From the IMG/VR virus record IMGVR_UViG_3300033153_015063, positions 62,001 through 126,000 of that record: 64,000 nucleotides of DNA, one strand, 5' to 3'. Made by a program: the position numbers and the translations under genes. The notes beneath the pieces are model-generated. The model did not search any database, was not told where the DNA came from, and saw only the letters and a program-made list of their open reading frames with translations. Each line of letters starts with the position of its first letter. Positions within the stretch are counted from its first letter, which is position 1. This document shows positions 1 through 64,000 of this stretch, piece by piece.

Positions 1-241
1 ATAGTTCTAATCCATCAATACCGCTGATTATTTTACAGACCTCACCACACCAGTCATTGCTGTCGTAAACAATAACTTGTTCTGGATGCCTCTCGATGAA
101 GGACCTCACATCTGTTTCAACGTCGTTACCACCAAGGTAGTGTCCGACTGCAACAGGAATGGAGTCGAGGGACGCAACTTTGTTGAGACTCAATGAAGTT
201 TGTTTGACGGCAAATACATCGAGATAAGCGTCATAACCCAT
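1..241 (-). CDS. hypothetical protein, runs off the window start (MGYDAYLDVFAVKQ...)
   Basis: ATG at 241 overlaps the TGA of the upstream gene; frame open to position 1; not in the ORF track. Confidence 0.6.
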   Translation of the reverse strand, partial: MGYDAYLDVFAVKQTSLSLNKVASLDSIPVAVGHYLGGNDVETDVRSFIERHPEQVIVYDSNDWCGEVCKIISGIDGLEL

Positions 242-399
242 CAGTGCCACGCACCACAGGAACACGGGCCCTCTCGCACATCACAACCATTTCCCAATCT
301 GGTCAGGAACCCCCCTCCAAGTGCCAGACCGTCGATGGTGCCGGTTTTCCTGTCGGTTGCTTTCTTCACCAACTCTTGAAAGGTTGGTTTTTCACTCAT
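241..399 (-). CDS. small hypothetical protein ending in CSCGAWH
   Basis: start moved to ATG 399 (MSEKPTF), downstream of a TTTATAAA box near 422-429. Confidence 0.55.
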   Translation of the reverse strand: MSEKPTFQELVKKATDRKTGTIDGLALGGGFLTRLGNGCDVREGPCSCGAWH

Positions 400-515
400 A
401 TCACTGGATCGCCTGTCTGTCTTTATAAAGATATCACTCTTCACTATCCTACTTGGTTGACGCCATGAACCATGAACCAATCCATTTAAATACAACACCA
501 GGCATTGGAGTGTTG

Positions 516-728
516 ATGTTAAGCGGGTTTGTAATCAAACCACTCCTATCTCCACTGGTCGAAACGGTCTACGTCGGAGAGAATAGAATCTACAACATGG
601 GAGAGACCACACACATCGAGGACGGAGAGGTTGTTGAGATAGCCAGAATGATTGATAACATTCTTCGGCACTCAGGTGACTTTGTTGCCCGGGAGGGGAA
701 CCGATTGGTCCCTGTGCCAAAACGCTAA
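516..728 (+). CDS. hypothetical protein
   Basis: TTTAAATA at 485 and GGAGTG before ATG 516. Confidence 0.55.
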   Translation: MLSGFVIKPLLSPLVETVYVGENRIYNMGETTHIEDGEVVEIARMIDNILRHSGDFVAREGNRLVPVPKR

Positions 729-777
729 GTTTTTTAACACTCCATGCGTCTTTCCTGTTCAGGGACACCGGGCAGGT

Positions 778-1185
778 ATGGATTATAAAATCTTAACAGG
801 AAACACCTTTTTTCATTGTAATAGATGCCTGGTGCCACTCCAGGGAATAGAATATTGGGTTGCTTTTCTGTTTGTCTATGGTGCTGACCACAACTTGGAC
901 AAGGTCGACGAAAGATACTACTGCACAACCTGTCTCGATCTGTCGATGGACGCTGGGGATGGCTGTTCCTTTTGCCTCAAGTACGTGGATATGATGTTAG
1001 GTTGGTATTGGGAGTTACTTCTTTTCGAGAAGGAGAGTGATTGGTTGGATGAACCCAAAGAAAAGCGATACTCCTGCCATAGTTGTATGACCAACTTCGA
1101 CCAGAAGATAGAGGCTGGTCACGAACCGCAATCAGAAGAAAAAAATGGGTTTAGATTGAATGAGTTGTCTGGGTTCAGGCCCTGA
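778..1185 (+). CDS. Cys-rich putative zinc-binding protein
   Basis: four CxxC pairs; start placed at ATG 778 (MDYKIL). Confidence 0.6.
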   Translation: MDYKILTGNTFFHCNRCLVPLQGIEYWVAFLFVYGADHNLDKVDERYYCTTCLDLSMDAGDGCSFCLKYVDMMLGWYWELLLFEKESDWLDEPKEKRYSCHSCMTNFDQKIEAGHEPQSEEKNGFRLNELSGFRP

Positions 1186-1351
1186 ACTGGTGGATCTTCT
1201 TTGGGGGCATCATCAACACCTCATAAACCATATCAGTGGGTTGATGCCCGGCCCTTTGTCCCTCTTCATCCATCCAGTCATAGTACTCTTTCAGTTCACT
1301 CTTCAGCACAAGGCCTGCCAGGACTCCGTTGCCCATTACTGCCATAGACAT
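1175..1351 (-). CDS. 58-aa hypothetical protein (MSMAVMGNG...HQFRA)
   Basis: below the track cutoff; preceded by AGGTGA RBS, TTATATAA box (1385-1392) and the 17-bp upstream motif. Confidence 0.65.
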   Translation of the reverse strand: MSMAVMGNGVLAGLVLKSELKEYYDWMDEEGQRAGHQPTDMVYEVLMMPPKKIHQFRA

Positions 1352-1407
1352 ACTTACATCACCTACTACTCGCTTTGTAGCCGATTATATAATAGTTACT
1401 GCCCGTT

Positions 1408-1424
1408 AACAGTAAAAAGCGTAA
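1408..1424 (-). promoter_or_regulatory. 17-bp upstream motif TTACGCTTTTTACTGTT
   Basis: one of 10 copies; 15 nt upstream of a TATA box. Confidence 0.7.
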
Positions 1425-1425
1425 T

Positions 1426-2079
1426 TTACTCGAATGAGTTTGCGACGTAGCCTGCCAGGGCACCCAGCAATCCAGCTACGATGGCTGCATTGATAGTCAC
1501 CTCGTAGATTAAAGGTGGCCAGTAGATGATTATCAATATTGGAAATATAACCGTAAAGGCCATGAGTGGCCTACCGACATCGACACCAAGTCGAACCATG
1601 AAGAATAGTAGAAAAACTCCGAAAACCAACGAAAGGAAAGCGACCTCTGTTCTTTCGACCTCGATTGGGGCGAGGTAGACAAACAGGAGTGCCAATGCAA
1701 TTGTGAAGATGAATGGATATACTTTCAGGTCTTTTCCCGGGCCCCCATCTTTTATTTTCAGTTGCTCGTAGTGAAAAAGAAGGAAACCACCTATCCCGAA
1801 GTACATACCAACTGAACCGCAGAACAACACCAGATTGCCCTCCATCCCCTGTGATACCCAGTACCAGAAAGGCAGCACGATGAACGTCGTCATGGTCCCA
1901 AGTCTCCATGGCCCACCCCACGTCTCAAGTGTGCCATAGACAACTACCGCCGCCAACATACCTATGACCACACACAGCATGTTGATTTGCCTGGTGAAGG
2001 GGAACACCATGAGTGCTATTGCTACACCGATGACGACCACGAGATAGTGCATCTCCTCGTTTTTGTCCACTAAACTCAA
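1426..2079 (-). CDS. polytopic membrane protein
   Basis: about 8 hydrophobic segments; overlaps the upstream stop codon. Confidence 0.75.
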   Translation of the reverse strand: MSLVDKNEEMHYLVVVIGVAIALMVFPFTRQINMLCVVIGMLAAVVVYGTLETWGGPWRLGTMTTFIVLPFWYWVSQGMEGNLVLFCGSVGMYFGIGGFLLFHYEQLKIKDGGPGKDLKVYPFIFTIALALLFVYLAPIEVERTEVAFLSLVFGVFLLFFMVRLGVDVGRPLMAFTVIFPILIIIYWPPLIYEVTINAAIVAGLLGALAGYVANSFE

Positions 2080-2279
2080 CTCCTTTGGCGTCTATAGACA
2101 TACAGTCCATAAAAAAGTATCGCTAGCCCGACGCCAAGGGCTGCGTAGGGGTTGATGGTATCGAGGTAATCACGGATAGGGTCTGCGATGAGTTCAATGC
2201 CGAACGAGATAAGGATACCGACCAGGATGGCTGTAGTGACCCATTTCCTCGAAGAACTATCTCCGCCTAACTGTTCCAT
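2076..2279 (-). CDS. small 2-TM membrane protein
   Basis: two hydrophobic helices and a basic tail; part of an operon. Confidence 0.7.
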   Translation of the reverse strand: MEQLGGDSSSRKWVTTAILVGILISFGIELIADPIRDYLDTINPYAALGVGLAILFYGLYVYRRQRS

Positions 2280-2854
2280 ATCTTCCGCCTCATCCTGTTC
2301 TCATGGAAATCTCCGCCGATTCCCCTGCCGATTTCCATAAACTCCGGCCGGCCCTCATCGTCTATGTCACTTGGGGCACGTTCCACGATGATACCACGCT
2401 TCCCCTCGACAGAAGTTTCTTCCATAGGATGCATCGAATCGTATTGAGACACGCTTTGTTTCAGGTCGTCAAAATCCTCTTCGTCAGATGACATAATAAT
2501 CAAACAGTCCTCGTCGCCTTTCCTGACAACAGCGAGTTCATAGTCATCATCACGGTGAACTTCAATAACCTCTCCTTCATCTTCCAGGTCGCCGGTATCA
2601 TGGCCCATCGCCCTCATCATCTTTGCCATCATCAGGGCCTGAAATGCCTGTTCTGACTCTGGTGTAACCTGAGTGTCGGACTGGGGTTCTCCGGGACCTC
2701 TGGTCTCTTCCACTATGGCATCAGGAGGGCCCTTCCATCTATCCTTATTGTAGATAGTCCCATCTTCGTTGACCCGGCCGAGGTACTTGTCGGCTCCTTT
2801 CTCGGGGTCGTACATATAGGCGTACCAACTGTCTTTAACGGGTTGTTTCCACAT
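2267..2854 (-). CDS. acidic protein with a divergent leader-like N-terminus
   Basis: SWYAYMYDPEKGADKYLGRV resembles the Y-x-Y...Y-x-G hairpin of the leader family. Confidence 0.7.
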   Translation of the reverse strand: MWKQPVKDSWYAYMYDPEKGADKYLGRVNEDGTIYNKDRWKGPPDAIVEETRGPGEPQSDTQVTPESEQAFQALMMAKMMRAMGHDTGDLEDEGEVIEVHRDDDYELAVVRKGDEDCLIIMSSDEEDFDDLKQSVSQYDSMHPMEETSVEGKRGIIVERAPSDIDDEGRPEFMEIGRGIGGDFHENRMRRKIWNS

Positions 2855-3656
2855 TGGATGAGCCTCCTCTCATTATAACCGGGTCTACCAGGACATTCAG
2901 TGTCCTGGGCCTGATAGATGTATTATGGGTATTGGATTTAAGATTTACCCCTCTTTCTGCCATTTCATTTTCCACAACAAGTGCTTCATGCTCATCCTCT
3001 ACTACAATCTGAACGTCACCACTATGGTCGATAAGGACGGGACGGTCACAACGTACAAGGAAATGATAGATGGTAGCTTCGGTTCTGATAGAATCCTTCA
3101 ATGCACGACCTTCGGCTCCATACTTGGTCATCACGTTCTCGATATCCTCACTTGGGACGCTTCTTGCTGTTGCCAGGTTTATCGTTGCACGTTCAGGAAA
3201 ATCCAGGTTGAGAAGTGGTGCCTCCTGACCATCCCCATCATATTTCAATAAAGTGCCCAACTCGGTCTGGGACTCGGAGACCCCTGGCGGGTTTCTGAAA
3301 TTGACCTGCCCATCTGAGATGTAGATATCTTTGAACTCACGGATCATATCTGGATAGGAACCGAGGATCACCTTTGAAGAGAGATGAGTACTGTCATCGA
3401 GACCTGATGCAATCTGGCCGTCGCTCAGACCATCGGACTTGAATCTCCTGACCGTTGCATCTGTCACCAGAGCTTCGTTCACAATCGGAACCTGTTCTTT
3501 TTCAAAAATTGACATCATCCACTTCTCGAACTCGACTTCCTTTACGTAGTCATTCCATCTACCAAGATACTCTGTGTCCCCATCCCGCTTCCTGTAAGCA
3601 TAATAATTCCCTGAACCTTTTGGGATCTCATTTTTTGAAGCGGGATATTCAGACAT
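2835..3656 (-). CDS. protein with a divergent leader module
   Basis: N-terminal EIPKGSGNYYAYRKRDGDTEYLGRW. Confidence 0.8.
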   Translation of the reverse strand: MSEYPASKNEIPKGSGNYYAYRKRDGDTEYLGRWNDYVKEVEFEKWMMSIFEKEQVPIVNEALVTDATVRRFKSDGLSDGQIASGLDDSTHLSSKVILGSYPDMIREFKDIYISDGQVNFRNPPGVSESQTELGTLLKYDGDGQEAPLLNLDFPERATINLATARSVPSEDIENVMTKYGAEGRALKDSIRTEATIYHFLVRCDRPVLIDHSGDVQIVVEDEHEALVVENEMAERGVNLKSNTHNTSIRPRTLNVLVDPVIMRGGSSNVETTR

Positions 3657-3672
3657 CTATATCACTTACATC

Positions 3673-4704
3673 CTAGTTGTTTAAAAATGATTGGATAAAA
3701 TATAACCCTGCACCCCACATTACCGCAATGGAAACAAATTTGATTACGGGATGTTCTACATGTCGTGGGAAGAATATATACAGGAAACCAAAGAAGGTAA
3801 GATACATCGCCAGACCGACATAGATAAAATCTACATCCTCTTTGCTATTATCCTCATCAGCATCTGCCAGTTTAAGGTACCCTTCGGCACTCGGAATTAT
3901 ATCTGAACCAACTCCTATCTCAATCTCATCAAACATTATCTGGTCATTGAGTTCAAAGCCTATCGAGTTATCATTATCGAACTCAAACCTGGGGTCAGAC
4001 AGTAACTCGACAACCATAGCCAGTCCTGTTGCCACAGGTATTTGTTCTCCATCAACATCCCATCCCTCCAGTGGTTGGAGAACCAACGTGAAGGGTTCTG
4101 CGGGATTCATCGTATGGACAGTCCAGGCAAATCCCATCCAACGTTCTGTTCCATCACCCCTGACCCAGTCCTCTTCCTCACCATAACAGAAAAGGCCCAC
4201 ATTTTTTGCCTCTACAGACACACTCCTGATATGAAACAGGTCTATGGCTATCCCACGCCCACCATCGTTACAAGACCCCGAAAAAGCAAAGGAAAGTAAC
4301 ATAAAATCGTCGGGGCTGTCCAACCCACGTGAACCTACATCAATTTCATCGGGTGATAGATAGAGACCGAAGAACATGGTCTCTGGGACCTCGGTTGGTA
4401 GGTCGTTGGTGATAGCACCTGGCTCATCCCCATGCCACGTCAAGCGATACATGAAGTGGCCATGTTCCACCTGGTTGATGGTCAACCCTGTCCTGGCTAT
4501 CCCCCCGATTGTCACTACCTCTGAGCCAATTGCACCATCACCACCGAAACCATTTGTAGATGGTTCAGTGGTCTCGTTGACCTCGATGATACTACCATCA
4601 TTCACATCCCACTTCTCAACGTCGTCAAGGACCTCGGCACCAGCACCTGTGAGTATAGAAATGAAAAGTAATAATAACATTATGAAAGATATCTTATTGC
4701 ACAC
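3673..4704 (-). CDS. secreted, C-terminally anchored surface protein; paralog of 4959-6236
   Basis: GTG 4704 overlaps the upstream TAG; signal peptide; HGHFMYRLTW motif; two C-terminal TM helices. Confidence 0.75.
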   Translation of the reverse strand: MCNKISFIMLLLLFISILTGAGAEVLDDVEKWDVNDGSIIEVNETTEPSTNGFGGDGAIGSEVVTIGGIARTGLTINQVEHGHFMYRLTWHGDEPGAITNDLPTEVPETMFFGLYLSPDEIDVGSRGLDSPDDFMLLSFAFSGSCNDGGRGIAIDLFHIRSVSVEAKNVGLFCYGEEEDWVRGDGTERWMGFAWTVHTMNPAEPFTLVLQPLEGWDVDGEQIPVATGLAMVVELLSDPRFEFDNDNSIGFELNDQIMFDEIEIGVGSDIIPSAEGYLKLADADEDNSKEDVDFIYVGLAMYLTFFGFLYIFFPRHVEHPVIKFVSIAVMWGAGLYFIQSFLNN

Positions 4705-4949
4705 TATTTCCCACTTCCAAGTGTCCTCTCGATGAAAATAACTATGAACACGACAGAGATTGTCAATACGACCAGATAGGCAAATTGGCCGAGTGGGGAA
4801 TCCGAGAACACAGGGAGGTAGGTATGGAACCACTCAGAGATAACGGCCCTGTATTCGAGAGCAAGGAAAAAACCGAGAGCTACAATGACGAGTTGGACCA
4901 ATCTTTCTCTGATAGCAGATGCCAGATTGGAGAAGAACTCAAACACCAA
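4704..4949 (-). CDS. small 2-TM protein, possibly DUF5654-like
   Basis: two TM helices; family resemblance judged by eye only. Confidence 0.65.
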   Translation of the reverse strand: MVFEFFSNLASAIRERLVQLVIVALGFFLALEYRAVISEWFHTYLPVFSDSPLGQFAYLVVLTISVVFIVIFIERTLGSGK

Positions 4950-4958
4950 CTCAACACC

Positions 4959-6236
4959 TCACAACACGACGTAGACCAACACGAATATGGCTACAGCAGC
5001 TCCGGCCAACATGGCCCATTTCACAAATTTGTTCTCAAGCAGCGTAGGACTCACTACAGACAGAACTCCGATGGTCACCATAACGGCACTACTCAATACG
5101 ATTAAGAACGTGTCGAAAGTGCCAATTTCATCTACCACTTCTTTTTCATCTTTGTCAGATGCTTCGAGCTCCGCCAGAACCTCGTTGACTCGTTCTTCGG
5201 CATAGGCGGAGGTGTAGACGTCGTGGGCCCGGTCAAATGGTTCATCATCATCCCCATCTCCCAGGACTACGTTATCGAAGATGACCTCGGAAGTTGTTTC
5301 AAAGCCAACAGCATTGCCTTCATCGGGGAATATTATGTTAGCGTCGATGAGTAACGTCTTTGTGACAGTAGTCACCGGGACCATGACGTTGGATGCAAAG
5401 CTCAGGAATTTACCCTGGAGATACTGGATTTCAACAGCAGTTTGACTCTCTGAGCCTGTGGGTGGAGTTATGTTCCAGGCAAACCCAAGCCATTTCTCTT
5501 CGGTGGTCCCTGCATAAAACCAGTTGTCCTGGTAATGGTCGTCGGTCCCTACGCAGAGTATGTCAAGGCGGTTGAAAGTGACAAACGACCCATCTACCAC
5601 GTAGTAAAACTCCAGGTAAACCTGCCATCCACAGGCCTTTGAATACATCTCATTCGATGGATGCATGGTGTAATCCAGATTGTTGACGAAAGTCATCGTC
5701 ATAACCAGGAAAGTTGGGTCACCAGCCCCGGTCAAAACACCAAACTCTCCCACTTCGGCGTCACGGTCTGGCATCCAGTAGACGGCAAAGAAGGTTTTCT
5801 CCTTGAATGCAGTCGAGATAGTCCGAAGGTCGTTCTGCACCTCGTCAGGCTGACCACCTTCCATAATATCCCAGGTATGTCGGTACATGAACCGACCATG
5901 AAGAACCTCGTCCTTGTTCAGGTCGTTCTTGGCGACACCTGTCATCTCGATTGGCTCAGACGTTGGGGTGGTCCCAAATGCCGATCCATCATCGAGAAAA
6001 CCATCGGTTGCCAGATGGCTGGGTTCTGTTTCATCTGTCATCAGAAGCACGTCGTCGTTGATATCCCAGAAATCCAGATCCTGGCTGTAGATTGTCCCAC
6101 GACCAGGTGCAAGCTCCTGGTCCAACTTGGTCAGTTTCGACCAGTCCACGGCCATGGCTGGGGTGGAGAGAAGGAACAATCCCACCACCATGACAACCAG
6201 GACCATCGTTGATTTGTTTTTCATCTCTGTCACCAC
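4959..6236 (-). CDS. secreted, C-terminally anchored surface protein
   Basis: signal peptide ending PAMA; HGRFMYRHTW motif; two C-terminal TM helices. Confidence 0.8.
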   Translation of the reverse strand: MVTEMKNKSTMVLVVMVVGLFLLSTPAMAVDWSKLTKLDQELAPGRGTIYSQDLDFWDINDDVLLMTDETEPSHLATDGFLDDGSAFGTTPTSEPIEMTGVAKNDLNKDEVLHGRFMYRHTWDIMEGGQPDEVQNDLRTISTAFKEKTFFAVYWMPDRDAEVGEFGVLTGAGDPTFLVMTMTFVNNLDYTMHPSNEMYSKACGWQVYLEFYYVVDGSFVTFNRLDILCVGTDDHYQDNWFYAGTTEEKWLGFAWNITPPTGSESQTAVEIQYLQGKFLSFASNVMVPVTTVTKTLLIDANIIFPDEGNAVGFETTSEVIFDNVVLGDGDDDEPFDRAHDVYTSAYAEERVNEVLAELEASDKDEKEVVDEIGTFDTFLIVLSSAVMVTIGVLSVVSPTLLENKFVKWAMLAGAAVAIFVLVYVVL

Positions 6237-8602
6237 CCATAGGCAGTCTGTCCAAAGCTCACATCACTTACAGGGTCAAAGACGCCCAACGCAGCAAATA
6301 CGAATAGCACCACTCCAAGGATTATTGGTATGAGTGCGATGTCGGAACCCTGGGAGTCACTCTTTGATACGAAGTACTGGAGACCAACTCCAACGAGTAG
6401 GAACATCAGTGCTATTGAAGTCCAGATGTGTTGGAGTATGAGGCCGAGGAATACCCCAAGTGCTATGATAACCCCACCTATGACAATGACACCAATGGTG
6501 AACAAATTGCCGGTCTCAGAAGTTTCCTCGATGTCGGTTTTACTCCTTATCAGGAATCCACCGAACACCACCCCAGCACCAGCTACTATGAAGTAGGCCT
6601 GGGTTCTACCCAGGCCCTCTGGCACGAAAGCCCTGATGACACCAAGTACGATGACGGCGACGACGCCTACCAATGCGGCCAGGCGGGCCCACTCATCTGT
6701 AGCCTTTGGTAGTTGAACGGGTAATACAAAGTAGATTACAATACCAGCGATGATACCAGCAATGAGTAGCCAATAGGTGTCAAAGAACGTTGATATGGTG
6801 CTGCGGGCTGTGACCACCTCGCCACCTTTGAAGCCCTCGAATATCTGCATGGAGAGTGCCCGGCCCGTGATTGTGTAGTCGCCTTCGCCAGTCGCCTCGA
6901 TGGTGAATTTTTTCGAATATTTGTTGTGGGTCCCATCATCATAGACATCCTCGTACACATCGGTCTCGACACTATCTTTCAACTCTACAGCACCTTCTAC
7001 CTCGTAGCTGAGAGAGATGCTTTCGTGATGCCCGATAACGGTGTAAGTGACAGTGATTTCTTTGGTGACATCCTGGACCATCTCAGATGGTGCAGAGATA
7101 ACAACGAGAATATCAGGGGCCTCCCGCTTGATGAAATACGACTTTGAATTTTTACCACCACCATCGTCATACACACTTATGCCGATACGTACCTCTGGTT
7201 CTGATTGGCAGGTCAGGGTTGCGGTCGCCTCACTACCAGACACACTCTGGGTGATTGCGGCCTGTTCATCACATATCAACTCTATTCTGGTCAAACTCTT
7301 TCCAGTATCGGGTTTAGCGGTGATGTCAAACCCTGAGTTGGTCCCTTCATTCGTGATAAGTGTGCCAAGAGTACCAACCAATATCGGTCTGTCCTGAAAG
7401 TAAGGCGGATGGTCCCACTCTATTGCCGTGATTGTGGGTTCAGAACCACTGGCCGATAGAACGGCCAGAGTTAATGTCTCGGTGACGGTCTGTACACCTG
7501 GTTCCGATGCCGTGATAGTCAAAGTGAGACTACCAGCCGAGGTTGGTAACCAATTGAACGTGAGTTTGTATATCTGCGTTCCAAGTGTTGCAACAGCCTT
7601 CAGATTGCTGATGGAAGAACCAAGACTGTCAGATGCAGACCAGTACGCCGAACAAGTTCCGTCACAGCTCATGTCGGTACTCAGAGAGTTGTGGAAGTTG
7701 ACCTCGACAGACCTGGTATTACCAGAGAACACGTCATAGTCCGTCCCAGGTTTCTGGCCGCTTGCCCACGAGAAGGTACCAACGTCAGAGGTCCGATGAA
7801 TTATAAGGTCATCTACCCAGGAATTTCCGAATCTGTAGTTTGTGTAGTGTTCTAGACCATACTTACTCATCTCGATTCCAATCTGCTTGATAGTGAAGCT
7901 ATGTGAGATTGTAGCGAGTCTCCGTCCGTTCAAGTCTACGCTGAAGGTTCCACTTGAGACCAATACCTGGATATGGTTCCAGTCACCAGCCACATTACCG
8001 CTACCATCTACGTTACCATTACCCCATTTCAGGGTGGTTTGAATACCCTGTATAACTTTTGTCTCAACTACATTATTATTTGTGTGGCTTCTGACAAAAA
8101 GATTAGAAGTTCCAAGATGACGGTAGAATCTAATACTTATCCCATCTTCGGGACTAGTGATACCAAAATTTGAAGGGCCAAGACCTTGCCTCAATTGATG
8201 TTCTTCAAAATAAACCCCAAACGTGTTGTCATGTACCTGACTCTGCCAGAGAAAGTATCCATCGAAGATAAATTCATCAGTGGCAGAAGCGGTGTTATAG
8301 TCAAAAACAGCGTCCACAATACCACCACATTCGATTGCGTTTTTGCCACTAAGACCAACACAAGGACTTGTGACAATGGCAATGTTATCGGTTCCACGAG
8401 ATGCCAGAGACGTAGTTCTCTCGATATAAGGGCCATACCCCTGAGAATCCGATTTGAAATCACCGTCGGTAGATACCCAGACCGTTGCTATTTCAGGGTT
8501 GCTGACCTGTCCATAGATGTTACAAAAACCCACCATGATGATGAGTATAACAACCATTCCAGCAATGTAGACTGGTTTTGTCAATTTACTCATATTATTC
8601 AC
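6230..8602 (-). CDS. surface protein with lectin/LamG-like and Ig-like regions and about 6 C-terminal TM helices
   Basis: N-terminal anchor; GDWNHIQV...VDLNG pattern; Ser/Thr-rich beta segments. Confidence 0.75.
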   Translation of the reverse strand: MNNMSKLTKPVYIAGMVVILIIMVGFCNIYGQVSNPEIATVWVSTDGDFKSDSQGYGPYIERTTSLASRGTDNIAIVTSPCVGLSGKNAIECGGIVDAVFDYNTASATDEFIFDGYFLWQSQVHDNTFGVYFEEHQLRQGLGPSNFGITSPEDGISIRFYRHLGTSNLFVRSHTNNNVVETKVIQGIQTTLKWGNGNVDGSGNVAGDWNHIQVLVSSGTFSVDLNGRRLATISHSFTIKQIGIEMSKYGLEHYTNYRFGNSWVDDLIIHRTSDVGTFSWASGQKPGTDYDVFSGNTRSVEVNFHNSLSTDMSCDGTCSAYWSASDSLGSSISNLKAVATLGTQIYKLTFNWLPTSAGSLTLTITASEPGVQTVTETLTLAVLSASGSEPTITAIEWDHPPYFQDRPILVGTLGTLITNEGTNSGFDITAKPDTGKSLTRIELICDEQAAITQSVSGSEATATLTCQSEPEVRIGISVYDDGGGKNSKSYFIKREAPDILVVISAPSEMVQDVTKEITVTYTVIGHHESISLSYEVEGAVELKDSVETDVYEDVYDDGTHNKYSKKFTIEATGEGDYTITGRALSMQIFEGFKGGEVVTARSTISTFFDTYWLLIAGIIAGIVIYFVLPVQLPKATDEWARLAALVGVVAVIVLGVIRAFVPEGLGRTQAYFIVAGAGVVFGGFLIRSKTDIEETSETGNLFTIGVIVIGGVIIALGVFLGLILQHIWTSIALMFLLVGVGLQYFVSKSDSQGSDIALIPIILGVVLFVFAALGVFDPVSDVSFGQTAYGW

Positions 8603-10743
8603 ACCCCCAACCTGATAGGAACAAAATAAGTATCTATCAATATAAATCCGACGATGATACCAGCCACCACTACCACCGTATATATGGTGAATCCTGCAAA
8701 CTGTTCTGGATACAGTTTAAGCAACCCGAAGAGTGTAATAGCAGCGATGATAACTCCTATCAGAACAGGGCCAAGGAATATCTCTGAAAGTGTTGTGGCA
8801 GCCCGATCCTCCTTCTCGGTTTTGATGACGAGTGCCAGGGTCTCAGTATCAGTGTTGCCGCTTTCGTCCTCGACAGAGAGAGATACCACGTAGTCTCCAG
8901 TGCCAAATTGGTGAGTGACTACCTCTCCATAGGAAAGATTGGTCCCGTCTCCGAAATCCCACTCATAGAGCTCAATGTTGTCCTCGGCGTCTATGGAGAG
9001 TGACGAGAAGGTAATTGTGCTGCCCACGATAGCAGTATAGCTTCGTCTTGGTTCGTCGGACGGAGTTATACTGGTGGTAATACCTATTTTTGCACTCGGT
9101 TCAGTGTCGATGAACTCGATAAAGATAGGTTGTGTAGTGTCGGTGATGTCGAACTCATCTCGGACGAAGAGAGTCACTCTGTATTCCCCGTAATGGGGAG
9201 CTCGGAAATCAAATACTGCTTCGGATGACGTCACGATGTTGCTGTCCTCATCAGTAAGAATCCATGCATATTCGAGTATGTTGTTATCTGCTGGGTCGCT
9301 GTCGCCATCATTATCGGAAGTGGAAAGAGACCCGTCCAGCTCCACAGGACCCAGACCATTGATGGGCGTGGTAACCTGTTTTATAACCGCTGTAGGACCA
9401 CCATCAACCACGACAATAGGGCGACTTCCCAGGCCAACGGTTTGGGTGTTGCTAACCTGCCCAGAATCGTCAGTTACCTCAGCGGTAGGATTAAAGTTCC
9501 TAGTCGATGTATAGATGTGGTGATAGATGTGGGGGATACCTTGAGACTGAGCAACGAGCTCATAATCATCCCAGACACCATCTCCCTCCCAATCCCACTT
9601 GATCGACACTACGTCCTGTATAATAGTGGCACCACTGATACCAGATGTCTCTCCATCTATAAAGATTGCCGAGAACACTATAGTATCATCCTTCAGAACG
9701 TATGTGATACCGATGTTTGTCGAGGTCACTGACGATGTTATAGAGAAATACACCGCAGGAGGTTTATTGATGTTGGGAGTATGCATTGGGGCAATATCTA
9801 TGGCCTGGTCACCACAACCTCCAGTCGAGATAATATAAGTTGTGTCTATAAAACCATCACCATTGGTATCAGAACCCTCGATTTCAGTCAGTCCATTCTT
9901 ACTCCAGTAATTACCCATCGGGGCTTCAAGGATAGTTATTATCTCGCCATCATCCTCTACATCTATGTCATCGACGACGCTGAAGGTCACTGTTCCCCAG
10001 CCAACACCACCGGATACTTCCTGGACATTGTTAATGAATCTATTATAAAAGAAGTTGAGATTTGTAGTTCCAGATGGATGAAAATCTCCAAGAGAAACAG
10101 CCTTGTTGCATCCTTCAATAGTATTATCCACGAAGTTGATGTCATTGGTACTTTCATCGAGTGAAATACACGATGATGATGCAGACGAGGACCCCATGAT
10201 TTCATTACTCATCACTGTAATAATAGTGTCGTCACCATAATCAGTGTATCTTATTTCGATGTTCTTTTCGCATTCGTAGAGAACGCTGTCACCAATATAG
10301 ACTTCGGTCTCGGCACCACCTTCGATTTTGATGCAGGTGGTTTGCTGGCTGATATCTGCATCGGTAATGGAACCCTTCGCACCTGCATTGAAGAGGATTC
10401 CGTCACCCCAATCTGATTGGTCAACACCAGGCACACCGGTGTCCTCGGCCCCGAAGGTTGCCCCACTACGGACTATCAACTCTCCGTTGACCTCGATATG
10501 GGCACCCTGCGAGATTACGACATGTGAACCCACAATCTCAAGGGACCCATCTATCATAAGGTCTGAAGAGACCAGGTAGACGTTGCCCTCCTCCCAGGTC
10601 CTATCATCTGTGATACTTGCCGGGGCCACGATAGTGGTGGTCTTGTAGACGTCGGTGGGGTCAGTGAGGTAGAAGGCTGCACCTACAAGGATTAAAGCCA
10701 TGATGAACATCAGCATCTTATTATTATCTGCCATTAAAGACAC
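8599..10743 (-). CDS. surface protein with NosD-like beta-helix and PKD domains
   Basis: GNYWS...DTNGDGFID, WDWEGDG and YEWDFGDG motifs; N-terminal anchor and two C-terminal TM helices. Confidence 0.8.
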   Translation of the reverse strand: MSLMADNNKMLMFIMALILVGAAFYLTDPTDVYKTTTIVAPASITDDRTWEEGNVYLVSSDLMIDGSLEIVGSHVVISQGAHIEVNGELIVRSGATFGAEDTGVPGVDQSDWGDGILFNAGAKGSITDADISQQTTCIKIEGGAETEVYIGDSVLYECEKNIEIRYTDYGDDTIITVMSNEIMGSSSASSSCISLDESTNDINFVDNTIEGCNKAVSLGDFHPSGTTNLNFFYNRFINNVQEVSGGVGWGTVTFSVVDDIDVEDDGEIITILEAPMGNYWSKNGLTEIEGSDTNGDGFIDTTYIISTGGCGDQAIDIAPMHTPNINKPPAVYFSITSSVTSTNIGITYVLKDDTIVFSAIFIDGETSGISGATIIQDVVSIKWDWEGDGVWDDYELVAQSQGIPHIYHHIYTSTRNFNPTAEVTDDSGQVSNTQTVGLGSRPIVVVDGGPTAVIKQVTTPINGLGPVELDGSLSTSDNDGDSDPADNNILEYAWILTDEDSNIVTSSEAVFDFRAPHYGEYRVTLFVRDEFDITDTTQPIFIEFIDTEPSAKIGITTSITPSDEPRRSYTAIVGSTITFSSLSIDAEDNIELYEWDFGDGTNLSYGEVVTHQFGTGDYVVSLSVEDESGNTDTETLALVIKTEKEDRAATTLSEIFLGPVLIGVIIAAITLFGLLKLYPEQFAGFTIYTVVVVAGIIVGFILIDTYFVPIRLGV

Positions 10744-10772
10744 CTTTTTTGTTGGGGGTCCGTTCTACGAGA

Positions 10773-10872
10773 GGGCAAAAGAGGGTTTCGAACCCTCACC
10801 TTCATCGGACCATATCGCCCCGGTAAAGGGGCCATGACCCTGATGATGTGCTTCCACTTACACTACATTGCC
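10773..10872 (-). ncRNA. tRNA-like RNA (100 nt) with an extended anticodon arm
   Basis: acceptor GGCAATG/TTTTGCC; D arm GTGT/GCAC with GG loop; stem TCATC/GATGA enclosing a 35-nt hairpin; T arm GAGGG-TTCGAAA-CCCTC. Confidence 0.7.
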
Positions 10873-10924
10873 AGTACAAAAGAGGGTTGGAAAAGAGGGT
10901 TGGAAGGGGGTGGAGGATTCGATC

Positions 10925-13900
10925 TCAGAACTCCATGTACTGACCGATGTCCCACGTCAGGTCGAACCAGAAGCTATGGATGAGAATGAACATCACCACC
11001 CACAGAAGATACACACCGATCAGTTTGAAGGACAGATCATAGACACCACCGAAACCAAGGGTGTCACCAAGGAATAACAGAGTCAGGATGGTGGCGATGA
11101 AGGCCAACAGGAACCACATGAACCATCCCTCGAAGATGAGTTCGTTATGGTCCTTGTCAACCTTTTCATCACTGACGACTGCGGTCACGTTCTGCACCTG
11201 GACCACCGTTACATGGGTCTTCTGGACGAGTATCTCAACGCTATCGGTGACGTCGGGGTCTGTATCACTCAAGCTGTCGGTAACATCTACGATAAGCGTA
11301 CAGGTCAGGTTGTCGATCTCGTCGTCGAGTGTGGGTGCTGTGTAGGTCCCCCATGCATCTGTGTCGAGGGCCTGCGAGACGCCGCCACAGTCGATAGTGC
11401 TGTTTTCTCCCTCGACGCTGAAGTCGTAGTAGAGGGTGTCTCCGTTGGCGTCGGTGGCCTGCACCATGAACTTCCCGGTTTCCTCAGGGGCAATAACCTC
11501 GTCGAAGGCAATGAACCTGATGATAATAGGTTCATACTCGGTCGTCCCTCCATCAGGCTGCACAATGATACAGTCGTCACAGACTGTGGTAGCGTCCTCA
11601 ACGATGTCAGTGCCAGCCGCTGAATGGTCTGTGGTGGTATGGTCCACCACAGTATCATCTACTTGTCCATCAGCACCATCGCTGTATCCGACAAGGTTGT
11701 TGTTATCCTTCAGAGACCATGTAGCATCAGTGACACCAAGACCGAAGTTCTCGTTGTTCTGGTTCTTGATATCCTCCTCGACTGTGTTGGAAGGTGCCGC
11801 CAGAACCTGGGTCTGGACCCCGAACTTGTCGTTGTTCTCGGCGTGGTTGTTCCAGATAGAGATGTCGTAGTCATCCACTACCAGTCCGAGGCTGGAGTAG
11901 ATAACCATCATAAACGCAGACCCACAGGACGAGTCAGCCAACCCGATGAGCTTGGTTCCCACAGGGGCACATGCTGCGGGGAGTGGTTCGGTCATATCTA
12001 TGACCTCATAGTTACTCATCTTGATGACATACTCATCGTTCATGTCCTCGGTCAACCAGAGATTCACCGAGTTACCTTCACCGCCACTCTGGGAAACGTT
12101 CTCGGAAAGAAGTGGTGCATTGAAGTTGACGATTCCGCTATCTACCTCGTTGAGAACGTTGTTGCTGAACATCGTAACATCAAACCCACAGTCAACTGGA
12201 GTAGGAAGCAATGGGCTACATGTCGTACTCTCGATGTTGAACAGGGCATTGCTTCGATGTGAGAAGTCGGTGTTGTTCACAGAGTAAGAGACTGTGTTGG
12301 GTCTGGTGGAAGGATTCCCGGTCATCAGTGCAACTGTGGATAGGGTCCCCCCAATATCGTCATTACCAGGAACTCCTGCCATGTTCATCAGGAACGGCAT
12401 ACCGTTATCTCCGGTCAATGGACCGATGACGCTGCCACCGTTGATTTCGAGGCTACCGAAGTTCCAGATGCCCATACCACCACCCTGGAAGGTGACCTTA
12501 CCGTGTGTCTGGTCACCGATGGCCTTGATAGTCCCATAGTTCTGGATAGTAACCACATCATCCACGTTATCGTGTTGGACAGTGGCACCACTCTCGATGT
12601 AAAGAGTATGTCCAGCGGGCACATAAACCCCCTGTGGACTGGGCGTCAATGGGTTGGTGTCAACGTAGTTGTCGAGGTCTCCAGTGTTGTCAGAATCGAC
12701 CACAGCAACAGTATCACCGTCGTAAGGATTGACCCACACAGCTCCCTCGTCCCGTTCCCAGATGAACACCCCGTACCACGGATGGTCCTGTTCTGGATGA
12801 CAGAACCAGTTTGCACCACGATAGTGGTCATGGGCCCATGCATAGAACTCCACGTTGTCGGGGTCGATGACACCAGTATCGAATGATACTTCCCAGAGGT
12901 TCGGGGTGTCGACGTTCTCGGCCATGTCCTCAACGTGCCATCCCTCGTCATACCGCTTCATCACCATGTCGACATAGGTAGGTACATCCACAAGCCAGTC
13001 ATGGACGGCGAAAGATGGATAGACCATCTTGAATGGTGGCATGACAGAGAGAGATGCACCATACTCGAACTGGAACCAGAAGCTATCTTCGTCAACGTCA
13101 TACCAGGTCCGGTCGATCAACGAGAGGTCGGTTCCAGAGAAGGGGATGGCCGCTTCGAACGAGCGAACATCGTTATCATGGTTACAAAGGTCGATGGTGC
13201 TGGCTGGCCCATAGTCTGTGAAACCAACTGCGAACTCGATGGTAGTGATGTCCTGATAAGGAGAACCACCGAGACCGCTTCCGACTGTATAGGTCAGGTA
13301 TTCATCATACACCCCGTCCATGTCGTAGTCAGAGTAGAGAGAGATGGTCTCGGTTCCATCGTCGATGTCGTTGCACATCACTCCGCCGAGATAGAGAAAC
13401 TCTGTGGACATATCAGCATAGGCGTAGAGATAGGTGTTGTCCTCAGTGTAGTAAGATGTCGGGGCATAGACACTATCCCAACCACCTTCCCGCTGCTTGA
13501 AGGTCTGGAGGTTCATCCAGTCCTCGGTAGTATCGAGCTCGCCATCGACTGTTGGAATGTCGAAAGAGTATGCTGGATGGATGCCACTGGTGGTGGCTGG
13601 GCTATCGGTCCAGGGGACCTGCCAGATATACGGATTATCCTCGGAAAGCTCATCGTAGGGCACGGCAACCAGGCGATCCTCATAACGATCTCGCCGCATC
13701 GAGGTCTCTGCGTTACCAAAGAGGGAAGGGACATTGATGGCCCCGGTCTCCTCGACACTATCATCGGTTTGATCCCTCCAGAAGAGTTTTATCTCCTTAA
13801 TCTGTTCATCATCTTCATCGTAGACCACGAAACTGGTGTCTACGATGGTTGTCTCCTCGACATAGGTATAGGAGTATTCCAGCATCCGGGGTAGGCCCTG

Positions 13901-15397
13901 GATTCCCACATCATCCCATGCGGGACCCTCGATCTTCGGGTTGACACGGGGGTCAGCTCCACCAGCAACCTGTTCGGCGAGATAAGGACGCTCAGCGGTC
14001 TCAATCTTACCAGCAGTACCAGTGGTGGCATCAGACCCGAAGTAGGTCACCATGTTCCCCTTGACGAAGTTCTCCTCAGGCTGAAGATTGTAGATGCTAC
14101 ACCGGTAGAGTCCGCCACTCGGTTCCTGCAAGTAGAACTGAAGATTCCACCATGCCTCGAAACCGTTGTCCTGGAGGTTGTTATGGAAAAGTATCGTGGA
14201 CATCTGACCGGCGACCCAGTCGAAGGGCTGTGGGATGAAGATATACCCAAAGCCCCAGTAATTAGTCGCAAGGTCATAGACCAACTGCCCATCCAACTTG
14301 ATGTCAACAACCCCGAAATCTCCGTTGTCGGAAATCTCGTTGTAACGGATGTTCGGGGAAGAATCAAAGATGTAAATTCCTGTGCAGATTCTTGGTGGGA
14401 AAGGGAATGGAATCTGCACCACGACATCTTCGGAAATACCCTCGATACCGTCCAGCCACCCGTCACCATCAGTGTCTACGTCGATGTCCGGGTCTGGATC
14501 TCTGATGAGGTCAAACCATGGGCTGACCTCGTCCATATTCCCGGTTATCTCATTGAGTTCGATGAGAGGAGAAGCTGGTCCATAGTGGTAGTACTCAGGG
14601 ATCTCTGGTTCTGGTTGGTAGGATGCCTCAGGGAATACATCAGCAGGCACCTCGTAGACACCACACATGAGATGGAAAGCGGGTATCGACGGTGCATTCA
14701 TGGCCAGACCAACCAGGATACCCGCACCGTTACCATGAATCCGAGAGTTGGAGATAGTAACGGTAGGGTGGTCCCTATCCATCGAACGACCACAGACCGA
14801 GATGCCTATATATGCATCAGTGACGTCGGCATGGTCTATGTGAACGATACGGTCAGAAAAGCCACCCATCCAACCTGGGTAGTGTTGGGCTGGAAGGATA
14901 TGGATTCCACCCCACAGTTCCTCCCAGTAGGGCGGATCGTCCACAAGAGAGTTCTGGTTCGTGAATCTGACCATACCCTCGTCATAGGTCCCACGCACGA
15001 TGATGGACCCATAGACGTAGATACCCACGTTGTAGGTTGTCCATGGGCTGGGGTCATCATAGTCACCGGGGATGTCATTGGGGCCATCAGGGTCCAACCA
15101 GTAATTGGCGTGTCCGCCACCACCGAGGGCACGGACCTCTACACCGGCCTCTATGACCAATGTCTTTTCTGGCGGGATGATGAGGTCCCCGTTCAGGAAG
15201 TATTCCCCTCTCTCCCAGTGTTCGTCAGAAGAAAGGATGTATGGAACACCAGCAGTCGATACATAGGTGACTTCCGTCTCTCCATCTTCGACAGAGGTTG
15301 AAAATCCAAGCTTCGGAGCGTTTACCCAGAGAACGGCCACAAGCAGGAACACTCCCACTACGGCCAGCGGTCTCTTGAGGTCCTCAAACATTACCAT
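10925..15397 (-). CDS. large acidic surface protein with beta-helix repeats and two C-terminal TM helices
   Basis: 1490-aa ORF; LVIEAGVEV, WGGI and SSPNIRYNEISDN patterns. Confidence 0.85.
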   Translation of the reverse strand: MVMFEDLKRPLAVVGVFLLVAVLWVNAPKLGFSTSVEDGETEVTYVSTAGVPYILSSDEHWERGEYFLNGDLIIPPEKTLVIEAGVEVRALGGGGHANYWLDPDGPNDIPGDYDDPSPWTTYNVGIYVYGSIIVRGTYDEGMVRFTNQNSLVDDPPYWEELWGGIHILPAQHYPGWMGGFSDRIVHIDHADVTDAYIGISVCGRSMDRDHPTVTISNSRIHGNGAGILVGLAMNAPSIPAFHLMCGVYEVPADVFPEASYQPEPEIPEYYHYGPASPLIELNEITGNMDEVSPWFDLIRDPDPDIDVDTDGDGWLDGIEGISEDVVVQIPFPFPPRICTGIYIFDSSPNIRYNEISDNGDFGVVDIKLDGQLVYDLATNYWGFGYIFIPQPFDWVAGQMSTILFHNNLQDNGFEAWWNLQFYLQEPSGGLYRCSIYNLQPEENFVKGNMVTYFGSDATTGTAGKIETAERPYLAEQVAGGADPRVNPKIEGPAWDDVGIQGLPRMLEYSYTYVEETTIVDTSFVVYDEDDEQIKEIKLFWRDQTDDSVEETGAINVPSLFGNAETSMRRDRYEDRLVAVPYDELSEDNPYIWQVPWTDSPATTSGIHPAYSFDIPTVDGELDTTEDWMNLQTFKQREGGWDSVYAPTSYYTEDNTYLYAYADMSTEFLYLGGVMCNDIDDGTETISLYSDYDMDGVYDEYLTYTVGSGLGGSPYQDITTIEFAVGFTDYGPASTIDLCNHDNDVRSFEAAIPFSGTDLSLIDRTWYDVDEDSFWFQFEYGASLSVMPPFKMVYPSFAVHDWLVDVPTYVDMVMKRYDEGWHVEDMAENVDTPNLWEVSFDTGVIDPDNVEFYAWAHDHYRGANWFCHPEQDHPWYGVFIWERDEGAVWVNPYDGDTVAVVDSDNTGDLDNYVDTNPLTPSPQGVYVPAGHTLYIESGATVQHDNVDDVVTIQNYGTIKAIGDQTHGKVTFQGGGMGIWNFGSLEINGGSVIGPLTGDNGMPFLMNMAGVPGNDDIGGTLSTVALMTGNPSTRPNTVSYSVNNTDFSHRSNALFNIESTTCSPLLPTPVDCGFDVTMFSNNVLNEVDSGIVNFNAPLLSENVSQSGGEGNSVNLWLTEDMNDEYVIKMSNYEVIDMTEPLPAACAPVGTKLIGLADSSCGSAFMMVIYSSLGLVVDDYDISIWNNHAENNDKFGVQTQVLAAPSNTVEEDIKNQNNENFGLGVTDATWSLKDNNNLVGYSDGADGQVDDTVVDHTTTDHSAAGTDIVEDATTVCDDCIIVQPDGGTTEYEPIIIRFIAFDEVIAPEETGKFMVQATDANGDTLYYDFSVEGENSTIDCGGVSQALDTDAWGTYTAPTLDDEIDNLTCTLIVDVTDSLSDTDPDVTDSVEILVQKTHVTVVQVQNVTAVVSDEKVDKDHNELIFEGWFMWFLLAFIATILTLLFLGDTLGFGGVYDLSFKLIGVYLLWVVMFILIHSFWFDLTWDIGQYMEF

Positions 15398-15490
15398 CTC
15401 ATGTTCACCTCTTTCATATGCATTTTAGCGATTTAAGAACATCATCAGGATATTTAAAGCTACCTATCGCCAAACCCACTATCGAAAGTG

Positions 15491-15528
15491 TTACGCTTTT
15501 TGTGGTTTAAATCAGGCAAACTTTATAT
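15491..15528 (+). promoter_or_regulatory. upstream motif plus TATA box driving the tRNA-like RNA at 15551
   Basis: TTACGCTTTTTGTGGTT at 15491-15507; TTTATAT at 15522. Confidence 0.65.
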
Positions 15529-15550
15529 TTCAGAGCTCGAAGGGAAGTGT

Positions 15551-15688
15551 GCGGTGGAAGCTCAACTGGTTGGAGCCCCCCGGCCGTCATACCGGGGGAG
15601 GAGCAGAAGCCCGGAGCGAAGTGGCTGGTACCTAGGCTATACCAACCACAAGCAACACCGGGAGGCGGTTCAAATCCGGCCCACCGCA
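15551..15688 (+). ncRNA. tRNA-like RNA (138 nt) with a CAT-containing loop and a ~60-nt variable-arm insertion
   Basis: acceptor GCGGTGG/CCACCGC; D arm GCTC/GAGC; stem CCCCCGG/CCGGGGG with loop CCGTCATA; T loop TTCAAAT; own promoter. Confidence 0.7.
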
Positions 15689-15757
15689 TCGAAAGAGAGT
15701 AGATACACGAAGCATCCCGAGTGCCGGCGTAAATCGTCAGCCACAATTGGGGTTCCC

Positions 15758-15796
15758 TTACGGTTTTTACGGTTATACATGAGCAACCATTATATA
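15758..15796 (+). promoter_or_regulatory. upstream motif plus TATA box
   Basis: TTACGGTTTTTACGGTT at 15758-15774; TTATATA at 15790. Confidence 0.7.
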
Positions 15797-15819
15797 CCCA
15801 CCCTACTCGAAATAGTAGT

Positions 15820-16380
15820 ATGTCTCTTAAGAAGCTCTCTATTGGTGATGTTTTCTATCTGAAAAGCCCCACCAGGGAAAATAGCCCTGATGATTATCAG
15901 ATTTTGAAGGTCAAACAAATCACAAACTACGCTCACCCAAAAGGAGACCGTAATGTAACCGAGATGAACGGGGATGACATAGTTGACATCACCTTCGAAG
16001 TTCCACTCCACGAAAATACCTACGGCGACAAACCTTTCCGCCCTGAGCATGACTTCTATGATGTTTCGCTGTCTGATTTGGATTGGCTGGAAATCGACAA
16101 AGCACCCGTCCCAACATCCTGTACGCTTGGAATTATGGGTCGCTATGGAAAGGACGAGGAGTGGACTGAGTTGAAGGGCAAGAAGAACCGCACAGTCCAC
16201 AAGTCCGGCGAGAACGGGTCACCTGTCTGTGGGTCGAAGGCAACATCACACATCTTTAAACCCGATGGCCGATGGGACCCCTGGAACAAGCACTGGTGTA
16301 AGGAGGAAGAGAGTGTTACCTGCTGGGTGCCATCATTCCGGGAACCCACATGTAAAAAGTGCTTGAAGAAAGTTGAATAA
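15820..16380 (+). CDS. hypothetical protein with a C-terminal zinc-finger-like motif
   Basis: H...CG...TCKKCLK; motif-bearing promoter. Confidence 0.75.
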   Translation: MSLKKLSIGDVFYLKSPTRENSPDDYQILKVKQITNYAHPKGDRNVTEMNGDDIVDITFEVPLHENTYGDKPFRPEHDFYDVSLSDLDWLEIDKAPVPTSCTLGIMGRYGKDEEWTELKGKKNRTVHKSGENGSPVCGSKATSHIFKPDGRWDPWNKHWCKEEESVTCWVPSFREPTCKKCLKKVE

Positions 16381-16481
16381 CATCTCCTTCTTACTTTTTA
16401 CGGTTTTTATGGTTAATTAAACAGAAACTATACCCATGCCCCAAATGTGGTGGGAGTGGGTTAAAATATAACCACTATAAA

Positions 16482-16673
16482 CTATAAACCAAACCAACCC
16501 ACGATAGTGTGAAGGGTAATACCTAGAAGCATCATCACCAGCAGAACCAAAAGCCCCACGATGATAGCTTTTTTCAAAGCTCGGTCAAAAATGAGATACA
16601 CGACGATGCCTAGAAGGATAGGGATAGTCAACAAAGACAGCGTTCCCATCAGGTCATAACCACCAATTTCCAT
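16482..16673 (-). CDS. small 2-TM protein
   Basis: hydrophobic 63-aa ORF abutting the upstream stop. Confidence 0.7.
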   Translation of the reverse strand: MEIGGYDLMGTLSLLTIPILLGIVVYLIFDRALKKAIIVGLLVLLVMMLLGITLHTIVGWFGL

Positions 16674-17645
16674 CTACACCACACCGAAAAATGGAAAGGC
16701 AACGAACACCAGGACGAGCTGAGTAACCATCCCGATGCCGAATCCGTTGTACCATCGTCTCAACGCAGTTTCACCACGCTTGACGCCAGAACCAATAAAC
16801 CAGAACACCAGTATGACACTGATGATGGATGCGAATATCACGCCAGATGCCACAGAGATTGTGTCCCATTGTGTATCGAGAAATTGGCTAGCCTCAGATG
16901 GTTCAGTGCCGCCATCAGCAGCGTTGTCAATGCTATTGGATGGGCCAGTATCATCAATAAGTCTCTGGCCAGTAACCGATTCAGTAAGGCCGTTGATGCC
17001 ACTGGCGATTAAATTCCCACCGAATCCAGCGACACCCGTTATCGCCCCACCGACGAAGCCGAGGGCCTGTGATGCCGTTGCCAATACCAGTGATATTACG
17101 AGTAAAAGAATCGTGTATATAATGATAGGTGCAGCAAAACCAACACCTATCCAGAGTGCAATACGTAAAGGTGCATCCTCCTCACGTAAAATTGCCATAA
17201 GCACAAAGGTCCATATCAATGGCATGAACACTACGTGTGCTGCTAATATCCCTGTATCTCGTTTCAATGGTGATGTGACAATAGCAGTTGAAACATTTTT
17301 TCCACTTGGAACATCATCTGGGTCCTCTATCAGAGTATCCTTATCATACTCGTCTTCATCCTCGAAGTCCCCATCGTCATTAAGGTCCTTTCCTTCAGCA
17401 TCGTAACGGCCATTTTCGTTGTCATCAATATAAGATACATACTCGATTCGGTAGCGATCCGGTTCCTTTCCTGTTCGGAAACTCTCGATGATAAAGGGCT
17501 GGATGAAAAGTGTCTGGGTAGCAAGCAACAACAGACCGATGGCGATGAGTCCCCATGCCGAGAACCCTTCGTCGGTGTCCTTCAACCCAACGTCACTTAC
17601 CGCCCCCGATATACGCTGAGTGATGGTTTGTTGCTCCTCTGCCAT
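16674..17645 (-). CDS. membrane protein with an acidic EF-hand-like loop
   Basis: DDNENGRYD and DLNDDGDFED; several TM helices; start placed at MAEEQQ (uncertain). Confidence 0.7.
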   Translation of the reverse strand: MAEEQQTITQRISGAVSDVGLKDTDEGFSAWGLIAIGLLLLATQTLFIQPFIIESFRTGKEPDRYRIEYVSYIDDNENGRYDAEGKDLNDDGDFEDEDEYDKDTLIEDPDDVPSGKNVSTAIVTSPLKRDTGILAAHVVFMPLIWTFVLMAILREEDAPLRIALWIGVGFAAPIIIYTILLLVISLVLATASQALGFVGGAITGVAGFGGNLIASGINGLTESVTGQRLIDDTGPSNSIDNAADGGTEPSEASQFLDTQWDTISVASGVIFASIISVILVFWFIGSGVKRGETALRRWYNGFGIGMVTQLVLVFVAFPFFGVV

Positions 17646-17689
17646 TGTTGGTGTCATAAGCTCATGGGGATTTAACTCTTTCGACGGTC

Positions 17690-17728
17690 TTACGCTTTTT
17701 ACAGTTCTCAAGCAACAACCATTATATA
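17690..17728 (+). promoter_or_regulatory. upstream motif plus TATA box
   Basis: TTACGCTTTTTACAGTT at 17690-17706; TTATATA at 17722. Confidence 0.7.
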
Positions 17729-17749
17729 CTCACCATCAAAGGTAGTAGC

Positions 17750-17842
17750 ATGTCAATCTACGGGTTTCAGACAGACGACGCCTCCGCTGGTTACTACACT
17801 GGACAGACTGGGCCAAACTTCGTCCCAATCACAACCGGATAG
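17750..17842 (+). CDS. 30-aa micro-ORF MSIYGFQTDDASAGYYTGQTGPNFVPITTG
   Basis: promoter layout almost identical to that of gene 15820. Confidence 0.5.
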   Translation: MSIYGFQTDDASAGYYTGQTGPNFVPITTG

Positions 17843-17855
17843 GGGCCCACTAACC

Positions 17856-19580
17856 CTACCCCATCAACTTTGTGGGAAAGAAGTCGTCTGGTGGTTGGGC
17901 ATCCCCGTTGAGTATGACAGTCTCCTCGATATACTCATCAATCTCATCGAGAAGTGGGTCAATCTTTTCACGACGGAGAGAGAGACCAAGCATGACCATC
18001 GTACCCAACACACCAACCAGGATTACTACAGAAAGCACTGTTTTTGGGATGATAGAGTCTGTATCATCCCTTTCCCCATCCTCATCATCAATGGATTCCC
18101 CTGTGCCGTTGTTTGTGTTGTTATCGGACCCATTGTCAATTGGTGTATCGTTGGCGGTCTGGTTGTCCACGACCGGTGGAAAGTATGGTCTGATAGGATG
18201 CCAGGTAGGTTCAAGGAAGTTATTGGAAGTGTCTAAGACGGCTACTGAAACGTAGTATGTCTGGTTCAGGAAGGTGCCGTTGAAATCGGTAGATGTAGTG
18301 TTACGGTCTGTGAGATTGAACGTTGGTGTGGCATTGGAAACGTTTTTGGTCTCTATCTCCATGTATAGTTCATATCTACCAAAGTCATCTGCCGGACTGA
18401 TAGACCACTCTGCATGTATTGATGTAGATGAGTTCGAAGAAAGATTGGTGATATAGACTATCTCAGGAGGCGTCAGGTCTCGGTTGTCGATAGCCATCCC
18501 CTGTACGGTGTTGACGCTGATGAGTTTGAGACCTTTCAAGTTAACCGGCACTACCGAGAAGTAGTACGTCTGGTTATTGGTGAGATTGGATATAGTGGTC
18601 TCGTTGAAGGTCTTGGAGATGTTGACAGATTTGATCGAAGATGTGTTTGAGATGTTCGAGAAGATTTCAGTGTTGTAATACACCTCGTAGTAGTCCAGAA
18701 GGTCGGAAGGTATTGGGTCCCAATGAACATCCACACTACCTCCAGCGTCATCTGGAACATCAGATACGTTTGTGTATGGTTGTGAGATAGGAATATCATC
18801 TACGTTATACTCCACAATCTTTAAGTGATTGCTAACGAGTATATTGTTAGTATCTGGATTATAATCCACCCATCTTGGCCAATAAGACAATGGATATTCA
18901 TGGATAATACCAACCGTTCTGTTTAAAATAATAATCCTGTTATCATTGGAAGATAGAAGGATATTCCCATCTGGAAGCACGAAAGAACATAAAGATTGGA
19001 TTCCATAATATGACCAATTCATATCACTTTCGAATACAATATTATTTTGATAATCAGATATCAAGTACTTACCTTCTGGCGTTTTGGATGCATCCTGATA
19101 AGAACCGTTACCATCATATCTCCATATCAGGTCAGAATTGTTGTCTGGTAATATAGACCTCTCTTCTACAGCTCCTTCACCGCTTACCAACACATTTCCA
19201 TCATCTACTATCTCGATTGACTGTGGTGTGAAGTCCAACATATAATACCATACAATTTCTTTGGTATTGGTGTTTATCTCAGATATGTTTTGTGACGATG
19301 AGTCTACAACAAGTATATTACCATTATCTAGCACCAATGAATCTCTGGAATTATATAATTGACCATTGTATGACCACAGCTCAGTACCGTTTCGATCTAT
19401 TACTTTGATGTTATTACCCATAGTCACCAGTATATTATCCCCAAAATATCTGGATGCAATAATACCATTACGGTCCCAGCTCCATAACTCATCGTCGTCT
19501 CCAGCCGCTGGGCCAGAAAGAAATGACGCAAGCGGCATAGACACTACCAGCACAATTACCAACCATTGAAGATTTCTCAT
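17856..19580 (-). CDS. surface glycoprotein with beta-propeller and fibronectin type III-like domains
   Basis: GNILV/IVW repeats; LTNNQTYYFSVVPVN; many N-x-S/T sequons; C-terminal TM helix. Confidence 0.8.
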   Translation of the reverse strand: MRNLQWLVIVLVVSMPLASFLSGPAAGDDDELWSWDRNGIIASRYFGDNILVTMGNNIKVIDRNGTELWSYNGQLYNSRDSLVLDNGNILVVDSSSQNISEINTNTKEIVWYYMLDFTPQSIEIVDDGNVLVSGEGAVEERSILPDNNSDLIWRYDGNGSYQDASKTPEGKYLISDYQNNIVFESDMNWSYYGIQSLCSFVLPDGNILLSSNDNRIIILNRTVGIIHEYPLSYWPRWVDYNPDTNNILVSNHLKIVEYNVDDIPISQPYTNVSDVPDDAGGSVDVHWDPIPSDLLDYYEVYYNTEIFSNISNTSSIKSVNISKTFNETTISNLTNNQTYYFSVVPVNLKGLKLISVNTVQGMAIDNRDLTPPEIVYITNLSSNSSTSIHAEWSISPADDFGRYELYMEIETKNVSNATPTFNLTDRNTTSTDFNGTFLNQTYYVSVAVLDTSNNFLEPTWHPIRPYFPPVVDNQTANDTPIDNGSDNNTNNGTGESIDDEDGERDDTDSIIPKTVLSVVILVGVLGTMVMLGLSLRREKIDPLLDEIDEYIEETVILNGDAQPPDDFFPTKLMG

Positions 19581-19666
19581 TGTTGATGAATAGTCCTTCT
19601 TTAATATAAATCTTTATATCGACCTTATCGTCTAATTCACTTATCCTATCCCATCAACTTCGTGGA

Positions 19667-20032
19667 CTACATCCGTCTCCAGTCCCAGAAGATGATGAAG
19701 AGATAGAACATAACGAAGGCCCCTACAATGTCCCTTCCGACCTCTCCATTCGTGTACAGAGTGATTGATGCACCAAGCCCAAAAAAAGCAAGCCACGTAC
19801 CGACACTATCTAACAACGGATTCCTTTGTTCGTTACGGTGTAGGAACCAGGTCAATAGAAAAGATATGAACACGGTGATACCAAAGGCCCTACTATCGAG
19901 AAATCTTTGAGATGCATCGTTGTAGTAGTAGAAAAGTAGTAGGATGGGAAGGATGGCTATGACGAAGACGCCGAATGATGAACTCACAAATGAACGGCCT
20001 TTATCTTTAAAATTCTGGTCCAACACTGACAA
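19667..20032 (-). CDS. membrane protein
   Basis: 4 hydrophobic segments. Confidence 0.7.
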   Translation of the reverse strand: MSVLDQNFKDKGRSFVSSSFGVFVIAILPILLLFYYYNDASQRFLDSRAFGITVFISFLLTWFLHRNEQRNPLLDSVGTWLAFFGLGASITLYTNGEVGRDIVGAFVMFYLFIIFWDWRRM

Positions 20033-20036
20033 TACT

Positions 20037-20654
20037 CTACCTTCCTTTTTTGAACACGAAGTATATCATTATGATAAAAAGCAGCGATGAGATTATAACT
20101 ATATTGTTGTAGAATATTTCAAGTGGTAGATCCCCTATCTGGCTGTCGATGAAAGTGCCACCAAGCATAGTCACACCAAAACCAAGTGAACCCAACAATA
20201 TGGGGTCGGCCCTGGTAAAAAATTTCACTACCAAGAGTGACCCGATGGCGGCTACGAGTACAGCTATGAGTATAAGCCCATTGAACTCTGGAACTGTAGT
20301 TCCACCAAGTTCTGCTTCAGTATAAGCAGAAGAAAATGGTAGAAGTGAAGATGATAAGTAATCGCCCATGTATGTAATAGATATAATAAGAGATGTTATA
20401 GTAGTAAATATAAAAATCTTATTAACGTCTGTAGTAAAACTATCATCTTTGATGATGATATATGACATAAATACAAACACAACAATAGCCAGAATTGATA
20501 TTGTTGTATCTCTAAGGAAACCTGATATCAGTATAGATTCAGATAATGTTGTATTTATTACAACCAATATCCTACATATCAAGTTTCCTCTATCATAGAT
20601 GACAAACATTATAGAGAGCCATGTGAGTAGTACCAGAACCAACTCAGCTTCCAC
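20037..20654 (-). CDS. membrane protein
   Basis: highly hydrophobic; operon spacing. Confidence 0.7.
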   Translation of the reverse strand: MEAELVLVLLTWLSIMFVIYDRGNLICRILVVINTTLSESILISGFLRDTTISILAIVVFVFMSYIIIKDDSFTTDVNKIFIFTTITSLIISITYMGDYLSSSLLPFSSAYTEAELGGTTVPEFNGLILIAVLVAAIGSLLVVKFFTRADPILLGSLGFGVTMLGGTFIDSQIGDLPLEIFYNNIVIISSLLFIIMIYFVFKKGR

Positions 20655-20660
20655 TTTGGC

Positions 20661-20984
20661 TCATCCCCCAATAACGGCGAGGACAAACTCCCCTACCATC
20701 TCGCCCATAAAGATGAAGATGAAGGTTAAAACCAGTGCGAGTCCGATGGTGATGTTCCTGGTCTTTGGGGTGATCTCGGACCACTCAAATCCCTCGAATA
20801 CTGCAAACACCCCCAGGATAGCCACCAGGACGACGAAGAGGTTGTAGATTGTGTTCGATAGGAATCCCAACTGGAAAAACAGTGAACCGTCGGCTTTGTA
20901 GATGGTCATAAAGAGTAGGATGATACCTAGCGTACCGAAAAGCACTGTCATGGGTTTTTCTTGTATCAAAGCCATCAGGGACAA
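20661..20984 (-). CDS. membrane protein
   Basis: 3 hydrophobic segments. Confidence 0.7.
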   Translation of the reverse strand: MSLMALIQEKPMTVLFGTLGIILLFMTIYKADGSLFFQLGFLSNTIYNLFVVLVAILGVFAVFEGFEWSEITPKTRNITIGLALVLTFIFIFMGEMVGEFVLAVIGG

Positions 20985-21073
20985 TCAACGAACCCGGCGT
21001 ATTAATAGTTTTCGCCGGATTCCGGGTCCGTCTAGACCGAAAAGGAAAAAAAGGAGAGACTACATCTACCTCC

Positions 21074-22273
21074 GTGTCTATGAGAGAACACCTGAAAGCC
21101 CCAAGGACTATTATAGGCCTCATTGTAGTCACACTGTTATTGACACTTATTTCATTCTACTTCCCCAACGAATCCTTTATCTCTACATACATAGCACTCA
21201 GTTACATAATAATCTCTGTATCGACAATTTTGGTTATAATGGAGAGTAAAAGAGAACCAAAACCATCTATGATGATATTGTTGATGATAGCTCTATTTGT
21301 AACTATGACGTGTCATCTCATAGCAAACTCGTTTATAATTAAAGACCAGATAGAAGAGTATGTAAAAGTAGATTTCAGTATAACTATTCAATCAATAATT
21401 GCCTTCAATATAATCGTAGCCGTTATTTATTTACTGGCCCTCATCATTTTTGAATCGTTGTTAACAGATAAAAAGACGAGGGCCGCCGTCACCAGCATCA
21501 GTCTGGTAATTATATTGTGTATGACATTTTTCTCGTCTTTCCTGATAATGGGGTCGACCATCAAAGACGACCGGACCGCAACCGTATCAATCTCCTATGC
21601 AACCATGACCGAACTTGTCGTTTTCGAGTATGACCACGACATCAATCTTTCGTCCAATACCACCACTGAGACAGAGTATCAGAACTTCACCGATGATTAC
21701 TGGAACCATACTGATGAGACGATGGGTAGTGCCAATCATATCCTGAACAACTCTGGCATGAACATGATCTTCCAACAACTTGATGAACGTAAGTTGGGCA
21801 TCATCATCGTTTTCGATGAGTTGAGTTTCCGCCCAGTTCTCTCACTGACAGTTTATCTCAACCTGGTCAATGGCACAGTAGAAGACATCGAGGAAGGTTG
21901 TAATAATGTTACCATCCCTTTGGAGTTAACGCCTGCTGAGGGTGGAAGCGGCCTGGCTTCATCCTACATTACCTACGCTGTGGATAAGATTGCGATGGAG
22001 GACCTTGGTGGCTACGGGTTGGCGAAAGATGGGTTATATGATGTGGTCCTTTTTGCGAAGTATAGTAATTACAGAACGTTCATAGACCACGTAGAAAAAT
22101 ATCTATCTGATGGTGAGATAACCCCAGACGAAGCACGGAATATAGCCCTGGATGTACTGCAAGAACATCTAATAACAATTGCACCTGTATCCGAGCTCCA
22201 GGACATAGACAATACAATACTCTCTTCAGGAAAAACACAACAATCAATTCAAAAGGCACTTGAAATGAGGTAG
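21074..22273 (+). CDS. membrane protein with a soluble C-terminal domain
   Basis: 5 N-terminal TM helices followed by an acidic domain. Confidence 0.75.
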   Translation: MSMREHLKAPRTIIGLIVVTLLLTLISFYFPNESFISTYIALSYIIISVSTILVIMESKREPKPSMMILLMIALFVTMTCHLIANSFIIKDQIEEYVKVDFSITIQSIIAFNIIVAVIYLLALIIFESLLTDKKTRAAVTSISLVIILCMTFFSSFLIMGSTIKDDRTATVSISYATMTELVVFEYDHDINLSSNTTTETEYQNFTDDYWNHTDETMGSANHILNNSGMNMIFQQLDERKLGIIIVFDELSFRPVLSLTVYLNLVNGTVEDIEEGCNNVTIPLELTPAEGGSGLASSYITYAVDKIAMEDLGGYGLAKDGLYDVVLFAKYSNYRTFIDHVEKYLSDGEITPDEARNIALDVLQEHLITIAPVSELQDIDNTILSSGKTQQSIQKALEMR

Positions 22274-22275
22274 AC

Positions 22276-22833
22276 ATGGATTCCAATACAGTACTCACAA
22301 TTTATGCTATAGTGGTCGTAGCTGTAGTACCACTCTTGTTTGTATTACGAGAGAAATCGAGGAAATTTGCGGGTCCCTACTTCGGCGGATTCGCAGCTGT
22401 ACTCATCTCTTTAATCCTTGAAACTCATATCTCAAGAGGGGCTGCCTTTCCAGTCATAGTGGTGTTCTGGGCCCCATTTGTAGAGGAGTTTTCGAAAGCG
22501 ATAATTATCATTGCTTTCACGAACATCCTGAAAGACGAAGGGACAGAAAACGTGTTCTGGGTATGGTTGTTCATCGGACTGGGTTTTGGTCTCGGAGAAA
22601 ATGGTCTCTACACCACGTATCTCATCAACTCAGATGCAGCAATGACAACCATCATCTCCAGAACACTCTTTCCAGTGGCCCTACATATCGTCACTACTGT
22701 GGTCACTGGTTGGCTTATAGAGAGAACACTCTCCGGTAAAAAAATCTCTTTTGGTGTTGCTATACTCTATGCAATAATCCTCTCACTTCCTGCGGTGGTC
22801 ATCCACTACTGGTACAACCTCAGCGTAGCCTGA
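22276..22833 (+). CDS. PrsW-family intramembrane protease
   Basis: APFVEEFSK, GLGFGLGEN, and the His motifs ALH and IHY. Confidence 0.75.
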   Translation: MDSNTVLTIYAIVVVAVVPLLFVLREKSRKFAGPYFGGFAAVLISLILETHISRGAAFPVIVVFWAPFVEEFSKAIIIIAFTNILKDEGTENVFWVWLFIGLGFGLGENGLYTTYLINSDAAMTTIISRTLFPVALHIVTTVVTGWLIERTLSGKKISFGVAILYAIILSLPAVVIHYWYNLSVA

Positions 22834-22883
22834 CCACAAAAGTGCAGCAAACTTTATAAACTTATCTCGGGTTTTTAACCCGA

Positions 22884-23699
22884 ATGAGTGATGGTAAAGA
22901 GTTACTGGACGCCGCTATAACTATGTTGGATGACCTTATGGAAGAAAAGAAGGGTGGTAAAGACAAAGGTATGATAGAGAGGTGGTTCCAGTTACGAGAG
23001 GATAGAGAGAAAATAAGATTAGAAGATGATCTCAACAATCTGAGAAAAGAAAAAGAGTTATGGATGAAAAAAGTAACTGAAAAAAGTGAAGTTATTTCAC
23101 CTACACCAACAGTTATTTCACCTACACCAACAGTTATTTCACCTACACCAACAGTTATTTCACCTACACCAACACTCAAAAAAGATCCGAATATTTCTAT
23201 CTGTGATATATGTAGAAACCCACTGGCAATCAACAATGATGGTTCATCAAAATGTATGAATGAAGGATGCACAAAATACAGTAAAACGCATCGTAAAAAA
23301 GGGATTGCATCAAATAGAAAAGACATACCAAAATCAGAAACTCACACAAAATACAGTAAAAGAAATAGCAATATACTTAGAGTCGCTGTAGACAATGAGA
23401 TATGTAAACTATTAGTAGATAACATCGGAGATTTTTTCGGAGTCAAAGAAATTTCAAAAGGTATATTTAATAAAGATATTATAAATGATTATAAAGATAT
23501 TATTAATATCAATACTTATATAAGCAATGTTCTGAAATCAATTGATGAAAAAGAAGAATTTATCGGTTCAAAAGATGAATGGGCAGTTTTTACATTTTAC
23601 GATAATGAATATGTTTTCTGTAGAACGGGGGTTGCCAAAGGTAGAAAATATAAAATAGAGAGAAAAGTAGATGATTACTCCTGGATCGAGTTAACTTAG
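22884..23699 (+). CDS. AT-rich gene encoding a coiled coil, VISPTPT repeats and a zinc ribbon
   Basis: CDIC...CMNEGC; TTTATAAA about 25 nt upstream. Confidence 0.75.
   Translation: MSDGKELLDAAITMLDDLMEEKKGGKDKGMIERWFQLREDREKIRLEDDLNNLRKEKELWMKKVTEKSEVISPTPTVISPTPTVISPTPTVISPTPTLKKDPNISICDICRNPLAINNDGSSKCMNEGCTKYSKTHRKKGIASNRKDIPKSETHTKYSKRNSNILRVAVDNEICKLLVDNIGDFFGVKEISKGIFNKDIINDYKDIININTYISNVLKSIDEKEEFIGSKDEWAVFTFYDNEYVFCRTGVAKGRKYKIERKVDDYSWIELT
23090..23173 (+). repeat. 4 perfect copies of a 21-bp tandem repeat (AGTTATTTCACCTACACCAAC)
   Basis: read directly; encodes (VISPTPT)x4. Confidence 0.95.
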
Positions 23700-23762
23700 C
23701 CTTTAGCCAGAAAACAAACCCTCCCGAACTCTTTATATACTCAACACCCATTGTATTCCTTG

Positions 23763-24452
23763 ATGACCACCGTAGAGATACCTGAGGGTTCAGGGAATAG
23801 ATACCGCTATGATTATGAAGAGGGAGCTACGGTCTACAAGGGGCCGGTCGGCAATGCACCAGCCCTGGATGAGGAGGAATTTCTCTCTTTGATGGAAATG
23901 GGCATTCCCGAAGGGAGGATAGCCACCGAAAGAGATGGGATATACCGGAAAATCAAGGGTAACTACTACGACGACGACGGAAACCGCATCAAGGTATTCG
24001 TAAAGTACGGTTTCACCCAGTTGGGCAACCAGGAACCATACTTCTCCATCACAGCCGAGGCAGGGTCCAACAAAACCGGTTGGTCCAGTGGGATGCAGCA
24101 TGAAAAAATCGAGAACGCTTTCGAGGAGTTCCCAGAGCTCACCAGGTGGCATCTTACAAACATCAGTAATGGTCCGATGCACTATAATGCCAACGCCAAA
24201 CACCATTGGAAAAAAGATAAGCTTGACGCCTTCAAGAGTACCATCGTGTTCGGGGCCCTACCAGACGATGATATGGAAGACATCGAGTTTATGATGGACC
24301 AGTCTCCCGACGCCTTCCTTAACGATAGACTGCCAAAGTTGATGGAACAGTTTCGAAAGGACATGAAAAAGTTCAATGTTCCACCACCAAGAGGACAGAG
24401 AACACGAGAAGCTATCGACGTTGTGATGGCAGCAGCCTACGAAGACTGGTAA
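23763..24452 (+). CDS. leader-module protein with phage-type hypothetical cargo
   Basis: MTTVEIPEGSGNRYRYDYEEGATVYKGPVG; TTTATATA at 23732; leaderless start. Confidence 0.85.
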   Translation: MTTVEIPEGSGNRYRYDYEEGATVYKGPVGNAPALDEEEFLSLMEMGIPEGRIATERDGIYRKIKGNYYDDDGNRIKVFVKYGFTQLGNQEPYFSITAEAGSNKTGWSSGMQHEKIENAFEEFPELTRWHLTNISNGPMHYNANAKHHWKKDKLDAFKSTIVFGALPDDDMEDIEFMMDQSPDAFLNDRLPKLMEQFRKDMKKFNVPPPRGQRTREAIDVVMAAAYEDW

Positions 24453-24548
24453 CCACCTCCTCCATCATCCCTCCGTATCTTCCCACCTCCCACCTCCATC
24501 CTCCCCCGAACTCTTTAAATACTCCTCAGCCCATCCCACATTGATACC

Positions 24549-25646
24549 ATGACCGTCGTCGAAATCCCTCCAGGTTCAGGTAACCGCTACAAATACGTCT
24601 ACGAAGGCGGCAAGACTGTGTACAAGGGGCCGGTCGGCACGGCCCCGGAGCTTTCGGAGGGGGAGTTCCTGGAGATGTTCCAGGTTCAACTCACAGGACC
24701 CGAACCTACGAACCAGGATAAAGCAAATTCCTTCATCGCAGAGAATGAAGAAAAAATCAAGTCTGTCATCCGGGAAGGTCTCGGAGAAGAGTATGCCTGG
24801 GACCTTGACGACTGGGACGAAGATGAGCTCGTGGACCTCATCTACGAGATTCTCAACGACGCCAACAAGTTCGATGAACTGGGTGAAGAGGAACTTGAAC
24901 ACCGGGAACAGATTGCAGATATCGAGAAAGAACTCAAAGGTGCCCTTGAAGATGCTTCATCGACTGAAGAGAAAGAGAATCTGAAGTCCGAGGCAAAAAA
25001 GGAGATAGCCAAACTCAAATCGGCTTGGGATTGGGACGATGGAAAGGGGGCACTCATCGAGAGTCTGGTTTCCGACCTCGAACTCGAAGATGGACCATGG
25101 GCTGACTCCTTCAAATACGAACACCCCGACGAACCAGGCGAATGGGTGGCGATGAAAGAAGACGATGCCAAATCGGCCGCTATCGAGGATACCATCGGAC
25201 TCATTGAAGAAATGGGTGGCGATCTCGGTGATTTTGTCAAAGACCACGTCGACGAGAAGAAAGCGAAAAACTACTTCGAGATGGTTTATACCGAATGGGA
25301 TGAATCCTACATCGAAGATATCAGGGATGAAAAATCGAGCGATGAAGATGAATGGGCCAGTCGTCTTGAAGAGGAAATAGAAGAGTGGGGTGTTGATGAC
25401 GAAGACGAGCTCCGAGAGGTATTGACCAAGTCCAAACTCGATGAAGGACGTGGTGGATTTGACTACTACGCCAATAACTTCGGAGAAGATGAAGCTTTTA
25501 AGGTCGCCGATGGTAACGGGCTTATCGACATGCAGGCAGCGGCCGAGTTCGCTGTAAATACAGACGGTTGGGCCCACTCTCTTTCTGGCTACGACGGGAA
25601 CTATTCTGATATGAGTGGCGGTTACGTCACATTCAGGACAAATTAA
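24549..25646 (+). CDS. leader-module protein with very acidic cargo
   Basis: MTVVEIPPGSGNRYKYVYEGGKTVYKGPVG; own TTTAAATA box. Confidence 0.85.
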   Translation: MTVVEIPPGSGNRYKYVYEGGKTVYKGPVGTAPELSEGEFLEMFQVQLTGPEPTNQDKANSFIAENEEKIKSVIREGLGEEYAWDLDDWDEDELVDLIYEILNDANKFDELGEEELEHREQIADIEKELKGALEDASSTEEKENLKSEAKKEIAKLKSAWDWDDGKGALIESLVSDLELEDGPWADSFKYEHPDEPGEWVAMKEDDAKSAAIEDTIGLIEEMGGDLGDFVKDHVDEKKAKNYFEMVYTEWDESYIEDIRDEKSSDEDEWASRLEEEIEEWGVDDEDELREVLTKSKLDEGRGGFDYYANNFGEDEAFKVADGNGLIDMQAAAEFAVNTDGWAHSLSGYDGNYSDMSGGYVTFRTN

Positions 25647-25698
25647 CCAGGTCGTAGTCGCCGATCTCTTTTTAAACTTATCCAGACATCTTTTCTAC

Positions 25699-25971
25699 AT
25701 GGCCAACTATAGCACTGAAGACCTCGCCAAGATGCACCACTATCCCTACGTGAAAACCGTGACCCATCTCGTCGAGTTCTCCGAAGAGGTAAAAAAGAAG
25801 TTGCATAAGGAAATTATGAACATGACACCTGGCGACGAGGACCCCGTTGATGGTGTTGTGTTTCGGGACGTCGACATGAACACCATCCACATCTACTTCT
25901 ACGAAGAGCTCTCCGAACAGGCAGAGAACAAGCTCGATAAACTCGTTGAGAAGTGGGTCAACCCAACCTGA
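25699..25971 (+). CDS. hypothetical protein
   Basis: start at MANYSTEDL, downstream of a TTTTTAAA box. Confidence 0.65.
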   Translation: MANYSTEDLAKMHHYPYVKTVTHLVEFSEEVKKKLHKEIMNMTPGDEDPVDGVVFRDVDMNTIHIYFYEELSEQAENKLDKLVEKWVNPT

Positions 25972-26066
25972 CCATCCGATGAGGCAGTCCGAGTATCGTT
26001 CTTTCCCTTCTAGAGACCATCGACCATCCCGAAATACTTAAATATCACCCTATCATTCTATACCCA

Positions 26067-26369
26067 ATGACTGACAACAGGATGCTCATGGTCGTTGCTG
26101 CTGCCCTCGTCATCGTTGGACTCTTCCTTCACGGTGATGTAATCGGACTCGGTGTAACCCTTCCACTCTATGCAGGCTTCATCTTCTTCGGGTTACTGGT
26201 CTCCGTCGGACTGACCTGGCTCCTCGCCGAACTTGGCTGGCTTGACTTCGCTGAAGTGGATTCCATATTCAAGTTCAGGGGCTGGATAGTCATAATCACC
26301 CTCTTCGTCCTCTTCTATATACTACATCTCTACTGGCTCTCTCCAGATGTAGACCTCTTTTCCTACTGA
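26067..26369 (+). CDS. 3-TM membrane protein
   Basis: hydrophobic; TATA-like box upstream. Confidence 0.7.
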   Translation: MTDNRMLMVVAAALVIVGLFLHGDVIGLGVTLPLYAGFIFFGLLVSVGLTWLLAELGWLDFAEVDSIFKFRGWIVIITLFVLFYILHLYWLSPDVDLFSY

Positions 26370-26470
26370 CGACCCGACCCAACCCAACCTTTTATCCTCT
26401 CAATTTTCTTTTGCTGTTCTACTACCATCCACCAGGAAGGTATATAAGTGATACTTGAGATACATCTTCG

Positions 26471-27985
26471 ATGTTAGGTTTCAATATCGAGGACCGTGAG
26501 GGCCAGTTTAAACTAATGGCTATACTTGGCTCGATGGCACTCATCCTGGCGAGTGCCTTCTACTACCTTCCTGGTATCGTTTACGAACCCTATACCGTCA
26601 AGGGTAAAATCAAGAAACATGATGGTGGAGGTGACATCAAAACCCTGGATGTGAGGGTCACCAACCTCGACACAGGTGAGTATCTCGAATCTGATACTTC
26701 AGATAAGGGCAAGTGGCAGGTCAATCTCGGCAACCTACCATCTGGTTACGATTGGGGAGATGTCATCAGGGCGGAGATTGTAGGAAGTGAGTATCGGGCT
26801 GAAGAAAATCACACCCTACAATCTGGAGAAACACAGAAAGACTTTGGTGATATGACCCCGAACATGCAACCAGTCGCTGACATCGTTGGAACCGATAGGT
26901 CTGCTGATAAGAATGACCAGGTTGACCTCAGCGGGGGTGACTCCTTCGACAATGATACTAACCCGGTGGACACTCTTACCTACAAGTGGGACTACGATGA
27001 CAGCGACGGCCTCGATTGGGACAACCCAGATGACACTGGACTGACAACTTCGTTCGTGGCAACATCGACAGTCACAGTAACATTACAGGTAGATGATAAC
27101 ACAGGTCTGGACTATGACACCGATACCGATTCTATAGTTGTCACCATCAGCAACCAGGCACCTACTGTTGTAGGAATCACCCACGACCAGAGTGGCGACC
27201 CAGACCCGACAGACAATGTAGAGTACACCTGTGATGCTACTGACCCGGATGAGGATTCACTTCAGTATAGATGGGACTGGAACAACGACGCCTCATGGGA
27301 CACATCCTATACATCCTCGAACTCGTCTTCAACCACCTTCGCATCTGGAACCCATACACCAAAGTGTCAGGCATATGATGGATACTTGACGGACTCTGAG
27401 GTGGATACCTCTACCCTCTACGTCAATTATACCTACACATTCACTCTACACTCAGGGTGGACACCTTTCGCTATGTTGTTCAACGATGGTAGATACAACA
27501 ATGCATCTTCACTCATGGATGATGAATCGTTGAATCTCCATGACGACAGTGGTATCATCTACTGGGACTACGTAGGCCAGAACTATAGCGATGGATACTT
27601 CACCAACTGGTCTGAGGCAGGAGACGACGAAGACTTCAACTTTGTACGGGGAAATACCTACTTCATCAACAATCCGGGGCTCAACAAAACCATCGTCATC
27701 AAAGGTCGTCTATGGGCTGACAGGGCCCTATCCTTCACTTCTGGTTGGTACTATCTCCCCTATGCAGGTGTCGAAAAGACTGTAGCAAACCACTACGAGA
27801 CCCTACTTCCATCATCACTCACAGAGGCTATGCTTATCGACCACAATGACCAGTGGTTCTCGACATCTTATATCTCTGGATTCCATGACGCAGGGTCCGA
27901 TGAGAACTTCGCCCTGACCACTGGGGTGTTTGTTCTGATAAACTTCGATTCATCGGATAGTTACACTTGGAGGTATCAGACATGA
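26471..27985 (+). CDS. surface protein with an N-terminal beta-sandwich and PKD domains
   Basis: YKWDYDD and YRWDWNND motifs; [10 protein letters not shown] shared with the next gene. Confidence 0.8.
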   Translation: MLGFNIEDREGQFKLMAILGSMALILASAFYYLPGIVYEPYTVKGKIKKHDGGGDIKTLDVRVTNLDTGEYLESDTSDKGKWQVNLGNLPSGYDWGDVIRAEIVGSEYRAEENHTLQSGETQKDFGDMTPNMQPVADIVGTDRSADKNDQVDLSGGDSFDNDTNPVDTLTYKWDYDDSDGLDWDNPDDTGLTTSFVATSTVTVTLQVDDNTGLDYDTDTDSIVVTISNQAPTVVGITHDQSGDPDPTDNVEYTCDATDPDEDSLQYRWDWNNDASWDTSYTSSNSSSTTFASGTHTPKCQAYDGYLTDSEVDTSTLYVNYTYTFTLHSGWTPFAMLFNDGRYNNASSLMDDESLNLHDDSGIIYWDYVGQNYSDGYFTNWSEAGDDEDFNFVRGNTYFINNPGLNKTIVIKGRLWADRALSFTSGWYYLPYAGVEKTVANHYETLLPSSLTEAMLIDHNDQWFSTSYISGFHDAGSDENFALTTGVFVLINFDSSDSYTWRYQT

Positions 27986-29346
27986 AAAAAGTCTCTATCT
28001 TCCTCTTACTGAGTTCAGTAGTGTTACTCTCGATGCTGGGAACTGTTGCGTCTTTCAACCCATCTTACACAGTCTATGGGGTTATCGAGACGGTAGAAGG
28101 TAACCCTATCCAGGATGCAAGTGTCACGGTGACAAACACTGATACAAACGAGAGTCTGAATACTACCACAGGTAGTGAGGGGAAGTATCAGGTCAACCTC
28201 GGTAACCTTCCATCAGGATGGTCGATAGGCGATACCATCGACATCGAGGTATCTTTTGATGATGTCACTGTAAACGACAACTTCACCACATCTGGAAACA
28301 GAAAGATGGTGGACTTCGAGTTGACCTTCTCAGACCCGGTGGCAATCATCATCTTCACCCCCGAGACCGTCTTTGTGGGTGATGTTGTCGAGTTCGACGG
28401 GTCATCATCATGGTCTAACGGCACCATTACCAACTGGAACTGGATTTTCGGCGACGATGATGCCGATGGAGGTGTGGATGTAACACACGTCTATGATGAA
28501 GCGGGTGTATACGAGGTCAGCCTGGCGATTGTAGATAACTACACGATGGCCGATACTCACTCTATCAACATCACAGTTTTGGAACCGTTCTGGAGTGGTT
28601 CAGCGTCATACGAAGTCAGACAGGGTGTCGATAGATGGATTGACATCTCTGAAAACCTGGTCTCTGATGCTTCTGTCGAATGTGCCGATAGTAGAGTGTC
28701 CTTTGTAGTAGAAAACAGTACATTGTTGTTGTCTTTCAACGCCGGAGATACCAACACTACATTACAACTTTCCATCACCAAGGAATATATTGTATACCAA
28801 CACTACATTACAATCGTAGTAGTAGAGGTATTCAGTGCTACATTATCCGCCAGTAACATCAACTCGTCAGGATTGATAGAGATTGAACTCTCAATTAACG
28901 GTGGAAAAACGCCTTATAGTATCGTGTGGGATTGGGGCGACGGAAATTACACGAACCTCACTACAAACCTGATCGAACTATCTTCCACTCACAACTACTC
29001 ATCTGTTGGTAACTATTCTATAGTATCCACAGTCACGGATGATGATGAATATAGTGTTATCAACGAGTATACTATAACCTTTGCCGATGAGGATGAAGAC
29101 GATGATAGTGCAGGCAACACAGCTACAGTGCTTACTGAGAACCAGAAAAAACAGGTAAGTGCTGTAACTATTACTGCTCTTGAAGTAGTTTTAGTCCTCT
29201 TTATGACTGTTTTCCTTTTCATGGTAGTTTCTAAAGTTGTAGAAATGAATACAACTAAGCTTGTGTTTATTCTACTGATTATCAGTGGGGCTATCTCTCT
29301 TTTATATGGTTGGATTGACCTATTCAGATTATTGGCATGGTGGTAA
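27982..29346 (+). CDS. surface protein with PKD domains and two C-terminal TM helices
   Basis: GGAGGT RBS; signal peptide; WIFGDD and WDWGDG motifs. Confidence 0.8.
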
Positions 29347-32300
29347 AAATGGATTTAAAAGACAAACCTATGCTACTCAGTGTAATGCTGGTCATCGGCA
29401 TCTTCGCTGTCGGTGGAGTTCTATGGTATAGCGGTTACTTTACAGTAGTTGTAGAACCATATCCTGTAACTATCCACTCGGATAGTCTCGATGATCTCTC
29501 AGGTCATCTGAACCTTGAGGTCACTGACGAAGTAGACGACTACGACGACGATGGATGGTCATACGGTGACGAGGAAACCGATGAGTTGGGGAGTGGCTGG
29601 GCTGAGATACCAACGGCCCAACCAATCTCGGCATCCTTCTCGGTTTATGTCCGAGACTGGGGGGAGAAAGAACCCGATAACGATGGTGGGGTAGTTCATC
29701 ACAACCCATCGTTTGCCTTTTTTCTTTCAACAGCCGATACCCTGACCCTTGACGAAACCAATGGTGTCGAGGTAATCTCTCTCGGAGACTTCTACATCTT
29801 CGTCGGTCTGGTATGGGAGAACAAACACGACAGGTACAAAGTAGAGTTTGGTTGTATGGAGAACAAACTCCACCACAAACATCCTGGTCAGATGGATGCC
29901 CTCGATGACTGGCATGTCGTAGATATTATCTACGACGGAAATTATGCCTACCTCAATCTGGAAGAACGAGACCAGAAAGGTAAAGGGTGGAAACATGGCC
30001 TGTTCAGGTTGGACTGTAAGGTAGAAACTACTATCAGCTCAGTAGGGTTTGAGTTCAACAAGAACCACTTTCTCGATGGAATAACCCTGACTGACGATGG
30101 AGAAGGTTCAGAACCTTTCGTTGATGCTGGTGAGGATTTTGATGCCATAGAGGATGTCTCCTTTGATGTTTCGGGTGATTATGGACATATGCCTACCGAT
30201 GTTGATGGAGTCTGGTGGGACATGGATGACAGCGACGGTACCGACGACCGGGATATCGCCACCAGGGATGGTTCATGGGTCTACGGGGACCCAGGGATTT
30301 ACACCGCTACGTTCTGCGTCGAGCTTGACGATGCTTCTCTCTATTGTGATAGTATCGAAATAGAGGTCGAGGCGATCTATCCTGACACCGATGGAGATGG
30401 TATCACTGACCCAGACGACAACTGCCCATCAATCCCCAACCCTGGGCAAGAGGATAATGACCTGGACGGCCTGGGTGATGTCTGTGACCCCGACGATGAT
30501 AACGACGGCGTTCTTGACACTACAGACAACTGCCAGTTCATCTGGAACCCACTCCAGGCCGACAACGACCTGGATGGTCTGGGTGACGTCTGCGATGACG
30601 ACGACGACAACGATGGCATCCTTGATACTGTCGACAACTGTCAATACACCTACAATCCCTTGCAAACAGACATTGATAGCGATGGAGAGGGTGACGCTTG
30701 TGATGGAGACCTCGATGGTGATGGGGTTCCCAACACATCTGACAACTGCCCATCAATCCCCAACCCTGGGCAAGAGGATAATGACCTGGACGGCCTGGGT
30801 GATGTCTGTGACCCCGACGACGATGATGATGGAGTTCTGGATGGGCCAGACAACTGCCAATATGTAGCAAACCCCCTACAAACAGACACCGATGCAGATG
30901 GACTTGGAGATGCATGTGACCCTGACGACGATAACGACGGTGAACCCGACACTACGGATAACTGCCAACTCATCTACAACCCAGACCAGATTGATACCGA
31001 TAGTGATGGTCTGGGTGATGTCTGTGACCCTGATGATGATGATGATACAATCCTGGACCCCGTTGACAACTGCCCTTTGACAGCAAACTTGGGGCAGGAA
31101 GATAACGATGCCGATGGGATAGGGGACGTGTGTGACCCCGACGATGATAACGACGGTGTGTTGGATGGGCCAGACAACTGCCAATACACTCCAAACCCAT
31201 CTCAACTCGATACTGACAGCGATGGGGAGGGTGACGCCTGTGACACCGACGACGATGGAGACGGTGTGTTGGATGGTCCAGACAACTGCCCGTTGACGCC
31301 GAACCCAGGACAGGATGATACTGATGGAGACAGCCTTGGAGACCTGTGCGATCCTGACGACGACAACGACGGCGTTCTTGACTGGGCCGACAACTGCCAG
31401 TATGTCGTGAATCCATCCCAGGCCGACAACGACGGAGATTCACTCGGTGATGCCTGTGACCCTGATGATGATGATGATGGTGTTCTCGATGGGGCCGACA
31501 ACTGCCCCTTCACCCCCAACCCAGGACAGGAAGACCTGGACTCCGACGGCCATGGTGACGCCTGTGATGATGATTGGGACGGCGACGGTATTGATAACGG
31601 GGATGATAACTGCCCAATCGTCCCCAACCCGGGGCAGGAAGACGCTGACGAGGATGGGGTCGGCGATGCCTGTGAGGATGATACCGACGGTGATGGTATC
31701 CCTGACCCCCTGGATAACTGTGTGTTGACGCCTAACCCCGACCAGACTGACACGGACGGGGACGGTGACGGGGACGCTTGCGACACCGACGACGACGACG
31801 ATACAATCCTGGACCCAGACGACAACTGCCCCCTTATCCCCAATCCAGGGCAGGAGGACAACGACCTGGATGGTCTGGGTGATGTCTGTGACCCGGACGA
31901 CGACAACGACGAGATAGACGACCCAGAAGATAATTGCCCTCTGGTCACAAATCCAGGACAGGAGGACCTGGACGAGGACGGGGTCGGTGACGTCTGTGAT
32001 GACGACGATGATGGTGATGGTATCTCTGATGAAGATGATAACTGCCCGACCATCCAGAACCCTTCTCAGACTGACACTGACGTAGATGGAATCGGTGATG
32101 CCTGCGACAGCGATGATGATGGCGATGGTGTTCCTGATACTACAGATAACTGCCCCTTGACCCCGAACAGCGACCAGGCTGACACGGATGGGGATGGTAT
32201 AGGCGATGCCTGTGAGGAACCCATCACAATCATACTCTTTGACATCTCTGACAACGTCACCTACATCGTCAATACAAGGGTGAACTTCTCTGGAGTGATT

Positions 32301-32729
32301 ATCTCTCCAGAGGACTGTTCGTTCTTATGGGAGTTTGGTGACGACAGAACGGCAAATGTCAAGGGCCCGAGTCACATCTGGTTATGGCTTGGGGAGTTCC
32401 AGATGAACATCACCGTGACCTGCGACCTGGACGAGGAGAAGAAGGTTGTCAACGTGACTATCGTTGAATCTGCACCTGGTCCTGCTGGCAAGGCCGAGGT
32501 GGTGTCAAAGATGGAATATCCGTTGACATACTTCCTTGTGCCGTTCCTCGTGTTATTCGGTCTCGGACTGTTTGTGTTCCAGGCCCCGACGTTGGTAGAT
32601 AACCAGAAGTACGTCATGGCCGTTATGTTGGGCATCATAGCGATAATGATGTTCGAGTTCTTCGGCATCACCAGCTACTCTGTCAACTTTGGGGCGATCT
32701 ACTCTGGCATGGGAGTTACACCGAGGTGA
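29337..32729 (+). CDS. surface protein with PKD domains and 17 thrombospondin type 3 repeats
   Basis: 17 units of DNCP..PNP.Q.D.D.DG.GD.CD; N-terminal anchor; two C-terminal TM helices. Confidence 0.9.
30380..32216 (+). repeat. 17 x 108-bp coding repeat (thrombospondin type 3)
   Basis: counted DNC motifs; units 1 and 4 share about 80 identical bp. Confidence 0.85.
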
Positions 32730-33267
32730 TAGGATAGCAGTCATAGATGTTACCATAGTAGCAATCATTCTGTTTGTTCCCATCGCCTGGGTGGCCAGAC
32801 GAAAGAACGTACTTGGAGAGCTTCTTCTGGGTATGGCCTTCGGGTTCGTATGGGAGCTGATGACAAAGCGGCTATGGACCATCGAGCTGACTAACATCTA
32901 TTACACTCTGTCCCCAGTAGTCATAGTGGCGTGGGGAGTGGTATTCGTATCAACGACTTACTATGCAGAATACATCAAGGATAAATTTAATTTTACGACC
33001 TACTTCATCCCGGATCTGATATCTTCGGTTATTGGTCTGGGATTCGAGTACGTAGGTTTTAAAATTTATGATGCCTGGAGATACAAACCTGTGGTTATGG
33101 ATGAGGGTATCATCCCGATACTCGACATGCCCTGGGTAGTCCTTGCACTCTGGCCAGTAGTTGTGTTACTCTACAACAACTTCATCCGGGTCTATGACCC
33201 ATTCATAGAGAGTTGGTTCGAACAGCGTCAGATAACAATCGACTTACGAAAGAACAGTGGAAAATGA
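32689..33267 (+). CDS. membrane protein, start uncertain; similar to 39713-40321
   Basis: two internal repeats with E...W.Y....P pattern. Confidence 0.65.
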
Positions 33268-33277
33268 GAGGAATAGA

Positions 33278-34081
33278 TTACCTCTTCTGTTTGTAATCTG
33301 TGAAGTATTTACTCAAAGGCCACGGGACGCCACGGCCATGGCTGCTGTAAAGTATGTCCTGGGCAGCGTTGATACTCTTTGCCCCGGCGTTGTACTTCTT
33401 CACAGCCTTTCCAACGATGGGTTTGAGGCGTTTCAGCTCCTCGATGTCTCTGGCATCAAGCCAAAGACCATAGTTGTAAGAGTTTTCATCATGGTAGCTA
33501 CCAGGGTCCCTCCGTTCTTTGGCGAAAGCTCTGTGATGGTCATAAGCACCCCTGGTCAACCCTTCAGGCGTCATCACCTCTTGAGAGTCATAGGCGATGA
33601 AGAAACGAGCTGCCCTGTCGTCCCAGTCCCAATCGCTTGCATACCCATGCCCTTTTGGTCTCTGCCCATAAACATTGAGATAGGTCATCCCGGCGATACG
33701 TTCCTTTTGGACCTTGTACTTCCCAGGATATTTTTCATCGAGATGCTTCTGGAACGAGGTCTCCATACGCCTACTCGGAGCTTTTCCCTGATACTTGGGT
33801 AGGTGTGTGTCAGCCTCTTTCAAAAGTAGGATACCCTCTTCTTTTTCTTTGATGGATTGGTCGATGGACTTCTTTATCTCCCGGGTATCCAACTTCTCAA
33901 TGGCATCGTAGTTCTTGGAGTGTTCTGGTCTTGGTGTTATCTCTCCAACCATAGCCGCCATGAACTCTCCCTCCGTCAACTGAGGACTGTCTCCCACAGG
34001 TCCCTTGTAGACCGTAGATCCCTCTTCATATTCATAGCGGTATCTATTCCCTGAACCCTCAGGTATCTCTACGGTGGTCAT
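33278..34081 (-). CDS. leader-module protein
   Basis: MTTVEIPEGSGNRYRYEYEEGSTVYKGPVG; upstream 40 bp identical to that of gene 23763. Confidence 0.85.
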   Translation of the reverse strand: MTTVEIPEGSGNRYRYEYEEGSTVYKGPVGDSPQLTEGEFMAAMVGEITPRPEHSKNYDAIEKLDTREIKKSIDQSIKEKEEGILLLKEADTHLPKYQGKAPSRRMETSFQKHLDEKYPGKYKVQKERIAGMTYLNVYGQRPKGHGYASDWDWDDRAARFFIAYDSQEVMTPEGLTRGAYDHHRAFAKERRDPGSYHDENSYNYGLWLDARDIEELKRLKPIVGKAVKKYNAGAKSINAAQDILYSSHGRGVPWPLSKYFTDYKQKR

Positions 34082-34195
34082 CAAGGAATACAATGGGTGT
34101 TGAGTATATAAAGAGTTCGGGAAGATTCTGCATCTCAAATCGGCCGGTGCTGCTTCTCAAAAGAGTCCTACCCAACTTACCCAGCTACCTCCTTT

Positions 34196-34271
34196 TTACG
34201 CTTTTTACAGTTAACCCAGCCCAAACTATATAAAGACCAAGATGCGGGTAAGAGTTAGGTGATGTATGATG
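34196..34271 (+). promoter_or_regulatory. motif + TATA + UTR + RBS unit, copy 1 of 3
   Basis: 45-bp TATATAAAGACCAAGATGCGGGTAAGAGTTAGGTGATGTATGATG at 34227-34271. Confidence 0.9.
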
Positions 34272-35021
34272 GTTACAAAAGTAAAAATCGGAACGACCTT
34301 TCGCTCTGGACTTGCCGATGGAAACCCTCTCTGGAAGATTATCAAGAAAGTAGGATCTCGGCCGGCGACCTATCTCTGCGATGTCGTGAACGAACCCGTT
34401 GAGTTCAACGGAAAGATGTTTGATAGTGACTTCGCTGGCCACTCAGATACCTTCCTCAAGTCAGCAATCGAGCAGAAGCTCAGGTTCTCCGATGCTATCA
34501 ACCATCTGGTGGCCGAAAAAGAATCATTCTGGGACAGCCAGAAAGTTGGAACCACCTACCACTACCAGAGCTCCCGGGGCCAGTGGATTCGGGGAGTGGT
34601 TGATACCCGTGAGGACGACAAAGGTAGGACTGAGAAGTTCCTGAAGTGGACCAACCTTATCGGAGATTGGCGACATGAACTTCCTCAGGTCCGTGCTGAT
34701 GGTTCAGTCTACAAGGGTTACTATATTGAGAACATCGAGAAGGGAGATGGGAACTGTCCAAGTGAATCCCAACTCTATGAGTGTAACTCCGCCAAGTTCT
34801 CTGACAACCCTACCCAGATGGAACCTATCGACCTGACCATCCCCGAACCATCCGAGGATGAAAAGAAGGAACAAGAGCTCTGGCAGAAGGTCAACAAGGT
34901 CCGGGATCTCTTACAGTCCACCAACGAATCCATCAAGTCTGATGGAAAATCCCCCGAACATCTTCTCGATGAAATCAGGGGCGTCGTGGGTCAAGGTTAC
35001 AGACGCCTCTTCAATTTCTGA
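34266..35021 (+). CDS. phage-type hypothetical protein
   Basis: 251-aa ORF with strong promoter and RBS. Confidence 0.8.
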   Translation: MMVTKVKIGTTFRSGLADGNPLWKIIKKVGSRPATYLCDVVNEPVEFNGKMFDSDFAGHSDTFLKSAIEQKLRFSDAINHLVAEKESFWDSQKVGTTYHYQSSRGQWIRGVVDTREDDKGRTEKFLKWTNLIGDWRHELPQVRADGSVYKGYYIENIEKGDGNCPSESQLYECNSAKFSDNPTQMEPIDLTIPEPSEDEKKEQELWQKVNKVRDLLQSTNESIKSDGKSPEHLLDEIRGVVGQGYRRLFNF

Positions 35022-35269
35022 TGACAGTCCAATATATCATAGGTGATAAGGTGGACCCATCAAAAGAAGAAAAACTGGTCCAGGCGATGTTGGCCCAGAT
35101 GCGTCGGGATACCGTAAGGATATTCGGTAGGATTCTCGGTATCCCGACGCATCAAACCATAACACCACAACCAATCCAGGAGCCTCAACCGGCCCCGGTG
35201 GTTCCAACGTCCCAGGTTGTCACTAAAACCCCGAAAAAACGGGTGAATCGTAGGCTTTTCGATTTCTGA
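35021..35269 (+). CDS. small protein ending RRLFDF
   Basis: TGATG coupling; C-terminus echoes RRLFNF of the upstream gene. Confidence 0.7.
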   Translation: MTVQYIIGDKVDPSKEEKLVQAMLAQMRRDTVRIFGRILGIPTHQTITPQPIQEPQPAPVVPTSQVVTKTPKKRVNRRLFDF

Positions 35270-35343
35270 CCCATCCACCCAACCATTCTCTCCTGTTTTC
35301 TAGAAAACACTTCCGGGGTGATGGGTGATGTTACGAGGATGGT

Positions 35344-36255
35344 TTACGAATCTGATTGTCTGGCCCAGACGACCCAGCCCTGGGCCCTCTTCTGCATCCT
35401 GACAAAGTAACCGGCCTCCCTCCATGCATCCCGGATTGCATCTCCACCACTCCGTTCTTTCATAATGGCGATGACACGGTACTCCTTACCGTCGAACATC
35501 CTTTTGGAATTGATACCAGACTTCTTTGCCTTTGCCTTTGCCTTTTTGGCCTGACGGGCAGTCTTCAGGTTCCGCTTCGCCGCCCGTATCTGTTTCTTTG
35601 ACCTTGGAAGCTTGTGAGCCTCTTTGATGTTCTTCTTTGCCTGCTTCACCTGGGCCGATGTCGGGCGGTCAGAAATCTCGACGTCGATGGGGTCCCAACC
35701 CAGCTTCCCCCGGTACTTGTTGACCATACGGATGGCCTGCTGTTGCTTGGCCTTCGTGGCGAACTCACCCCTACCAGATTGTTTGATAGCGGCCCCGAGT
35801 GTCATGGTCCGTGATTGGAGGGTAGCCATGTTGATACCCTTCCGCCGGTCCTGGTCTATCTGTTCCAGAATCTTTTTCACTTCATCGGTGTGTGACAGAC
35901 CCTCTGGGTCGATGTCCTTTACCTGCCCCTTCGCACCGAGATAGATGGGTTTCCCTGACGCCATCTTTTTCCGTTCTGTGACCCGCTTTTTTGCTCTTCC
36001 CCCACCCTCTGTGGTCTCTCCCGTCCTCTCCCATGAATCTACGTAAGTGGCACGTTCGTCTCGCTTTCGGACCCTGGCGAGTTCCTCCTGGGCTGGCTTG
36101 ATGCGTTCCTCCAGTATGTCCTGGAGAGATTCCATGAACTCAGCCTCCTTCAGTGCCGGGGCCTCTCCCACAGGCCCCTTGTACACAGTTTTACCATTTT
36201 CGTACTCGTACCTGTATCTGTTACCGGACCCTGGTGGAATCTCAACGGTGGTCAT
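35344..36255 (-). CDS. leader-module protein with very basic, possibly nucleic-acid-binding cargo
   Basis: MTTVEIPPGSGNRYRYEYENGKTVYKGPVG; cargo paralogous to gene 43144. Confidence 0.85.
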   Translation of the reverse strand: MTTVEIPPGSGNRYRYEYENGKTVYKGPVGEAPALKEAEFMESLQDILEERIKPAQEELARVRKRDERATYVDSWERTGETTEGGGRAKKRVTERKKMASGKPIYLGAKGQVKDIDPEGLSHTDEVKKILEQIDQDRRKGINMATLQSRTMTLGAAIKQSGRGEFATKAKQQQAIRMVNKYRGKLGWDPIDVEISDRPTSAQVKQAKKNIKEAHKLPRSKKQIRAAKRNLKTARQAKKAKAKAKKSGINSKRMFDGKEYRVIAIMKERSGGDAIRDAWREAGYFVRMQKRAQGWVVWARQSDS

Positions 36256-36416
36256 CGGCTATGGATGAGCTGAGGAGTATTTAAAAGGTTCTCTTTTGAA
36301 GGGATTTACATCCTGTTCAATCTCAAACTATAGGGATGTACATCAAAACTATATAGATACTTACACTTATTTCACATAAAATAAGTTAAAAAGTGATTTA
36401 CTTTTATATCTTGCCT

Positions 36417-36529
36417 CCATAAAAGGGAGTATTTAACCATAGGGGGAAAAAAGATACCCCCCTGTACCATGCTGTAATGAAGCCATCTGCAGTATATAAA
36501 GACTATAGAGATTGAGGCTGGAAATATAT
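36417..36529 (+). repeat. 113-bp inverted repeat, left copy
   Basis: exact reverse complement of 51888-52000. Confidence 0.9.
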
Positions 36530-36953
36530 GTATGACTACAAAATCTCTATATAGATTCAAAAGAGATTTATACACGACTGATATAAAACTACATCGTCTG
36601 TCAACGTATTAGAAACAGATACGTTGAGAAGGTAAACTACTTATATTAGTTGTACAAATACACACAACTACCAATTTCGTCCTGGTGCGGAGTCCTCATC
36701 TCTCCGCACCCACTTTTTTCCCTCTACTCCCATCATCCCCATATACCCCCCTAACCAAAAAGGGGCCCTAATACCCTATATATAATATAGGACCAATAAT
36801 AATAATAATAATAAAAATAGACCCCAAGCTACCATTGAGCTGCTTTCGCTCAGTTTCTTTCAGGCTGCTTTCATATATAAACCCCACGACGCCACATCCA
36901 TCTTACGAACCAAAAACCTTTTAAAACCATAGGCCTTTAAACCCAACGATAGA

Positions 36954-38123
36954 GTGACACACCTGAAGGAGATTCCGAAGGGCAGCGGAAACCTTTACAT
37001 CTACGGTTATAACTCAGGAAAGAAGAGTGATGAATACATAGGGGTCTACTCCAGGGAAAAATGGGTTGAGTTAGCCCTGATGGAGAAGCTACAGAAGAGT
37101 GTCCAGGAACTCAGAGAAATCGAAGGTAGTCGTAGTGAAGATGAACGGGAGGAGGATGAAAGTGAGTTGAACAATGACCTCATCTACCCAGACGACCCAC
37201 GTATCAGAGAGTGGCTCATCGACCCATCCAAACTCGACGTAGTCGGTGTAGACCTCGATCTCAAATCGGTCCGAGATGAAATAATAAGACTCAAAAAGGA
37301 TAGTAAAAGTCTCGAAAGGGAAATAGGTGAGATGGAAAAAATTGGTGTTGAGAAAGAACGTTACGAAAATCTACTCTGGCGTAAAAAGGCAAAGGACCTG
37401 GAATTGAGACAAGCCATTTTCATCGAAAAATTCCCAAACACTACATCTTTCATAGTTTTCAATCCAGAACATATGAAGAACGTCATAAACGGAAAATACA
37501 ACTATGTCCTTCAAATAGGAAAAGAAGTTGATGGTTTTTCTGACCTTGGGATTCCACCACGACACATCTACGACATAGGTATCAACTACTTCAATGGTTC
37601 TCAGGAGAATTATGGGGCAGCTGGATCGTATCAGAGAAAAAATGAACATCACTTGCATGGTCAGTTGACCATACCTTACTATAAAAACAAACGAAAAAAG
37701 GGTCCAACTGAAGATGATAAACATACCATAATCCATGAAGTGGGTCATCACGTCCATACATCTACACTCCTTGGTCACAAAAAATTAAAAAAGTATTACA
37801 CCAAGTGGAACGAAGAGATGCATAAAATATCACTGACAATGCCACCAGCCGGAACCATGTCCAGGGTCCAGGCATATGGGAGTGACCCGCACGAAACGTT
37901 CGCCGAGAGATACGCAACCTATATCGACGGTAAGATGATAACAAATAAACAGATATTAAATAAACAAGTTACAACACTAAAAAGTAAAACTAAATTAACT
38001 AAAAAAGAGAAGAAAGAGATAGAGATATTGGAGGATGAGATAACCGCATCTAAAACGATACTAGATTTTTTCTCTGAAACGTTTAAAGCTATCGAACAAG
38101 TAGACCTCAACAGGAGAGAATGA
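36954..38123 (+). CDS. divergent leader fused to a zincin-like metallopeptidase
   Basis: EIPKGSGNLYIY; IIHEVGHHVH followed by ETFAE. Confidence 0.8.
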   Translation: MTHLKEIPKGSGNLYIYGYNSGKKSDEYIGVYSREKWVELALMEKLQKSVQELREIEGSRSEDEREEDESELNNDLIYPDDPRIREWLIDPSKLDVVGVDLDLKSVRDEIIRLKKDSKSLEREIGEMEKIGVEKERYENLLWRKKAKDLELRQAIFIEKFPNTTSFIVFNPEHMKNVINGKYNYVLQIGKEVDGFSDLGIPPRHIYDIGINYFNGSQENYGAAGSYQRKNEHHLHGQLTIPYYKNKRKKGPTEDDKHTIIHEVGHHVHTSTLLGHKKLKKYYTKWNEEMHKISLTMPPAGTMSRVQAYGSDPHETFAERYATYIDGKMITNKQILNKQVTTLKSKTKLTKKEKKEIEILEDEITASKTILDFFSETFKAIEQVDLNRRE

Positions 38124-39076
38124 CAGTGGCACCAAACGTCGCCAGCATACCACAGTGGGCCAATGGGAAAAAGGGTTGGCTTCTACTACTGGCCATCTTA
38201 ATTGTTGGACTATACATAGCAGCAGATGCCCTCACTGTAAATAATCAGAAAGCCATACTCCTTTTTGAGTGCGATGGAGACGAACCAGACGATTGGGATG
38301 ACAGATGGAACCTACTTGGGAAAAATTCAAGCCATGACCAGGATGAAAGTGGTGGGTACCTGACAGGTTACAACAGGTCATACAATACCACAACCATGGC
38401 CGAAAATGTCCCAGGGGAAGTTTCCAGGGTTTCAATGTGGGCCATAATCAGGGATATAACTGCCATTGACGACGATGCACCTATCTACCACCACCCGGTC
38501 GCTTATGCCCTGGTTTTTGGGGATTCCTGGTTGGCACTATCGGGTAGAATCGGTGTCAACTACTCATCACTCCCCATGTATTACGCATTCATGGTCATAG
38601 ATAGCAACAATGTGATTGTAGGTGTGGCAGAACGTGGGTATCTGATAAAAACTTCATCAGTCGAGATATCTACCGATGTAGAGGAGTGGTTTCACATCAC
38701 AATCAAACTAGAAGGGAACTGCATCCAGGGTTTCACTGGTCTGAACAGCACCGAGAAGGTATGTAACGATGAAGGATTCCCGAGAGAAAGGATAGCAATC
38801 GAGATGAACTCCTACAACAGATTGGACAACATGACAGTAGAGGGATACAAAGAAAGTGGTATTGTAAGGTCAGCATCTGTAATGGGATTCACTTCGATGA
38901 CCTTCCCTGGATGGTTATTGATGCTTGGCACAGGCCTGAGTATGTTGCTTGCTTTATTCCTTGCTGTCTCGCTAAAGGAGTACCCGATGTCCAAATTCAT
39001 GCGGGGATGGTGCATACTCGTGTTCATCTGGTCTGTGGTTCTGGTCCTGATATTTTTACGAATAATAGTGTTGTGA
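38120..39076 (+). CDS. surface protein with a lectin-like domain and two C-terminal TM helices
   Basis: N-terminal TM; WFHITI and IAIEMN...LDNMTV. Confidence 0.75.
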   Translation: MTVAPNVASIPQWANGKKGWLLLLAILIVGLYIAADALTVNNQKAILLFECDGDEPDDWDDRWNLLGKNSSHDQDESGGYLTGYNRSYNTTTMAENVPGEVSRVSMWAIIRDITAIDDDAPIYHHPVAYALVFGDSWLALSGRIGVNYSSLPMYYAFMVIDSNNVIVGVAERGYLIKTSSVEISTDVEEWFHITIKLEGNCIQGFTGLNSTEKVCNDEGFPRERIAIEMNSYNRLDNMTVEGYKESGIVRSASVMGFTSMTFPGWLLMLGTGLSMLLALFLAVSLKEYPMSKFMRGWCILVFIWSVVLVLIFLRIIVL

Positions 39077-39080
39077 GAAA

Positions 39081-39689
39081 ATGAGTAAAAAGTGGTTATC
39101 AAATATTCCACCTGGGTCACCGAACTGGTACATATATGGTTCTCCAGATGAAGATGAAATGTGTGGCACAGGTTACTATGGACGTGCCACACTCGATAAT
39201 CTACAGGAATATAAACTCCAATTATTCTGGGAAAGAAAAGTGCAAAACATGGAACATAATGCTAGAGTAATTTTATCTACAGAACAACTATTCAACATCA
39301 AGTCAAGAGCATTAGGAAAAGTTTTAAAGAAAAGGGTGTCTGTAGATTCATTAAAACTGAATACTATCAATCTCAAAGTAGGAAGAGATATCATCAACAT
39401 CCAGTTCGGAGGTAGCCCGGTTTTCGAGAAAAGTGATGGGGTATGGAGAGTTGGTGTGGATGCAACGACTCCGATGATGAGAGGAAAGCAAATCTACATC
39501 ACCTACGATGAGACCTTCTACACCCATCTTGATAGAAGGGAAAGGCATCACATCGCTGCATCCATGAACGATGCCATGAAAAAAAGGGGATTCAGAATCG
39601 GAAACGTTGTGGATGAGTTCGAACGTAGTATCGGATTCGAGGATAAACTTATCAATCAAGATGAGATAGACGACGTTGCAGTCGTGTAG
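39081..39689 (+). CDS. protein with a divergent leader-like N-terminus
   Basis: NIPPGSPNWYIYG...YYGR. Confidence 0.75.
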   Translation: MSKKWLSNIPPGSPNWYIYGSPDEDEMCGTGYYGRATLDNLQEYKLQLFWERKVQNMEHNARVILSTEQLFNIKSRALGKVLKKRVSVDSLKLNTINLKVGRDIINIQFGGSPVFEKSDGVWRVGVDATTPMMRGKQIYITYDETFYTHLDRRERHHIAASMNDAMKKRGFRIGNVVDEFERSIGFEDKLINQDEIDDVAVV

Positions 39690-39712
39690 TCACACACGTA
39701 CGATGCATACTC

Positions 39713-40321
39713 CTACTTGACCATCCGGCGGCCCTGAGCAGTCAGCCAACCGCCCAGAATCCATACCAAAAACATGTAAAAGAGGGCAATGCGGAAGTTC
39801 CACCCACCCGGGTAATGGATGACGCCTGAGTCCACAAAAATGATGCCCTCCAGCACCCAATCTCCAGCGGCTGCAGCGAGACCAATGAGCACCACCATCT
39901 CACGTCTCTCAGCGATAAGAAGGCCAGCTACTCCTATGAAGAGGATAGTCCATGTCACGTCACCTGAAAGTAGGAACACGACGAACCCAACACCAACCAG
40001 AAGTTCAGGGGCCCCAAACTGTGTGATGGTGTCGATTTGAGTGTTGTAAGTGGTCTGGAACAGCCACAGAAAGATAGGGGCCATGAAAGCGAGGGTCAGT
40101 GGTATCTCGATAGGGACTCCTCCTATCATCAACATACTATCGTGGTACTCCCACCGCCCAGCGATCACACCCCTGTATTCCAGTATCCAGTCACCGATAG
40201 CCACGAACACGCCAATGTAGAATGCCTGACGCTTAAGACGTGGCGTCAACCGAAAGAAGGCAACGACACCAAGTAGCACTGTGATGATGAAAGCACTCTG
40301 AATCGCTAGTAGACCATCCAT
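39713..40321 (-). CDS. polytopic membrane protein
   Basis: GDWILE and GDWVLE internal repeat; TATATAAA upstream. Confidence 0.75.
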   Translation of the reverse strand: MDGLLAIQSAFIITVLLGVVAFFRLTPRLKRQAFYIGVFVAIGDWILEYRGVIAGRWEYHDSMLMIGGVPIEIPLTLAFMAPIFLWLFQTTYNTQIDTITQFGAPELLVGVGFVVFLLSGDVTWTILFIGVAGLLIAERREMVVLIGLAAAAGDWVLEGIIFVDSGVIHYPGGWNFRIALFYMFLVWILGGWLTAQGRRMVK

Positions 40322-40374
40322 TGTATGGGGAAGGAATTAGACATATATAAAGGTTGAAGGTTGAGGTTCCGCTT

Positions 40375-40408
40375 CATCCAGCATCCAGCATCCAGCATCC
40401 AGCATCCA
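40375..40408. repeat. CATCCAG tandem repeat, about 5 copies
   Basis: read directly; intergenic between divergent genes. Confidence 0.85.
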
Positions 40409-40443
40409 AAACTTCTTAAAGTCACTCTGGTGTTGGTTGGATA

Positions 40444-41226
40444 GTGGAAGTTGAGTATTACCTTCATATAGCATGTTTCTGGAACATCAAGCGTACCAAG
40501 TATCATGCTAACAGAGATGAGAGGAGGGACATCTTCTCTGGAACTCTCTGCTTCGAAAGATTGAGGAGTCCCAACAAGACCACCTATCTGGTCCATCGTC
40601 GGGTCTATCCATTGGTATTGATGGTGTTCCAGGACCTACGCATCCTCAGTGTAGTTCCAGTGAAGGAAGAACAACATAAAATATTCTACGGACAGTGGAA
40701 AGAAGATTGCCGTGAATCCATCAGAATGATTGCCGATGCAATCGAAAATAAAAAGTTGAATGCCAATGTAGGTTATCGTAAATATATACTCCAGATAGTG
40801 ACTGCAACTATGTTTGAGGATGAAATTAAAGAGGAACTATCACATTATTTGAGTAGACTACCCAGAGGTCATATAAAAAATCACGTTAACAAATTCCGAA
40901 GCAGCTTGACAAGGATGTACATGTTTCATACCTGGTTCTTTAACTGTTATAGTAAAATTGTTCAGAGTCTACCAGTGCCAGTAACCACAGAAAGTTCCGA
41001 GTACAGAATAGTACAAGTTATGGGTCGTAATACAAAGAATAGTACCAGGGCAATCAGATATAAGCTGGAGGAAAGATTTATAGATGGTAACAAGAGATGT
41101 ATAAAACACTACGACACAATAGAAGAGGCCGAGAATAAAAAAATGATGTATGAACAACTTAGAGATGAAAAACACATCAGAGATTTAATAGATAATGACT
41201 TGAGGAAATCCTTTTCTGGTGAATAG
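40444..41226 (+). CDS. hypothetical protein
   Basis: 260-aa ORF. Confidence 0.7.
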   Translation: MEVEYYLHIACFWNIKRTKYHANRDERRDIFSGTLCFERLRSPNKTTYLVHRRVYPLVLMVFQDLRILSVVPVKEEQHKIFYGQWKEDCRESIRMIADAIENKKLNANVGYRKYILQIVTATMFEDEIKEELSHYLSRLPRGHIKNHVNKFRSSLTRMYMFHTWFFNCYSKIVQSLPVPVTTESSEYRIVQVMGRNTKNSTRAIRYKLEERFIDGNKRCIKHYDTIEEAENKKMMYEQLRDEKHIRDLIDNDLRKSFSGE

Positions 41227-41427
41227 ACTTACACCTTATTATACTATAAGTATATATAGAGGAAATGCGTTTAACTGTGGCAGTTAGTAAGGATAGTGCC
41301 ACAGTTAAACACTTTTTTTTACCTTTGGCCAAAGTGAAACTATAGATTCCACTTTATTAAAATCCACTTTATTAAAATGGGTTGTATGAAATTGGTTGTA
41401 TAGTGAATGTTGACCTGTTCGAGTAAC

Positions 41428-41880
41428 TCAGATCCAGTACTCTTCCTCCTCATCTGCCTTGCGTTCCTCTTCTTCCTTCTCCTTTATCCTTCTGTCCCAC
41501 TCTTCTTCTGTGAGTGGTGACGCTTTGTGACACTTCTGGATGAACTCTTCAGATACCATCCACATCTCTTCAGCATAGTGGATCTTACATTGTGGACAAA
41601 AAGATGTTGCCACACCACCAGAACATTGTGGGCAGAGTGGGATAAGATACTCCTCGATGCCGTTGAACCTGAAATCATTCCCATGTAACATCCGGTGCCT
41701 CTTGTCAAGCTCTGCGGTGGTAAATTTCTCCCACTCTTCTGGGTTTTTATCCTGTAGCAGTTTGACGATCCAACAGGCACTCACCTCTCTCTCCATGTTT
41801 CCAAAGGATGCAAAAAAGTGTTTTTTTGTGTCGATATCCATTGGTTTGATAGTCTCTTCGGGATCATCTATGTCATCCAT
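41428..41880 (-). CDS. hypothetical zinc-ribbon protein
   Basis: CPQC...CPQCKIH. Confidence 0.7.
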   Translation of the reverse strand: MDDIDDPEETIKPMDIDTKKHFFASFGNMEREVSACWIVKLLQDKNPEEWEKFTTAELDKRHRMLHGNDFRFNGIEEYLIPLCPQCSGGVATSFCPQCKIHYAEEMWMVSEEFIQKCHKASPLTEEEWDRRIKEKEEEERKADEEEEYWI

Positions 41881-41968
41881 ACATTCGAAAAGGTAGGTAC
41901 GAGTTTAAAAAGATAAATGAAAAAGATGGGCCGAGAAAAATCAAGGGGGGCCCAGACTTCTCGACCCA

Positions 41969-42044
41969 AGGCGGGTAGCGGATTCGAACCGCTGTGGTCT
42001 CTACAGGTGATGTATGATATGAGACACACCTCCATCGACCCACC
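41969..42044 (-). ncRNA. 76-nt tRNA-like RNA lacking a D-stem, with an anti-RBS loop
   Basis: acceptor GGTGGGT/ACCCGCC; stem GTCTC/GAGAC around loop ATATCATACATCACCTGTA; T arm AGCGG-TTCGAAT-CCGCT. Confidence 0.7.
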
Positions 42045-42340
42045 ATTTGACCAGAGGACCTTATAGATCCAATCCCCTGGTCCCCCGGAGGACAATCCAA
42101 AGATGACCATCCGGGTCCTTCGTAGTTCAGTATATCCTGCTTCGGTTCACCCCCATCTGATGGTGGGTATTTCACTCTCAGCAGTCCCCCGGTCCAGGGT
42201 GTATCAAACTTCCCAAGGGGGGCACCCAGCGGGCAATCCTGTGAAGGGTTCGCCAGGTGGATACTCTCAAACTCCGTGTGTGTTGTTGTTGTTGTTATTT
42301 CAGTTGCTGGCTACTTTTGTAACCACCTCCGTTGAAAGTG
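42045..42340 (-). ncRNA. putative structured RNA co-transcribed upstream of the tRNA-like element
   Basis: hairpins GACCAGGGGA/TCCTCTGGTC, CCCGGA/TCCGGG and CTGCT/AGCAG; motif at 42377-42393 and TTTAAGAA box at 42362; no convincing CDS. Confidence 0.45.
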
Positions 42341-42406
42341 AATATATGTGGGAGTTCTTAAAGATTTCTGGAGTTCAACCGTAAAAAGCGTAATGATACT
42401 CGGAAC

Positions 42407-42949
42407 CTATATCCTTCGCCCAATGGACTGAACATGCCTATCACGGGTTTTGCCGACTATCGGGGTTCCAACCACGTAAAAGCTATCAGGGTACTTTGCC
42501 AGGTCTCTGGTCACCCATTCGTTCCCACCCATCGAAAGGCCATACTTATAGATGGCCGATCTGACACGTTTTGATTGTTGACGAAAACCCTTACCAACCC
42601 TGAAACCAAGTTTGAGAAGTTCATCTCCATCGAGTGTGTAGTAGTTCTTATATGCTTCTGGGTCCTTCAACCGGAATTTTACTACATTTTCGGTGACCTC
42701 GGCCTTCAGGAAATACCCTTCAGGCAAAGGGACGTTTGATACGAGACCAGGGTTTTCCCTGACCACAGTCGGAGAGAGATTCTTCAGGTCAATCGTTTTG
42801 ATGTCCTTGGTCATAGCCGCCATGAACTCCACTTCTGTCAACTCTGGTTCATTCCCAACTGGACCTCGATAATCATTTTTCTGTGTAGATTGATTATAAG
42901 TGTATCTATAAAGGTTCCTATCTCCTATAACTACAATGAAATCTGACAC
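42407..42949 (-). CDS. leader-module protein, variant form
   Basis: NLYRYTYNQSTQKNDYRGPVGNEPELTEVEFMAAM. Confidence 0.8.
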   Translation of the reverse strand: MSDFIVVIGDRNLYRYTYNQSTQKNDYRGPVGNEPELTEVEFMAAMTKDIKTIDLKNLSPTVVRENPGLVSNVPLPEGYFLKAEVTENVVKFRLKDPEAYKNYYTLDGDELLKLGFRVGKGFRQQSKRVRSAIYKYGLSMGGNEWVTRDLAKYPDSFYVVGTPIVGKTRDRHVQSIGRRI

Positions 42950-43140
42950 TACCTACATCTCCGACGTATCCATTCACCGGCCCCAACGAGAGAAATGCCG
43001 ATGATGGTTCTGGCGGTCCTACCAATATCAGCGATAGGGAAATGGCCCACAGCGGGAGACAGAATACTGAGGATGCCATCTATGATAAGAAAGATACCCA
43101 ACACAATCAGGAATCCACCAAATTTCTCCATGTTGGTCAT
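42949..43140 (-). CDS. small 2-TM protein
   Basis: hydrophobic; in an operon between two leader genes. Confidence 0.7.
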   Translation of the reverse strand: MTNMEKFGGFLIVLGIFLIIDGILSILSPAVGHFPIADIGRTARTIIGISLVGAGEWIRRRCR

Positions 43141-43143
43141 TAC

Positions 43144-43641
43144 CTACTTCCCCTTCCTGATGGCTACAGAGAGTGGTTTCCAACCATGACCATCTCTCCA
43201 TTTATTGATTACCACAATGGCTTTTTTCTTCTGTTCATTCGTCATCTTCGAGGTCTGTTCCACAATACCCTTCAATCTCATCGAACGTGCATGTATGGTG
43301 CCCCTGTTAACACCTTCATCCATGTCCTCGTCGAGTTCGATGAGTATGTTTTTGACCTCACGAACATCCGAAAGACCCTTCGGGGCAAAATCTCTGACCT
43401 GCCCAGGTCTACCGAGATAGACATTCTCACCACCTGGTACTACAATCCTCTTCCCTTCGACGTATGTGACACGCCTATCCCTTTCTCTAACACCCACCAC
43501 CTTCATAATCTCCAGGAACTCCCCCTCGTCCAGGGCTGGTGCTTCTCCTACAGGCCCCTTGTACTGAGTTTGTTGTGTGGCCTGGTCATAGACATACCTG
43601 TATTTATTCCCTGAACCTGGAGGGATTTCAACTATGGACAT
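43144..43641 (-). CDS. leader-module protein
   Basis: MSIVEIPPGSGNKYRYVYDQATQQTQYKGPVG. Confidence 0.85.
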   Translation of the reverse strand: MSIVEIPPGSGNKYRYVYDQATQQTQYKGPVGEAPALDEGEFLEIMKVVGVRERDRRVTYVEGKRIVVPGGENVYLGRPGQVRDFAPKGLSDVREVKNILIELDEDMDEGVNRGTIHARSMRLKGIVEQTSKMTNEQKKKAIVVINKWRDGHGWKPLSVAIRKGK

Positions 43642-43702
43642 TACAGACACCTAGGATGATTATGGATGAGCTGAGGAGTATATAAATGTCCCGTTAACTT
43701 AT

Positions 43703-43783
43703 TCGTAACAAACTCCATTCTCAAATCGTAACAAACTCTCCATCTCAATCGTAACAAACTCCAAGTATGCTAGTTTGTTACGA
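43703..43783. repeat. TCGTAACAAACT, three direct copies and one inverted copy at 23-bp spacing
   Basis: copies start at 43703, 43726, 43749 and (inverted) 43772. Confidence 0.85.
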
Positions 43784-43802
43784 ATTTGTATTTGGAACGT
43801 AG

Positions 43803-44363
43803 TTATTTTCCGTCTACATCTTTGTGAATCTCTTTCATCCAGGCCAATCTCCCTCTGTCTTTTTTCTTTACCACCCATTTTCCATCTACACTCTCGTCCC
43901 AGAAAGAGAAACCTTCTGTCAGCCATTTCCGGTAAGCATCAGTGACCTCCTGGGCCGGTTTCCATCCCTTCGGTGGTTTGGTCTTCAGTGATATCTCGAC
44001 CAGGTCATTGTCGTTCAACTCCACCCCAAACGCCCCGATATCCAGCGTCAGGACAGCCGACAGGACCACTTCTGATACCGACCCACATCCCTGGCACGTA
44101 TGCTCGATTTCAGCAACCAAGACGCTCCAGGCTATCCCGGATGGGATGGAACCGTCTTGGCACTCAGGTTGAATGGTTTTCAACAACTCATCCAGCGTCG
44201 TCTCTACTCTGATAGGTATATCATCTTCGCTACCAGCAGGTGTCTCGACGTCGAATACATATGGGTCAAAGTTCCCCCAATGTGGCAATCCACTTAGGTA
44301 GCAATGTGGACACTGGAAGCACCATTTGTAGTCAAAAACCACGTCTCTCGGACCGATAACCAT
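43803..44363 (-). CDS. zinc-binding hypothetical protein
   Basis: CPHC and CQGC. Confidence 0.7.
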   Translation of the reverse strand: MVIGPRDVVFDYKWCFQCPHCYLSGLPHWGNFDPYVFDVETPAGSEDDIPIRVETTLDELLKTIQPECQDGSIPSGIAWSVLVAEIEHTCQGCGSVSEVVLSAVLTLDIGAFGVELNDNDLVEISLKTKPPKGWKPAQEVTDAYRKWLTEGFSFWDESVDGKWVVKKKDRGRLAWMKEIHKDVDGK

Positions 44364-44402
44364 ACTTCTACTTAGATGGGATGAGTTTAAAAAGAGTTCT
44401 TC

Positions 44403-44612
44403 TTATTTCTTATCTGGAGAATGAGATACATTCTCCCTGAACAACCATTCTCCATCCCAACCAAAATCGACCCAGTAATCATCACATCCTTCACAGTAGT
44501 AGATGTATTCACCTACGTTATCACCGATTGGTTTTCCCTCTTCGTTAACTGGATGCCAGTGACAACAAGTACACAGACCACAACCACCAGGGCACCCCTC
44601 ACTATCACTCAT
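44403..44612 (-). CDS. small Cys-rich protein
   Basis: ATGA coupling to the leader gene; 7 Cys. Confidence 0.6.
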   Translation of the reverse strand: MSDSEGCPGGCGLCTCCHWHPVNEEGKPIGDNVGEYIYYCEGCDDYWVDFGWDGEWLFRENVSHSPDKK

Positions 44613-45112
44613 CGTAACCAGGAAGATGGCTCAGGATTTTCCCACTTATCCTTAACCTTCTCTACCAATTCATCATCTCTTTTCTGGACCAACTCAGATA
44701 CCTTCATCCCTTTCTCGGTCAGTCCGCCCCAATATTCAGCGTAAGAATATTCTTTAAACATAGTTCTGATTTTCCCTCCAGTTAATCTCCACTCCATCAG
44801 ACCTTTTCGTTCCATTACCTTATAGGTGACCATTGGATAAAGGATGTGTTGTCCTCTACTTATATGGAAGTTAGTGTCTGAATCTACATCCCACCCTTTT
44901 CTCCCAAACAGTATAAGAACTTCCTTCTGTGTAGGGGAAAGTTCTTTGTAGATTTCTTCGATTTCTTTATTCTCAGTACCCATCCCCTTCAAGAACTCAG
45001 CCTCTCCCAGCTCAGGAGAATCCCCGACCGGCCCCTTGTACTGTGTCTTGCCGCCTTCATATTCGTAGCGGTATCTATTCCCTGAGCCTGGTGGAATCTC
45101 TACAGTGGTCAT
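44609..45112 (-). CDS. leader-module protein, possible winged-helix cargo
   Basis: MTTVEIPPGSGNRYRYEYEGGKTQYKGPVG; LSPTQKEVL...LTEKG. Confidence 0.85.
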   Translation of the reverse strand: MTTVEIPPGSGNRYRYEYEGGKTQYKGPVGDSPELGEAEFLKGMGTENKEIEEIYKELSPTQKEVLILFGRKGWDVDSDTNFHISRGQHILYPMVTYKVMERKGLMEWRLTGGKIRTMFKEYSYAEYWGGLTEKGMKVSELVQKRDDELVEKVKDKWENPEPSSWLR

Positions 45113-45267
45113 TGGTTGGAGATAACCGGGAGGCTATTTAAAGATTGGTAGAAAAGTATGACACCCGGCGTCGCTGTCATCACGGAGTCCGTTGACAGCA
45201 ACACCAGGGTCTGGCTGGGCAAACCCACCTGATAATAACTTGAGCTCTCTTTGTTCTTAAATGTTTT

Positions 45268-45651
45268 CTACTCATCAACCACTAGACCAAATAAGCCACC
45301 GAGTATTCCTGTCATAACCCCGTAATCTATAGGTCGTGAGAAGTAGTAATTTCCGTCCATATACCACTCCACCACAATAGTGGTGATGAGTATGATGAGT
45401 ATAAACAGTAAAACAACCACAATAAGTGCCGTAGGACCCTTCAGTTTATCTCTGATACCAACAACTTTCTCCCCTAGCTTAGGGAACGCCCATGCTGATA
45501 CAAATCCACAGATACCAGCAATACCTATCCACGTGAAAAAATCACCTATGGTGTATGAGAAGGAAGCACCTTCGACGAGTAGCATGTAGTTGAACGCTAT
45601 TGCTGCGATGATAGAAAACAACAGGCCGTACCAACATCTCTTTGTTGGCAT
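45268..45651 (-). CDS. 4-TM membrane protein
   Basis: abuts the upstream stop codon. Confidence 0.7.
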   Translation of the reverse strand: MPTKRCWYGLLFSIIAAIAFNYMLLVEGASFSYTIGDFFTWIGIAGICGFVSAWAFPKLGEKVVGIRDKLKGPTALIVVVLLFILIILITTIVVEWYMDGNYYFSRPIDYGVMTGILGGLFGLVVDE

Positions 45652-46224
45652 CTACTCCTCGGCCTCGAAATCCTCTTCCTCAAGGTCAGCAAGTCGATCC
45701 TCTATCTCCTCTAATCTATTGTCAATAGCATTATCCTCTTTTTTCAGTTGCAGGACCTTTCTTTTCAGGTCTGTGACATGCGTCCTATTCTCAGCAGCAT
45801 TGTCACTCACAGATTCTATTTCAAATTCTATGATGCTGAATGCTTTGTTCTGTTCGTTGTCGATGACTATAATAGCGTCGACAACGTTCTCTATCTTCTC
45901 CTGGTCGGTTTGGGTTTCCTCTATGTCGTCTTCTATCTCTTCGAGTTGATTGACGACCCGGCCGGCAGCATCTTTGAAACCCCCTACACCCTCCAATACT
46001 TTCGGCCTCGGTGGATCAAAATCTCTCCAGTCATCGACCCACTCCACAAAATCTCCGACCCCGACAACTACATCATCGTCAATTCCCATCATCTCCAGGA
46101 ACTCCTCCTCATCCAGGGCTGGTGCATTGCCGACCGGCCCCTTGTAGACCGTAGCCTTGGTCTCAGCATCATAGACGTATTTGTATCTGTTACCGCTTCC
46201 AGGAGGGATTTCGACTATGGACAT
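45652..46224 (-). CDS. leader-module protein with acidic coiled-coil cargo
   Basis: MSIVEIPPGSGNRYKYVYDAETKATVYKGPVG. Confidence 0.85.
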   Translation of the reverse strand: MSIVEIPPGSGNRYKYVYDAETKATVYKGPVGNAPALDEEEFLEMMGIDDDVVVGVGDFVEWVDDWRDFDPPRPKVLEGVGGFKDAAGRVVNQLEEIEDDIEETQTDQEKIENVVDAIIVIDNEQNKAFSIIEFEIESVSDNAAENRTHVTDLKRKVLQLKKEDNAIDNRLEEIEDRLADLEEEDFEAEE

Positions 46225-46280
46225 TAAAGGATGATAGGGGTGGGAGGATAAGAAGATTGTGGTAGGTCATAGGTCACTAC

Positions 46281-46688
46281 CTAAAACTCCACTTGAAGCT
46301 CGTTGTAATAGTCCCGAGGGCTTTTCGGGGAACGGCCGGCAATCAAATCACTGTTGAATAAATCGACCATATCACCGATAGTATCAGCAGCCCTATTTAA
46401 ATAATCTTCACAATCTGTATCACAATCTATAGGTAAATCTAACTGTTTTAACTGTTCAGATGTTATATAGTCATTGATATATGCATTATCGTCCTCTGCA
46501 AATTGTGAAAAGAAATATGTTAATCCAGACATCTGATAATGGTTCACCGTATTCCTGAACATCTCCAGGAACTCCCCCTCGCTCATCTCAGGAGAATCCC
46601 CGACCGGCCCCTTGTAGACCGTAGCTCCCTCTTCATATTCATAGCGGTATCTGTTACCTGAGCCAGGAGGGATCTCGACAATGGTCAT
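46281..46688 (-). CDS. leader-module protein with AT-rich cargo
   Basis: MTIVEIPPGSGNRYRYEYEEGATVYKGPVG. Confidence 0.85.
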   Translation of the reverse strand: MTIVEIPPGSGNRYRYEYEEGATVYKGPVGDSPEMSEGEFLEMFRNTVNHYQMSGLTYFFSQFAEDDNAYINDYITSEQLKQLDLPIDCDTDCEDYLNRAADTIGDMVDLFNSDLIAGRSPKSPRDYYNELQVEF

Positions 46689-46824
46689 CAAGGAATAGAA
46701 GGGGTGGTGGGTATAAAAATGTGATGGTGGGGTGTGGTGGGTGCCCCGGTTCCTTCATTTCTATCTTCCATTTTCCATCACTACTCAATTTTTTCATTTA
46801 ACTTACAACTAATTATATGAATGG

Positions 46825-47127
46825 TCAGTCAATGGCATCAAATATTACATTGTGCCCTTCTATCACATCTATAAATTTTGATATGAAGTCACTTGTGGTG
46901 TTCCAATCGTCTGGGTTTTTACTTACTTTACAGCACCACATCCTGATATGGTAGGCATCAGATTCAGCGGTGATAACCTTACGTTGGATGTTATCCTCAG
47001 CTCTCTTTGCCTTATCAACGATATCCTTCTGGAACATCTCTCTCTTATTGCTCGTGAGAGCTTCAAGTGCTATCAGGACCAATTTTTTATCCTTATTGAA
47101 TAGTGCTGAGCTCATTTTAATCATCAC
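46825..47127 (-). CDS. hypothetical protein
   Basis: coupled to the upstream ORF. Confidence 0.6.
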   Translation of the reverse strand: MMIKMSSALFNKDKKLVLIALEALTSNKREMFQKDIVDKAKRAEDNIQRKVITAESDAYHIRMWCCKVSKNPDDWNTTSDFISKFIDVIEGHNVIFDAID

Positions 47128-47750
47128 TCACATTTAGGACAGCGATATACCTTGTCTTCGTAGCGTAGCTCTGTTCCACAGAACAGGCAGCAGAGCCCAC
47201 CAATTTCAATCCGCTTTCGTCTGAGTTCGATAAATAAATCTTTTCGGATCTCATCTGATAACCCACTTGCCATAACAAGGAACTCATGTTTCCACTCTGA
47301 ATCCAGAACGTCCTGTTGACCAGAGTTATCTTTCGTGAATGTTTCACACAACTCGACTATCTGGTTCACCGCTGTCTTATGAAAGTACCGGTCTACTTGT
47401 GTTTTTTGACCTTTACCATCCGTTGGTGTGATAACGTTCAGAAAAGTGGAGAGAGATTTACTGATGCCTTCCTCCTCGACGTTTGGGGTGGTCATGTGTA
47501 ACACCACGTGGCCTTCTTCTTCGACCTTGATTACTTTCTCACCGATGACATGACTATCCCTGGTTGTATGGAAATCCGAGAGTCGATATTCTTCAAACCA
47601 TTCCTTCTTGATGTCCTCGATACTTCTGTTATCGAGATTGGTGGTCTTTTCATCGACCATCGTCACAACATACCTTTTCTCGATTGTGACTCTCAGAATC
47701 TTCTCCCTGGGAAATGGATACTCGATCATGGTATGTGAAGAACGTAGCAT
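47124..47750 (-). CDS. hypothetical protein with a C-terminal zinc ribbon
   Basis: CLFC...CPKC. Confidence 0.7.
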   Translation of the reverse strand: MLRSSHTMIEYPFPREKILRVTIEKRYVVTMVDEKTTNLDNRSIEDIKKEWFEEYRLSDFHTTRDSHVIGEKVIKVEEEGHVVLHMTTPNVEEEGISKSLSTFLNVITPTDGKGQKTQVDRYFHKTAVNQIVELCETFTKDNSGQQDVLDSEWKHEFLVMASGLSDEIRKDLFIELRRKRIEIGGLCCLFCGTELRYEDKVYRCPKCE

Positions 47751-47859
47751 GTTTTTAAAGATTTCGACGTAACTCGTAGTATTTCATACTACATCGACTG
47801 CATCAATATAGTGTAAAAGTAAGCTAACTATAAAGATGAGTAATAATAAAATAAATACT

Positions 47860-48678
47860 TCATTCATTAATTTTACTTCCATCACCTTCAATATACAGTG
47901 CTATTCTACTATAGTTCCTGTCAAGTACTGCACGAACACCACCAGCTCTCCATCCCTTCTTTCGTCTGGTAACTATTCCCATTTTCTCCAACTCAGAGGC
48001 TATCTCTGATGCGTTCAGACCCTTTTCATCCAGTTCCCTGATGATAACGATGACTGTCTGTTCATCTTCTCTCTCAATCAATCTGGTGTTTTCTTTTTTG
48101 AGAACACCGCCACCCTTGTCGACTACATCGGATTTGACTTTGTAGCCATATGGTGCCTGCCCCACCCACTCTCCTGAACGCTGTTTTTGTTTGACACCTC
48201 GACGGGTATGCTGAGAAATCTTCATCCTCTCGTACTCTGCCATGTTGACCAGTTGCACGAACACAGAACGCCCCTCGGCTGTCCAAAGATCCAGGAATCT
48301 TACGGACTTGATAACCAACCTGACGCCGTATTTCCTGAGCTCATCCAGCATCCATAGGGCTTCCTTCACATCCCTCCCGAAACGATCCTCTTTTGCCACC
48401 GCAACGATGTCAAAAGCACGTTCCCTGGCGTCCGCAAGGAGTTGCTGGATCGCTTCTCTCTTCTCGATAGATGAACCCGTTTCCTCATCAGAGTAGGTCC
48501 TGGTCCATCTCCACCCACTTTCCTCATCGCACCATTCCTTGATTTCCTTCTCCTGGGCAGGTAGTGAGAAACGCCCTGAGATGAGTTTGTCGGACTTGCG
48601 AATGTATGCGACCACGATGAAACTCGGGCCGTCTTGTTCAAGCTTTGCGGTTGACAACTGAAATTTTGTACTGGGCAA
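47860..48678 (-). CDS. serine recombinase (resolvase domain plus recombinase-type C-terminus)
   Basis: AYIRKS catalytic motif; YSDEETGS...R; DRFGR; GQAPYGY. Confidence 0.9.
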   Translation of the reverse strand: MPSTKFQLSTAKLEQDGPSFIVVAYIRKSDKLISGRFSLPAQEKEIKEWCDEESGWRWTRTYSDEETGSSIEKREAIQQLLADARERAFDIVAVAKEDRFGRDVKEALWMLDELRKYGVRLVIKSVRFLDLWTAEGRSVFVQLVNMAEYERMKISQHTRRGVKQKQRSGEWVGQAPYGYKVKSDVVDKGGGVLKKENTRLIEREDEQTVIVIIRELDEKGLNASEIASELEKMGIVTRRKKGWRAGGVRAVLDRNYSRIALYIEGDGSKINE

Positions 48679-48866
48679 CTTAGAGACCCCCTAAACCAAA
48701 TCAAACGGGTAACGGGCAGTAACATGTTAAAGGTATTAAGTCATTCCTTAACCCTGGGTTGTTAACTATTCACTTTTATCAACCAGGTTGTAGTTTCGGG
48801 GGGCAAGATATATTAACCCATGTAATGTATTACCCAATCAGAAACATCGTTTCGAGGTGGTAGGAG

Positions 48867-49265
48867 ATGGACGAAGTTAAGGTGGACCAAACCAAGCTAC
48901 TCAAACTCTCAAGGGAAGAGCTCGTATCGGCCCTGTTTGATGCATGGGACGAGATCAAGGAAGAAAGAAAGGTGAGTAGTCGTGAGATAGAGATATTGGA
49001 GAAGAAGGTTGAATCCCTGGAGAAAAAAACCGAAGGGACCGGGGAACTCATGCCAAAAGAGTCGGTTAGTGGTAAGGTGACCGAGTATGATGAAGAAAAG
49101 AATATTTTTTACTTTGAGAGTACCGATGGTGAAGTGATAATAGCCCCAGCATCTGTATTTCCGATTGACGCTGTAGGTAGGTGGTATGAACTTCATATTC
49201 GCCGTATCCATTCATCAGGTAAGGTCGGAAAGTGGATAAAAATTATTCCGACCTATGGTATGTGA
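48867..49265 (+). CDS. coiled-coil protein between the two recombinases
   Basis: GAGGTGG RBS; N-terminal heptads. Confidence 0.75.
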   Translation: MDEVKVDQTKLLKLSREELVSALFDAWDEIKEERKVSSREIEILEKKVESLEKKTEGTGELMPKESVSGKVTEYDEEKNIFYFESTDGEVIIAPASVFPIDAVGRWYELHIRRIHSSGKVGKWIKIIPTYGM

Positions 49266-49282
49266 TGGGATGGATGTAAATA

Positions 49283-50233
49283 ATGTCAGAAACACGTAAA
49301 CGAGTGGCGATGTATATCAGGGTCTCAATCGACGAACAATCCAGGGATGGATACGATGTCAAGTCCCAGGTCAGAAATCTTCGCAATTATATTGCTATGA
49401 AAGAAGGGTGGATTGAAGGTTGGGAATATAGTGATGATGGTTACGATTGTGATGAGAAAAGGCCGGCTTATGAACGGTTGTGGGATGAAATAGATGAATG
49501 GGATGTTCTTCTCATCTGGAAGTTGGACCGTATCCACAATGACATGCCAGGTTTACTGAACATGGGCATCAAACTGGCAGACAACGACAAGGACCTGGCG
49601 TCAGTCAGTGAACTTATCGACACCACTTCTGACATGGGCCGTCATCTCTATCACATCTTCGGAGCTCTGATCCAATTCGAGAACAAAAACCCACGTTCTG
49701 TCTCTCTACCCCATCCTACTTTCATTGATGATGGAGTAGTGGCCGATAGTCAAGAAGTGGAAGTTCCTACCCCTGAAACAGGAACGCCGGTAGCTACGCT
49801 TACAGGTAAGTGGATAACATCTCCACCATTTGGTTATGATATTGACAAAGAACCAGAGTCAAAGGGCCACCTGGTCGTGAACGAGGAAGAAAGTAATGTT
49901 GTTAGATACATCTTCTATCTACGGTTCAAGTTAGAGAACCCCGACTTATTCAAACCATATCAGTGGGATAGTAAGAGAGCCGGCCTCAATGTCCCATACT
50001 ACCGCACCTACCAGGACATCGCAGACCTACTCCACGACAAAGGTATCAGAACAAAGAAGGGAAAGCGATGGACTCCTTGTGCCATCAGAAGGGTCTGTGT
50101 TAACCCCATCTACTGGGGTATATTCAGGTACGGGAGTGAAGAAATGTTGGGTGGACATGAACAATTAACCCCCGAACCAGGTACTGCGGCGATGGGTGAG
50201 TGGGATTGGAAACCGCCCGATGGAGAAGAGTAA
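49283..50233 (+). CDS. serine recombinase
   Basis: MYIRVSIDEQ; RPAY; WKLDRI; PPFGY; IA..L...GI.T..G..W; NPIYWG. Confidence 0.9.
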   Translation: MSETRKRVAMYIRVSIDEQSRDGYDVKSQVRNLRNYIAMKEGWIEGWEYSDDGYDCDEKRPAYERLWDEIDEWDVLLIWKLDRIHNDMPGLLNMGIKLADNDKDLASVSELIDTTSDMGRHLYHIFGALIQFENKNPRSVSLPHPTFIDDGVVADSQEVEVPTPETGTPVATLTGKWITSPPFGYDIDKEPESKGHLVVNEEESNVVRYIFYLRFKLENPDLFKPYQWDSKRAGLNVPYYRTYQDIADLLHDKGIRTKKGKRWTPCAIRRVCVNPIYWGIFRYGSEEMLGGHEQLTPEPGTAAMGEWDWKPPDGEE

Positions 50234-50530
50234 ATGTCTTTCATTACATCTGAAGGACTCGAACTTGCTACTGAAAGCAGAAGGATAGTAAGTAGCAAGC
50301 GAGGGTCCTACTACGAGTTTGATGACGAACACATACTGAAGGTGAATATCTACGTTCCTGAAGAAGAAGAGTGGCGTCTTACCACTGACTATGTTTACTA
50401 CCATGAGTATCGTTCATGTGACGATGCATATGTGAAGCTCTACTATCAACGTCGCTTTGTCTCTTATGCTGACTACTGGGTTGGGAGATGGTATATCTCC
50501 GTTGATGATGTTACTGAGGTCGATAACTGA
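50234..50530 (+). CDS. Tyr-rich hypothetical protein
   Basis: abuts the recombinase stop codon. Confidence 0.65.
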   Translation: MSFITSEGLELATESRRIVSSKRGSYYEFDDEHILKVNIYVPEEEEWRLTTDYVYYHEYRSCDDAYVKLYYQRRFVSYADYWVGRWYISVDDVTEVDN

Positions 50531-50883
50531 TTTACGCTTTTTACAGTTGAACAATCGTAAGACCGTTGTTGTCACAATCGGTCCTATTTCAATAGTTTAA
50601 TATTCTCTGAAGTAGTTGACGCTATCAAGAACGTTGGTGGGAGTATCAGACTGTAACCCTATGATATGTCCAGGGTTTCCAAAACCACACCCGCTACTTT
50701 TCCACCATGGCCGTCAAGCTACCCCAGGCCATCCTTTCCTGGTGGGTTTACCCGGATACGATTGTTAGATATAAACTGTCTCTTATAAAAATGTATCTTG
50801 TTTGCATCAAACGTATTGGTGAGATGTTTATAAAGGAACTGTAAAATATCAGGCATCTTATAAAAGTCCTGTACCATCACGTG

Positions 50884-51042
50884 AGAGCTTTATATACTCA
50901 CAAGTAGGCCAGAGCTTTATATACTCACAAGTAGGCCAGAGCTTTATATACTCACAAGTAGGCCAGAGCTTTATATACTCACAAGTAGGCCAGAGCTTAT
51001 ATACTCACAAGTAGGCCAGAGCTTTATATACTCACAAGTAGG
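50884..51042 (+). repeat. 6 x 27-bp tandem repeat AGAGCTTTATATACTCACAAGTAGGCC
   Basis: units start at 50884, 50911, 50938, 50965, 50992 (one T missing) and 51018 (partial). Confidence 0.95.
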
Positions 51043-51083
51043 TTACGTTCTTTACGGTATTGGCCTAAGATACGTTTCTAATG

Positions 51084-51800
51084 TGTAGTAGTAGTGTAGT
51101 AGTAGTAGGTAGTAGTGTAGTAGTAGTAGGTAGTAGTGTAGTAGTAGTAGGTAGTAGTGTAGTAGTAGTGTAGTAGTGTAGTAGTAGTAGGGTAGGTAGT
51201 AGTGGAATTAAATGTGAAGCACTGTGGATGGGGTAGGTAAGATAGGTAGGTAACGGAATTAAATGTGAGACAGTAGATGCCGTAATAATAGTAATAGTAG
51301 TAATAACTGTAACAGGAAAATTAAATGTTATCAGTCAGTACACAGTTGTTTGGCACTATGGTAACCAAATTAAATGAAATCAGTTCACTCTCAAAAGCGT
51401 AATTTTTGAAATTCTACCATCCCGTACACACGTGTATGGCAAGGAGATAGTTAGTAAGTAGTAGTAGTGGTAGTAGATAGGGTAGATAGGGTAGTAGAAT
51501 TAAATGAAATATGGTAGGTAGTAGTAGGTAGTAGTAGGTAGTAGTAGGTAGTAGTAGTAGGTAGTAGTAGGTAGGTAGGTGGTAGGGTCAGAATTAAATG
51601 AAATAGGGTAGTAGGGGGTAGTAGTAGGGTAGTAGGGGGTAGTAGTAGGTCAGAATTAAATGAAATAGGGTAGTAGGGGGTAGTAGTAGGGTAGTAGGGG
51701 GTAGTAGTAGGGTAGTAGGGGGTAGTAGTAGATAAGGTAGGTAGGGTAGGTGGGTCAGAATTAAATGAAAGTAGGTATGATGTATCAGTAGTGGTAGTAG
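51084..51800 (+). repeat. GTA/GGTA low-complexity tract with 8 AATTAAATG boxes; candidate origin or terminal region
   Basis: + strand is G-rich and C-poor; no ORFs. Confidence 0.8.
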
Positions 51801-51887
51801 CTAATGGTTGTAATTTCTGTTAGTTATACTGGGCTTATGTCCAAGGAATTATATAAGAGTAAGACCTATAAAACCCCTATAGGCCCT

Positions 51888-52000
51888 ATATATTTCCAGC
51901 CTCAATCTCTATAGTCTTTATATACTGCAGATGGCTTCATTACAGCATGGTACAGGGGGGTATCTTTTTTCCCCCTATGGTTAAATACTCCCTTTTATGG
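51888..52000 (-). repeat. 113-bp inverted repeat, right copy
   Basis: exact reverse complement of 36417-36529. Confidence 0.9.
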
Positions 52001-52134
52001 GGTTGGTTCTATGGAAGTATATTTCTGAAATCGAGGCTGAGTTATACTGACTATAGAGACAGCGGCATCGTAATCCATAGGAATTTACCATGACCCAGAA
52101 GTTATGTATAGGTAAGGTTTGGTACTGTAGTTAG

Positions 52135-52389
52135 TTATTCTACGATCTTTCTGGGGTTACCATCATCCCCAAGTGTATATCTGTTACCAGATCCATAAGG
52201 AAATTCAATCACCCCGGTGTTTTTCTTGCGATGGATCTTACATTTTGGGCACCACGAGAGTTTTCCTGCATCCCTCAACTTGGTGTCACACTCGGGGCAC
52301 CAACCCTGGATTAGTTCCAATGCACCTTTCAAAGCAGTCATACTGACTTCTCTGCCCACTCTTTTTGTCCTCCTATACTTTGGACCCAT
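52135..52389 (-). CDS. zinc-ribbon protein with a leader-like motif at the C-terminus
   Basis: CPEC...CPKCKIH followed by VIEFPYGSGNRY. Confidence 0.7.
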   Translation of the reverse strand: MGPKYRRTKRVGREVSMTALKGALELIQGWCPECDTKLRDAGKLSWCPKCKIHRKKNTGVIEFPYGSGNRYTLGDDGNPRKIVE

Positions 52390-52434
52390 CCTTGTTCAGT
52401 TATCGCTTGTTTTTGCCTGTTTCCTGGTGGTTAT

Positions 52435-52695
52435 TCAATCCGTTCCGTTCTCCCCCAGAACCTGGATGGTATCTTCGATGGTTACACTGGCACTTCCGAT
52501 GAAGGAGTGGTCACTGCTCCGGGCCATCTGGAGTTGTGCATACCAGTAACAATACGCAGCCTCAAGGTCCCGGCCGTTCCCATTCTCTCGCAGTTCACTG
52601 TCGTTGATGACTACTTGGGCCAGATCAATGGCTTGTTCGATGAGCTCAGAGACCTCCTGTAGATTTTCGATTGCTTCGTTCTTGTCCATGTTCAT
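52435..52695 (-). CDS. hypothetical protein
   Basis: GGAGA RBS; operon context. Confidence 0.65.
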   Translation of the reverse strand: MNMDKNEAIENLQEVSELIEQAIDLAQVVINDSELRENGNGRDLEAAYCYWYAQLQMARSSDHSFIGSASVTIEDTIQVLGENGTD

Positions 52696-52712
52696 CTCTC
52701 CATAAGGTAATG

Positions 52713-53168
52713 TCAGTCATCTGGGCGTGGGCCTGGGCCTTCCCACCACCAATAGTACATCACACCATCATCTCCCTCTCGTTCATCTCGAAACCACTTC
52801 GTTCCACAAACAGGGCAATAGATCACACTCCTTATCTCGTGGGCTGATGCTACCGCACCAAGGCAACAAAGGTTATCGCCTCCAAATTGGGATTCTTCGA
52901 AGGTCTCACTATTGAGACAATGTTTACAGGTAACCTTTTTTACATCAATGGTGCAAAGAATGTCCTTTGGAGATACACCACAAGAGACAGTATTCTCACT
53001 TGTCCAATAGTGGACCATTGGTCCCTTCTGATTAACAGGTTTTGATGGGTCGTCACTTTCTTGTATTGCACTACCTTTGACATGGATCTTACATCTCCGG
53101 CACCAATACGCTTTACCTACCTCTTTTAGATTATCCCCACAATCGGGACAGACGTTAGTCATCCTCAT
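52713..53168 (-). CDS. multi-zinc-finger protein
   Basis: CPDC...CRRCKIH, TCKHC and CPVC. Confidence 0.7.
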   Translation of the reverse strand: MRMTNVCPDCGDNLKEVGKAYWCRRCKIHVKGSAIQESDDPSKPVNQKGPMVHYWTSENTVSCGVSPKDILCTIDVKKVTCKHCLNSETFEESQFGGDNLCCLGAVASAHEIRSVIYCPVCGTKWFRDEREGDDGVMYYWWWEGPGPRPDD

Positions 53169-53184
53169 CCTACCTTCTTACCTT

Positions 53185-54498
53185 TCAGATTGGGATGGTC
53201 CACGTCTTGGTCTTGGGTTTGTACTTCCCACCAACGGACTTGACAGCGGCCACAGCGTCAGAAAACACAGAACGTTCGAGGAAAGATCCATCGCCTATGG
53301 TAACTGATACGGACTTGGCGTTAACCCTCTTCAGCACAAGTTCTTCATGGACACCCTTTATTTTATCCTCGATGTCGGCCCTATCGGACACCCGATCTTT
53401 TTTCGCTTTGCGGGATACGGCAGCTTTGGCCTTTCGTTCCTCGGCCTTCCGGGCTGCCTCTTCTTTCATCTCTTTCTCCCGCTCAGCATCCCGGATCTCA
53501 CGTTTTGCCTTCCGTTCGGTCTCTTTCTCGGTCTTGATGACAACGGCCTTTTTCTGACGAACCTCGAAAGCGGCCTGGACCTCGGCCTCGACACCAAGGA
53601 GCTCGATGGAGTTCTTCAAACCAGAGCTTGATGGACTGTGGATTGGGCCCCACTCGGCCTGACGCATCTCATCCTCAGAGAGTTCTTTCGAAGTGAGCTT
53701 CACCTTCATGTTCTCGATGACCCGGTCGGCCAGGTCCTTGTCAGCCATGATGTCTTTGTACAGGGCGGAACCGTAGCAGTCGGAGTAGTCACATCCCTGG
53801 GCCCCATCGGACCGGTGATGAAAGATGGTCTCGATGAGATAACCCGATGGATCTTCTACCATCAAGTCGATGTCCTTCTGATTGATGCCAACCGCCCGGC
53901 CTGGTGTGGTGTAATAGTACACCCGCCAATCGTCGTAGGCATCGACGTTCATCTTCAGCGTATCAGAATCGGGGAACCACGTGGCTCTCTTCGTGGAGAT
54001 ACCACCATCCACGAAACCAATCTGTGTGCTCTCACCGTCCGTCGGGGCCCCGTTGACCTCCACCAGTCCCTTCTCGCTGATAAAGTCCTCGATGACCTTG
54101 TTGATCTTCTCCCGTTCGGCCTCGGCATCAGCTTCTTTCTGCTTTTTTTCCTCGACCTTCCGTATCCCTTCCGCCTTGGCTTTGACCCTGGCTTTGGCAT
54201 CATCATCCAATCGCCCTCGGGCCTCGTCGATGTCGGTCTGGAAGTTATCGAGAAGATACTGAACACTTTCATTGGTCGGGGCGAAGTAAGTATAGTTTTT
54301 ACCGTAGCTGGATCTCACGACGAAGGTGTTGGAGAGATTTTTTACCTTTGGGAGGGCGGCTGCCGGGACTGTATGAACGTCCCAGTGACTGTGCCAGAAA
54401 CAATCGTCGCAGTAGTCAGGGCAGTCCGAGAAGGAACCATCCTCGTCAACATGCACGGCCTCCACCCATGATTTCCGAACCACTTCTTCGTCGTTCAT
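53185..54498 (-). CDS. hypothetical protein with coiled coils
   Basis: GAGGTGA RBS; C-terminal GGKYKPKTKTWTIP motif. Confidence 0.8.
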   Translation of the reverse strand: MNDEEVVRKSWVEAVHVDEDGSFSDCPDYCDDCFWHSHWDVHTVPAAALPKVKNLSNTFVVRSSYGKNYTYFAPTNESVQYLLDNFQTDIDEARGRLDDDAKARVKAKAEGIRKVEEKKQKEADAEAEREKINKVIEDFISEKGLVEVNGAPTDGESTQIGFVDGGISTKRATWFPDSDTLKMNVDAYDDWRVYYYTTPGRAVGINQKDIDLMVEDPSGYLIETIFHHRSDGAQGCDYSDCYGSALYKDIMADKDLADRVIENMKVKLTSKELSEDEMRQAEWGPIHSPSSSGLKNSIELLGVEAEVQAAFEVRQKKAVVIKTEKETERKAKREIRDAEREKEMKEEAARKAEERKAKAAVSRKAKKDRVSDRADIEDKIKGVHEELVLKRVNAKSVSVTIGDGSFLERSVFSDAVAAVKSVGGKYKPKTKTWTIPI

Positions 54499-54509
54499 CG
54501 CTTCTCACC

Positions 54510-54650
54510 TCAGCTACTGAGAAAGTTCACGTCCCTTTCATGTTCTTCCCAGCAGGCAGTATGGATGCCGAATGTCACTTTCATACCCTTGGTAATGGGC
54601 AGGTCACAGTACTGGCAGGTAGCATCTTCACCTTTGTATATCACTTCCAT
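54510..54650 (-). CDS. 46-aa zinc-finger protein (MEVIYKGEDATCQYC...HTAC)
   Basis: fills an operon gap; CxxC...HxxC; below the track cutoff. Confidence 0.65.
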   Translation of the reverse strand: MEVIYKGEDATCQYCDLPITKGMKVTFGIHTACWEEHERDVNFLSS

Positions 54651-54662
54651 TGTTCTCACTTC

Positions 54663-55712
54663 CTAGATGATCGCCTGAGCGGTTGAATCGTTGCTGTCAG
54701 TGGTTTCGTGGGGCAAAGGATGGGCTTTCTGGACTTCGACGGTCTTTGCCTCATCCAGGACGAGTTCGAGAGCTCTCTGGACCCGGCCCATGACCTTGTA
54801 GATGGCTTTTCCCACCGAGAAGCCACCCTCCTTTGCGTAGTGCTGGATGTACTCGTAGGTGTTGCCGGTCGTGTCATCCTCCCCATCACCGAATACCTGG
54901 TAAAGCACCTGGGCACCGAGTTCAGCGGTCGCCTCCTGGTCCCAATGCTGCCCCGTCTTCAGGCTGCCCCGATTCTTCTCGTCGGCCTTGTGGACCAGTT
55001 CATGGAGGAAGGTCTTGGGATGGCCGGTCATAAGTTCGATGGTCTGTTTTGATGGACTGTAGGAACCGAGGGACTTCCCGTTGAACCCGTTGGCTTTGAC
55101 CCGCAGGCCCCATTTCTGGGCCACTTTGATGAGTGGAAGATCCTTTAGTTCGTTCCACTTCTCCTTTCTCCAGACATCCTCAGGGATGTCGTCCCCTTCG
55201 GTGTCTTCATAGCGGAAGGCCTTGAAGGTGCGGAACCTCATGTAGAAGATTTCTGCCTTGTACTCACCGTACTTGGCACCTGGGTCCCCATCAGACGCAG
55301 GATGGGTCTTTCCATCGGCGTCGGTGGTGTGCCACCCATTCTTCTTCGAGATGAACGAGTTGTTATCAGGACGGAGGAGGTAGATGGCTTTGGACCCCTT
55401 TTTCGGGTAGCGGTTGTAGTTGTCCCGCCACTGTGCGAAGGTCATGGACAGGTTGGTTCCCATGACCCACTCGATGACCTTGTTGCCCATCGACCTCTGG
55501 GGATGGAATCCGACGTCGGGTTGGTCGGCAAAGACCTCCATTGCTATGGACTCTGGGATGGTCTTCACCTTCTCGGGATCGGAGAAGAAATCAGTCAGGG
55601 TGTCGAGGACCTGGTTGACCTCCTCCTCCTTCTTGGCCTTCCACTCGGCCCGTTCTTCTGGACTCGGGTTCCACTTCTTTCTGCCGCCTTTGGATGGTTT
55701 CCGTCGTGCCAT
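54663..55712 (-). CDS. ArdC-like anti-restriction protein (ssDNA-binding N-domain plus HExxH domain)
   Basis: TFAQW...KKGSKAIYL; FLHELVH; EATAELGA; YIQHY. Confidence 0.75.
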   Translation of the reverse strand: MARRKPSKGGRKKWNPSPEERAEWKAKKEEEVNQVLDTLTDFFSDPEKVKTIPESIAMEVFADQPDVGFHPQRSMGNKVIEWVMGTNLSMTFAQWRDNYNRYPKKGSKAIYLLRPDNNSFISKKNGWHTTDADGKTHPASDGDPGAKYGEYKAEIFYMRFRTFKAFRYEDTEGDDIPEDVWRKEKWNELKDLPLIKVAQKWGLRVKANGFNGKSLGSYSPSKQTIELMTGHPKTFLHELVHKADEKNRGSLKTGQHWDQEATAELGAQVLYQVFGDGEDDTTGNTYEYIQHYAKEGGFSVGKAIYKVMGRVQRALELVLDEAKTVEVQKAHPLPHETTDSNDSTAQAII

Positions 55713-55713
55713 C

Positions 55714-55899
55714 TTACTCACTCTCCATGAAGACATCAGGGATAGCCTCGATCATGTCCGTACCATCCTCATTCTGCAACCAGTCGATGGCATACCAAAG
55801 GATTTTCAGCTTCCTCCAGGTGTTCTTGTCATCCTTGTGGACGGTCTGTAGCCGGGCCCTGATTTCACGCTTCGTTTGTGTAAGATTTTTGGACATCAT
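55714..55899 (-). CDS. small protein, first gene of the ArdC-like operon
   Basis: directly after copy 2 of the 45-bp promoter/RBS unit. Confidence 0.75.
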   Translation of the reverse strand: MMSKNLTQTKREIRARLQTVHKDDKNTWRKLKILWYAIDWLQNEDGTDMIEAIPDVFMESE

Positions 55900-55969
55900 A
55901 CATCACCTAACTCTTACCCGCATCTTGGTCTTTATATACTTTCAGGCCAAACAACCGTAAAAAGCGTAA
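55894..55969 (-). promoter_or_regulatory. motif + TATA + UTR + RBS unit, copy 2 of 3
   Basis: 55894-55938 is identical to 34227-34271; motif at 55953-55969. Confidence 0.9.
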
Positions 55970-56260
55970 AAGAACATTTCGTACTCTCAAGGTGTGATGG
56001 GATTTGAAGAAATTTATGGTGGTAGGATTGAAAAAACGCAGGGCCCCGTATGCCATGACACCCAACCGTCGTTGGGTACTGGGACGACTCCCAGGAGATG
56101 CACGTGCGATTACCTCGACGGGACCCCGCCCACCCTCACACTTCGGTTCTCGTCAGTGGCTTTTGGCCACTTTATTCGATACACCTCCGAGGGTGGACCA
56201 CACAATCTATGATTGGTGGCAACGTAAGGTATTACAGGATGTGTTGATTAAGATTTCGGT

Positions 56261-56602
56261 CTATCTTTCATCCCCTGAACCGTGTAGCTTCTGGTCCGCT
56301 TTTCTCTTCGAGAGCTTCTGGACGTTCTTCTCCAATACATTGTTGAAGCTCAGGCCGAGGGTGTCACATATCCTGGCCAGATACCAACAGACGTCCCCGA
56401 TTTCTTTCTCTATAAGTGGCACATCGAGTTTTTCATCACGATACCACTTCTTGACCTTCTCGGCTATCTCTCCAGTCTCACCAGTGAGACCGAGTGTCAG
56501 ATACATGACCTCGACTATCTTCTCGTGTTTGGCCTGGTCGAGAGATGGGTAGACTACTGTGGTTTTCGTGAAAGCCTGGTATTCATCGGGGTCCATACCC
56601 AA
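56261..56602 (-). CDS. MazG-like nucleotide pyrophosphohydrolase
   Basis: LGLTGETGEIAEKVKK, KEIGDVCWY, N..KL..R...GSGDER. Confidence 0.85.
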   Translation of the reverse strand: MGMDPDEYQAFTKTTVVYPSLDQAKHEKIVEVMYLTLGLTGETGEIAEKVKKWYRDEKLDVPLIEKEIGDVCWYLARICDTLGLSFNNVLEKNVQKLSKRKADQKLHGSGDER

Positions 56603-56648
56603 CGACTACTGGAGAATGTTTTTAAACTATTCGTTCGTTGTCCGTCCG

Positions 56649-57644
56649 TCATCGACTCAGGAACCCTACTACATCGTTCCATCTGTCTCTCAGTTCTTCA
56701 AGGTTCTCAACGTGTTCATTCTCCTTTTTTACCTTCTCCTGCCACTTTTTTTCATCTCTGATAGCCTCGACCTCATCTCTGATAAGACCAACTATAATGC
56801 CAGGCCCCAGGGCATCAACCTCCCAACTCTCAGCACCATACTTGGAGATATAATCGACGGACCTGCTATCGGAAATCTTGGCTGGGTTGGGAGGTGGGCT
56901 GTGTTGTTGGACCTGGTCCCAGTTCAGTGCTATCCTCCTGACCTCAAGGAGATTGTTGGTATGAGTATCACTTGCACCTTCATAATCATCGAACCTCTCC
57001 ACCCAGTGATCCCAGGTTTCACGTTCCCATTTTCTATTGACATCACCTTCCAAAAAGATGGTCAACCTCTCAAAGATGTCTCTGGTCATGTCGATGCCCG
57101 ACGGATCGTGGTCCCCGAGATGGAGAAGGATAGGATACTTCCCACTATTAAGATAACCAAGAAAGCGTTGAGATGCCTCCCACATCGCACTCTGGCTTGA
57201 GTATCCTCTACATGAGAAGTACGGAACATCAAGGCTGGGGCAGATTGCCTCAAGGATGCCCACGAGGGCGTCTTTTTCAATCCACACCTCAACCATATAC
57301 TCCTGACCATCCCACTTGTTGATTTGGAAGGACTTGACTGCTGACCTGATGATGTCCACCGGGCTGTCCCAATGGTTGTTTTCCCGCACATAACGGGTCC
57401 TGTCAGTGATATGGTCCCAATCAATCAGCCCGGCTAGCCTGGCGTTGTTGATGACGGTCTTTATGCGGTTGTAGGATTTGTCATTGTTTTCTATCAGACC
57501 TTTGCTGACAAACTGGTAGTAGAGCTGTCTGATAGTCAGGTCAAAACCCTGTTGGACATGCTCGTCGATGATTGCTGTAGCCATCTCTATAAGAGATGTG
57601 CTATCCTTCTGAAATCTCTTCTTTACATACTCGATATTGGGCAT
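56649..57644 (-). CDS. winged-helix plus Toprim protein (Topo VI-A/Spo11/JetD-like architecture)
   Basis: TIRQLYY; VWIEKDAL; GYSS; LHLGDHDPSG; WEVDAL. Confidence 0.75.
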   Translation of the reverse strand: MPNIEYVKKRFQKDSTSLIEMATAIIDEHVQQGFDLTIRQLYYQFVSKGLIENNDKSYNRIKTVINNARLAGLIDWDHITDRTRYVRENNHWDSPVDIIRSAVKSFQINKWDGQEYMVEVWIEKDALVGILEAICPSLDVPYFSCRGYSSQSAMWEASQRFLGYLNSGKYPILLHLGDHDPSGIDMTRDIFERLTIFLEGDVNRKWERETWDHWVERFDDYEGASDTHTNNLLEVRRIALNWDQVQQHSPPPNPAKISDSRSVDYISKYGAESWEVDALGPGIIVGLIRDEVEAIRDEKKWQEKVKKENEHVENLEELRDRWNDVVGFLSR

Positions 57645-57727
57645 CTCAAGTCCTCAGTATGAAAGAAAATGAAAAAGAGAGTTAATAAAGAGAGTCCCTG
57701 GGAAAGGAGTAAAAACCAGTCGGAGAT

Positions 57728-58045
57728 TCATAGTCTGGTTTTTCTGATACTTCGTAGGAAATCCAGACTTTTCCGTGTCAATCGAAAAACTTCCATCTCC
57801 ATCTCTATCAGATACCCATCTACGATAAGTTTTTCGAGGGTAGTAGAGTGGAAGGTTTGACCTTCGGGACGCCAACATTTTTCCCCAAACTCCCACATAA
57901 GTTGTTGGCGGTCAACATCCAACATATAATCTCCAGATAATATATTGTCGATGTGTATTAGATTGATACGATAGATAACGTCGTATAGGATTTTTTCATC
58001 TATATTATCGGATTCAAAAGAATCCAGACTTTCACTTCCTTCCAT
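57728..58045 (-). CDS. small protein, possible winged helix
   Basis: TLEKLIVDGYL...FRLTRKS. Confidence 0.6.
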   Translation of the reverse strand: MEGSESLDSFESDNIDEKILYDVIYRINLIHIDNILSGDYMLDVDRQQLMWEFGEKCWRPEGQTFHSTTLEKLIVDGYLIEMEMEVFRLTRKSLDFLRSIRKTRL

Positions 58046-59345
58046 TTTTCAGGACCTTCACGTAGTTGACAATGGTCTCCTTATTTCCGTTGTAGCTGTT
58101 CTGCTTCTTGACCTTGGCAGAGATGGTAACGATTGTTCCTTCCTGGATGTTGTCCCGATTCTCATTGGCGAACCACTTGACGGATCGACCAGTGGGGTTA
58201 TCATCGTCATCGACCTCGTCCATGATATGAAGCGTCCAGGCACCATACCCACTCTGGCCCGACCTGTGTGCCTTGACATGGACCCGCACACTGACCTTAT
58301 CACCTTCTTTTCCGAGGAATCCATTGGCTGTGTTGGTGGGTGTCTTCGAGGCAAGGCTCTGGGCGTTCTCACGGGTGTAGGCGGAAACGATGCTGGCCAC
58401 GATACCGAGAGACCTCCGGGTGAGGGCGATGGATTTTGAAGCCGCATTCATGTTCCTTTCGTAGTCCGACATGGGTTTCAGGGCCCGGCGGGCCCAGTCA
58501 AGGGCATCGGCAGCGAGTTTCTGGTCGGCGTCGGTGGGATTCCACCGTTTCCATTCACTCTTGGTCATGGTCTCGGGGGGGTCGAAAAGGCGGAGTGCGA
58601 TATTGGCCGTTGAGTGGACACCATCCTCCTCTGCCTTCCATTTCGGCATCCAGCCGCCGATACGGATGCAGACAGCGACAGCGGTCAGATAGTCTTTGGT
58701 GTCAATCTCCCAGTAATCGTGGCTATACTCACCCATGTCATCAATGGACCGCATGACCACGTTGATGGTCTTCTGATAGTTGGCGAGGGTCTTGGGGTCG
58801 ATGCCACCGAGATAATCTCGGACGCACTTCGATCCAACCTGCTTGTAGACGCCGGTGTCCTCTTCGAGAACCACGTAGGTGATCTTCCGGGCGGATCTAC
58901 CTGCCTTCTTGGTCCCACAGTGGTCACACATAAACCGACCCCGGAACGTCTCGGGGATGACCTCGCCAGGCACAGAGTAGAACACCTCGGTACCCTTTTT
59001 ATCCTCGGTCTTGAGTTTCTCGATGGACCCGATGAGCTGGAACCCCTCGATATGGGGTGCCTCACCGGTTATTCGAACAATGGCCCACTGGCAGAGTTCT
59101 GCGTAATAATTGCTGGGCTTTCCGTTCACCCTGATGGGACACACCTGGTCCTTGGCCTTTCCCCTGAAGTCCTTTTCCGTCCACTTTTCGATGAGTGTCA
59201 TGGTGGGCTCAGGGAATCCGTACTTCAGGGCCTTCTTTGCCTGCTGCCCGATTTTCTTCTCCAGGGTCTCCAGATTATACTGGGGGATGAGGAAGAGTTC
59301 AGGGTCCTTCCCAACAAGTGTTTCGGCGGTTTCATAATCCATCAT
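58032..59345 (-). CDS. phage-type protein with a zinc motif and a C-terminal OB-fold-like region
   Basis: CDHC...QVGSKCVRDYLG; ISAKVKKQNSYNGNKETIV. Confidence 0.8.
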   Translation of the reverse strand: MMDYETAETLVGKDPELFLIPQYNLETLEKKIGQQAKKALKYGFPEPTMTLIEKWTEKDFRGKAKDQVCPIRVNGKPSNYYAELCQWAIVRITGEAPHIEGFQLIGSIEKLKTEDKKGTEVFYSVPGEVIPETFRGRFMCDHCGTKKAGRSARKITYVVLEEDTGVYKQVGSKCVRDYLGGIDPKTLANYQKTINVVMRSIDDMGEYSHDYWEIDTKDYLTAVAVCIRIGGWMPKWKAEEDGVHSTANIALRLFDPPETMTKSEWKRWNPTDADQKLAADALDWARRALKPMSDYERNMNAASKSIALTRRSLGIVASIVSAYTRENAQSLASKTPTNTANGFLGKEGDKVSVRVHVKAHRSGQSGYGAWTLHIMDEVDDDDNPTGRSVKWFANENRDNIQEGTIVTISAKVKKQNSYNGNKETIVNYVKVLKNGRK

Positions 59346-59415
59346 ACATCACCTAACTCTTACCCGCATCTTGGTCTTTATATAGTTTTGGCTGGGTTAA
59401 CTGTAAAAAGCGTAA
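59340..59415 (-). promoter_or_regulatory. motif + TATA + UTR + RBS unit, copy 3 of 3
   Basis: one mismatch to 34196-34271. Confidence 0.9.
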
Positions 59416-59466
59416 AATGGTTAAGGAACAACAACCTTAAAAACACATCTTTTCTATCTGGGCCAT

Positions 59467-59865
59467 ATGGATCGTAAATCGTGGTTGTGGGGTTTTGCTA
59501 AGGAGATGAAATGCCCTGGTTGTGGTAAGGCATCAACTATGACCCCAGGTGAAGATGGGTGGGAGTGTGATAGTGGCTGTCACTTTACCCCTGAAGGTAA
59601 ACTTGATAAAGTAGCTACGATGATGAAGGGTACCACAAACGTAATCAAATCTTCGTATCACAACCAATTGGAGGTTGATGTACTCGAAGCATTTACCATG
59701 ATGGAGGTAAAAAAAGAACACCTACGAGATATATCCGTAGAACGTTCTGGTCGATACGTAGTGGTGAAAAGCCCGAACCCAGGTATCCTTATCGGTTCTG
59801 GTGGATGCACAGTCAAAGGTGCAGGTGAACATATTGGCTGTCGTATCAAAGTTTTGAAGAGTTAG
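59467..59865 (+). CDS. zinc ribbon plus KH-like domain protein
   Basis: CPGC...CDSGC; PGILIGSGG (GxxG loop). Confidence 0.65.
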   Translation: MDRKSWLWGFAKEMKCPGCGKASTMTPGEDGWECDSGCHFTPEGKLDKVATMMKGTTNVIKSSYHNQLEVDVLEAFTMMEVKKEHLRDISVERSGRYVVVKSPNPGILIGSGGCTVKGAGEHIGCRIKVLKS

Positions 59866-60674
59866 TTGAGGTCACCCTTCAGTCTTCCCATGACATCTGT
59901 CATATATTCTTTTCCTTCCTTGGACCAGAGTGGGTCGGTAGATGGGTGGACTTCGAGTTGGTAACCAAGTATTCCCGACGCCGTCCTGAGAATGTCGTGT
60001 TCTACGGAGTTCTTTCGCACGATGAACATGGATTTTCTCTTCAGTTTATGTTCATGGATGAACCGGGCAAGATTCTTGCCAGAGTGATTTATACTGTCGC
60101 GGTACGCCCTCCAGTCCCATTTCATGTCGTGCTTCTCGTTGAACTGACGTTGCCAACCTGGTGTTGCAATGTGAGGACGTATTGGGAAGTAATCTTCTGG
60201 AATTGGCCCAAGTGTTTTTGAAAGTGCAAAGGTATTGACATCATCTGGTCTGAACCCTACTTTATCCATAGCCTGATAGTAATTTTTGAAGGAAGGAACA
60301 GTATCTTTTGCTCTAACCCATCTTGGTTCAGGCGACTCCGGGATGAACACTACAAAGTCTTCTGCTTTTATAGGATAATCCATAACAATTTTCTGCCATT
60401 CTTTGACATGCCTGCTAGTGGCTAGGTCGGCGACCTCACTGATATTGAAAGCGGTTAACTCCGGTTCGATGTCTGGATTCTGTGATAATGTTTCTGATAA
60501 TAATCTATCCCGGAGTTTTTGTTCTTTCTGGCCAACAACCTGGAACATCTCCAGGAACTCCCCCTCCGAAAGCTCCGGGGCCGTGCCGACCGGCCCCTTG
60601 TACACAGTCTTGCCGTCTTCGTACTCGTACTTATAGCGGTTGCCGCTTCCAGGAGGGATTTCAACTATGGACAT
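59862..60674 (-). CDS. leader-module protein
   Basis: MSIVEIPPGSGNRYKYEYEDGKTVYKGPVG. Confidence 0.85.
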   Translation of the reverse strand: MSIVEIPPGSGNRYKYEYEDGKTVYKGPVGTAPELSEGEFLEMFQVVGQKEQKLRDRLLSETLSQNPDIEPELTAFNISEVADLATSRHVKEWQKIVMDYPIKAEDFVVFIPESPEPRWVRAKDTVPSFKNYYQAMDKVGFRPDDVNTFALSKTLGPIPEDYFPIRPHIATPGWQRQFNEKHDMKWDWRAYRDSINHSGKNLARFIHEHKLKRKSMFIVRKNSVEHDILRTASGILGYQLEVHPSTDPLWSKEGKEYMTDVMGRLKGDLN

Positions 60675-61009
60675 TACAGACACCTAGGATGATTATGGAT
60701 GAGCTGAGGAGTATATAAAATGTTTGATGGGGAGTGAGGAGGTGGGAGGTGGTGGGAGGATGGGTCGATTTGGGAGAGTAGTGTGAAAAATACCTGGGTT
60801 TGTCTACCGACAGTCACCTATCTCGTATCACTACGAGGTTTGTTACGCCCTCCGCATCAGCTTCGGCCCCAACCGGGTGTCTCTTTTGGTATCCTTCACG
60901 ATACGTTTCATCATCAGGTGTCCTTTTAAAGATTGTGTGATAGGTGATAGGTAATAGACACCAATAACCAACAGAACTCTTTATATCCTCCCTCCCCTAT
61001 CACTCTTCA

Positions 61010-61759
61010 ATGACCACTGTAGAAATCCCACCAGGTAGTGGTAATCATTACCGCTATGTCTACGAAGAGGGAGCTACGGTCTACAAGGGGCCGGTCGGCA
61101 ATGCACCTGAGCTGAGTGAGGATGAGTTCATGGCTATTCTGGGGCGTAGTAATCTAAAGGAACATCCCCGCTACGATACCTACAAATGGACACTTAATAC
61201 AACTAAGCAACAAAATCCTGGATACTCCAACGAGTATTATATCTGGCAGACACTTTCAATCCTATCTGGTAGACTTTCTCATCAGGAGATGGTATCTCTC
61301 GATACTGCATTGGTTGAAGATGGTGTATGGAAGCAGAAAGCCTATATCGTCGAAGTAGACGGAAAGGAGATGGATAAGTTTTGGTGGGATAAGGATACTA
61401 CGAAGGTAGTCAGAAAAAGTGTACTGCGTTCTGGTGAAGGTTTCATGGGTGAGATAGTCACTGTAGACCCGAGAGACGAAGGTATCTCAACAGCATATCA
61501 TCCTGACCAGAACCTAACCACAGGTCTTCCACTTTTTCGATGGAAAGAGTTTATCCCTGGTGGTCTTGGGGCCGGTAAACACCCCGCCAACTTCGACCCT
61601 GACCAGATACGGAAGGGCATCAATGTTGAGATGGAGCACGTGGTTGGTTCCACTTCACTTACAGAACAGGAAAAGATTCGAGTAGCGGCCGAGATAGCCA
61701 CTGACCATCTTATGGAAGACCCGAAATACTACGATAAACTGGAAACCCTGGGTTTGTAA
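61010..61759 (+). CDS. leader-module protein with a C-terminal DUF5661-like domain
   Basis: QIRKGINVEMEH...IATDHLMEDPKYYDKL. Confidence 0.8.
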   Translation: MTTVEIPPGSGNHYRYVYEEGATVYKGPVGNAPELSEDEFMAILGRSNLKEHPRYDTYKWTLNTTKQQNPGYSNEYYIWQTLSILSGRLSHQEMVSLDTALVEDGVWKQKAYIVEVDGKEMDKFWWDKDTTKVVRKSVLRSGEGFMGEIVTVDPRDEGISTAYHPDQNLTTGLPLFRWKEFIPGGLGAGKHPANFDPDQIRKGINVEMEHVVGSTSLTEQEKIRVAAEIATDHLMEDPKYYDKLETLGL

Positions 61760-61807
61760 TAGACACCAACAGAACAGTTTATAACCAACCTTTTCTATTC
61801 CCTATCC

Positions 61808-62476
61808 ATGACCACCGTTGAGATTCCTGAGGGCTCAGGCAACCGCTACAGGTACGATTACGACGCCAGTACCAAAGGCACTGTGTATAAGGGGCCTGTA
61901 GGGAATAGTCCTGGGCTTTCGGAGGAGGAGTTTCTGAGGGTTATTCAACAAACCATTGGTGGGCATGAAGCGTCGGCTAGCTCTGTGATGGGAACTCCGG
62001 CGAAGCGTGGTACCTACGTCGAACCAGACGATGATGAGCTCGGATGGGATTTCAATGATGAATGGGATTTTGTCCATGACCTGTCAGATGACAGTGAACG
62101 GCAGACGGGGACCGGCCTTCTCATAGAGAAGAGTGGTGACACTGTTACAATCATCGAGTGGACCGAGGCATCAGGTCTCATCGAGGAGTTCGAGGACCCC
62201 GAAGCCACCGTTATCAAACAAGAGGCGAGGGTGGACTTGAGTGATCTACTCGACCCAGAACAACCACATCTCAGTCCTGCGTCCTACGGCGAGGGTAGAG
62301 ACTATGATGACGCCTTCAACACCTACAAGAGGATACAGAAGGCAAAATACTACGAGCAGACCGATGATGTCTACAGACTCGAAAAAGAGTTGAAAGACAT
62401 CATCGTAGAAGCTGCTATCTCCTGGATGGGTCATTGGGGTGGGGATGAAGAGTTCGTGACCGATGTCGGTGACTGA
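61808..62476 (+). CDS. leader-module protein with acidic cargo
   Basis: MTTVEIPEGSGNRYRYDYDASTKGTVYKGPVG. Confidence 0.85.
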   Translation: MTTVEIPEGSGNRYRYDYDASTKGTVYKGPVGNSPGLSEEEFLRVIQQTIGGHEASASSVMGTPAKRGTYVEPDDDELGWDFNDEWDFVHDLSDDSERQTGTGLLIEKSGDTVTIIEWTEASGLIEEFEDPEATVIKQEARVDLSDLLDPEQPHLSPASYGEGRDYDDAFNTYKRIQKAKYYEQTDDVYRLEKELKDIIVEAAISWMGHWGGDEEFVTDVGD

Positions 62477-62541
62477 CCACCAACATAAACCGCTTGATTT
62501 ACCTTCCGTTTTGTATTTTCAAAAAAAGCAGGAAAGAACCA

Positions 62542-63109
62542 ATGACCATAGTCGAAATCCCCCCAGGTTCAGGGAATAAATACAGGTACGTTTACGAACA
62601 ATCAAGTCAGGACACTGTCTACAAGGGGCCAGTAGGCCAGGCCCCGGAACTGGGACGACGACCATCAACACGCCCCAGATATTTCTATTGATGGAACGAT
62701 CTATGCTGTAGAGGAGAGAATCCCTGAGTCCGTTTGGCTCTCGGCACGTCGGTGGGTGTTCAGTTCCGATCCCAGGGACAAGGAGAGCTTGATAGACGCC
62801 TATAACGGCTTGTCAGACCGCCAGAAAACGGTCATAGCGACGGATGTGAGGGAAACCTTTCGTCGGGTCTATAACGCTGATAAAACCACCATTTTTCGGT
62901 CCTTTCGGGGGCATGAGGTTGATATGGGTGGGTTGTCGGTCACTGATGAAAGATCAACCAGAGTTGGAACTGATGTTAGGGCTTTCGAGGTCTCCCATAG
63001 CGACGTAATGCTTCACTATGCCCAGGATGAGTCACCTCTGGAATCCAGGGCCTTTGGACATGAACGGGAGATTATACTCAGACCTGATGCTAACCCAATA
63101 CCAATCTGA
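62542..63109 (+). pseudogene. frameshifted leader-module gene with ADP-ribosyltransferase-like cargo
   Basis: leader frame stops at 62691; removing one G at 62652-62654 joins it to the open frame ending at 63109; IFRS, LSVT and EREIIL motifs. Confidence 0.65.
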
Positions 63110-63195
63110 TTGTTGGGTTTGGGCGGGCTCTGGCTGCTGGCTGCTGGCTGCCGGCTGCCAATCCCTTTAAATATTCAATCGTCTTTATAGACACG

Positions 63196-63519
63196 ATGGC
63201 ACGAGAAATGTGGAACCTGTTTGCATGGCTCTTTATCACTATAACGCTCGCCTCGGTATCTCAGTGGTGGGCCTATGGTTCTTTTGATGTCGACGTAGCA
63301 TTCAGACTATGGCTCATTGGAATGATCTTCTCTACCATCAGCGTGTTTGCGTCAACAAAGAACCATGTTTTCATAGCTCTTTTGTTCTCTGTCGCCCTTG
63401 GTATTGTCTGGTGGGCCTTTCTCAATGAGCCCACGGAGTTTATGAACGGTCTTTTCGCCTACGCTATTTCGAGTATGTTGCTGGTGGCGACGGTAGATAG
63501 GCTTACTCTTCTCCGATGA
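63196..63519 (+). CDS. 4-TM membrane protein
   Basis: TTTAAATA about 25 nt upstream; hydrophobic. Confidence 0.7.
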   Translation: MAREMWNLFAWLFITITLASVSQWWAYGSFDVDVAFRLWLIGMIFSTISVFASTKNHVFIALLFSVALGIVWWAFLNEPTEFMNGLFAYAISSMLLVATVDRLTLLR

Positions 63520-64000
63520 AACCTCTGACCTGAACGTCAGATGGGACCTGGAAACCTTTGTTGGTGTAGATAGCCTCGTTCTTTTTCTTCGTGATGAAGG
63601 ATCGCATCCTGTTCTGGATGTTTTCCTGTACGAATTTGGATACTTTTTCACCGTCACCGATAACTACATCCTCGTAGTCGTTTCCCCACAACTGGGCGTG
63701 GGTCACGCCAGGCATCGAGTGGAAGAGAGATGAGACGGTCTTTCTGTTGTCTGATGAAAGTTCGAACCAGGGCGTCAGTTGACCAGGGGAGACACCTGTC
63801 ACACCCTTGTCGATGTACCATCGTGGTGTCCCTTCGTTGACCTTGTACTCTGTTGCTTTCAGGTCGCTGTCGGGTCGGTGGCGTCTCAGATCCCTCTCCA
63901 CAGCCCGCCGCACGAACCTCTCACGGTCATCAACCCATCGTTCTATCTCTTCTCTCGAAGCTGCACCAAACACGTTGATTTCCCTGGACCCGATACTGTC
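63503..64000 (-). CDS. hypothetical protein, 5' end outside the window
   Basis: frame open to position 64000. Confidence 0.7.
   Translation of the reverse strand, partial: DSIGSREINVFGAASREEIERWVDDRERFVRRAVERDLRRHRPDSDLKATEYKVNEGTPRWYIDKGVTGVSPGQLTPWFELSSDNRKTVSSLFHSMPGVTHAQLWGNDYEDVVIGDGEKVSKFVQENIQNRMRSFITKKKNEAIYTNKGFQVPSDVQVRGFIGEE

What the first reader, a model, noticed from the sequence alone, without database searches (positions are those of the whole stretch)
41969..42044. tRNA-shaped RNA displaying an antisense loop to the RBS and start codon of three genes
Seen: on the minus strand, 76 nt fold into a 7-bp acceptor stem, a stemless 12-nt D region, a GUCUC/GAGAC stem and a perfect T arm. 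Its 19-nt loop contains AUCAUACAUCACCU, the exact complement of AGGUGAUGUAUGAU at 34257-34270, 55895-55908 and 59341-59354, extendable by G:U pairs; 10 nt also match the RBS of gene 1351. On the + strand the same bases give only ATG-ATA-TGA, so this is not a real gene start. The loop also mimics the 16S anti-Shine-Dalgarno (AUCACCU). Inference: a tRNA scaffold, processed and stabilised by host enzymes, presents an antisense guide that shuts off or tunes early operons, including the ArdC-like one. Caveat: 14-nt matches occur by chance in 64 kb; the case rests on position.
Basis: partly seen in the sequence, partly recalled or inferred. Interest (0 to 1): 0.88.

Follow-up and report, generated by a model that had tools for sequence, protein, structure and literature searches.

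The report
tRNA-shaped antisense RNA, archaeal-type virus
A large, otherwise unknown virus-like contig with archaeal-type promoters carries a small tRNA-shaped RNA gene whose enlarged loop is a perfect 14-16-base complement to the very start (ribosome-binding site plus start codon) of a family of the virus's own messages, so it probably acts as a built-in translation brake, although nothing yet shows that the RNA is made.

Summary
At 41969-42044 (-) there is a 7-bp acceptor stem, a 12-nt D region without a stem, a GUCUC/GAGAC stem with a 19-nt loop, and a perfect T arm. The loop complements AGGTGATGTATGAT at 34257, 55895 and 59341.

Corrections:
- The three targets are copies of one promoter-leader cassette, not independent hits.
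- The 242.6-kb source contig has six perfect sites. Two of them pair over 16 nt.
- ARAGORN and Rfam do not call the element a tRNA.
- The contig looks archaeal: BRE/TATA promoters, many leaderless genes and intron-bearing tRNAs.

The match is not chance. In 20,000 loop shuffles, 1 reached 14 nt and none reached 16 nt.

The element ends a separate non-coding unit. That unit has a promoter of the same class as its targets, about 290 nt of structured RNA, the tRNA-like element and three T5 tracts. Complementarity starts where the target mRNAs are predicted to start.

Best reading (about 0.45): a trans-acting antisense RNA on a tRNA scaffold that blocks translation initiation for a gene class.

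No relatives exist in any collection searched, so covariation is untestable and expression is unknown. The "ArdC-like" and "early" labels are unsupported. The closest known analogue is the tRNA-like, RNase P-processed C4 antisense RNA of phages P1/P7.

The parts
42377..42393 (-). Upstream promoter element TTACGCTTTTTACGGTT of the ncRNA unit. It belongs to the same class as the elements in front of the target genes.
   Evidence: There are 33-34 instances of this element in the source contig, each followed after 14 nt by a TATA box.
42355..42362 (-). TATA-like box TTTAAGAA, weaker than the class consensus TATATAAA. The predicted transcript start is about 42332.
   Evidence: register of the class. 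The start position is inferred from the 20-23-nt TATA-to-ATG spacing of the leaderless genes of the class.
42312..42332 (-). Predicted 5' end of the ncRNA, ACGGAGGUG-GUUACAAAAGUA. Positions 42312-42325 are a sense copy of 34270-34283, the codons that follow the start of target gene 34266. Relative to the 34266 start region, the 9 nt ATGTATGAT that hold both ATGs are absent. What remains is an 8-codon GTG mini-ORF.
42045..42311 (-). About 270 nt of non-coding RNA upstream of the tRNA-like element. It holds a CAA/CA-rich tract (~42276-42299) and two strong hairpins (42084-42115 and 42049-42082).
   Evidence: the 221-nt region folds with z = -3.75; the codon-usage score is non-coding; no gene is called here.
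41969..42044 (-). tRNA-shaped element, in order along the minus strand:
- acceptor 5' strand 42044-42038
- D region 42037-42026
- stem 42025-42021 / 42001-41997
- loop 42020-42002
- CAC 41996-41994
- T arm 41993-41977
- acceptor 3' strand 41976-41970
- discriminator U 41969
42003..42018 (-). Antisense core of the loop, AUCAUACAUCACCUGU. It pairs over 16 nt with ACAGGUGAUGUAUGAU at two targets outside the window. It pairs over 14 nt (42005-42018) with AGGUGAUGUAUGAU at four targets.
   Evidence: Duplex energies are -23.6 to -27.3 kcal/mol.
41907..41968 (-). 3' end of the unit: a hairpin at 41927-41968, then three T5 tracts (41936-41940, 41920-41924, 41907-41911). These are archaeal-type termination signals. 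The last T tract overlaps the TATA box (TTTTTAAA) of the leaderless downstream gene 41428-41880.
   Evidence: The termination role is inference from established knowledge of oligo-T termination in archaea.
34196..34270 (+). Target cassette 1: promoter element, BRE/TATA, then AGGTGATGTATGATG at the start of gene 34266-35021 (251 aa, no known family).
55895..55969 (-). Target cassette 2, in front of a 61-aa ORF (55714-55899) that overlaps the 357-aa protein 54663-55736. That protein has an HExxH motif and only a faint zincin hit.
59341..59415 (-). Target cassette 3, in front of gene 58032-59345 (437 aa, no known family).
1355..1364 (-). Partial target (10 nt, AGGTGATGTA) behind a promoter of the same class. 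The gene starts at 1351.
   Evidence: duplex energy -16.3 kcal/mol.

Best explanation
The element is the 3'-terminal, tRNA-shaped module of a separate non-coding transcription unit, about 400 nt long, on a large archaeal-type virus or virus-like element.

Proposed steps (all inferred):
1. The unit is transcribed from a promoter of the same class as its targets.
2. The host's tRNA-processing enzymes (RNase P, tRNase Z, CCA-adding enzyme) recognise the intact acceptor/T-arm half. They release and stabilise a ~76-79-nt RNA.
3. Its 19-nt loop, held on an extended 'anticodon' arm, base-pairs with the first 14-16 nt of a class of viral mRNAs. That stretch holds the 5'-terminal Shine-Dalgarno AGGUGAU, a GU spacer and AUGAU.
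4. Pairing competes with the 16S rRNA 3' end and with start-codon recognition. It may also expose the duplex to a double-strand-specific RNase.
5. The result is lowered translation of 6 perfectly matched genes and about 7 partly matched ones.

Shown: the sequence, the fold options, the non-random complementarity, the non-coding nature of the region, the shared promoter class, and the T tracts. Inferred: transcription, processing, the mRNA 5' ends, pairing in vivo, and the direction of the effect.
For: 1. Complementarity. It is perfect over 14 nt at 34257, 55895 and 59341 and at one further site in the contig, and over 16 nt at two more sites. Shuffled loops reach >=14 nt in 1 of 20,000 and >=16 nt in 0 of 20,000. 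No other tRNA, tRNA-like element or tRNA intron of the contig has a >=14-nt complement at a gene start.
2. Target motif. The motif is conserved even where the TATA-to-start spacer has diverged: GACCAAGATGCGGGTAAGAGTT versus GGCTGATTGTTAGTAAGAGGCAAC. The two one-mismatch variants (A10G) still pair through G:U.
3. Register. In both cassette subfamilies the complementarity begins at nt 23 after TATATAAA, although the SD is shifted by 2 nt between them. That is the position where at least 10 leaderless genes of the same promoter class have the A of ATG.
4. A unit of its own. It has a class promoter at 42393-42355 and non-coding codon usage (-0.05, versus 0.12-0.33 for genes). JGI called no gene there. 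Three T5 tracts follow it, and the downstream gene has its own TATA box.
5. Scaffold. All three stems are fully paired, the T loop is the consensus UUCGAAU, and GG is retained in the D region. With acceptor and T arm enforced, the fold is within 0.2 kcal/mol of the MFE. The surrounding 221 nt are strongly structured (z = -3.75).
6. Precedents. The C4 antisense RNA of P1/P7 is tRNA-like and RNase P-processed (PMC3858429, PMC8546580). tRNA scaffolds stabilise inserted RNAs (PMC3753655). Antisense control of an early transcript is known in archaeal virus phiH1 (cited in PMC8707807).
Against: - There are no expression data and no relatives, so neither a discrete RNA nor loop/target covariation can be shown.
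- The predicted ensemble partly sequesters the anti-SD part of the loop. CACCU pairs with AGGUG of the D region, or UACA pairs with UGUA.
- The locus also holds a sense copy of the neighbouring 14 nt of gene 34266. Sequence has therefore moved between these loci, and the loop match could be a by-product of that.
- The contig holds several other odd tRNA-like genes with inserts, so an enlarged loop is not unusual here.
- The mRNA 5' ends are inferred, not mapped.
Confidence: 0.45

Rival explanations
1. It is a degenerate or unusual tRNA gene with a lost D arm and an anticodon loop enlarged by a 12-nt insertion. The insert was copied from a cassette start region by recombination. The element has no regulatory role, or at most some tRNA-related role.
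For: - The contig carries many non-standard tRNA genes: introns of 5-92 nt and odd elements at 15551-15688 and L162 6150-6860.
- ARAGORN at a lowered threshold can read it as tRNA-Asp(AUC) with a 12-nt intron.
- The loop contains U-CAU-AC, like a Met/Ile anticodon loop.
- A sense copy of the adjacent 14 nt of gene 34266 lies in the same intergenic region, which shows sequence exchange.
Against: - After removal of 12 nt only 64 nt remain, with no real D arm. An A34 anticodon (AUC) is not used in archaea (established knowledge).
- No bulge-helix-bulge motif can be drawn around the putative intron (direct inspection).
- All stems and the T loop are intact, which does not fit decay.
- The inserted sequence is exactly the conserved block, in antisense, centred in the loop.
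- The element sits ~290 nt into a unit with its own promoter and terminators, unlike the contig's tRNA genes.
Confidence: 0.2
2. The tRNA-like module is mainly a 3'-end processing and stabilising signal for the ~290-nt upstream RNA, and the upstream RNA is the functional product. This resembles MALAT1/mascRNA or tRNA punctuation. The loop match would then be secondary.
For: The element lies at the 3' end of a long structured leader with two strong hairpins and a CA-rich tract. The acceptor/T-arm half is the part that is conserved in shape.
Against: The upstream part has no significant complementarity or similarity to anything else in 225 kb of the contig, apart from the sense 14-mer. It has no Rfam match. 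This rival does not explain a 16-nt anti-start sequence in the loop.
Confidence: 0.1
3. It is a Y-RNA-like partner of the Ro60 (TROVE) protein that the same contig encodes. Bacterial and phage YrlA RNAs carry a tRNA-like module.
For: The contig encodes a 550-aa TROVE + vWA_Ro60 protein. [quoted passage not shown]
Against: - The Ro60 gene is ~70 kb away, whereas known Y RNAs are encoded next to it (PMC4201824).
- No Y_RNA or YrlA hit appears in Rfam even at E<=10.
- The topology differs. Here the RNA ends are in the acceptor stem, not in a Ro60-binding stem, and no such stem is evident.
- Better candidates sit right beside the Ro60 gene.
Confidence: 0.08
4. The 14-16-mer is a DNA-level signal (initiator or operator of the promoter class). 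Its inverted copy inside the ncRNA gene would then be another protein-binding site, not an RNA guide.
For: The motif lies at a fixed distance from the TATA box in all cassettes and is conserved where the spacer is not.
Against: In the ncRNA gene it lies ~325 nt from the promoter, inverted, with no TATA box at the proper distance on the + strand. It is placed exactly in the loop between two perfectly paired arms.
Confidence: 0.07
5. It is an attachment site (attP): a tRNA-like fragment matching a host tRNA gene, as in halovirus HF2.
For: A low-scoring tRNA-like gene was interpreted as attP in HF2 (PMC8707807). Two serine recombinases lie 6-8 kb away.
Against: - No tyrosine integrase is adjacent. 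The recombinases are small resolvase/invertase-type proteins.
- The T-arm + acceptor 21-mer is absent from 185,579 species genomes, except for one irrelevant Micromonospora fragment.
- The element has both acceptor strands and its own promoter and terminator.
Confidence: 0.03
6. The region is protein-coding: a 100-aa ORF at 41873-42175(-), inside a 146-codon open frame.
For: The open frame is unusually long for an intergenic region.
Against: The codon-usage score is -0.05 to -0.08, below every real gene tested (0.12-0.33). JGI did not call it. It has no ATG start, and the region holds strong RNA structure and a tRNA-like fold.
Confidence: 0.02

Closest known systems
[quoted passage not shown]
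   Same: It is a phage-encoded regulatory RNA of about 77 nt with a tRNA-like fold and short D/T loops. RNase P cuts it from a precursor, and it represses synthesis of phage proteins in trans by base pairing (PMC3858429; PMC8546580 and the titles it cites).
   Different: C4 is bacterial. From my own knowledge, it is encoded in the same operon upstream of its targets and uses two short loops. Here the RNA is a separate unit, the host is archaeal-type, a single 19-nt loop carries the whole 14-16-nt guide, and the target is a multi-gene class. There is no Rfam C4 match.
Engineered 'tRNA scaffold' for RNA expression (Ponchon and Dardel)
   Same: The acceptor stem and T arm are kept so that cellular enzymes process and protect the RNA. 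The anticodon stem-loop is replaced by the RNA of interest (PMC3753655).
   Different: The scaffold is synthetic and keeps the D arm. The element here is natural and lacks a D stem.
tRNA-like domain of tmRNA
   Same: A 7-bp acceptor stem, a stemless D loop of ~8-12 nt with GG, a long helix in place of the anticodon arm, and a consensus T arm.
   Different: There is no tag reading frame and no pseudoknots. The pair is U3:G70 rather than G3:U70. ARAGORN finds no tmRNA.
YrlA / bacterial and phage Y RNAs bound by Ro60
   Same: They are tRNA mimics that tRNA-processing enzymes recognise (PMC4201824). The contig encodes a Ro60 homologue.
   Different: The element is not adjacent to the Ro60 gene, has a different topology and gives no covariance-model hit.
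Murine gammaherpesvirus 68 TMERs (tRNA-miRNA-encoded RNAs)
   Same: A viral tRNA-like element uses host tRNA processing (tRNase Z) to produce small regulatory RNAs (PMC4838037).
   Different: TMERs are eukaryotic and Pol III/Dicer-dependent. Their guides are separate hairpins downstream of the tRNA-like part, not in its loop.
Antisense RNA Tant of halovirus phiH1, and archaeal trans-acting sRNAs that mask ribosome-binding sites
   Same: Base-pairing control of an archaeal virus's early lytic transcript (as cited in PMC8707807). Masking of SD/AUG by archaeal sRNAs is known in Methanosarcina (my own knowledge).
   Different: Tant is a cis-encoded counter-transcript. None of these RNAs is tRNA-shaped.
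tRNA-like attP gene of halovirus HF2
   Same: A low-scoring, non-canonical tRNA-like gene on an archaeal virus (PMC8707807).
   Different: The HF2 element sits next to an integrase and matches host tRNA genes. Neither holds here.

Membership tests
Canonical tRNA (Rfam RF00005 / ARAGORN) | Cloverleaf with a D stem, recognised by tRNA covariance or heuristic models | tested here: not met
   ARAGORN finds nothing at default settings, with or without introns. There is no Rfam hit at gathering score, and the best tRNA-clan score is 14.2 bits.
Canonical tRNA (Rfam RF00005 / ARAGORN) | 7-nt anticodon loop, or an intron with a bulge-helix-bulge motif whose removal restores one | tested here: not met
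   The loop is 19 nt. The only internal pairing is UACA/UGUA with a single 6-nt bulge, which is not a BHB motif. The ps80 ARAGORN model gives a 64-nt product with anticodon AUC.
Canonical tRNA (Rfam RF00005 / ARAGORN) | 7-bp acceptor stem directly stacked on a 5-bp T stem with a UUCRANY loop | tested here: met
   GGUGGGU/ACCCGCC and AGCGG-UUCGAAU-CCGCU.
P1/P7 C4 antisense RNA | Match to the family's sequence/structure model in Rfam | tested here: not met
   No C4 hit at gathering score or at E<=10.
P1/P7 C4 antisense RNA | tRNA-like fold plus complementarity to the translation start region of phage genes | tested here: met
P1/P7 C4 antisense RNA | Maturation from a precursor by RNase P | not testable with these tools
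   This needs RNA 5'-end mapping or an in vitro cleavage assay.
Y RNA / YrlA | Encoded next to a Ro60 (TROVE) gene | tested here: not met
   The Ro60 gene lies at contig ~172.6-174.2 kb and the element at ~104.0 kb.
Y RNA / YrlA | Ro60-binding stem formed by the RNA's 5' and 3' ends; match to Rfam Y RNA models | tested here: not met
   The RNA ends form the acceptor stem. No Y_RNA or YrlA hit at E<=10.
tmRNA | Tag reading frame, pseudoknots and G3:U70 | tested here: not met
   ARAGORN finds no tmRNA. The arm is closed by a 19-nt loop, and the pair is U3:G70.
attP tRNA fragment | Identity to (part of) a host tRNA gene, and an adjacent integrase | tested here: not met
   Searches give no matching tRNA in 185,579 genomes. 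Only small serine recombinases lie 6-8 kb away. The true host is unknown, so absence is not absolute.
Trans-acting antisense sRNA that masks a ribosome-binding site | Own transcription unit, non-coding, with significant complementarity to SD/start of unlinked genes | tested here: met
   The promoter and terminators are predicted, not mapped.
Trans-acting antisense sRNA that masks a ribosome-binding site | The RNA accumulates, and it represses its targets through pairing | not testable with these tools
   No transcriptome is available for this contig, and no relatives exist for covariation.

The most novel reading that the evidence does not exclude
A 242-kb archaeal-type virus makes a natural 'tRNA-scaffold' guide RNA. 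Host tRNA enzymes would mature the tRNA-shaped RNA. Its enlarged anticodon loop would pair with the 5'-terminal SD-AUG of a whole promoter class of the virus's own mRNAs (6 perfect and about 7 partial targets) and switch their translation off as a block. This would be the first tRNA-shaped trans-antisense regulator in the archaeal world, and an RNA counterpart of phage translational repressors such as T4 RegA.
Probability: 0.4. Interest if true: 0.8.

Novelty: new variant of a known kind. Interest (0 to 1): 0.6.

Why it matters
If it is real, it would show three things.
- Viruses of archaea can reuse the tRNA fold as a carrier for a regulatory guide, with maturation and stability supplied by the host's tRNA machinery. 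So far this is known in nature mainly from the C4 RNA of P1/P7, and it has been reinvented in the laboratory as the 'tRNA scaffold'.
- One small RNA could control a whole class of viral messages through a shared 5'-terminal start region.
- Archaeal mRNAs with a very short leader that carries an SD would then be subject to antisense control.

It is also a practical warning. Standard tRNA finders miss most RNA genes of this contig, including intron-bearing tRNAs and several tRNA-like elements. The contig itself has almost no relatives and encodes gyrase, PolB, an RFC-like clamp loader and Ro60.

Tried and rejected
- **Chance match:** rejected.
- **Second complementary block** (3' acceptor strand and trailer versus GACCAAG..GCGGGUA of the leader). 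It looked good in a whole-duplex test. It is not significant once the 14-mer is set aside: 35% of random genomic 35-mers pair as well. It probably also lies upstream of the mRNA start.
- **Intergenic region as a decayed paralogue of gene 34266:** no protein-level similarity beyond VTKV.
- **Coding ORF:** rejected on codon usage.
- **Bacterial sigma-70 reading of the cassette** (TTTACA-17-TATATA). Dropped in favour of an archaeal BRE/TATA reading, because at least 10 genes of the class have ATG 20-23 nt after the TATA box and the contig has intron-bearing tRNAs.
- **Relatives.** All of these searches came up empty:
  - near matches among phages and plasmids
  - scaffold, leader and TATA+TIR patterns in IMG/VR, which hit only the source contig
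  - the neighbouring 150-aa protein, which is an orphan
  - the 437-aa target protein, whose two distant homologues sit on unrelated high-GC contigs
- **Host tRNA / attP:**
- **A paralogous ncRNA elsewhere in the contig:** none.
- **Anti-start sequences in other tRNAs, introns or tRNA-like elements of the contig:** none.
- **Rfam matches:** SpF41 (22.8 bits, E=0.29) and tRNA-Sec (14 bits) are below any meaningful threshold.
- **One script timed out** and was replaced by a k-mer index.
Full report
**1. What is there**

Read on the minus strand, 42044-41969 is:
- GGUGGGU, the acceptor 5' strand
- CGAUGGAGGUGU, 12 nt with no stem
- GUCUC
- AUAUCAUACAUCACCUGUA, a 19-nt loop
- GAGAC
- CAC
- AGCGG-UUCGAAU-CCGCU, the T arm
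- ACCCGCC
- U, the discriminator

Every stem is fully paired, with one U:G pair in the acceptor. The T loop is the tRNA consensus. The D region keeps GG dinucleotides.

The 14-mer AGGTGATGTATGAT occurs exactly at 34257(+), 55895(-) and 59341(-). It also occurs at 42005(+) as the loop's own complement. The 10-nt match in front of gene 1351 is real.

**2. Is it a tRNA?**

No standard tool says so.
- ARAGORN finds nothing, with or without introns at default settings. At an 80% threshold, where obvious false positives also appear, it offers a 64-nt 'tRNA-Asp(AUC)' with a 12-nt intron and a 3-bp pseudo-D arm.
- Rfam gives no hit at gathering score. The best tRNA-clan score is 14 bits.
- No bulge-helix-bulge motif can be drawn around the extra 12 nt.
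- The unconstrained MFE (-27.5 kcal/mol) pairs loop CACCU with AGGUG of the D region.
- With acceptor and T arm enforced, the best fold is -27.3. It has an 8-nt linker and a long arm, GUG-U-GUCUC[AUAUCA]UACA(UCACC)UGUAGAGACCAC.

'tRNA-shaped' is fair for the acceptor/T-arm half. The rest looks more like the tRNA-like domain of tmRNA, or an engineered tRNA scaffold.

**3. Where the window comes from**

The window is positions 62,001-126,000 of IMG/VR contig IMGVR_UViG_3300033153_015063, which is JGI Ga0366824_1000500 (242,596 bp). Almost all of its proteins are orphans. Walking the contig showed these genes:
- GyrA and GyrB
- a family-B DNA polymerase
- RFC-like clamp-loader proteins
- thymidylate synthase
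- many methyltransferases
- a Ro60 (TROVE) homologue

Several features point to an archaeal host.

(a) The contig has at least 33 copies of a promoter module: TTACGCTTTTTACRGTT, then N10, then GAAA(G/C), then TATATAAAG. This reads as an upstream element plus BRE plus TATA box. At least 10 of these promoters have the ATG 20-23 nt after the TATA box, which means leaderless mRNAs.

(b) The contig has tRNA genes with introns of 5-92 nt that default ARAGORN misses: Thr(GGU) at window 10773-10872, plus Met(CAU), Ser(UGA) and Ser(GGA) elsewhere.

I therefore read promoters and RNA ends in the archaeal frame. This is inference.

**4. The targets are one family, and a larger one than reported**

The three sites are copies of a ~75-nt cassette that runs from the promoter through ATGATG. 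They count as one hit, not three.

Across the contig there are six perfect 14-mers, all behind class promoters. Two of them have a different spacer (...GGCAAC) and match the loop over 16 nt, ACAGGTGATGTATGAT. Two variants carry A10G, which still pairs as G:U. About five more match 10-13 nt.

The motif is conserved even where the 22-24 nt between the TATA box and the motif have diverged. That indicates constraint on the motif itself.

**5. Is the match chance?**

No.
- Shuffles of the loop, tested against the 34 promoter-proximal windows, reach >=14 nt once in 20,000 and never reach >=16 nt.
- A local alignment of the 526-nt intergenic region against the cassette scores 28. Shuffles score 17.1 +/- 2.2, with a maximum of 25 in 500.
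- None of nine other query segments has a >=14-nt complement at a gene start in 225 kb of the contig. These were the 5' part of this ncRNA, four tRNA genes with introns, and four odd tRNA-like elements.

A second complementary block that I noticed (3' acceptor strand versus leader) is not significant and is dropped.

**6. The unit around it**

The 526-nt gap between genes 42407-42949 and 41428-41880 is non-coding. JGI called no gene there. A 146-codon open frame in it has a codon-usage score of -0.05, against 0.12-0.33 for real genes.

The gap begins with a promoter of the same class: 42393-42377, then TTTAAGAA at 42362-42355. The predicted start is ~42332.

The first transcribed bases, ACGGAGGUG-GUUACAAAAGUA, are a copy of the start of target gene 34266 from which the 9 nt holding both ATGs are missing. 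No further protein-level similarity follows.

After that come, in order:
- a CA-rich tract
- two strong hairpins
- the tRNA-like element
- another hairpin
- three T5 tracts (41940-41907)

The 221 nt around the element fold with z = -3.75. The downstream gene has its own TATA box 23 nt before its ATG. So this is a self-contained ncRNA unit of about 400 nt with the tRNA-like module at its 3' end. It is driven by the same promoter class as its putative targets.

**7. A register argument**

In cassette subfamily 1, 22 nt separate TATATAAA from AGGTGATG. In subfamily 2, 22 nt separate it from ACAGGTGATG. In both, complementarity to the loop starts at nt 23, although the SD is shifted by 2 nt between them (direct count). 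Nt 23 is also where the leaderless genes of the class have the A of their ATG.

The simplest reading is that the target mRNAs begin with (AC)AGGUGAUGUAUGAUG and that the loop is complementary to their 5'-terminal 14-16 nt. This fits an RNA-RNA interaction better than a DNA-level coincidence. It remains inference until 5' ends are mapped.

**8. Most likely mechanism (confidence about 0.45)**

The precursor is cut by the host's RNase P and tRNase Z at the acceptor/T-arm module, and CCA is added. The stable ~76-79-nt RNA presents its loop. The loop pairs with SD + GU + AUGAU at the 5' end of 6 perfectly matched mRNAs and about 7 partly matched ones. Predicted duplex energies are -23.6 to -27.3 kcal/mol for the perfect and G:U-variant sites and -16 to -22 for the partial ones. 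Pairing competes with the 16S 3' end, and AUCACCU in the loop is the same sequence as that anti-SD. Translation initiation would be blocked, possibly followed by duplex cleavage.

One target operon continues into gyrB, so the class may hold replication-phase genes. 'Early' is not shown. 'ArdC-like' rests on a zincin hit at E=0.15 and nothing in the PDB.

**9. Rivals**

- (a) An odd or decaying tRNA gene whose loop picked up a cassette fragment (0.2). This fits the contig's many unusual tRNA-like genes and the evidence for sequence exchange. It does not fit the intact stems, the separate promoter and terminators, or the exact antisense placement.
- (b) A 3' processing and stability module for the upstream RNA (0.1).
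- (c) A Y-RNA-like partner of the contig's Ro60 (0.08). Y RNAs of bacteria and phages mimic tRNA and lie next to Ro60 genes (PMC4201824). Here the gene is 70 kb away, the topology differs, and Rfam is silent. Better candidates lie beside the Ro60 gene.
- (d) A DNA-level initiator or operator motif (0.07).
- (e) attP, as in halovirus HF2 (PMC8707807) (0.03). There is no matching tRNA in 185,579 genomes and no adjacent integrase.
- (f) Protein-coding (0.02).

**10. Comparison with what is known**

- **Closest functional and structural analogue:** the C4 antisense RNA of P1/P7. It is a processed 77-base RNA with a tRNA-like structure and short D and T loops. Its precursor is an RNase P substrate, and it represses Ant synthesis in trans (PMC3858429, PMC8546580). 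The element here is not a member of that family: there is no model match, and the host domain, genomic arrangement and guide layout all differ.
- **By architecture:** the engineered tRNA scaffold (PMC3753655) and the tmRNA tRNA-like domain.
- **By strategy:** the herpesviral TMERs (PMC4838037).
- **In archaeal viruses:** antisense control is known for phiH1 (cited in PMC8707807), but not on a tRNA fold.

I rate it a new variant of a known kind, if it is real.

**11. Limits**

Everything rests on one sequence. The covariation test is therefore impossible now. Expression, processing and the mRNA 5' ends are predictions.

Noticed in passing
window 1412-1425(-), 15758(+), 17690(+), 34196(+), 42393(-), 50532(+), 55969(-), 59415(-), and 25 more places on the source contig: A promoter class is present at least 33 times: TTACGCTTTTTACRGTT, N10, GAAA(G/C), TATATAAAG. 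It is followed 20-23 nt later either by ATG (leaderless genes) or by AGGTGAT-type leaders. This looks like an upstream factor-binding site plus BRE/TATA, and it argues for an archaeal host.
   Followed up: partly
window 10773-10872 (-): tRNA-Thr(GGU) with a 28-nt intron. Default ARAGORN and Rfam at gathering score both miss it. The contig has further tRNA genes, several with introns: Met(CAU), Ser(UGA), Ser(GGA), Pro, Ala, Lys and Leu.
   Followed up: partly
window 15551-15688 (+): A second non-canonical tRNA-like gene directly behind a class-variant promoter. It has acceptor GCGGUGG/CCACCGC, a normal D arm, a 7-bp stem with the 8-nt loop CCGUCAUA, a ~55-75-nt extra arm or intron, and a T arm. 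It scores below the Rfam threshold.
   Followed up: partly
L162 8398-10050 (contig ~172.6-174.2 kb) and L162 6150-7040: A 550-aa Ro60/TROVE + vWA homologue lies 1.3-2 kb from a tRNA cluster (Ser, Ala, Lys). The cluster also holds three unclassified tRNA-like elements that share the motif GAGUGCUGUAGAG..ACGGAUACUUCG. One of them (6723-6835, fold z = -3.4) is followed by the hairpin AUCACC-UCCG-GGUGAU, which contains the 16S-like AUCACCUCC. These are candidate viral Y-like RNAs. Rfam has no Y RNA hit.
   Followed up: partly
window 23751-24452, 24549-25646, 33278-34138(-), 43144-43650(-), 44609-45112(-), 45652-46224(-), 46281-46691(-), 59862-60683(-), 61010-61759, 61808-62476, and others: A family of at least 11 paralogous genes shares a ~45-aa N-terminus (M-T-T-V-E-I-P-P-G-S-G-N-R-Y-R-Y-E-Y ... 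T-V-Y-K-G-P-V-G-x-A-P-E-L) in front of unrelated, often acidic C-terminal parts. No Pfam or PHROG family matches. Two more proteins (2835-3656, 39081-39689) start with a looser version of the motif.
   Followed up: no
window 36417-36529 and 51888-52000: A 113-nt perfect inverted repeat, each arm carrying a TATATAAAG promoter. It flanks a 15.4-kb segment that contains the ncRNA unit, both small serine recombinases (47860-48678 -, 49283-50233 +) and the repeat-rich non-coding region. The segment may be invertible.
   Followed up: no
window 50857-51044 and 51074-51792: A gene-free 1.6-kb region holds 7 tandem 27-nt units (AGAGCTTTATATACTCACAAGTAGGCC, each with a TATA-like box) and a long GTAGTAG/GGGGTAGTAG-rich repeat field. 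It could be an origin of replication or a regulatory array.
   Followed up: no
window 42312-42325 (-) versus 34270-34283 (+): TGGTTACAAAAGTA is an exact sense copy of the codons right after the start of target gene 34266. It sits at the predicted 5' end of the ncRNA, just after GGAGGTG. The ncRNA promoter region looks like a copy of that cassette that has lost its two ATGs.
   Followed up: partly
window 41873-42310 (-): A 146-codon frame without stops runs across the ncRNA region, including the tRNA-like element. Its codon usage is non-coding and no gene was called.
   Followed up: yes
window 29337-32729 (+), 6230-15397 (-), 26471-29346 (+): Very large predicted surface-type proteins: 17 thrombospondin type-3 repeats (E=3e-163), PKD, fn3 and CarboxypepD_reg domains, and a 1490-aa orphan. 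These are likely virion or adhesion proteins.
   Followed up: no
window 36954-38123 (+): A faint, sub-threshold Pfam hit (E=0.005, 17 bits against a cut-off of 27.4) to the zincin-type ATLF domain family. It is probably just a metalloprotease-like fold and is too weak to name.
   Followed up: no
window 43616-43689 and 60649-60723: A 71-75-nt repeat, 97-99% identical, covers the 5' end and upstream region of two members of the paralogous family. It contains another TATATAAA promoter on the opposite strand.
   Followed up: no

What the first reader, a model, noticed from the sequence alone, without database searches (positions are those of the whole stretch)
42045..42393. Long structured non-coding transcript ending in the tRNA-like element
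Seen: a motif-plus-TATA promoter (42393-42355) is followed by an unstructured (AAC)n/CA tract, then several GC-rich hairpins, then the tRNA-like unit. Near its 5' end, TGGTTACAAAAGTA (42325-42312) is identical to 34270-34283, the bases immediately after one antisense target. I see no RNase P or SRP signature. Inference: a ~370-nt ncRNA whose 3' end is defined by tRNA-like processing.
Basis: partly seen in the sequence, partly recalled or inferred. Interest (0 to 1): 0.6.

Follow-up and report, generated by a model that had tools for sequence, protein, structure and literature searches.

The report
Viral tRNA-shaped antisense RNA gene
A 526-base non-coding gap in a 243-kb archaeal-type virus genome looks like a gene for a ~0.4-kb RNA ending in a tRNA-shaped module, whose enlarged loop is complementary to the ribosome-binding site and start codon of at least six of the virus's own genes; expression is untested and no relatives were found.

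Summary
The described features are in the sequence. The window is part of a 242,596-bp virus record with archaeal-type promoters. One such promoter, with a perfect 20-nt upstream motif but a weak TATA, opens a 526-bp gap at 41881-42406 that is non-coding by codon statistics.

On the minus strand the gap holds, in order:
- an SD-like GGAGGUG and a small hairpin
- a 25-nt A/C tract
- a 55% GC body
- a 75-nt tRNA-like unit (42044-41970)
- a hairpin followed by T5

The unit has a 7-bp acceptor stem, a canonical T arm, no D arm and a 19-nt 'anticodon' loop. It is not a tRNA by Rfam or ARAGORN.

The decisive extra fact is that 14-16 nt of that loop are perfectly antisense to the SD plus AUG of six promoter-cassette genes, against 0.03 matches expected.

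I read it as a virus-encoded riboregulator on a tRNA scaffold, probably trimmed by RNase P and tRNase Z (confidence about 0.45).

Weak points:
- The body is not significantly structured.
- No expression data exist.
- No homologue was found in any collection, so covariation could not be tested.

The parts
42374..42393 (-). Upstream promoter motif, a perfect 20-mer shared with two other promoters
   Evidence: 39 core sites in the genome against about 1 expected.
42355..42368 (-). BRE-like GAAA plus weak TATA box TTTAAGAA at the spacing fixed in the other promoters
   Evidence: matrix score -0.1 bits, above the random 99th percentile but far below the main class. It groups with a weak-TATA subclass that also drives a second tRNA-like RNA.
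42331..42335 (-). Predicted transcription start, 27-31 nt after the first T of the TATA box
   Evidence: Inference from archaeal promoter geometry and from the cassette genes. Not measured.
42309..42330 (-). SD-like GGAGGUG (42330-42324) and a 6-bp hairpin with AAAA loop (42324-42309).
   Evidence: (z -2.4). GGAGGTG occurs twice in the RNA against 0.03 expected.
42276..42300 (-). A/C-only tract including (AAC)5, predicted single-stranded
42045..42275 (-). GC-rich body (55% GC against 46.6% for the genome). Hairpins at 42199-42187, 42184-42137, 42115-42084 and 42082-42049.
   Evidence: Only the pair at 42120-42047 is clearly better than shuffles (z -2.9). The minus strand folds 7-13 kcal/mol better than the plus strand.
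41970..42044 (-). tRNA-like unit. Acceptor stem 42044-42038 with 41976-41970. D-replacement 42037-42026, containing GGAGGUG. Stem 42025-42021 with 42001-41997. T arm 41993-41977. Discriminator U at 41969.
   Evidence: pair probabilities 0.45-0.98 for the acceptor and 0.87-0.97 for the T stem. Not a tRNA. Unique in the genome by its own covariance model.
42002..42020 (-). 19-nt loop. Positions 42018-42005 (to 42003 for two targets) are antisense to SD plus AUG of the cassette genes. Its CAU pairs with the start codon.
   Evidence: six perfect targets against 0.03 expected. Duplex -23.6 kcal/mol against -10.0 for SD with the 16S 3' end.
41920..41967 (-). 10-bp-stem hairpin (41967-41928) followed by AUC and T5 (41924-41920). 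Likely terminator. Further T5 runs at 41940-41936 and 41911-41907.
   Evidence: z -2.9. A bacterial-type scan misses it because of its large loop. Oligo-T as an archaeal terminator is established knowledge.
34257..34283 (+). Target 1: SD plus double AUG of ORF 34266-35021 (34257-34270), followed directly by the 14-mer that recurs in sense at the RNA's 5' end
59341..59354 (-). Target 2: SD plus AUG of ORF 58032-59345 (437 aa)
55895..55908 (-). Target 3: SD plus AUG of a 61-aa ORF, 55714-55899

Best explanation
The gap 41881-42406 is a gene for a non-coding RNA of an archaeal-type virus.

Proposed steps, all inferred rather than measured:
- Transcription starts near 42333 from a standard viral promoter with a weak TATA. 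It ends at the hairpin and oligo-T near 41920, giving about 410 nt.
- The 3' tRNA-shaped module keeps exactly what RNase P, tRNase Z and the CCA-adding enzyme need: a 12-bp acceptor/T minihelix and a canonical T loop.
- These enzymes probably cut it at 42045/42044 and after 41969. That would give a stable ~76-nt tRNA-shaped RNA and a ~290-nt 5' fragment, or a ~365-nt RNA if only the 3' cut occurs.
- The module's 19-nt loop pairs over 14-16 nt with the Shine-Dalgarno sequence and start codon of at least six viral mRNAs that share one promoter and leader cassette, plus about five near-matches.
- This would block 30S binding and so repress the set, or mark the mRNAs for duplex-specific cleavage.

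Shown by sequence analysis: non-coding status, promoter copy, tRNA-like geometry, complementarity far beyond chance.
For: - Non-coding: codon scores of the overlapping ORFs match spurious ORFs, while flanking genes score 0.15-0.26. No family hits.
- The gap is one of 9 gaps of 500 nt or more in a genome that is 89% coding. It carries a GC island (0.59 in 150 nt) like those over the tRNA clusters.
- The promoter is a perfect 20/20 motif copy. The same promoter type drives tRNA-Leu and a second tRNA-like RNA.
- The acceptor and T arms are perfect while the D arm is gone. That is the pattern expected if processing signals are kept, not of random decay.
- The loop has six perfect 14-16-nt TIR targets against 0.03 expected. 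All six have motif plus TATA upstream.
- The complementary stretch fits inside the loop.
- The duplex is more than twice as stable as SD with anti-SD.
- The anti-AUG half of the loop is predicted open, with P(unpaired) 0.8-0.95.
- The minus strand folds better than the plus strand.
- Anti-RBS sRNAs are an established archaeal mechanism: sRNA154 and sRNA41 (PMC5867862). An antisense RNA controls an early transcript in halovirus phiH (as summarised in PMC8707807).
Against: - There is no expression evidence, because no sequencing run was listed.
- No homologue was found anywhere, so no covariation test was possible.
- The TATA is weak.
- The 230-nt body is not more structured than shuffles and has no assigned role.
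- The six targets are copies of one repeated cassette, so they count as one independent match.
- The anti-SD half of the loop is predicted to be partly masked by an internal AGGUGUGU.
- In full-length MFE folds the acceptor stem is not always formed.
Confidence: 0.45

Rival explanations
1. The unit is a decayed viral tRNA gene or recombination scar. It lost its D arm and picked up a fragment of the leader cassette in inverted orientation. It has no function of its own, whether or not it is transcribed.
For: The virus carries at least 8 tRNA genes and several odd tRNA-like sequences. The leader cassette is a dispersed repeat that could recombine. The sense 14-mer and the antisense 14-mer derive from one contiguous 27-nt stretch of gene 34266, which shows a duplication or inversion history. 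No conservation data exist.
Against: Decay should hit all arms, yet acceptor (7/7), T stem (5/5) and T loop are perfect, and a perfect promoter motif sits upstream. Similarity to the cassette stops exactly at the loop borders, with no cassette remnant beside it.
Confidence: 0.2
2. The region is an untranslated part of a neighbouring mRNA: a 3' UTR of the operon ending at 42407, or a long leader of ORF 41428-41880. The tRNA-like unit serves only as an RNase P / tRNase Z 'punctuation' site. The antisense match is incidental.
For: Only 14 nt and no T-run separate the stop codon of ORF 42407-42949 from the promoter motif, so read-through is likely. tRNA punctuation and MALAT1-type 3' ends are established (PMC8457004).
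Against: The region has its own perfect promoter motif. A hairpin with oligo-T lies before the next gene, which has its own TATA about 30 nt before its ATG, as leaderless genes of related contigs do. The 14-16-nt match has about 2e-4 probability by chance (my estimate counts).
Confidence: 0.15
3. The AGGTGATGTATGAT at 42005-42018 on the plus strand is a real translation start for an 18-codon ORF (42010-42066). It is then not an antisense element.
For: It is a perfect copy of the leader used by six genes. Small proteins of 36-61 aa follow this leader elsewhere.
Against: It is the only perfect copy without the motif or TATA in the 110 nt upstream. The T loop reads correctly only on the minus strand. 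The minus strand folds better.
Confidence: 0.05
4. The tRNA-like unit is an attP site for integration into a host tRNA gene, as proposed for halovirus HF2.
For: HF2 has such a tRNA-like attP (PMC8707807). Two serine recombinase genes lie 5.5-8 kb away, at 47860-48678 (-) and 49283-50233 (+).
Against: No tyrosine integrase is in the genome. The 21-nt T-arm/acceptor 3' end occurs in no archaeal genome among 185,579 species, only in one Micromonospora. Both acceptor strands are present, and the loop carries viral rather than tRNA sequence. The genome is a 243-kb record with direct terminal repeats.
Confidence: 0.04
5. One of the ORFs in the gap encodes a protein: 41873-42175 (-), 41868-42110 (-) or 42103-42384 (+).
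For: The frames are open for 80-100 codons.
Against: Codon scores are -0.08, -0.02 and -0.11 against 0.18 +/- 0.06 for genes. The products are Pro/Gly/Ser/Arg-rich. No family hits. No leader cassette lies in front of them.
Confidence: 0.03

Closest known systems
MALAT1/mascRNA and NEAT1/menRNA: tRNA-like 3'-end modules of long non-coding RNAs in mammals
   Same: A tRNA-shaped unit lies at the 3' end of a longer non-coding transcript. It has an acceptor/T minihelix but no decoding function. RNase P and RNase Z define the ends and release a small tRNA-like RNA (PMC8457004).
   Different: Here the setting is an archaeal-type virus. The unit has a 19-nt antisense loop that mascRNA lacks, and a hairpin with oligo-T follows it. 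Processing is inferred, not shown.
Archaeal trans-acting anti-RBS sRNAs (Methanosarcina mazei sRNA154 and sRNA41)
   Same: An intergenic sRNA whose exposed sequence masks ribosome-binding sites of several mRNAs and represses translation (PMC5867862).
   Different: Those are cellular and have no tRNA scaffold. Here the pairing also covers the start codon, and the targets share a repeated viral leader cassette.
Halovirus phiH antisense RNA against the early lytic transcript T1
   Same: An archaeal virus uses an antisense RNA to silence its own early mRNA. The duplex is then cut by a host RNase (as summarised in PMC8707807).
   Different: phiH's RNA is cis-encoded (it overlaps its target) and has one target. 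This one is trans-encoded, short-seeded and multi-target.
Halovirus HF2 tRNA-like gene HrrHF2_450 (attP)
   Same: A low-scoring tRNA-like sequence in an archaeal virus that does not fold as a normal tRNA (PMC8707807).
   Different: HF2's lies next to an integrase and matches host tRNA 3' ends. Here there is no tyrosine integrase and no matching tRNA.
Murid herpesvirus 68 TMERs, bacterial YrlA Y RNAs and plant-virus 3' tRNA-like structures (from my own knowledge)
   Same: Viral or cellular RNAs that fuse a tRNA-like domain to a regulatory RNA and borrow tRNA-processing enzymes.
   Different: The domain order and partners differ. None presents an antisense sequence in the anticodon-loop position. 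Rfam found no match.

Membership tests
tRNA (Rfam RF00005) | Cloverleaf with D arm, 7-nt anticodon loop, and a score above the family threshold | tested here: not met
   No hit even at E<=10. ARAGORN finds nothing with or without introns, or in mitochondrial mode. Twelve unpaired nt replace the D arm and the loop is 19 nt.
tRNA (Rfam RF00005) | 7-bp acceptor stem stacked on a 5-bp T stem, with a UUCRAAU T loop | tested here: met
   Direct reading. Pair probabilities 0.45-0.98 and 0.87-0.97.
tmRNA, RNase P RNA, SRP RNA or any other Rfam family | Covariance-model match | tested here: not met
   No gathering-score hit in 64 kb. The best permissive hit is SpF41 at 22.8 bits against 52 needed. ARAGORN finds no tmRNA.
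tRNA-like 3'-end processing module (mascRNA type) | Acceptor/T minihelix at the 3' end of a longer non-coding transcript | tested here: met
   Geometry. Promoter about 290 nt upstream. Non-coding.
tRNA-like 3'-end processing module (mascRNA type) | Cleavage by RNase P and RNase Z, and CCA addition | not testable with these tools
   No RNA data: no run was listed.
Trans-acting anti-RBS small RNA | Complementarity to the SD/start region of several mRNAs beyond chance, in an accessible segment | tested here: met
   Six perfect 14-16-nt sites against 0.03 expected. Duplex -23.6 kcal/mol. The 5' half of the loop is open and the 3' half partly masked.
Trans-acting anti-RBS small RNA | Own promoter and terminator in an intergenic region | tested here: met
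   Motif plus weak TATA. Hairpin plus T5. This is sequence evidence only.
Trans-acting anti-RBS small RNA | Expression, and repression of the targets | not testable with these tools
   Uncultured virus; no reads available.
attP-type tRNA fragment | Identity to the 3' part of a host tRNA gene | tested here: not met
   The 21-mer is absent from all archaeal genomes of the 185,579-species set. The host genome may be missing from that set.
attP-type tRNA fragment | Adjacent integrase | tested here: inconclusive
   No tyrosine integrase. Two short serine recombinases lie 5.5-8 kb away.
Protein-coding gene | Codon usage like the genome's genes, or homologues | tested here: not met
Conserved structured RNA | Covariation across homologues | tested here: inconclusive
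   No homologue was found in INPHARED, IMG/VR, JGI metagenomes or the relatives' loci by covariance model.

The most novel reading that the evidence does not exclude
This would be a new kind of riboregulator, a 'tRNA-scaffolded antisense RNA'. tRNA-processing enzymes would cut the virus's transcript to release a stable, possibly CCA-tailed, tRNA-shaped RNA. Its anticodon-position loop reads a 14-16-nt 'super-codon' (SD plus AUG, with CAU on the AUG). It would thereby switch a whole set of viral genes off at the ribosome-binding step, or compete at the 30S P-site/platform as a mimic of initiator tRNA plus anti-SD. It would be the first trans-acting sRNA regulon described for an archaeal virus.
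Probability: 0.25. Interest if true: 0.85.

Novelty: new variant of a known kind. Interest (0 to 1): 0.62.

Why it matters
Very little is known about post-transcriptional control in archaeal viruses. phiH's cis-antisense RNA is the usual example.

A trans-acting RNA that borrows the tRNA fold for stability and processing, and carries an anti-SD/AUG seed in the anticodon position, would link three things. These are tRNA-like 3'-end processing (known from mammalian lncRNAs), anti-RBS sRNAs (known from methanogens) and viral temporal control.

It is directly testable in vitro with archaeal RNase P, tRNase Z and 30S subunits. It would also give a compact, programmable scaffold for gene silencing in archaea.

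It further suggests how such regulators arise: by duplication and inversion of a target gene's 5' end.

Tried and rejected
- Rfam at gathering and permissive thresholds: nothing.
- ARAGORN in bacterial, intron and mitochondrial modes: nothing at the locus.
- RF00005 on the whole genome: 8 real tRNAs, not this unit.
- blastn against 50,697 phage records: no match.
- Both flanking proteins: no Pfam or PHROG hit, and no relatives in IMG/VR by pattern.
- The upstream protein has only itself among 5.8 billion proteins.
- Promoter-motif scans of IMG/VR gave chance singletons only.
- A motif-plus-TATA scan of JGI metagenomes gave nothing.
- Sequencing runs: none was listed.
- PolB gave the nearest relative, a 116.7-kb JGI contig at 58% identity. 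Only 12 kb of it could be read and the whole record is not searchable. That piece holds only ordinary tRNAs. I did not walk further along it, because a session may hold only part of a metagenome record.
- A second relative's contig had no DNA available.
- A profile of the 40-copy N-terminal domain found 23 short related contigs. They hold no homologue of the RNA and use leaderless starts, so an anti-SD RNA is not expected there.
- A bacterial-type terminator scan misses the 3' hairpin.
- Rejected readings: intron-containing tRNA (no bulge-helix-bulge can be drawn around the loop, and there is no D arm), split or permuted tRNA (both acceptor strands are adjacent), attP, and protein-coding.
- No broken toxin gene was handled. 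No alternative genetic code was needed.

Full report
CONTEXT

The window is bases 62001-126000 of a 242,596-bp IMG/VR virus record with direct terminal repeats. Several things mark it as a virus of an archaeon:
- About 39 copies of a 17-nt motif are each followed, at fixed spacing, by a BRE/TATA element (GAAAsTATATAAAG). About 25 nt further on lies a Shine-Dalgarno sequence and ATG.
- It has eight tRNA genes above the Rfam threshold, and ARAGORN draws introns in four of them.
- It has a family B DNA polymerase. More distant relatives of this polymerase (30% identity) include one from a Methanospirillaceae MAG.
- It has large PKD- and TSP3-repeat proteins.
- My rough gene call gives 312 genes and 89% coding.

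THE OBSERVATION

Promoter. The 20 nt at 42393-42374 are a perfect copy of the promoter motif. Only two other promoters match all 20. At the usual spacing lie GAAA and TTTAAGAA (42368-42355). On a matrix built from the other 38 promoters this segment scores -0.1 bits. The main class scores 19-25, and the 99th percentile of random positions is -2.3. It belongs to a weak-TATA subclass that also includes the promoter of a second tRNA-like RNA. By archaeal promoter geometry the start should be near 42335-42331 (inference).

The predicted RNA begins with an SD-like GGAGGUG and a 6-bp hairpin with an AAAA loop. A 25-nt A/C tract with (AAC)5 follows at 42300-42276. Then comes a body of 231 nt at 55% GC, against 46.6% for the genome.

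NON-CODING STATUS

The gap 41881-42406 is one of only nine gaps of 500 nt or more. Three ORFs of 80-100 codons overlap it. On a codon log-likelihood trained on 96 long genes they score -0.11, -0.08 and -0.02. Genes score 0.18 +/- 0.06, spurious ORFs score -0.07 +/- 0.11, and the flanking genes score 0.15 and 0.26. Their products look unlike real proteins and hit no family. The gap's GC island (0.59 over 150 nt) resembles those over the tRNA clusters.

HOW STRUCTURED IS IT?

The whole 421-nt stretch has z -2.6. Sliding 120-nt windows show that the body 42080-42280 is only 0.4-1 sd better than dinucleotide shuffles. The signal comes from the 3' end, with z -3.1 to -3.3. Single elements do better:
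- the hairpin pair at 42120-42047: z -2.9
- the 5' hairpin: z -2.4
- the 3' hairpin: z -2.9

The minus strand folds 7-13 kcal/mol better than the plus strand across 42000-42200, which fits a minus-strand RNA. So 'long structured transcript' is only partly borne out.

THE tRNA-LIKE UNIT (42044-41970)

It has these parts:
- a 7-bp acceptor stem (GGUGGGU with ACCCGCC)
- a 5-bp T stem with loop UUCGAAU, joined directly to the acceptor 3' strand as in real tRNAs
- a 3-nt variable region
- a 5-bp stem (GUCUC with GAGAC) closing a 19-nt loop
- 12 unpaired nt where the D arm should be
- a discriminator U, with no encoded CCA

Acceptor and T stems are robust in the ensemble (0.45-0.98 and 0.87-0.97). 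A fold constrained to keep them is within 0.2 kcal/mol of the MFE. It is not a tRNA: RF00005 gives no hit even at E<=10 and ARAGORN gives nothing. A covariance model of the unit finds only itself in the genome.

A hairpin with a 10-bp outer stem (41967-41928) follows, then AUC and T5. Two more T5 runs lie nearby. Oligo-T is the archaeal termination signal (established knowledge).

THE DECISIVE EXTRA FACT

Loop positions 42018-42005 are the exact complement of AGGUGAUGUAUGAU. This is the SD, spacer and first AUG of the leader cassette.
- The genome holds six such sites, against 0.03 for shuffled 14-mers. All six have motif plus TATA upstream and an ORF of 61-437 aa downstream.
- Two of them match over 16 nt. 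Four more sites have one mismatch and nine have two.
- No other part of the RNA has multi-copy matches.
- The loop's CAU pairs with the annotated start codon.
- The duplex is -23.6 kcal/mol, against -10.0 for the same leader with a 16S 3' end.

The six sites are copies of one repeat, so they count as one independent event. Even so, a 14-mer shared between this gap and a 75-nt cassette has about 2e-4 probability (my estimate). Similarity stops at the loop borders, and the copy inside the unit is the only one without a promoter. It is therefore neither a decayed cassette nor a gene start.

The target genes are mostly of unknown function. One has DUF6011. A near-match target is an AAA_5 ATPase.

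TGGTTACAAAAGTA at 42325-42312 equals 34270-34283. One singleton 14-mer is about what chance gives genome-wide, and another unrelated one exists. But this one is the first codons of ORF 34266 and overlaps by one base the antisense target at 34257-34270. So a contiguous 27 nt of that gene appears in the RNA gene as an antisense half in the loop and a sense half at the 5' end. The 5' end reads like that leader with its ATG-containing 10 nt deleted. I take this as a trace of origin by duplication and inversion of a target's 5' region (inference).

MECHANISM

The best reading is a virus-encoded riboregulator.
- The perfect minihelix, kept while the D arm was lost, is the minimal substrate of RNase P, tRNase Z and the CCA-adding enzyme (established knowledge). 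Processing into a ~76-nt tRNA-shaped RNA, as for MALAT1/mascRNA (PMC8457004), is therefore plausible.
- The loop would mask SD and AUG of the cassette mRNAs. Methanosarcina sRNA154 and sRNA41 mask ribosome-binding sites in the same way (PMC5867862). The effect would resemble phiH's antisense RNA (PMC8707807).
- Two GGAGGUG copies (0.03 expected) and the A/C tract may bind 30S subunits or an Sm-like protein. One copy can also pair with the anti-SD half of the loop, where P(unpaired) is 0.2-0.45 against 0.8-0.95 for the anti-AUG half. That suggests a partly masked seed. These last points are speculation.

RIVALS

- attP. There is no tyrosine integrase. The 21-nt 3' end is in no archaeal genome of 185,579 species. 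Two serine recombinases lie 5.5-8 kb away.
- A dead tRNA relic, a UTR with tRNA punctuation, or a plus-strand 18-codon ORF remain possible. They are scored in the rival explanations.

COMPARATIVE SEARCH

No homologue was found. Searches covered INPHARED, IMG/VR, JGI metagenomes, the protein database and sequencing runs.

The nearest relative is a 116.7-kb contig at 58% PolB identity. It was readable for 12 kb only. That piece shows a variant of the promoter motif (TTACTCTTTTTACTCTT) but no such RNA.

Twenty-three short related contigs use leaderless starts and lack the RNA.

Covariation therefore could not be tested, and expression is unknown. This caps the confidence at about 0.45.

Noticed in passing
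window 42785-42949(-), 43486-43650(-), 44948-45112(-), 36091-36255(-), 46527-46691(-), 24549-24713(+), 61010-61174(+) and about 30 more across the genome: About 40 genes of this virus share a highly conserved N-terminal ~45-aa domain (consensus MTTVEIPPGSGNRYRYEYE..TVYKGPVG..PEL.E.EF) joined to unrelated C-termini. It has no Pfam match. Relatives at 42-69% identity occur on 23 metagenome contigs. The gene just upstream of the RNA is a member. From memory only, the motif resembles the N-terminus of inorganic pyrophosphatase. That resemblance was not tested.
   Followed up: partly
window 15491-15700 (+): A second promoter-driven, GC-rich tRNA-like RNA (about 150 nt), missed by ARAGORN and RF00005. 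It has a 7-9-bp acceptor stem, a normal D arm, a 7-bp stem with the 8-nt loop CCGUCAUA, an extra arm of about 55-65 nt, and a T arm with one mismatch. Its loop can pair with GUAUGAUGG of the same leader consensus (9 bp with one G-U). This may be a related device or an odd intron-bearing tRNA.
   Followed up: partly
window 10773-10872 (-): tRNA-Thr(GGU), for which ARAGORN draws a 28-nt intron. The default ARAGORN run on the window misses it. Intron mode and RF00005 find it (37.5 bits).
   Followed up: partly
outside the window: genome 175560-176300 (-): The tRNA cluster holds repeated units that start GGAGTGCTGTAGA, with T-arm-like parts but no normal cloverleaf. One ends ...ACAUCACCUCC, which resembles a 16S rRNA 3' end.
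   Followed up: no
window 42010-42066 (+): An 18-codon ORF lies behind the perfect leader copy on the plus strand, inside the tRNA-like unit. It has no promoter motif or TATA upstream.
   Followed up: partly
window 41200-41360 and 43240-43359: Very stable local folds. The first has z about -6 on the minus strand and -3.6 on the plus strand. It lies between the convergent genes 40444-41226(+) and 41428-41880(-), so it is likely a two-way terminator. The second has z -6.2 on the minus strand only and lies inside ORF 43144-43650.
   Followed up: no
window 47860-48678 (-) and 49283-50233 (+): Two short serine recombinases (Resolvase plus Recombinase domains, 272 and 316 aa) in divergent orientation.
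   Followed up: no
L051 8456-8573; L078 about 194; L085 about 50: Related viruses carry variants of the promoter motif (TTACTCTTTTTACTCTT, TTACCAGTTTTACTGTT, TTACACTTTTTACACTT). The element is basically two tandem TTTTTAC-type repeats upstream of the TATA box.
   Followed up: partly
window 29337-32729 (+), 8599-10743 (-), 26471-29346 (+): Large proteins with 17 thrombospondin type 3 repeats and PKD domains. They are likely virion surface or adhesion proteins.
   Followed up: no
window 55900-56260: Another non-coding gap with a GC island (0.60 over 150 nt) next to a cassette promoter. It is a possible further RNA gene, or a poorly scoring ORF at 56004-56552.
   Followed up: no
window 36954-38123 (+): Sub-threshold Pfam hit to the ATLF domain (E 0.005, 17 bits against a cut-off of 27.4). 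It is not significant. At most it hints at a zinc-metalloprotease-like fold.
   Followed up: no

What the first reader, a model, noticed from the sequence alone, without database searches (positions are those of the whole stretch)
51084..51800. Strand-biased GTA/GGG tract punctuated by eight AATTAAATG boxes
Seen: boxes near 51206, 51257, 51319, 51368, 51498, 51592, 51654 and 51759 are separated by variable (GTA)n and GGGTAGTAGGGGG spacers. Positions 51606-51755 carry many G3-G5 runs compatible with G-quadruplexes. Inference: a replication origin, telomere-like or packaging region with constant protein sites and slippage-prone spacers.
Basis: partly seen in the sequence, partly recalled or inferred. 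Interest (0 to 1): 0.6.

Follow-up and report, generated by a model that had tools for sequence, protein, structure and literature searches.

The report
Promoter-derived repeat tract in archaeal virus
The largest gene-free stretch of a 243-kb, probably archaeal, virus genome is a real, strand-biased repeat tract that appears to have grown by copy-slippage from the virus's own promoter parts and carries eight identical short sites with no known binding partner; nothing shows it to be a telomere, and nothing yet shows it to be a replication origin.

Summary
Eight exact AATTAAATG boxes sit on the + strand at the stated positions (0.57 expected by chance). Two arms are almost free of C. The tract lies in the largest non-coding gap of a 242.6-kb, circularly assembled IMG/VR virus record.

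The promoters look archaeal: a BRE/TATA element sits 30 nt before the ATG in about 80 genes. The tract is not coding and not a structured RNA. No canonical G4 motif (loops up to 7 nt) is present.

The gap seems to be built from the virus's own promoter-module parts, all in + orientation:
- six tandem 27-bp TATA cores;
- two G/T/A microsatellite arms that begin at the initiator-proximal element of decayed modules and share the composition and k-mers of the virus's C-poor leaders;
- eight invariant copies of AATTAAATGnnA, found only at this locus, whose flanks have diverged.

My best reading is a slippage-expanded, transcription-linked protein-site array that is prone to R-loops. Its use is undecided: origin, decoy RNA or nothing.

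Skew shows no origin here. The candidate terminase is 120 kb away. The tract is internal to the contig, so it is not a telomere. No reads, transcripts or relatives could be obtained, so function remains inference. Interest is moderate.

The parts
47860..48678 (-). Serine recombinase gene (272 aa). Context only.
   Evidence: Pfam Resolvase 2.2e-27.
49283..50233 (+). Second serine recombinase gene (316 aa). It is the middle gene of the three-gene + cassette (48867-50530) that ends at the gap. Context only.
   Evidence: Pfam Resolvase 1.1e-18 plus Recombinase. The catalytic domain resembles TP901-1 integrase.
50532..50548 (+). Upstream-element copy (TTACGCTTTTTACAGTT, with a T5 run) directly after the + cassette, not followed by a TATA. 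Likely a terminator or module remnant.
   Evidence: Matches the genome-wide module element. A 25-nt match to genome 200352-200376.
50884..51042 (+). A 27-bp unit repeated 5.9 times in tandem. Each unit carries a canonical BRE/TATA core (GCTTTATATACTCA) in + orientation, so these would be tandem promoters firing towards the tract.
   Evidence: TRF score 311, 98% matches. The promoter PWM scores 7.6-8.4 on the + strand only, with predicted starts at 50919 to 51053. The same 13-mer core occurs in real leaderless promoters of the paralog family.
51043..51059 (+). Degenerate upstream element (3 mismatches) of a decayed + oriented promoter module. The left arm starts where that module's initiator-proximal element would lie.
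   Evidence: The spacing inference is by eye.
51084..51205 (+). Left arm: a C-free (GTA)n-type microsatellite with a 21-nt super-period.
   Evidence: 0 C in 122 nt. Periods of 3 and 21.
51206..51214 (+). Box 1, AATTAAATG.
51257..51265 (+). Box 2.
51319..51327 (+). Box 3.
51368..51376 (+). Box 4.
51388..51403 (+). Inverted fragment of the upstream element (AAAAGCGTAA) followed by a T5 run. This is a likely archaeal-type terminator for + strand transcripts, lying between the two arms.
   Evidence: Sequence. Compared with the modules.
51446..51800 (+). Right arm: a G/T/A-only array that opens with GTTAGTAAG, the initiator-proximal motif of canonical modules. It contains boxes 5-8, 21-nt units and two perfect 62-nt units (51586-51709).
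   Evidence: 4 C in 355 nt and the highest G-run density in the genome. Perfect 62-nt copies. The most RNA:DNA-hybrid-favouring 300-nt window of the genome if the RNA is the + strand.
51498..51506 (+). Box 5.
51592..51600 (+). Box 6.
51654..51662 (+). Box 7.
51759..51767 (+). Box 8.
51888..52000 (+). Right copy of a perfect 113-nt inverted repeat whose partner is at 36417-36529. It holds a TATA core and the first 18 codons of a small outward-reading ORF (51947-52093), and marks the right edge of the non-coding gap.
   Evidence: 100% complementary over 113 nt. The TATA-to-ATG spacing of 30 nt matches the leaderless class.

Best explanation
What it is. The tract is the core of a 1.4-1.7-kb non-coding control region, the largest gene-free gap of a 242.6-kb virus that uses archaeal-type promoters. 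It looks assembled from the virus's own promoter-module parts, all pointing rightwards (+):
- six tandem 27-bp copies of a canonical BRE/TATA core;
- two C-free G/T/A arms that start at the initiator-proximal element (GTAAGAG or GTAGTAG type) of decayed modules. These arms have the base composition and k-mers of the virus's C-poor leaders, so they read as leader and initiator sequence amplified by replication slippage into 3-, 21- and 62-nt arrays;
- eight copies of AATTAAATGnnA, a site found only here. The core is invariant while the flanks have diverged beyond alignment, which points to a sequence-specific binding site.

How it most likely works (inferred, not shown). The tandem promoters fire into the arms. 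The product is an unstructured, C-free, G-rich RNA whose hybrid with the C-rich template is unusually favourable, and the displaced strand is full of G-runs. The locus should therefore stay open and prone to R-loops. The boxes would recruit a viral or host factor to that open DNA.

What the open, protein-loaded region is used for cannot be decided here. The candidates are priming of replication as in T4, T7 or ColE1, a decoy or sponge RNA, or nothing any more.
For: Shown:
- The gap at window 50531-52216 is the largest in the genome.
- There is no ORF with a start codon in the tract.
- There is no Rfam or tRNA match and no significant RNA fold (z -0.9, -1.1, -1.8).
- The genome-wide promoter grammar was derived from 39 upstream-element modules and 82 genes with an A/T block exactly 31-28 nt before the ATG.
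- The 27-bp units score as promoters only in + orientation.
- Class-1 leaders are A .325, T .245, C .097, G .333. The tract is A .329, T .282, C .050, G .339. The arms' commonest 5-mers are enriched 3-15 fold in those leaders relative to the genome. That is stronger than the resemblance of the - strand to leaderless spacers, which is 1.2-4.3 fold.
- The right arm opens with the canonical GTTAGTAAG motif, and the left arm follows a degenerate upstream element at the expected distance.
- The box core is invariant in 8 of 8 copies, against 66% mean column identity overall, and is unique to this locus.
- The right arm is the most hybrid-favouring 300-nt window of the genome for a + strand RNA.
- The gap is among the 1% least stable duplex windows.

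Precedent: promoter-carrying intergenic repeats with alpha/beta/gamma motifs are established in archaeal tailed virus HF2 (PMC8707807).
Against: - There are no expression data, reads or relatives, so the direction and even the existence of transcription are inferred.
- A T5 run at 51398-51402 would stop + strand transcripts before the right arm.
- The box is not used as a TATA by any gene. It scores as a promoter only weakly, and in the opposite orientation (6.2-7.9).
- Box spacing (49-130 bp) is irregular and not helically phased.
- Part of the box conservation is recent duplication: boxes 6 and 7 lie in identical 62-nt units.
- A decayed, slippage-prone promoter graveyard with no present function would look much the same.
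Confidence: 0.4

Rival explanations
1. Replication origin. The boxes act as iterons for an initiator. The G-rich arms and tandem promoters provide transcription-primed or R-loop opening, as in T4 oriF/oriG, the T7 primary origin or ColE1.
For: - It is the largest non-coding region.
- It has eight conserved sites found only at this locus.
- Tandem promoters point into it.
- It is hybrid-favouring and has low duplex stability.
Against: - There is no inflection in cumulative GC skew, and no orientation-corrected skew switch at genome 113 kb.
- No Cdc6_C match was found in the genome, and the flanking ORFs scanned carry no known initiator domain.
- The replication genes lie far away, at genome 0.3-46 kb and 148-225 kb.
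- The boxes are irregularly spaced.
- No ORB-like elements were seen.
Confidence: 0.2
2. Neutral debris. A decayed cluster of promoter modules in a recombination-prone accessory region, where GTAGTAG-type motifs seeded microsatellite expansion. The boxes are alike only because the units were duplicated recently.
For: - There are perfect 62-nt and near-perfect 21- and 27-nt units.
- Decayed upstream-element and TATA remnants lie inside the gap.
- The neighbourhood is full of duplicated promoters, paralogs and inverted repeats.
- No function-specific signature was found.
Against: The boxes fall into three sub-families whose flanks are no longer alignable, yet all keep the same 9-mer plus the A at +3. 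The genome is otherwise 90% coding by my ORF map, and the next largest gaps are 453-698 bp. A 1.4-kb dead zone would therefore be unusual.
Confidence: 0.25
3. Packaging signal or physical genome end (a pac site or terminal-repeat region), with the boxes as small-terminase sites.
For: Large non-coding regions with short repeat arrays and tandem promoters flank the ends of T7-type genomes (my own knowledge). The 64-bp end overlap of the contig says nothing about the true termini.
Against: - The only terminase-like ORF is weak (phrog_2666, E 0.003) and lies at genome 233.9-235.6 kb, about 120 kb away.
- Terminase_6N, Terminase_6C and TerL_ATPase give no hit.
- No reads were available to look for termini.
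Confidence: 0.08
4. Target or accessory-site array for one of the two adjacent serine recombinases, or the centromere for the genome's orphan ParA.
For: Two serine recombinase genes lie within 3.3 kb of the tract. ParA at genome 142478-143596 has no repeat array beside it. Direct-repeat centromeres of the R1 parC and F sopC kind are known (my own knowledge).
Against: - The box has no dyad symmetry, and no inverted set exists elsewhere.
- All copies are direct repeats, which would cause deletion rather than inversion.
- ParA is 29 kb away.
- The spacing is irregular.
Confidence: 0.07
5. Assembly artefact: a low-complexity stretch mis-joined or mis-sized by a short-read assembler.
For: Exact 21-, 27- and 62-nt repeats are hard to size from short reads. 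No reads could be laid on the region.
Against: The tract contains unique sequence between boxes 1-4 and ordered, diverged sub-families. It is flanked by intact genes in a contig that closes on itself. An artefact could alter copy numbers, but it would not create this architecture.
Confidence: 0.04

Closest known systems
Intergenic promoter repeats of haloarchaeal tailed virus HF2 (class I 58-bp and class II 29-bp IRs, plus its boxed bidirectional promoter region)
   Same: Both have dispersed, highly conserved modules with an upstream motif, a TATA-containing motif and a motif spanning the start site. This genome has 39 such modules (PMC8707807). The 27-bp unit here is a TATA core of similar size to HF2 class II repeats. 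HF2 also has a non-coding region with three 12-bp direct-repeat boxes.
   Different: Here the TATA units are tandemly amplified six times. The initiator and leader part has expanded into about 480 nt of C-free microsatellite. The eight boxes are not promoter motifs used anywhere else. No sequence similarity to any phage or archaeal virus record was found.
Transcription-primed origins (T7 primary origin with tandem promoters 1.1A/1.1B, T4 oriF/oriG R-loop origins, ColE1 RNA II)
   Same: One or more promoters are directed into a non-coding element whose transcript can stay hybridised. Here a G-rich RNA would pair with a C-rich template.
   Different: There is no evidence of initiation here and no skew signal. 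A T5 terminator lies between the arms. The comparison rests on my own knowledge, not on a test.
Iteron origins and direct-repeat centromeres of plasmids and phage-plasmids (R6K, P1, F sopC, R1 parC)
   Same: Several identical short sites lie in one orientation within a non-coding region.
   Different: Those sites are longer (11-43 bp), regularly phased, and next to the gene of the protein that binds them. Here the core is 9-12 bp, the spacing is 49-130 bp, and no Rep or ParB gene is adjacent.
G-rich R-loop and G4-forming repeat regions (immunoglobulin switch regions, mitochondrial CSB II)
   Same: Both show strong G over C asymmetry on the non-template strand, clustered G-runs and tandem units downstream of promoters.
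   Different: Those are eukaryotic or organellar. Here no canonical G4 motif with short loops is present.
Perfect tandem repeats of Borg elements and other large archaeal extrachromosomal elements
   Same: Near-perfect tandem repeats lie in intergenic DNA of a large element with archaeal-type signals, most of whose genes are on one strand.
   Different: This genome has few such arrays. The tract is an interrupted array with constant boxes rather than a simple perfect tandem repeat. I made no test of relationship.

Membership tests
Iteron-type replication origin | Several copies of a 17-22-bp site, regularly spaced and helically phased | tested here: not met
   The invariant core is 9 nt plus one base. 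Spacings are 51, 62, 49, 130, 94, 62 and 105 bp, with no common phase.
Iteron-type replication origin | Adjacent initiator gene | tested here: not met
   The neighbours are two serine recombinases and small proteins, including zinc-ribbon-like ones, that carry no initiator domain. There is no Cdc6_C match in the genome.
Iteron-type replication origin | Easily unwound AT-rich element beside the sites | tested here: inconclusive
   The gap lies in the least stable ~1% of windows but is not the genome minimum.
Replication origin or terminus in general | Switch of compositional skew | tested here: not met
   Cumulative GC skew falls steadily with no turn at the tract. GC3 skew corrected for gene orientation shows no switch beyond permutation. 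The AT3 switches lie near genome 5 and 88 kb. Skew is a weak test in viruses.
Transcription-primed (R-loop) origin | Promoter directed into the element | tested here: inconclusive
   Five 27-bp units score as promoters in + orientation (7.6-8.4) and the first scores 8.4. No transcript data exist.
Transcription-primed (R-loop) origin | Persistent RNA:DNA hybrid and initiation of DNA synthesis | not testable with these tools
   There is only an in-silico hybrid-versus-duplex energy ranking.
Telomere or terminal repeat | Located at the physical end of a linear genome | tested here: not met
   The tract is at 113 kb of a 242.6-kb contig whose ends overlap by 64 bp. The true termini are not testable without reads.
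Canonical G-quadruplex motif | Four G3+ runs with loops of 1-7 nt | tested here: not met
   There is none in the tract. Two motifs appear only when loops up to 12 nt are allowed.
pac/cos packaging site | Next to terminase genes, with read termini at the site | tested here: not met
   The weak terminase-like ORF is 120 kb away, and three terminase Pfam families give no hit. Termini are not testable.
Archaeal virus intergenic promoter repeats (HF2 type) | Conserved TATA-containing motif at a fixed distance upstream of genes or start sites | tested here: met
   This is met for the genome-wide modules and for the core of the 27-bp units. It is not met for the eight boxes, which no gene uses.
CRISPR array | Repeats of 23-50 bp separated by unique spacers of similar length | tested here: not met
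   The constant part is 9-14 nt. The spacers are low-complexity and vary from 40 to 121 nt.
Protein-coding repeat | Open frame with a start codon | tested here: not met
   The + strand is full of TAG stops. The - strand frames are open only because that strand has almost no G, and they lack any ATG, GTG or TTG.
Structured non-coding RNA | Rfam match or a fold better than shuffles | tested here: not met
   There is one sub-threshold Rfam hit, outside the tract. Fold z-scores are -0.9, -1.1 and -1.8.

The most novel reading that the evidence does not exclude
The locus is a replication origin of a jumbo archaeal virus that works without a classical initiator. A six-fold tandem promoter drives a C-free, G-run-rich transcript that forms a stable R-loop, with G4 structures on the displaced strand. 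This opens the duplex and primes DNA synthesis, and the eight AATTAAATGnnA boxes load a virus-specific factor.
Probability: 0.13. Interest if true: 0.65.

Novelty: new variant of a known kind. Interest (0 to 1): 0.38.

Why it matters
Non-coding control regions of archaeal viruses are almost unstudied. No origin, packaging site or centromere is known for any large one. This locus offers a compact test object:
- a 62-bp unit with a defined invariant box, suitable for pull-down of its binding factor;
- a natural six-fold tandem archaeal promoter;
- a 350-nt C-free stretch that should show whether R-loops or G4 structures form in an archaeal virus.

It also shows how a microsatellite can arise from a promoter's own initiator motif. 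If the tract turns out to have no function, the lasting value is the promoter grammar worked out for this 243-kb genome. That grammar marks the element as archaeal. To my knowledge its size is well beyond that of cultivated archaeal viruses, though I did not check this here.

Tried and rejected
Reads and transcripts
- The look-up of sequencing runs listed no run, so read laying was never used. Read support, termini and expression could not be tested.

Relatives
- The box 16-mer gave only single chance hits in IMG/VR.
- A 24-mer from the tract gave 0 hits.
- The promoter-module pattern gave 0 hits in viral and metagenome contigs.
- The 27-bp unit gave 0 hits in metagenome contigs.
- The flanking 437-aa protein matched only itself among 5.8 billion proteins and in IMG/VR.
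- PolB has no close relative in IMG/VR.
- The region gave no blastn or megablast hit in the phage records.
- Relatives cannot be drawn for a virus record.
- The GyrB scan of genomes gave one uninformative 43% hit.

Readings considered and rejected
- Coding sequence.
- tRNA or an Rfam family.
- Structured RNA.
- C/D-box sRNA (by eye: the strand carrying CUGA has no box C).
- CRISPR-like array.
- Box as an ordinary TATA element.
- Palindromic att or res site in the tract.
- A salt-in halophile host, rejected because the median pI is 5.9.
- The AT-rich 21-bp repeat region at window 23069-23540 as a rival iteron origin. It is coding: a VISPTPT linker inside a 271-aa protein.

Other points
- The 113-nt inverted repeat as ends of a transposon: I saw no target-site duplication by eye, and both copies are promoter plus ORF-start modules.
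- No genetic code other than table 11 was used. Stop-codon usage is ordinary.

Full report
**Where the tract lies**

The window is bases 62001-126000 of a 242,596-bp IMG/VR virus record. Its ends overlap by 64 bp, and CheckV rates it 100% complete. The finding is therefore at genome 113,084-113,800.

A greedy ORF map gives 90% coding. The largest gap in that map, 1,686 bp, is window 50531-52216. The next largest gaps are 453-698 bp.

On the left, a short + strand cassette of three ORFs ends at 50530. Its middle gene is a serine recombinase (49283-50233), and a second recombinase gene lies at 47860-48678 on the - strand. On the right, - strand genes run from 52135 onwards. A small leaderless + ORF may start at 51947. 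If it is real, the truly non-coding part is about 50531-51946.

**Check of the observation**

All eight AATTAAATG boxes are exact, on the + strand, at the stated coordinates. The chance expectation is 0.57, and none of 100 shuffles reaches 8. The rest of the genome has one copy, inside a gene on the other strand.

The tract has three parts:
- a left arm, 51084-51205, with no C in 122 nt;
- a centre of ordinary composition, 51206-51445, with boxes 1-4 and 32 C;
- a right arm, 51446-51800, with 4 C in 355 nt and boxes 5-8.

Periodicities of 3, 21 and 62 nt are present, and two 62-nt units are identical.

The G-run density at 51606-51755 is the highest in the genome. However, no G4 motif with loops of 7 nt or less exists there. 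Two appear only if loops up to 12 nt are allowed.

The spacers around boxes 1-4 are not low-complexity. The G4 reading needs long loops.

**What kind of genome this is**

The replication proteins found are PolB, an RFC-like clamp loader, GyrB, topoisomerase IA, SNF2 and other helicases, a class II ribonucleotide reductase and a FEN-type nuclease.

PolB and the clamp loader find haloarchaeal tailed viruses as their best matches in the phage records, at about 30% identity. The Atlas neighbours of PolB are Uroviricota and archaeal clusters.

The strongest argument for an archaeal host is the promoter grammar:
- 82 genes carry an A/T block starting exactly 31-28 nt before the ATG. They have a purine-rich element just upstream of it and no Shine-Dalgarno sequence. 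This is the signature of leaderless archaeal transcripts.
- A second class consists of 39 modules. Each has an upstream element (TTACGCTTTTTACGGTT), then a TATA element (TATATAAAG), then an initiator-proximal motif (GTAAGAG, or GTAGTAG in some, including the tRNA-Leu gene), then AGGTGATG and the ATG.

This three-part layout parallels the alpha, beta and gamma motifs of the promoter-carrying intergenic repeats of halovirus HF2 (PMC8707807).

Two cautions apply. The proteome is not acidic (median pI 5.9), so the host is not a salt-in halophile. Virion genes are barely recognisable:
- 20 large ORFs gave no meaningful PHROG hit, apart from one weak terminase-like match at genome 233.9-235.6 kb.
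- Three terminase Pfam models gave nothing.

"Virus" therefore rests mainly on the IMG/VR label.

**What the gap is made of**

Reading the gap against the promoter grammar is informative.
- Directly after the + cassette there is a perfect upstream element with its T5 run and no TATA (50532).
- At 50884-51042, a 27-bp unit is repeated 5.9 times. Each unit carries the same 13-nt TATA core as the real leaderless promoters of a paralog family. A weight matrix built from the 82 leaderless promoters scores these units 7.6-8.4 in + orientation only.
- At 51043 there is a degenerate upstream element. The left arm begins about where that module's initiator-proximal motif should be.
- The right arm opens with GTTAGTAAG, the canonical form of that motif, preceded by what looks like a mutated TATA (alignment by eye).

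The leaders of class-1 modules have almost the same composition as the tract: C .097 against .050, and G .333 against .339. The arms' commonest 5-mers are 3-15 times enriched in those leaders relative to the genome. The alternative resemblance, between the - strand of the arms and the pyrimidine-rich spacers of leaderless promoters, is weaker at 1.2-4.3 fold.

I infer that the arms are initiator and leader sequence of + oriented modules, amplified by replication slippage.

**The boxes**

The boxes are different. Aligned with 20-nt flanks, the eight copies share only the 9-mer and an A three bases later. They fall into three sub-families (1-2, 3-4 and 5-8) whose flanks are otherwise unalignable. 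This argues for constraint on the core, although boxes 6 and 7 are recent copies.

No gene uses this sequence as its TATA element, and no near-copy lies in any other intergenic region. The promoter matrix gives only weak scores, and only in - orientation. The box has no dyad symmetry, and its spacing is irregular.

It is best described as a locus-specific binding site whose partner is unknown.

**What it is not**

- It does not code for protein. The + strand is full of TAG stops. The - strand frames are open only because that strand has almost no G, and they have no start codon.
- It is not a tRNA or a known RNA family.
- It has no fold better than shuffled controls. The right arm as RNA is essentially unstructured.
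- It is not at a genome end.

**Function**

If the tandem promoters fire rightwards, the transcript is C-free and G-rich. The right arm is the most favourable 300-nt window of the genome for an RNA:DNA hybrid relative to the DNA duplex (nearest-neighbour values from memory). The gap is also among the least stable 1% of duplex windows. The locus should therefore be prone to staying open, and the boxes would load a factor there.

That picture fits a transcription-primed origin, but the direct tests available do not support an origin:
- there is no skew turn at 113 kb;
- no Cdc6_C match was found in the genome, and the flanking ORFs scanned carry no known initiator domain;
- the replication genes are far away;
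- a T5 run separates the arms.

A packaging role is unlikely, because the candidate terminase sits on the opposite side of the circle. A role as a recombinase target or as the ParA centromere has only proximity, or the lack of an alternative, in its favour. A neutral "promoter graveyard" remains a serious rival.

No reads, transcripts or relatives could be obtained. The functional statements are therefore inference.

**Verdict**

This is a real and unusual non-coding feature. It is best understood as a slippage-expanded derivative of the virus's own promoter modules, punctuated by a conserved binding site found only here. It is a new variant of the known class of viral intergenic repeat and control regions. 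Its functional labels are unsupported (origin, packaging) or contradicted (telomere).

Noticed in passing
whole genome (G000, 242,596 bp): The element uses archaeal-type signals: a BRE/TATA element exactly 30 nt before the ATG in about 80 leaderless genes, and GGTGAT ribosome sites in the class-1 modules. Its PolB and clamp loader are nearest to haloarchaeal tailed viruses. At 243 kb it would, to my knowledge, be far larger than any cultivated archaeal virus. Capsid and terminase genes are barely detectable, so a giant plasmid-like element is not excluded.
   Followed up: partly
genome 187177-188241, 209190-211049, 197258-198241; methylases at 2537-5279, 35816-38386, 178067-179155: A thymidine-hypermodification gene set is present: a 5-hmdU DNA kinase, a long thymidylate-synthase-like protein and a PEP-utiliser mobile domain. 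At least six N6/N4 DNA methyltransferases accompany it. The DNA is probably heavily modified.
   Followed up: no
genome 172573-174225: A Ro60/TROVE protein with a vWA domain. I did not look for a Y-RNA partner.
   Followed up: no
window 36417-36529 and 51888-52000: A perfect 113-nt inverted repeat brackets 15.4 kb that contains both serine recombinase genes and the tract. Each copy is a promoter plus the first 18 codons of a small outward-reading ORF. The segment may be invertible, or the repeat may just be a duplicated module. This cannot be tested without reads.
   Followed up: partly
window 33950-34272, 36120-36286, 43493-43686, 44970-45144, 46076-46739, 60532-60719, 61004-61143, 61808-61918, 62537-62653: A multi-copy paralog family with N-termini like MTTVEIPPGSGNRY. 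Its promoters are near-identical duplicates, up to 99% over 71 nt. There is no Pfam match except DUF5661 in one member.
   Followed up: partly
window 60725-60795 and genome 215752-215858: Two further C-free, G-rich low-complexity tracts (GGA/GGT type) lie beside the 5' ends of - strand paralog genes. One is upstream and one downstream of the TATA element, so their relation to transcription is unclear.
   Followed up: partly
window 29337-32729: A 1130-aa protein with 17 thrombospondin type 3 repeats and a PKD domain. Several other PKD or fn3 proteins lie nearby.
   Followed up: yes
window 23069-23540: The least stable, most AT-rich DNA of the genome, with four perfect 21-bp repeats. It looked like an iteron origin but is coding: a VISPTPT linker inside a 271-aa protein. 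An AT3-skew switch lies near genome 88 kb.
   Followed up: yes
genome 60859-60947 (just outside the window): A tRNA-Leu(taa) sits directly behind a class-1 promoter module, with GTAGTAG in the promoter-proximal position. tRNA-Pro, tRNA-Lys and tRNA-Ala genes lie elsewhere in the genome.
   Followed up: yes
window 51212-51217, 51263-51268, 51598-51606, 51660-51668: The ATG of each box opens a tiny ORF: ATG-TGA twice and ATG-AAA-TAG twice, with others of 5-25 codons. This recalls phage minigenes. The spacing to any ribosome-site-like motif is poor, so I take it as coincidence.
   Followed up: partly
L138:181-200 (IMG/VR contig of 5,276 bp, high GC): This is the only other record with the 20-nt upstream element of the promoter modules, again in front of a gene. 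It may be a shared regulator site or chance.
   Followed up: no
genome 28445-30223: A 592-aa ORF with a TnpB/Cas12f-type domain.
   Followed up: no
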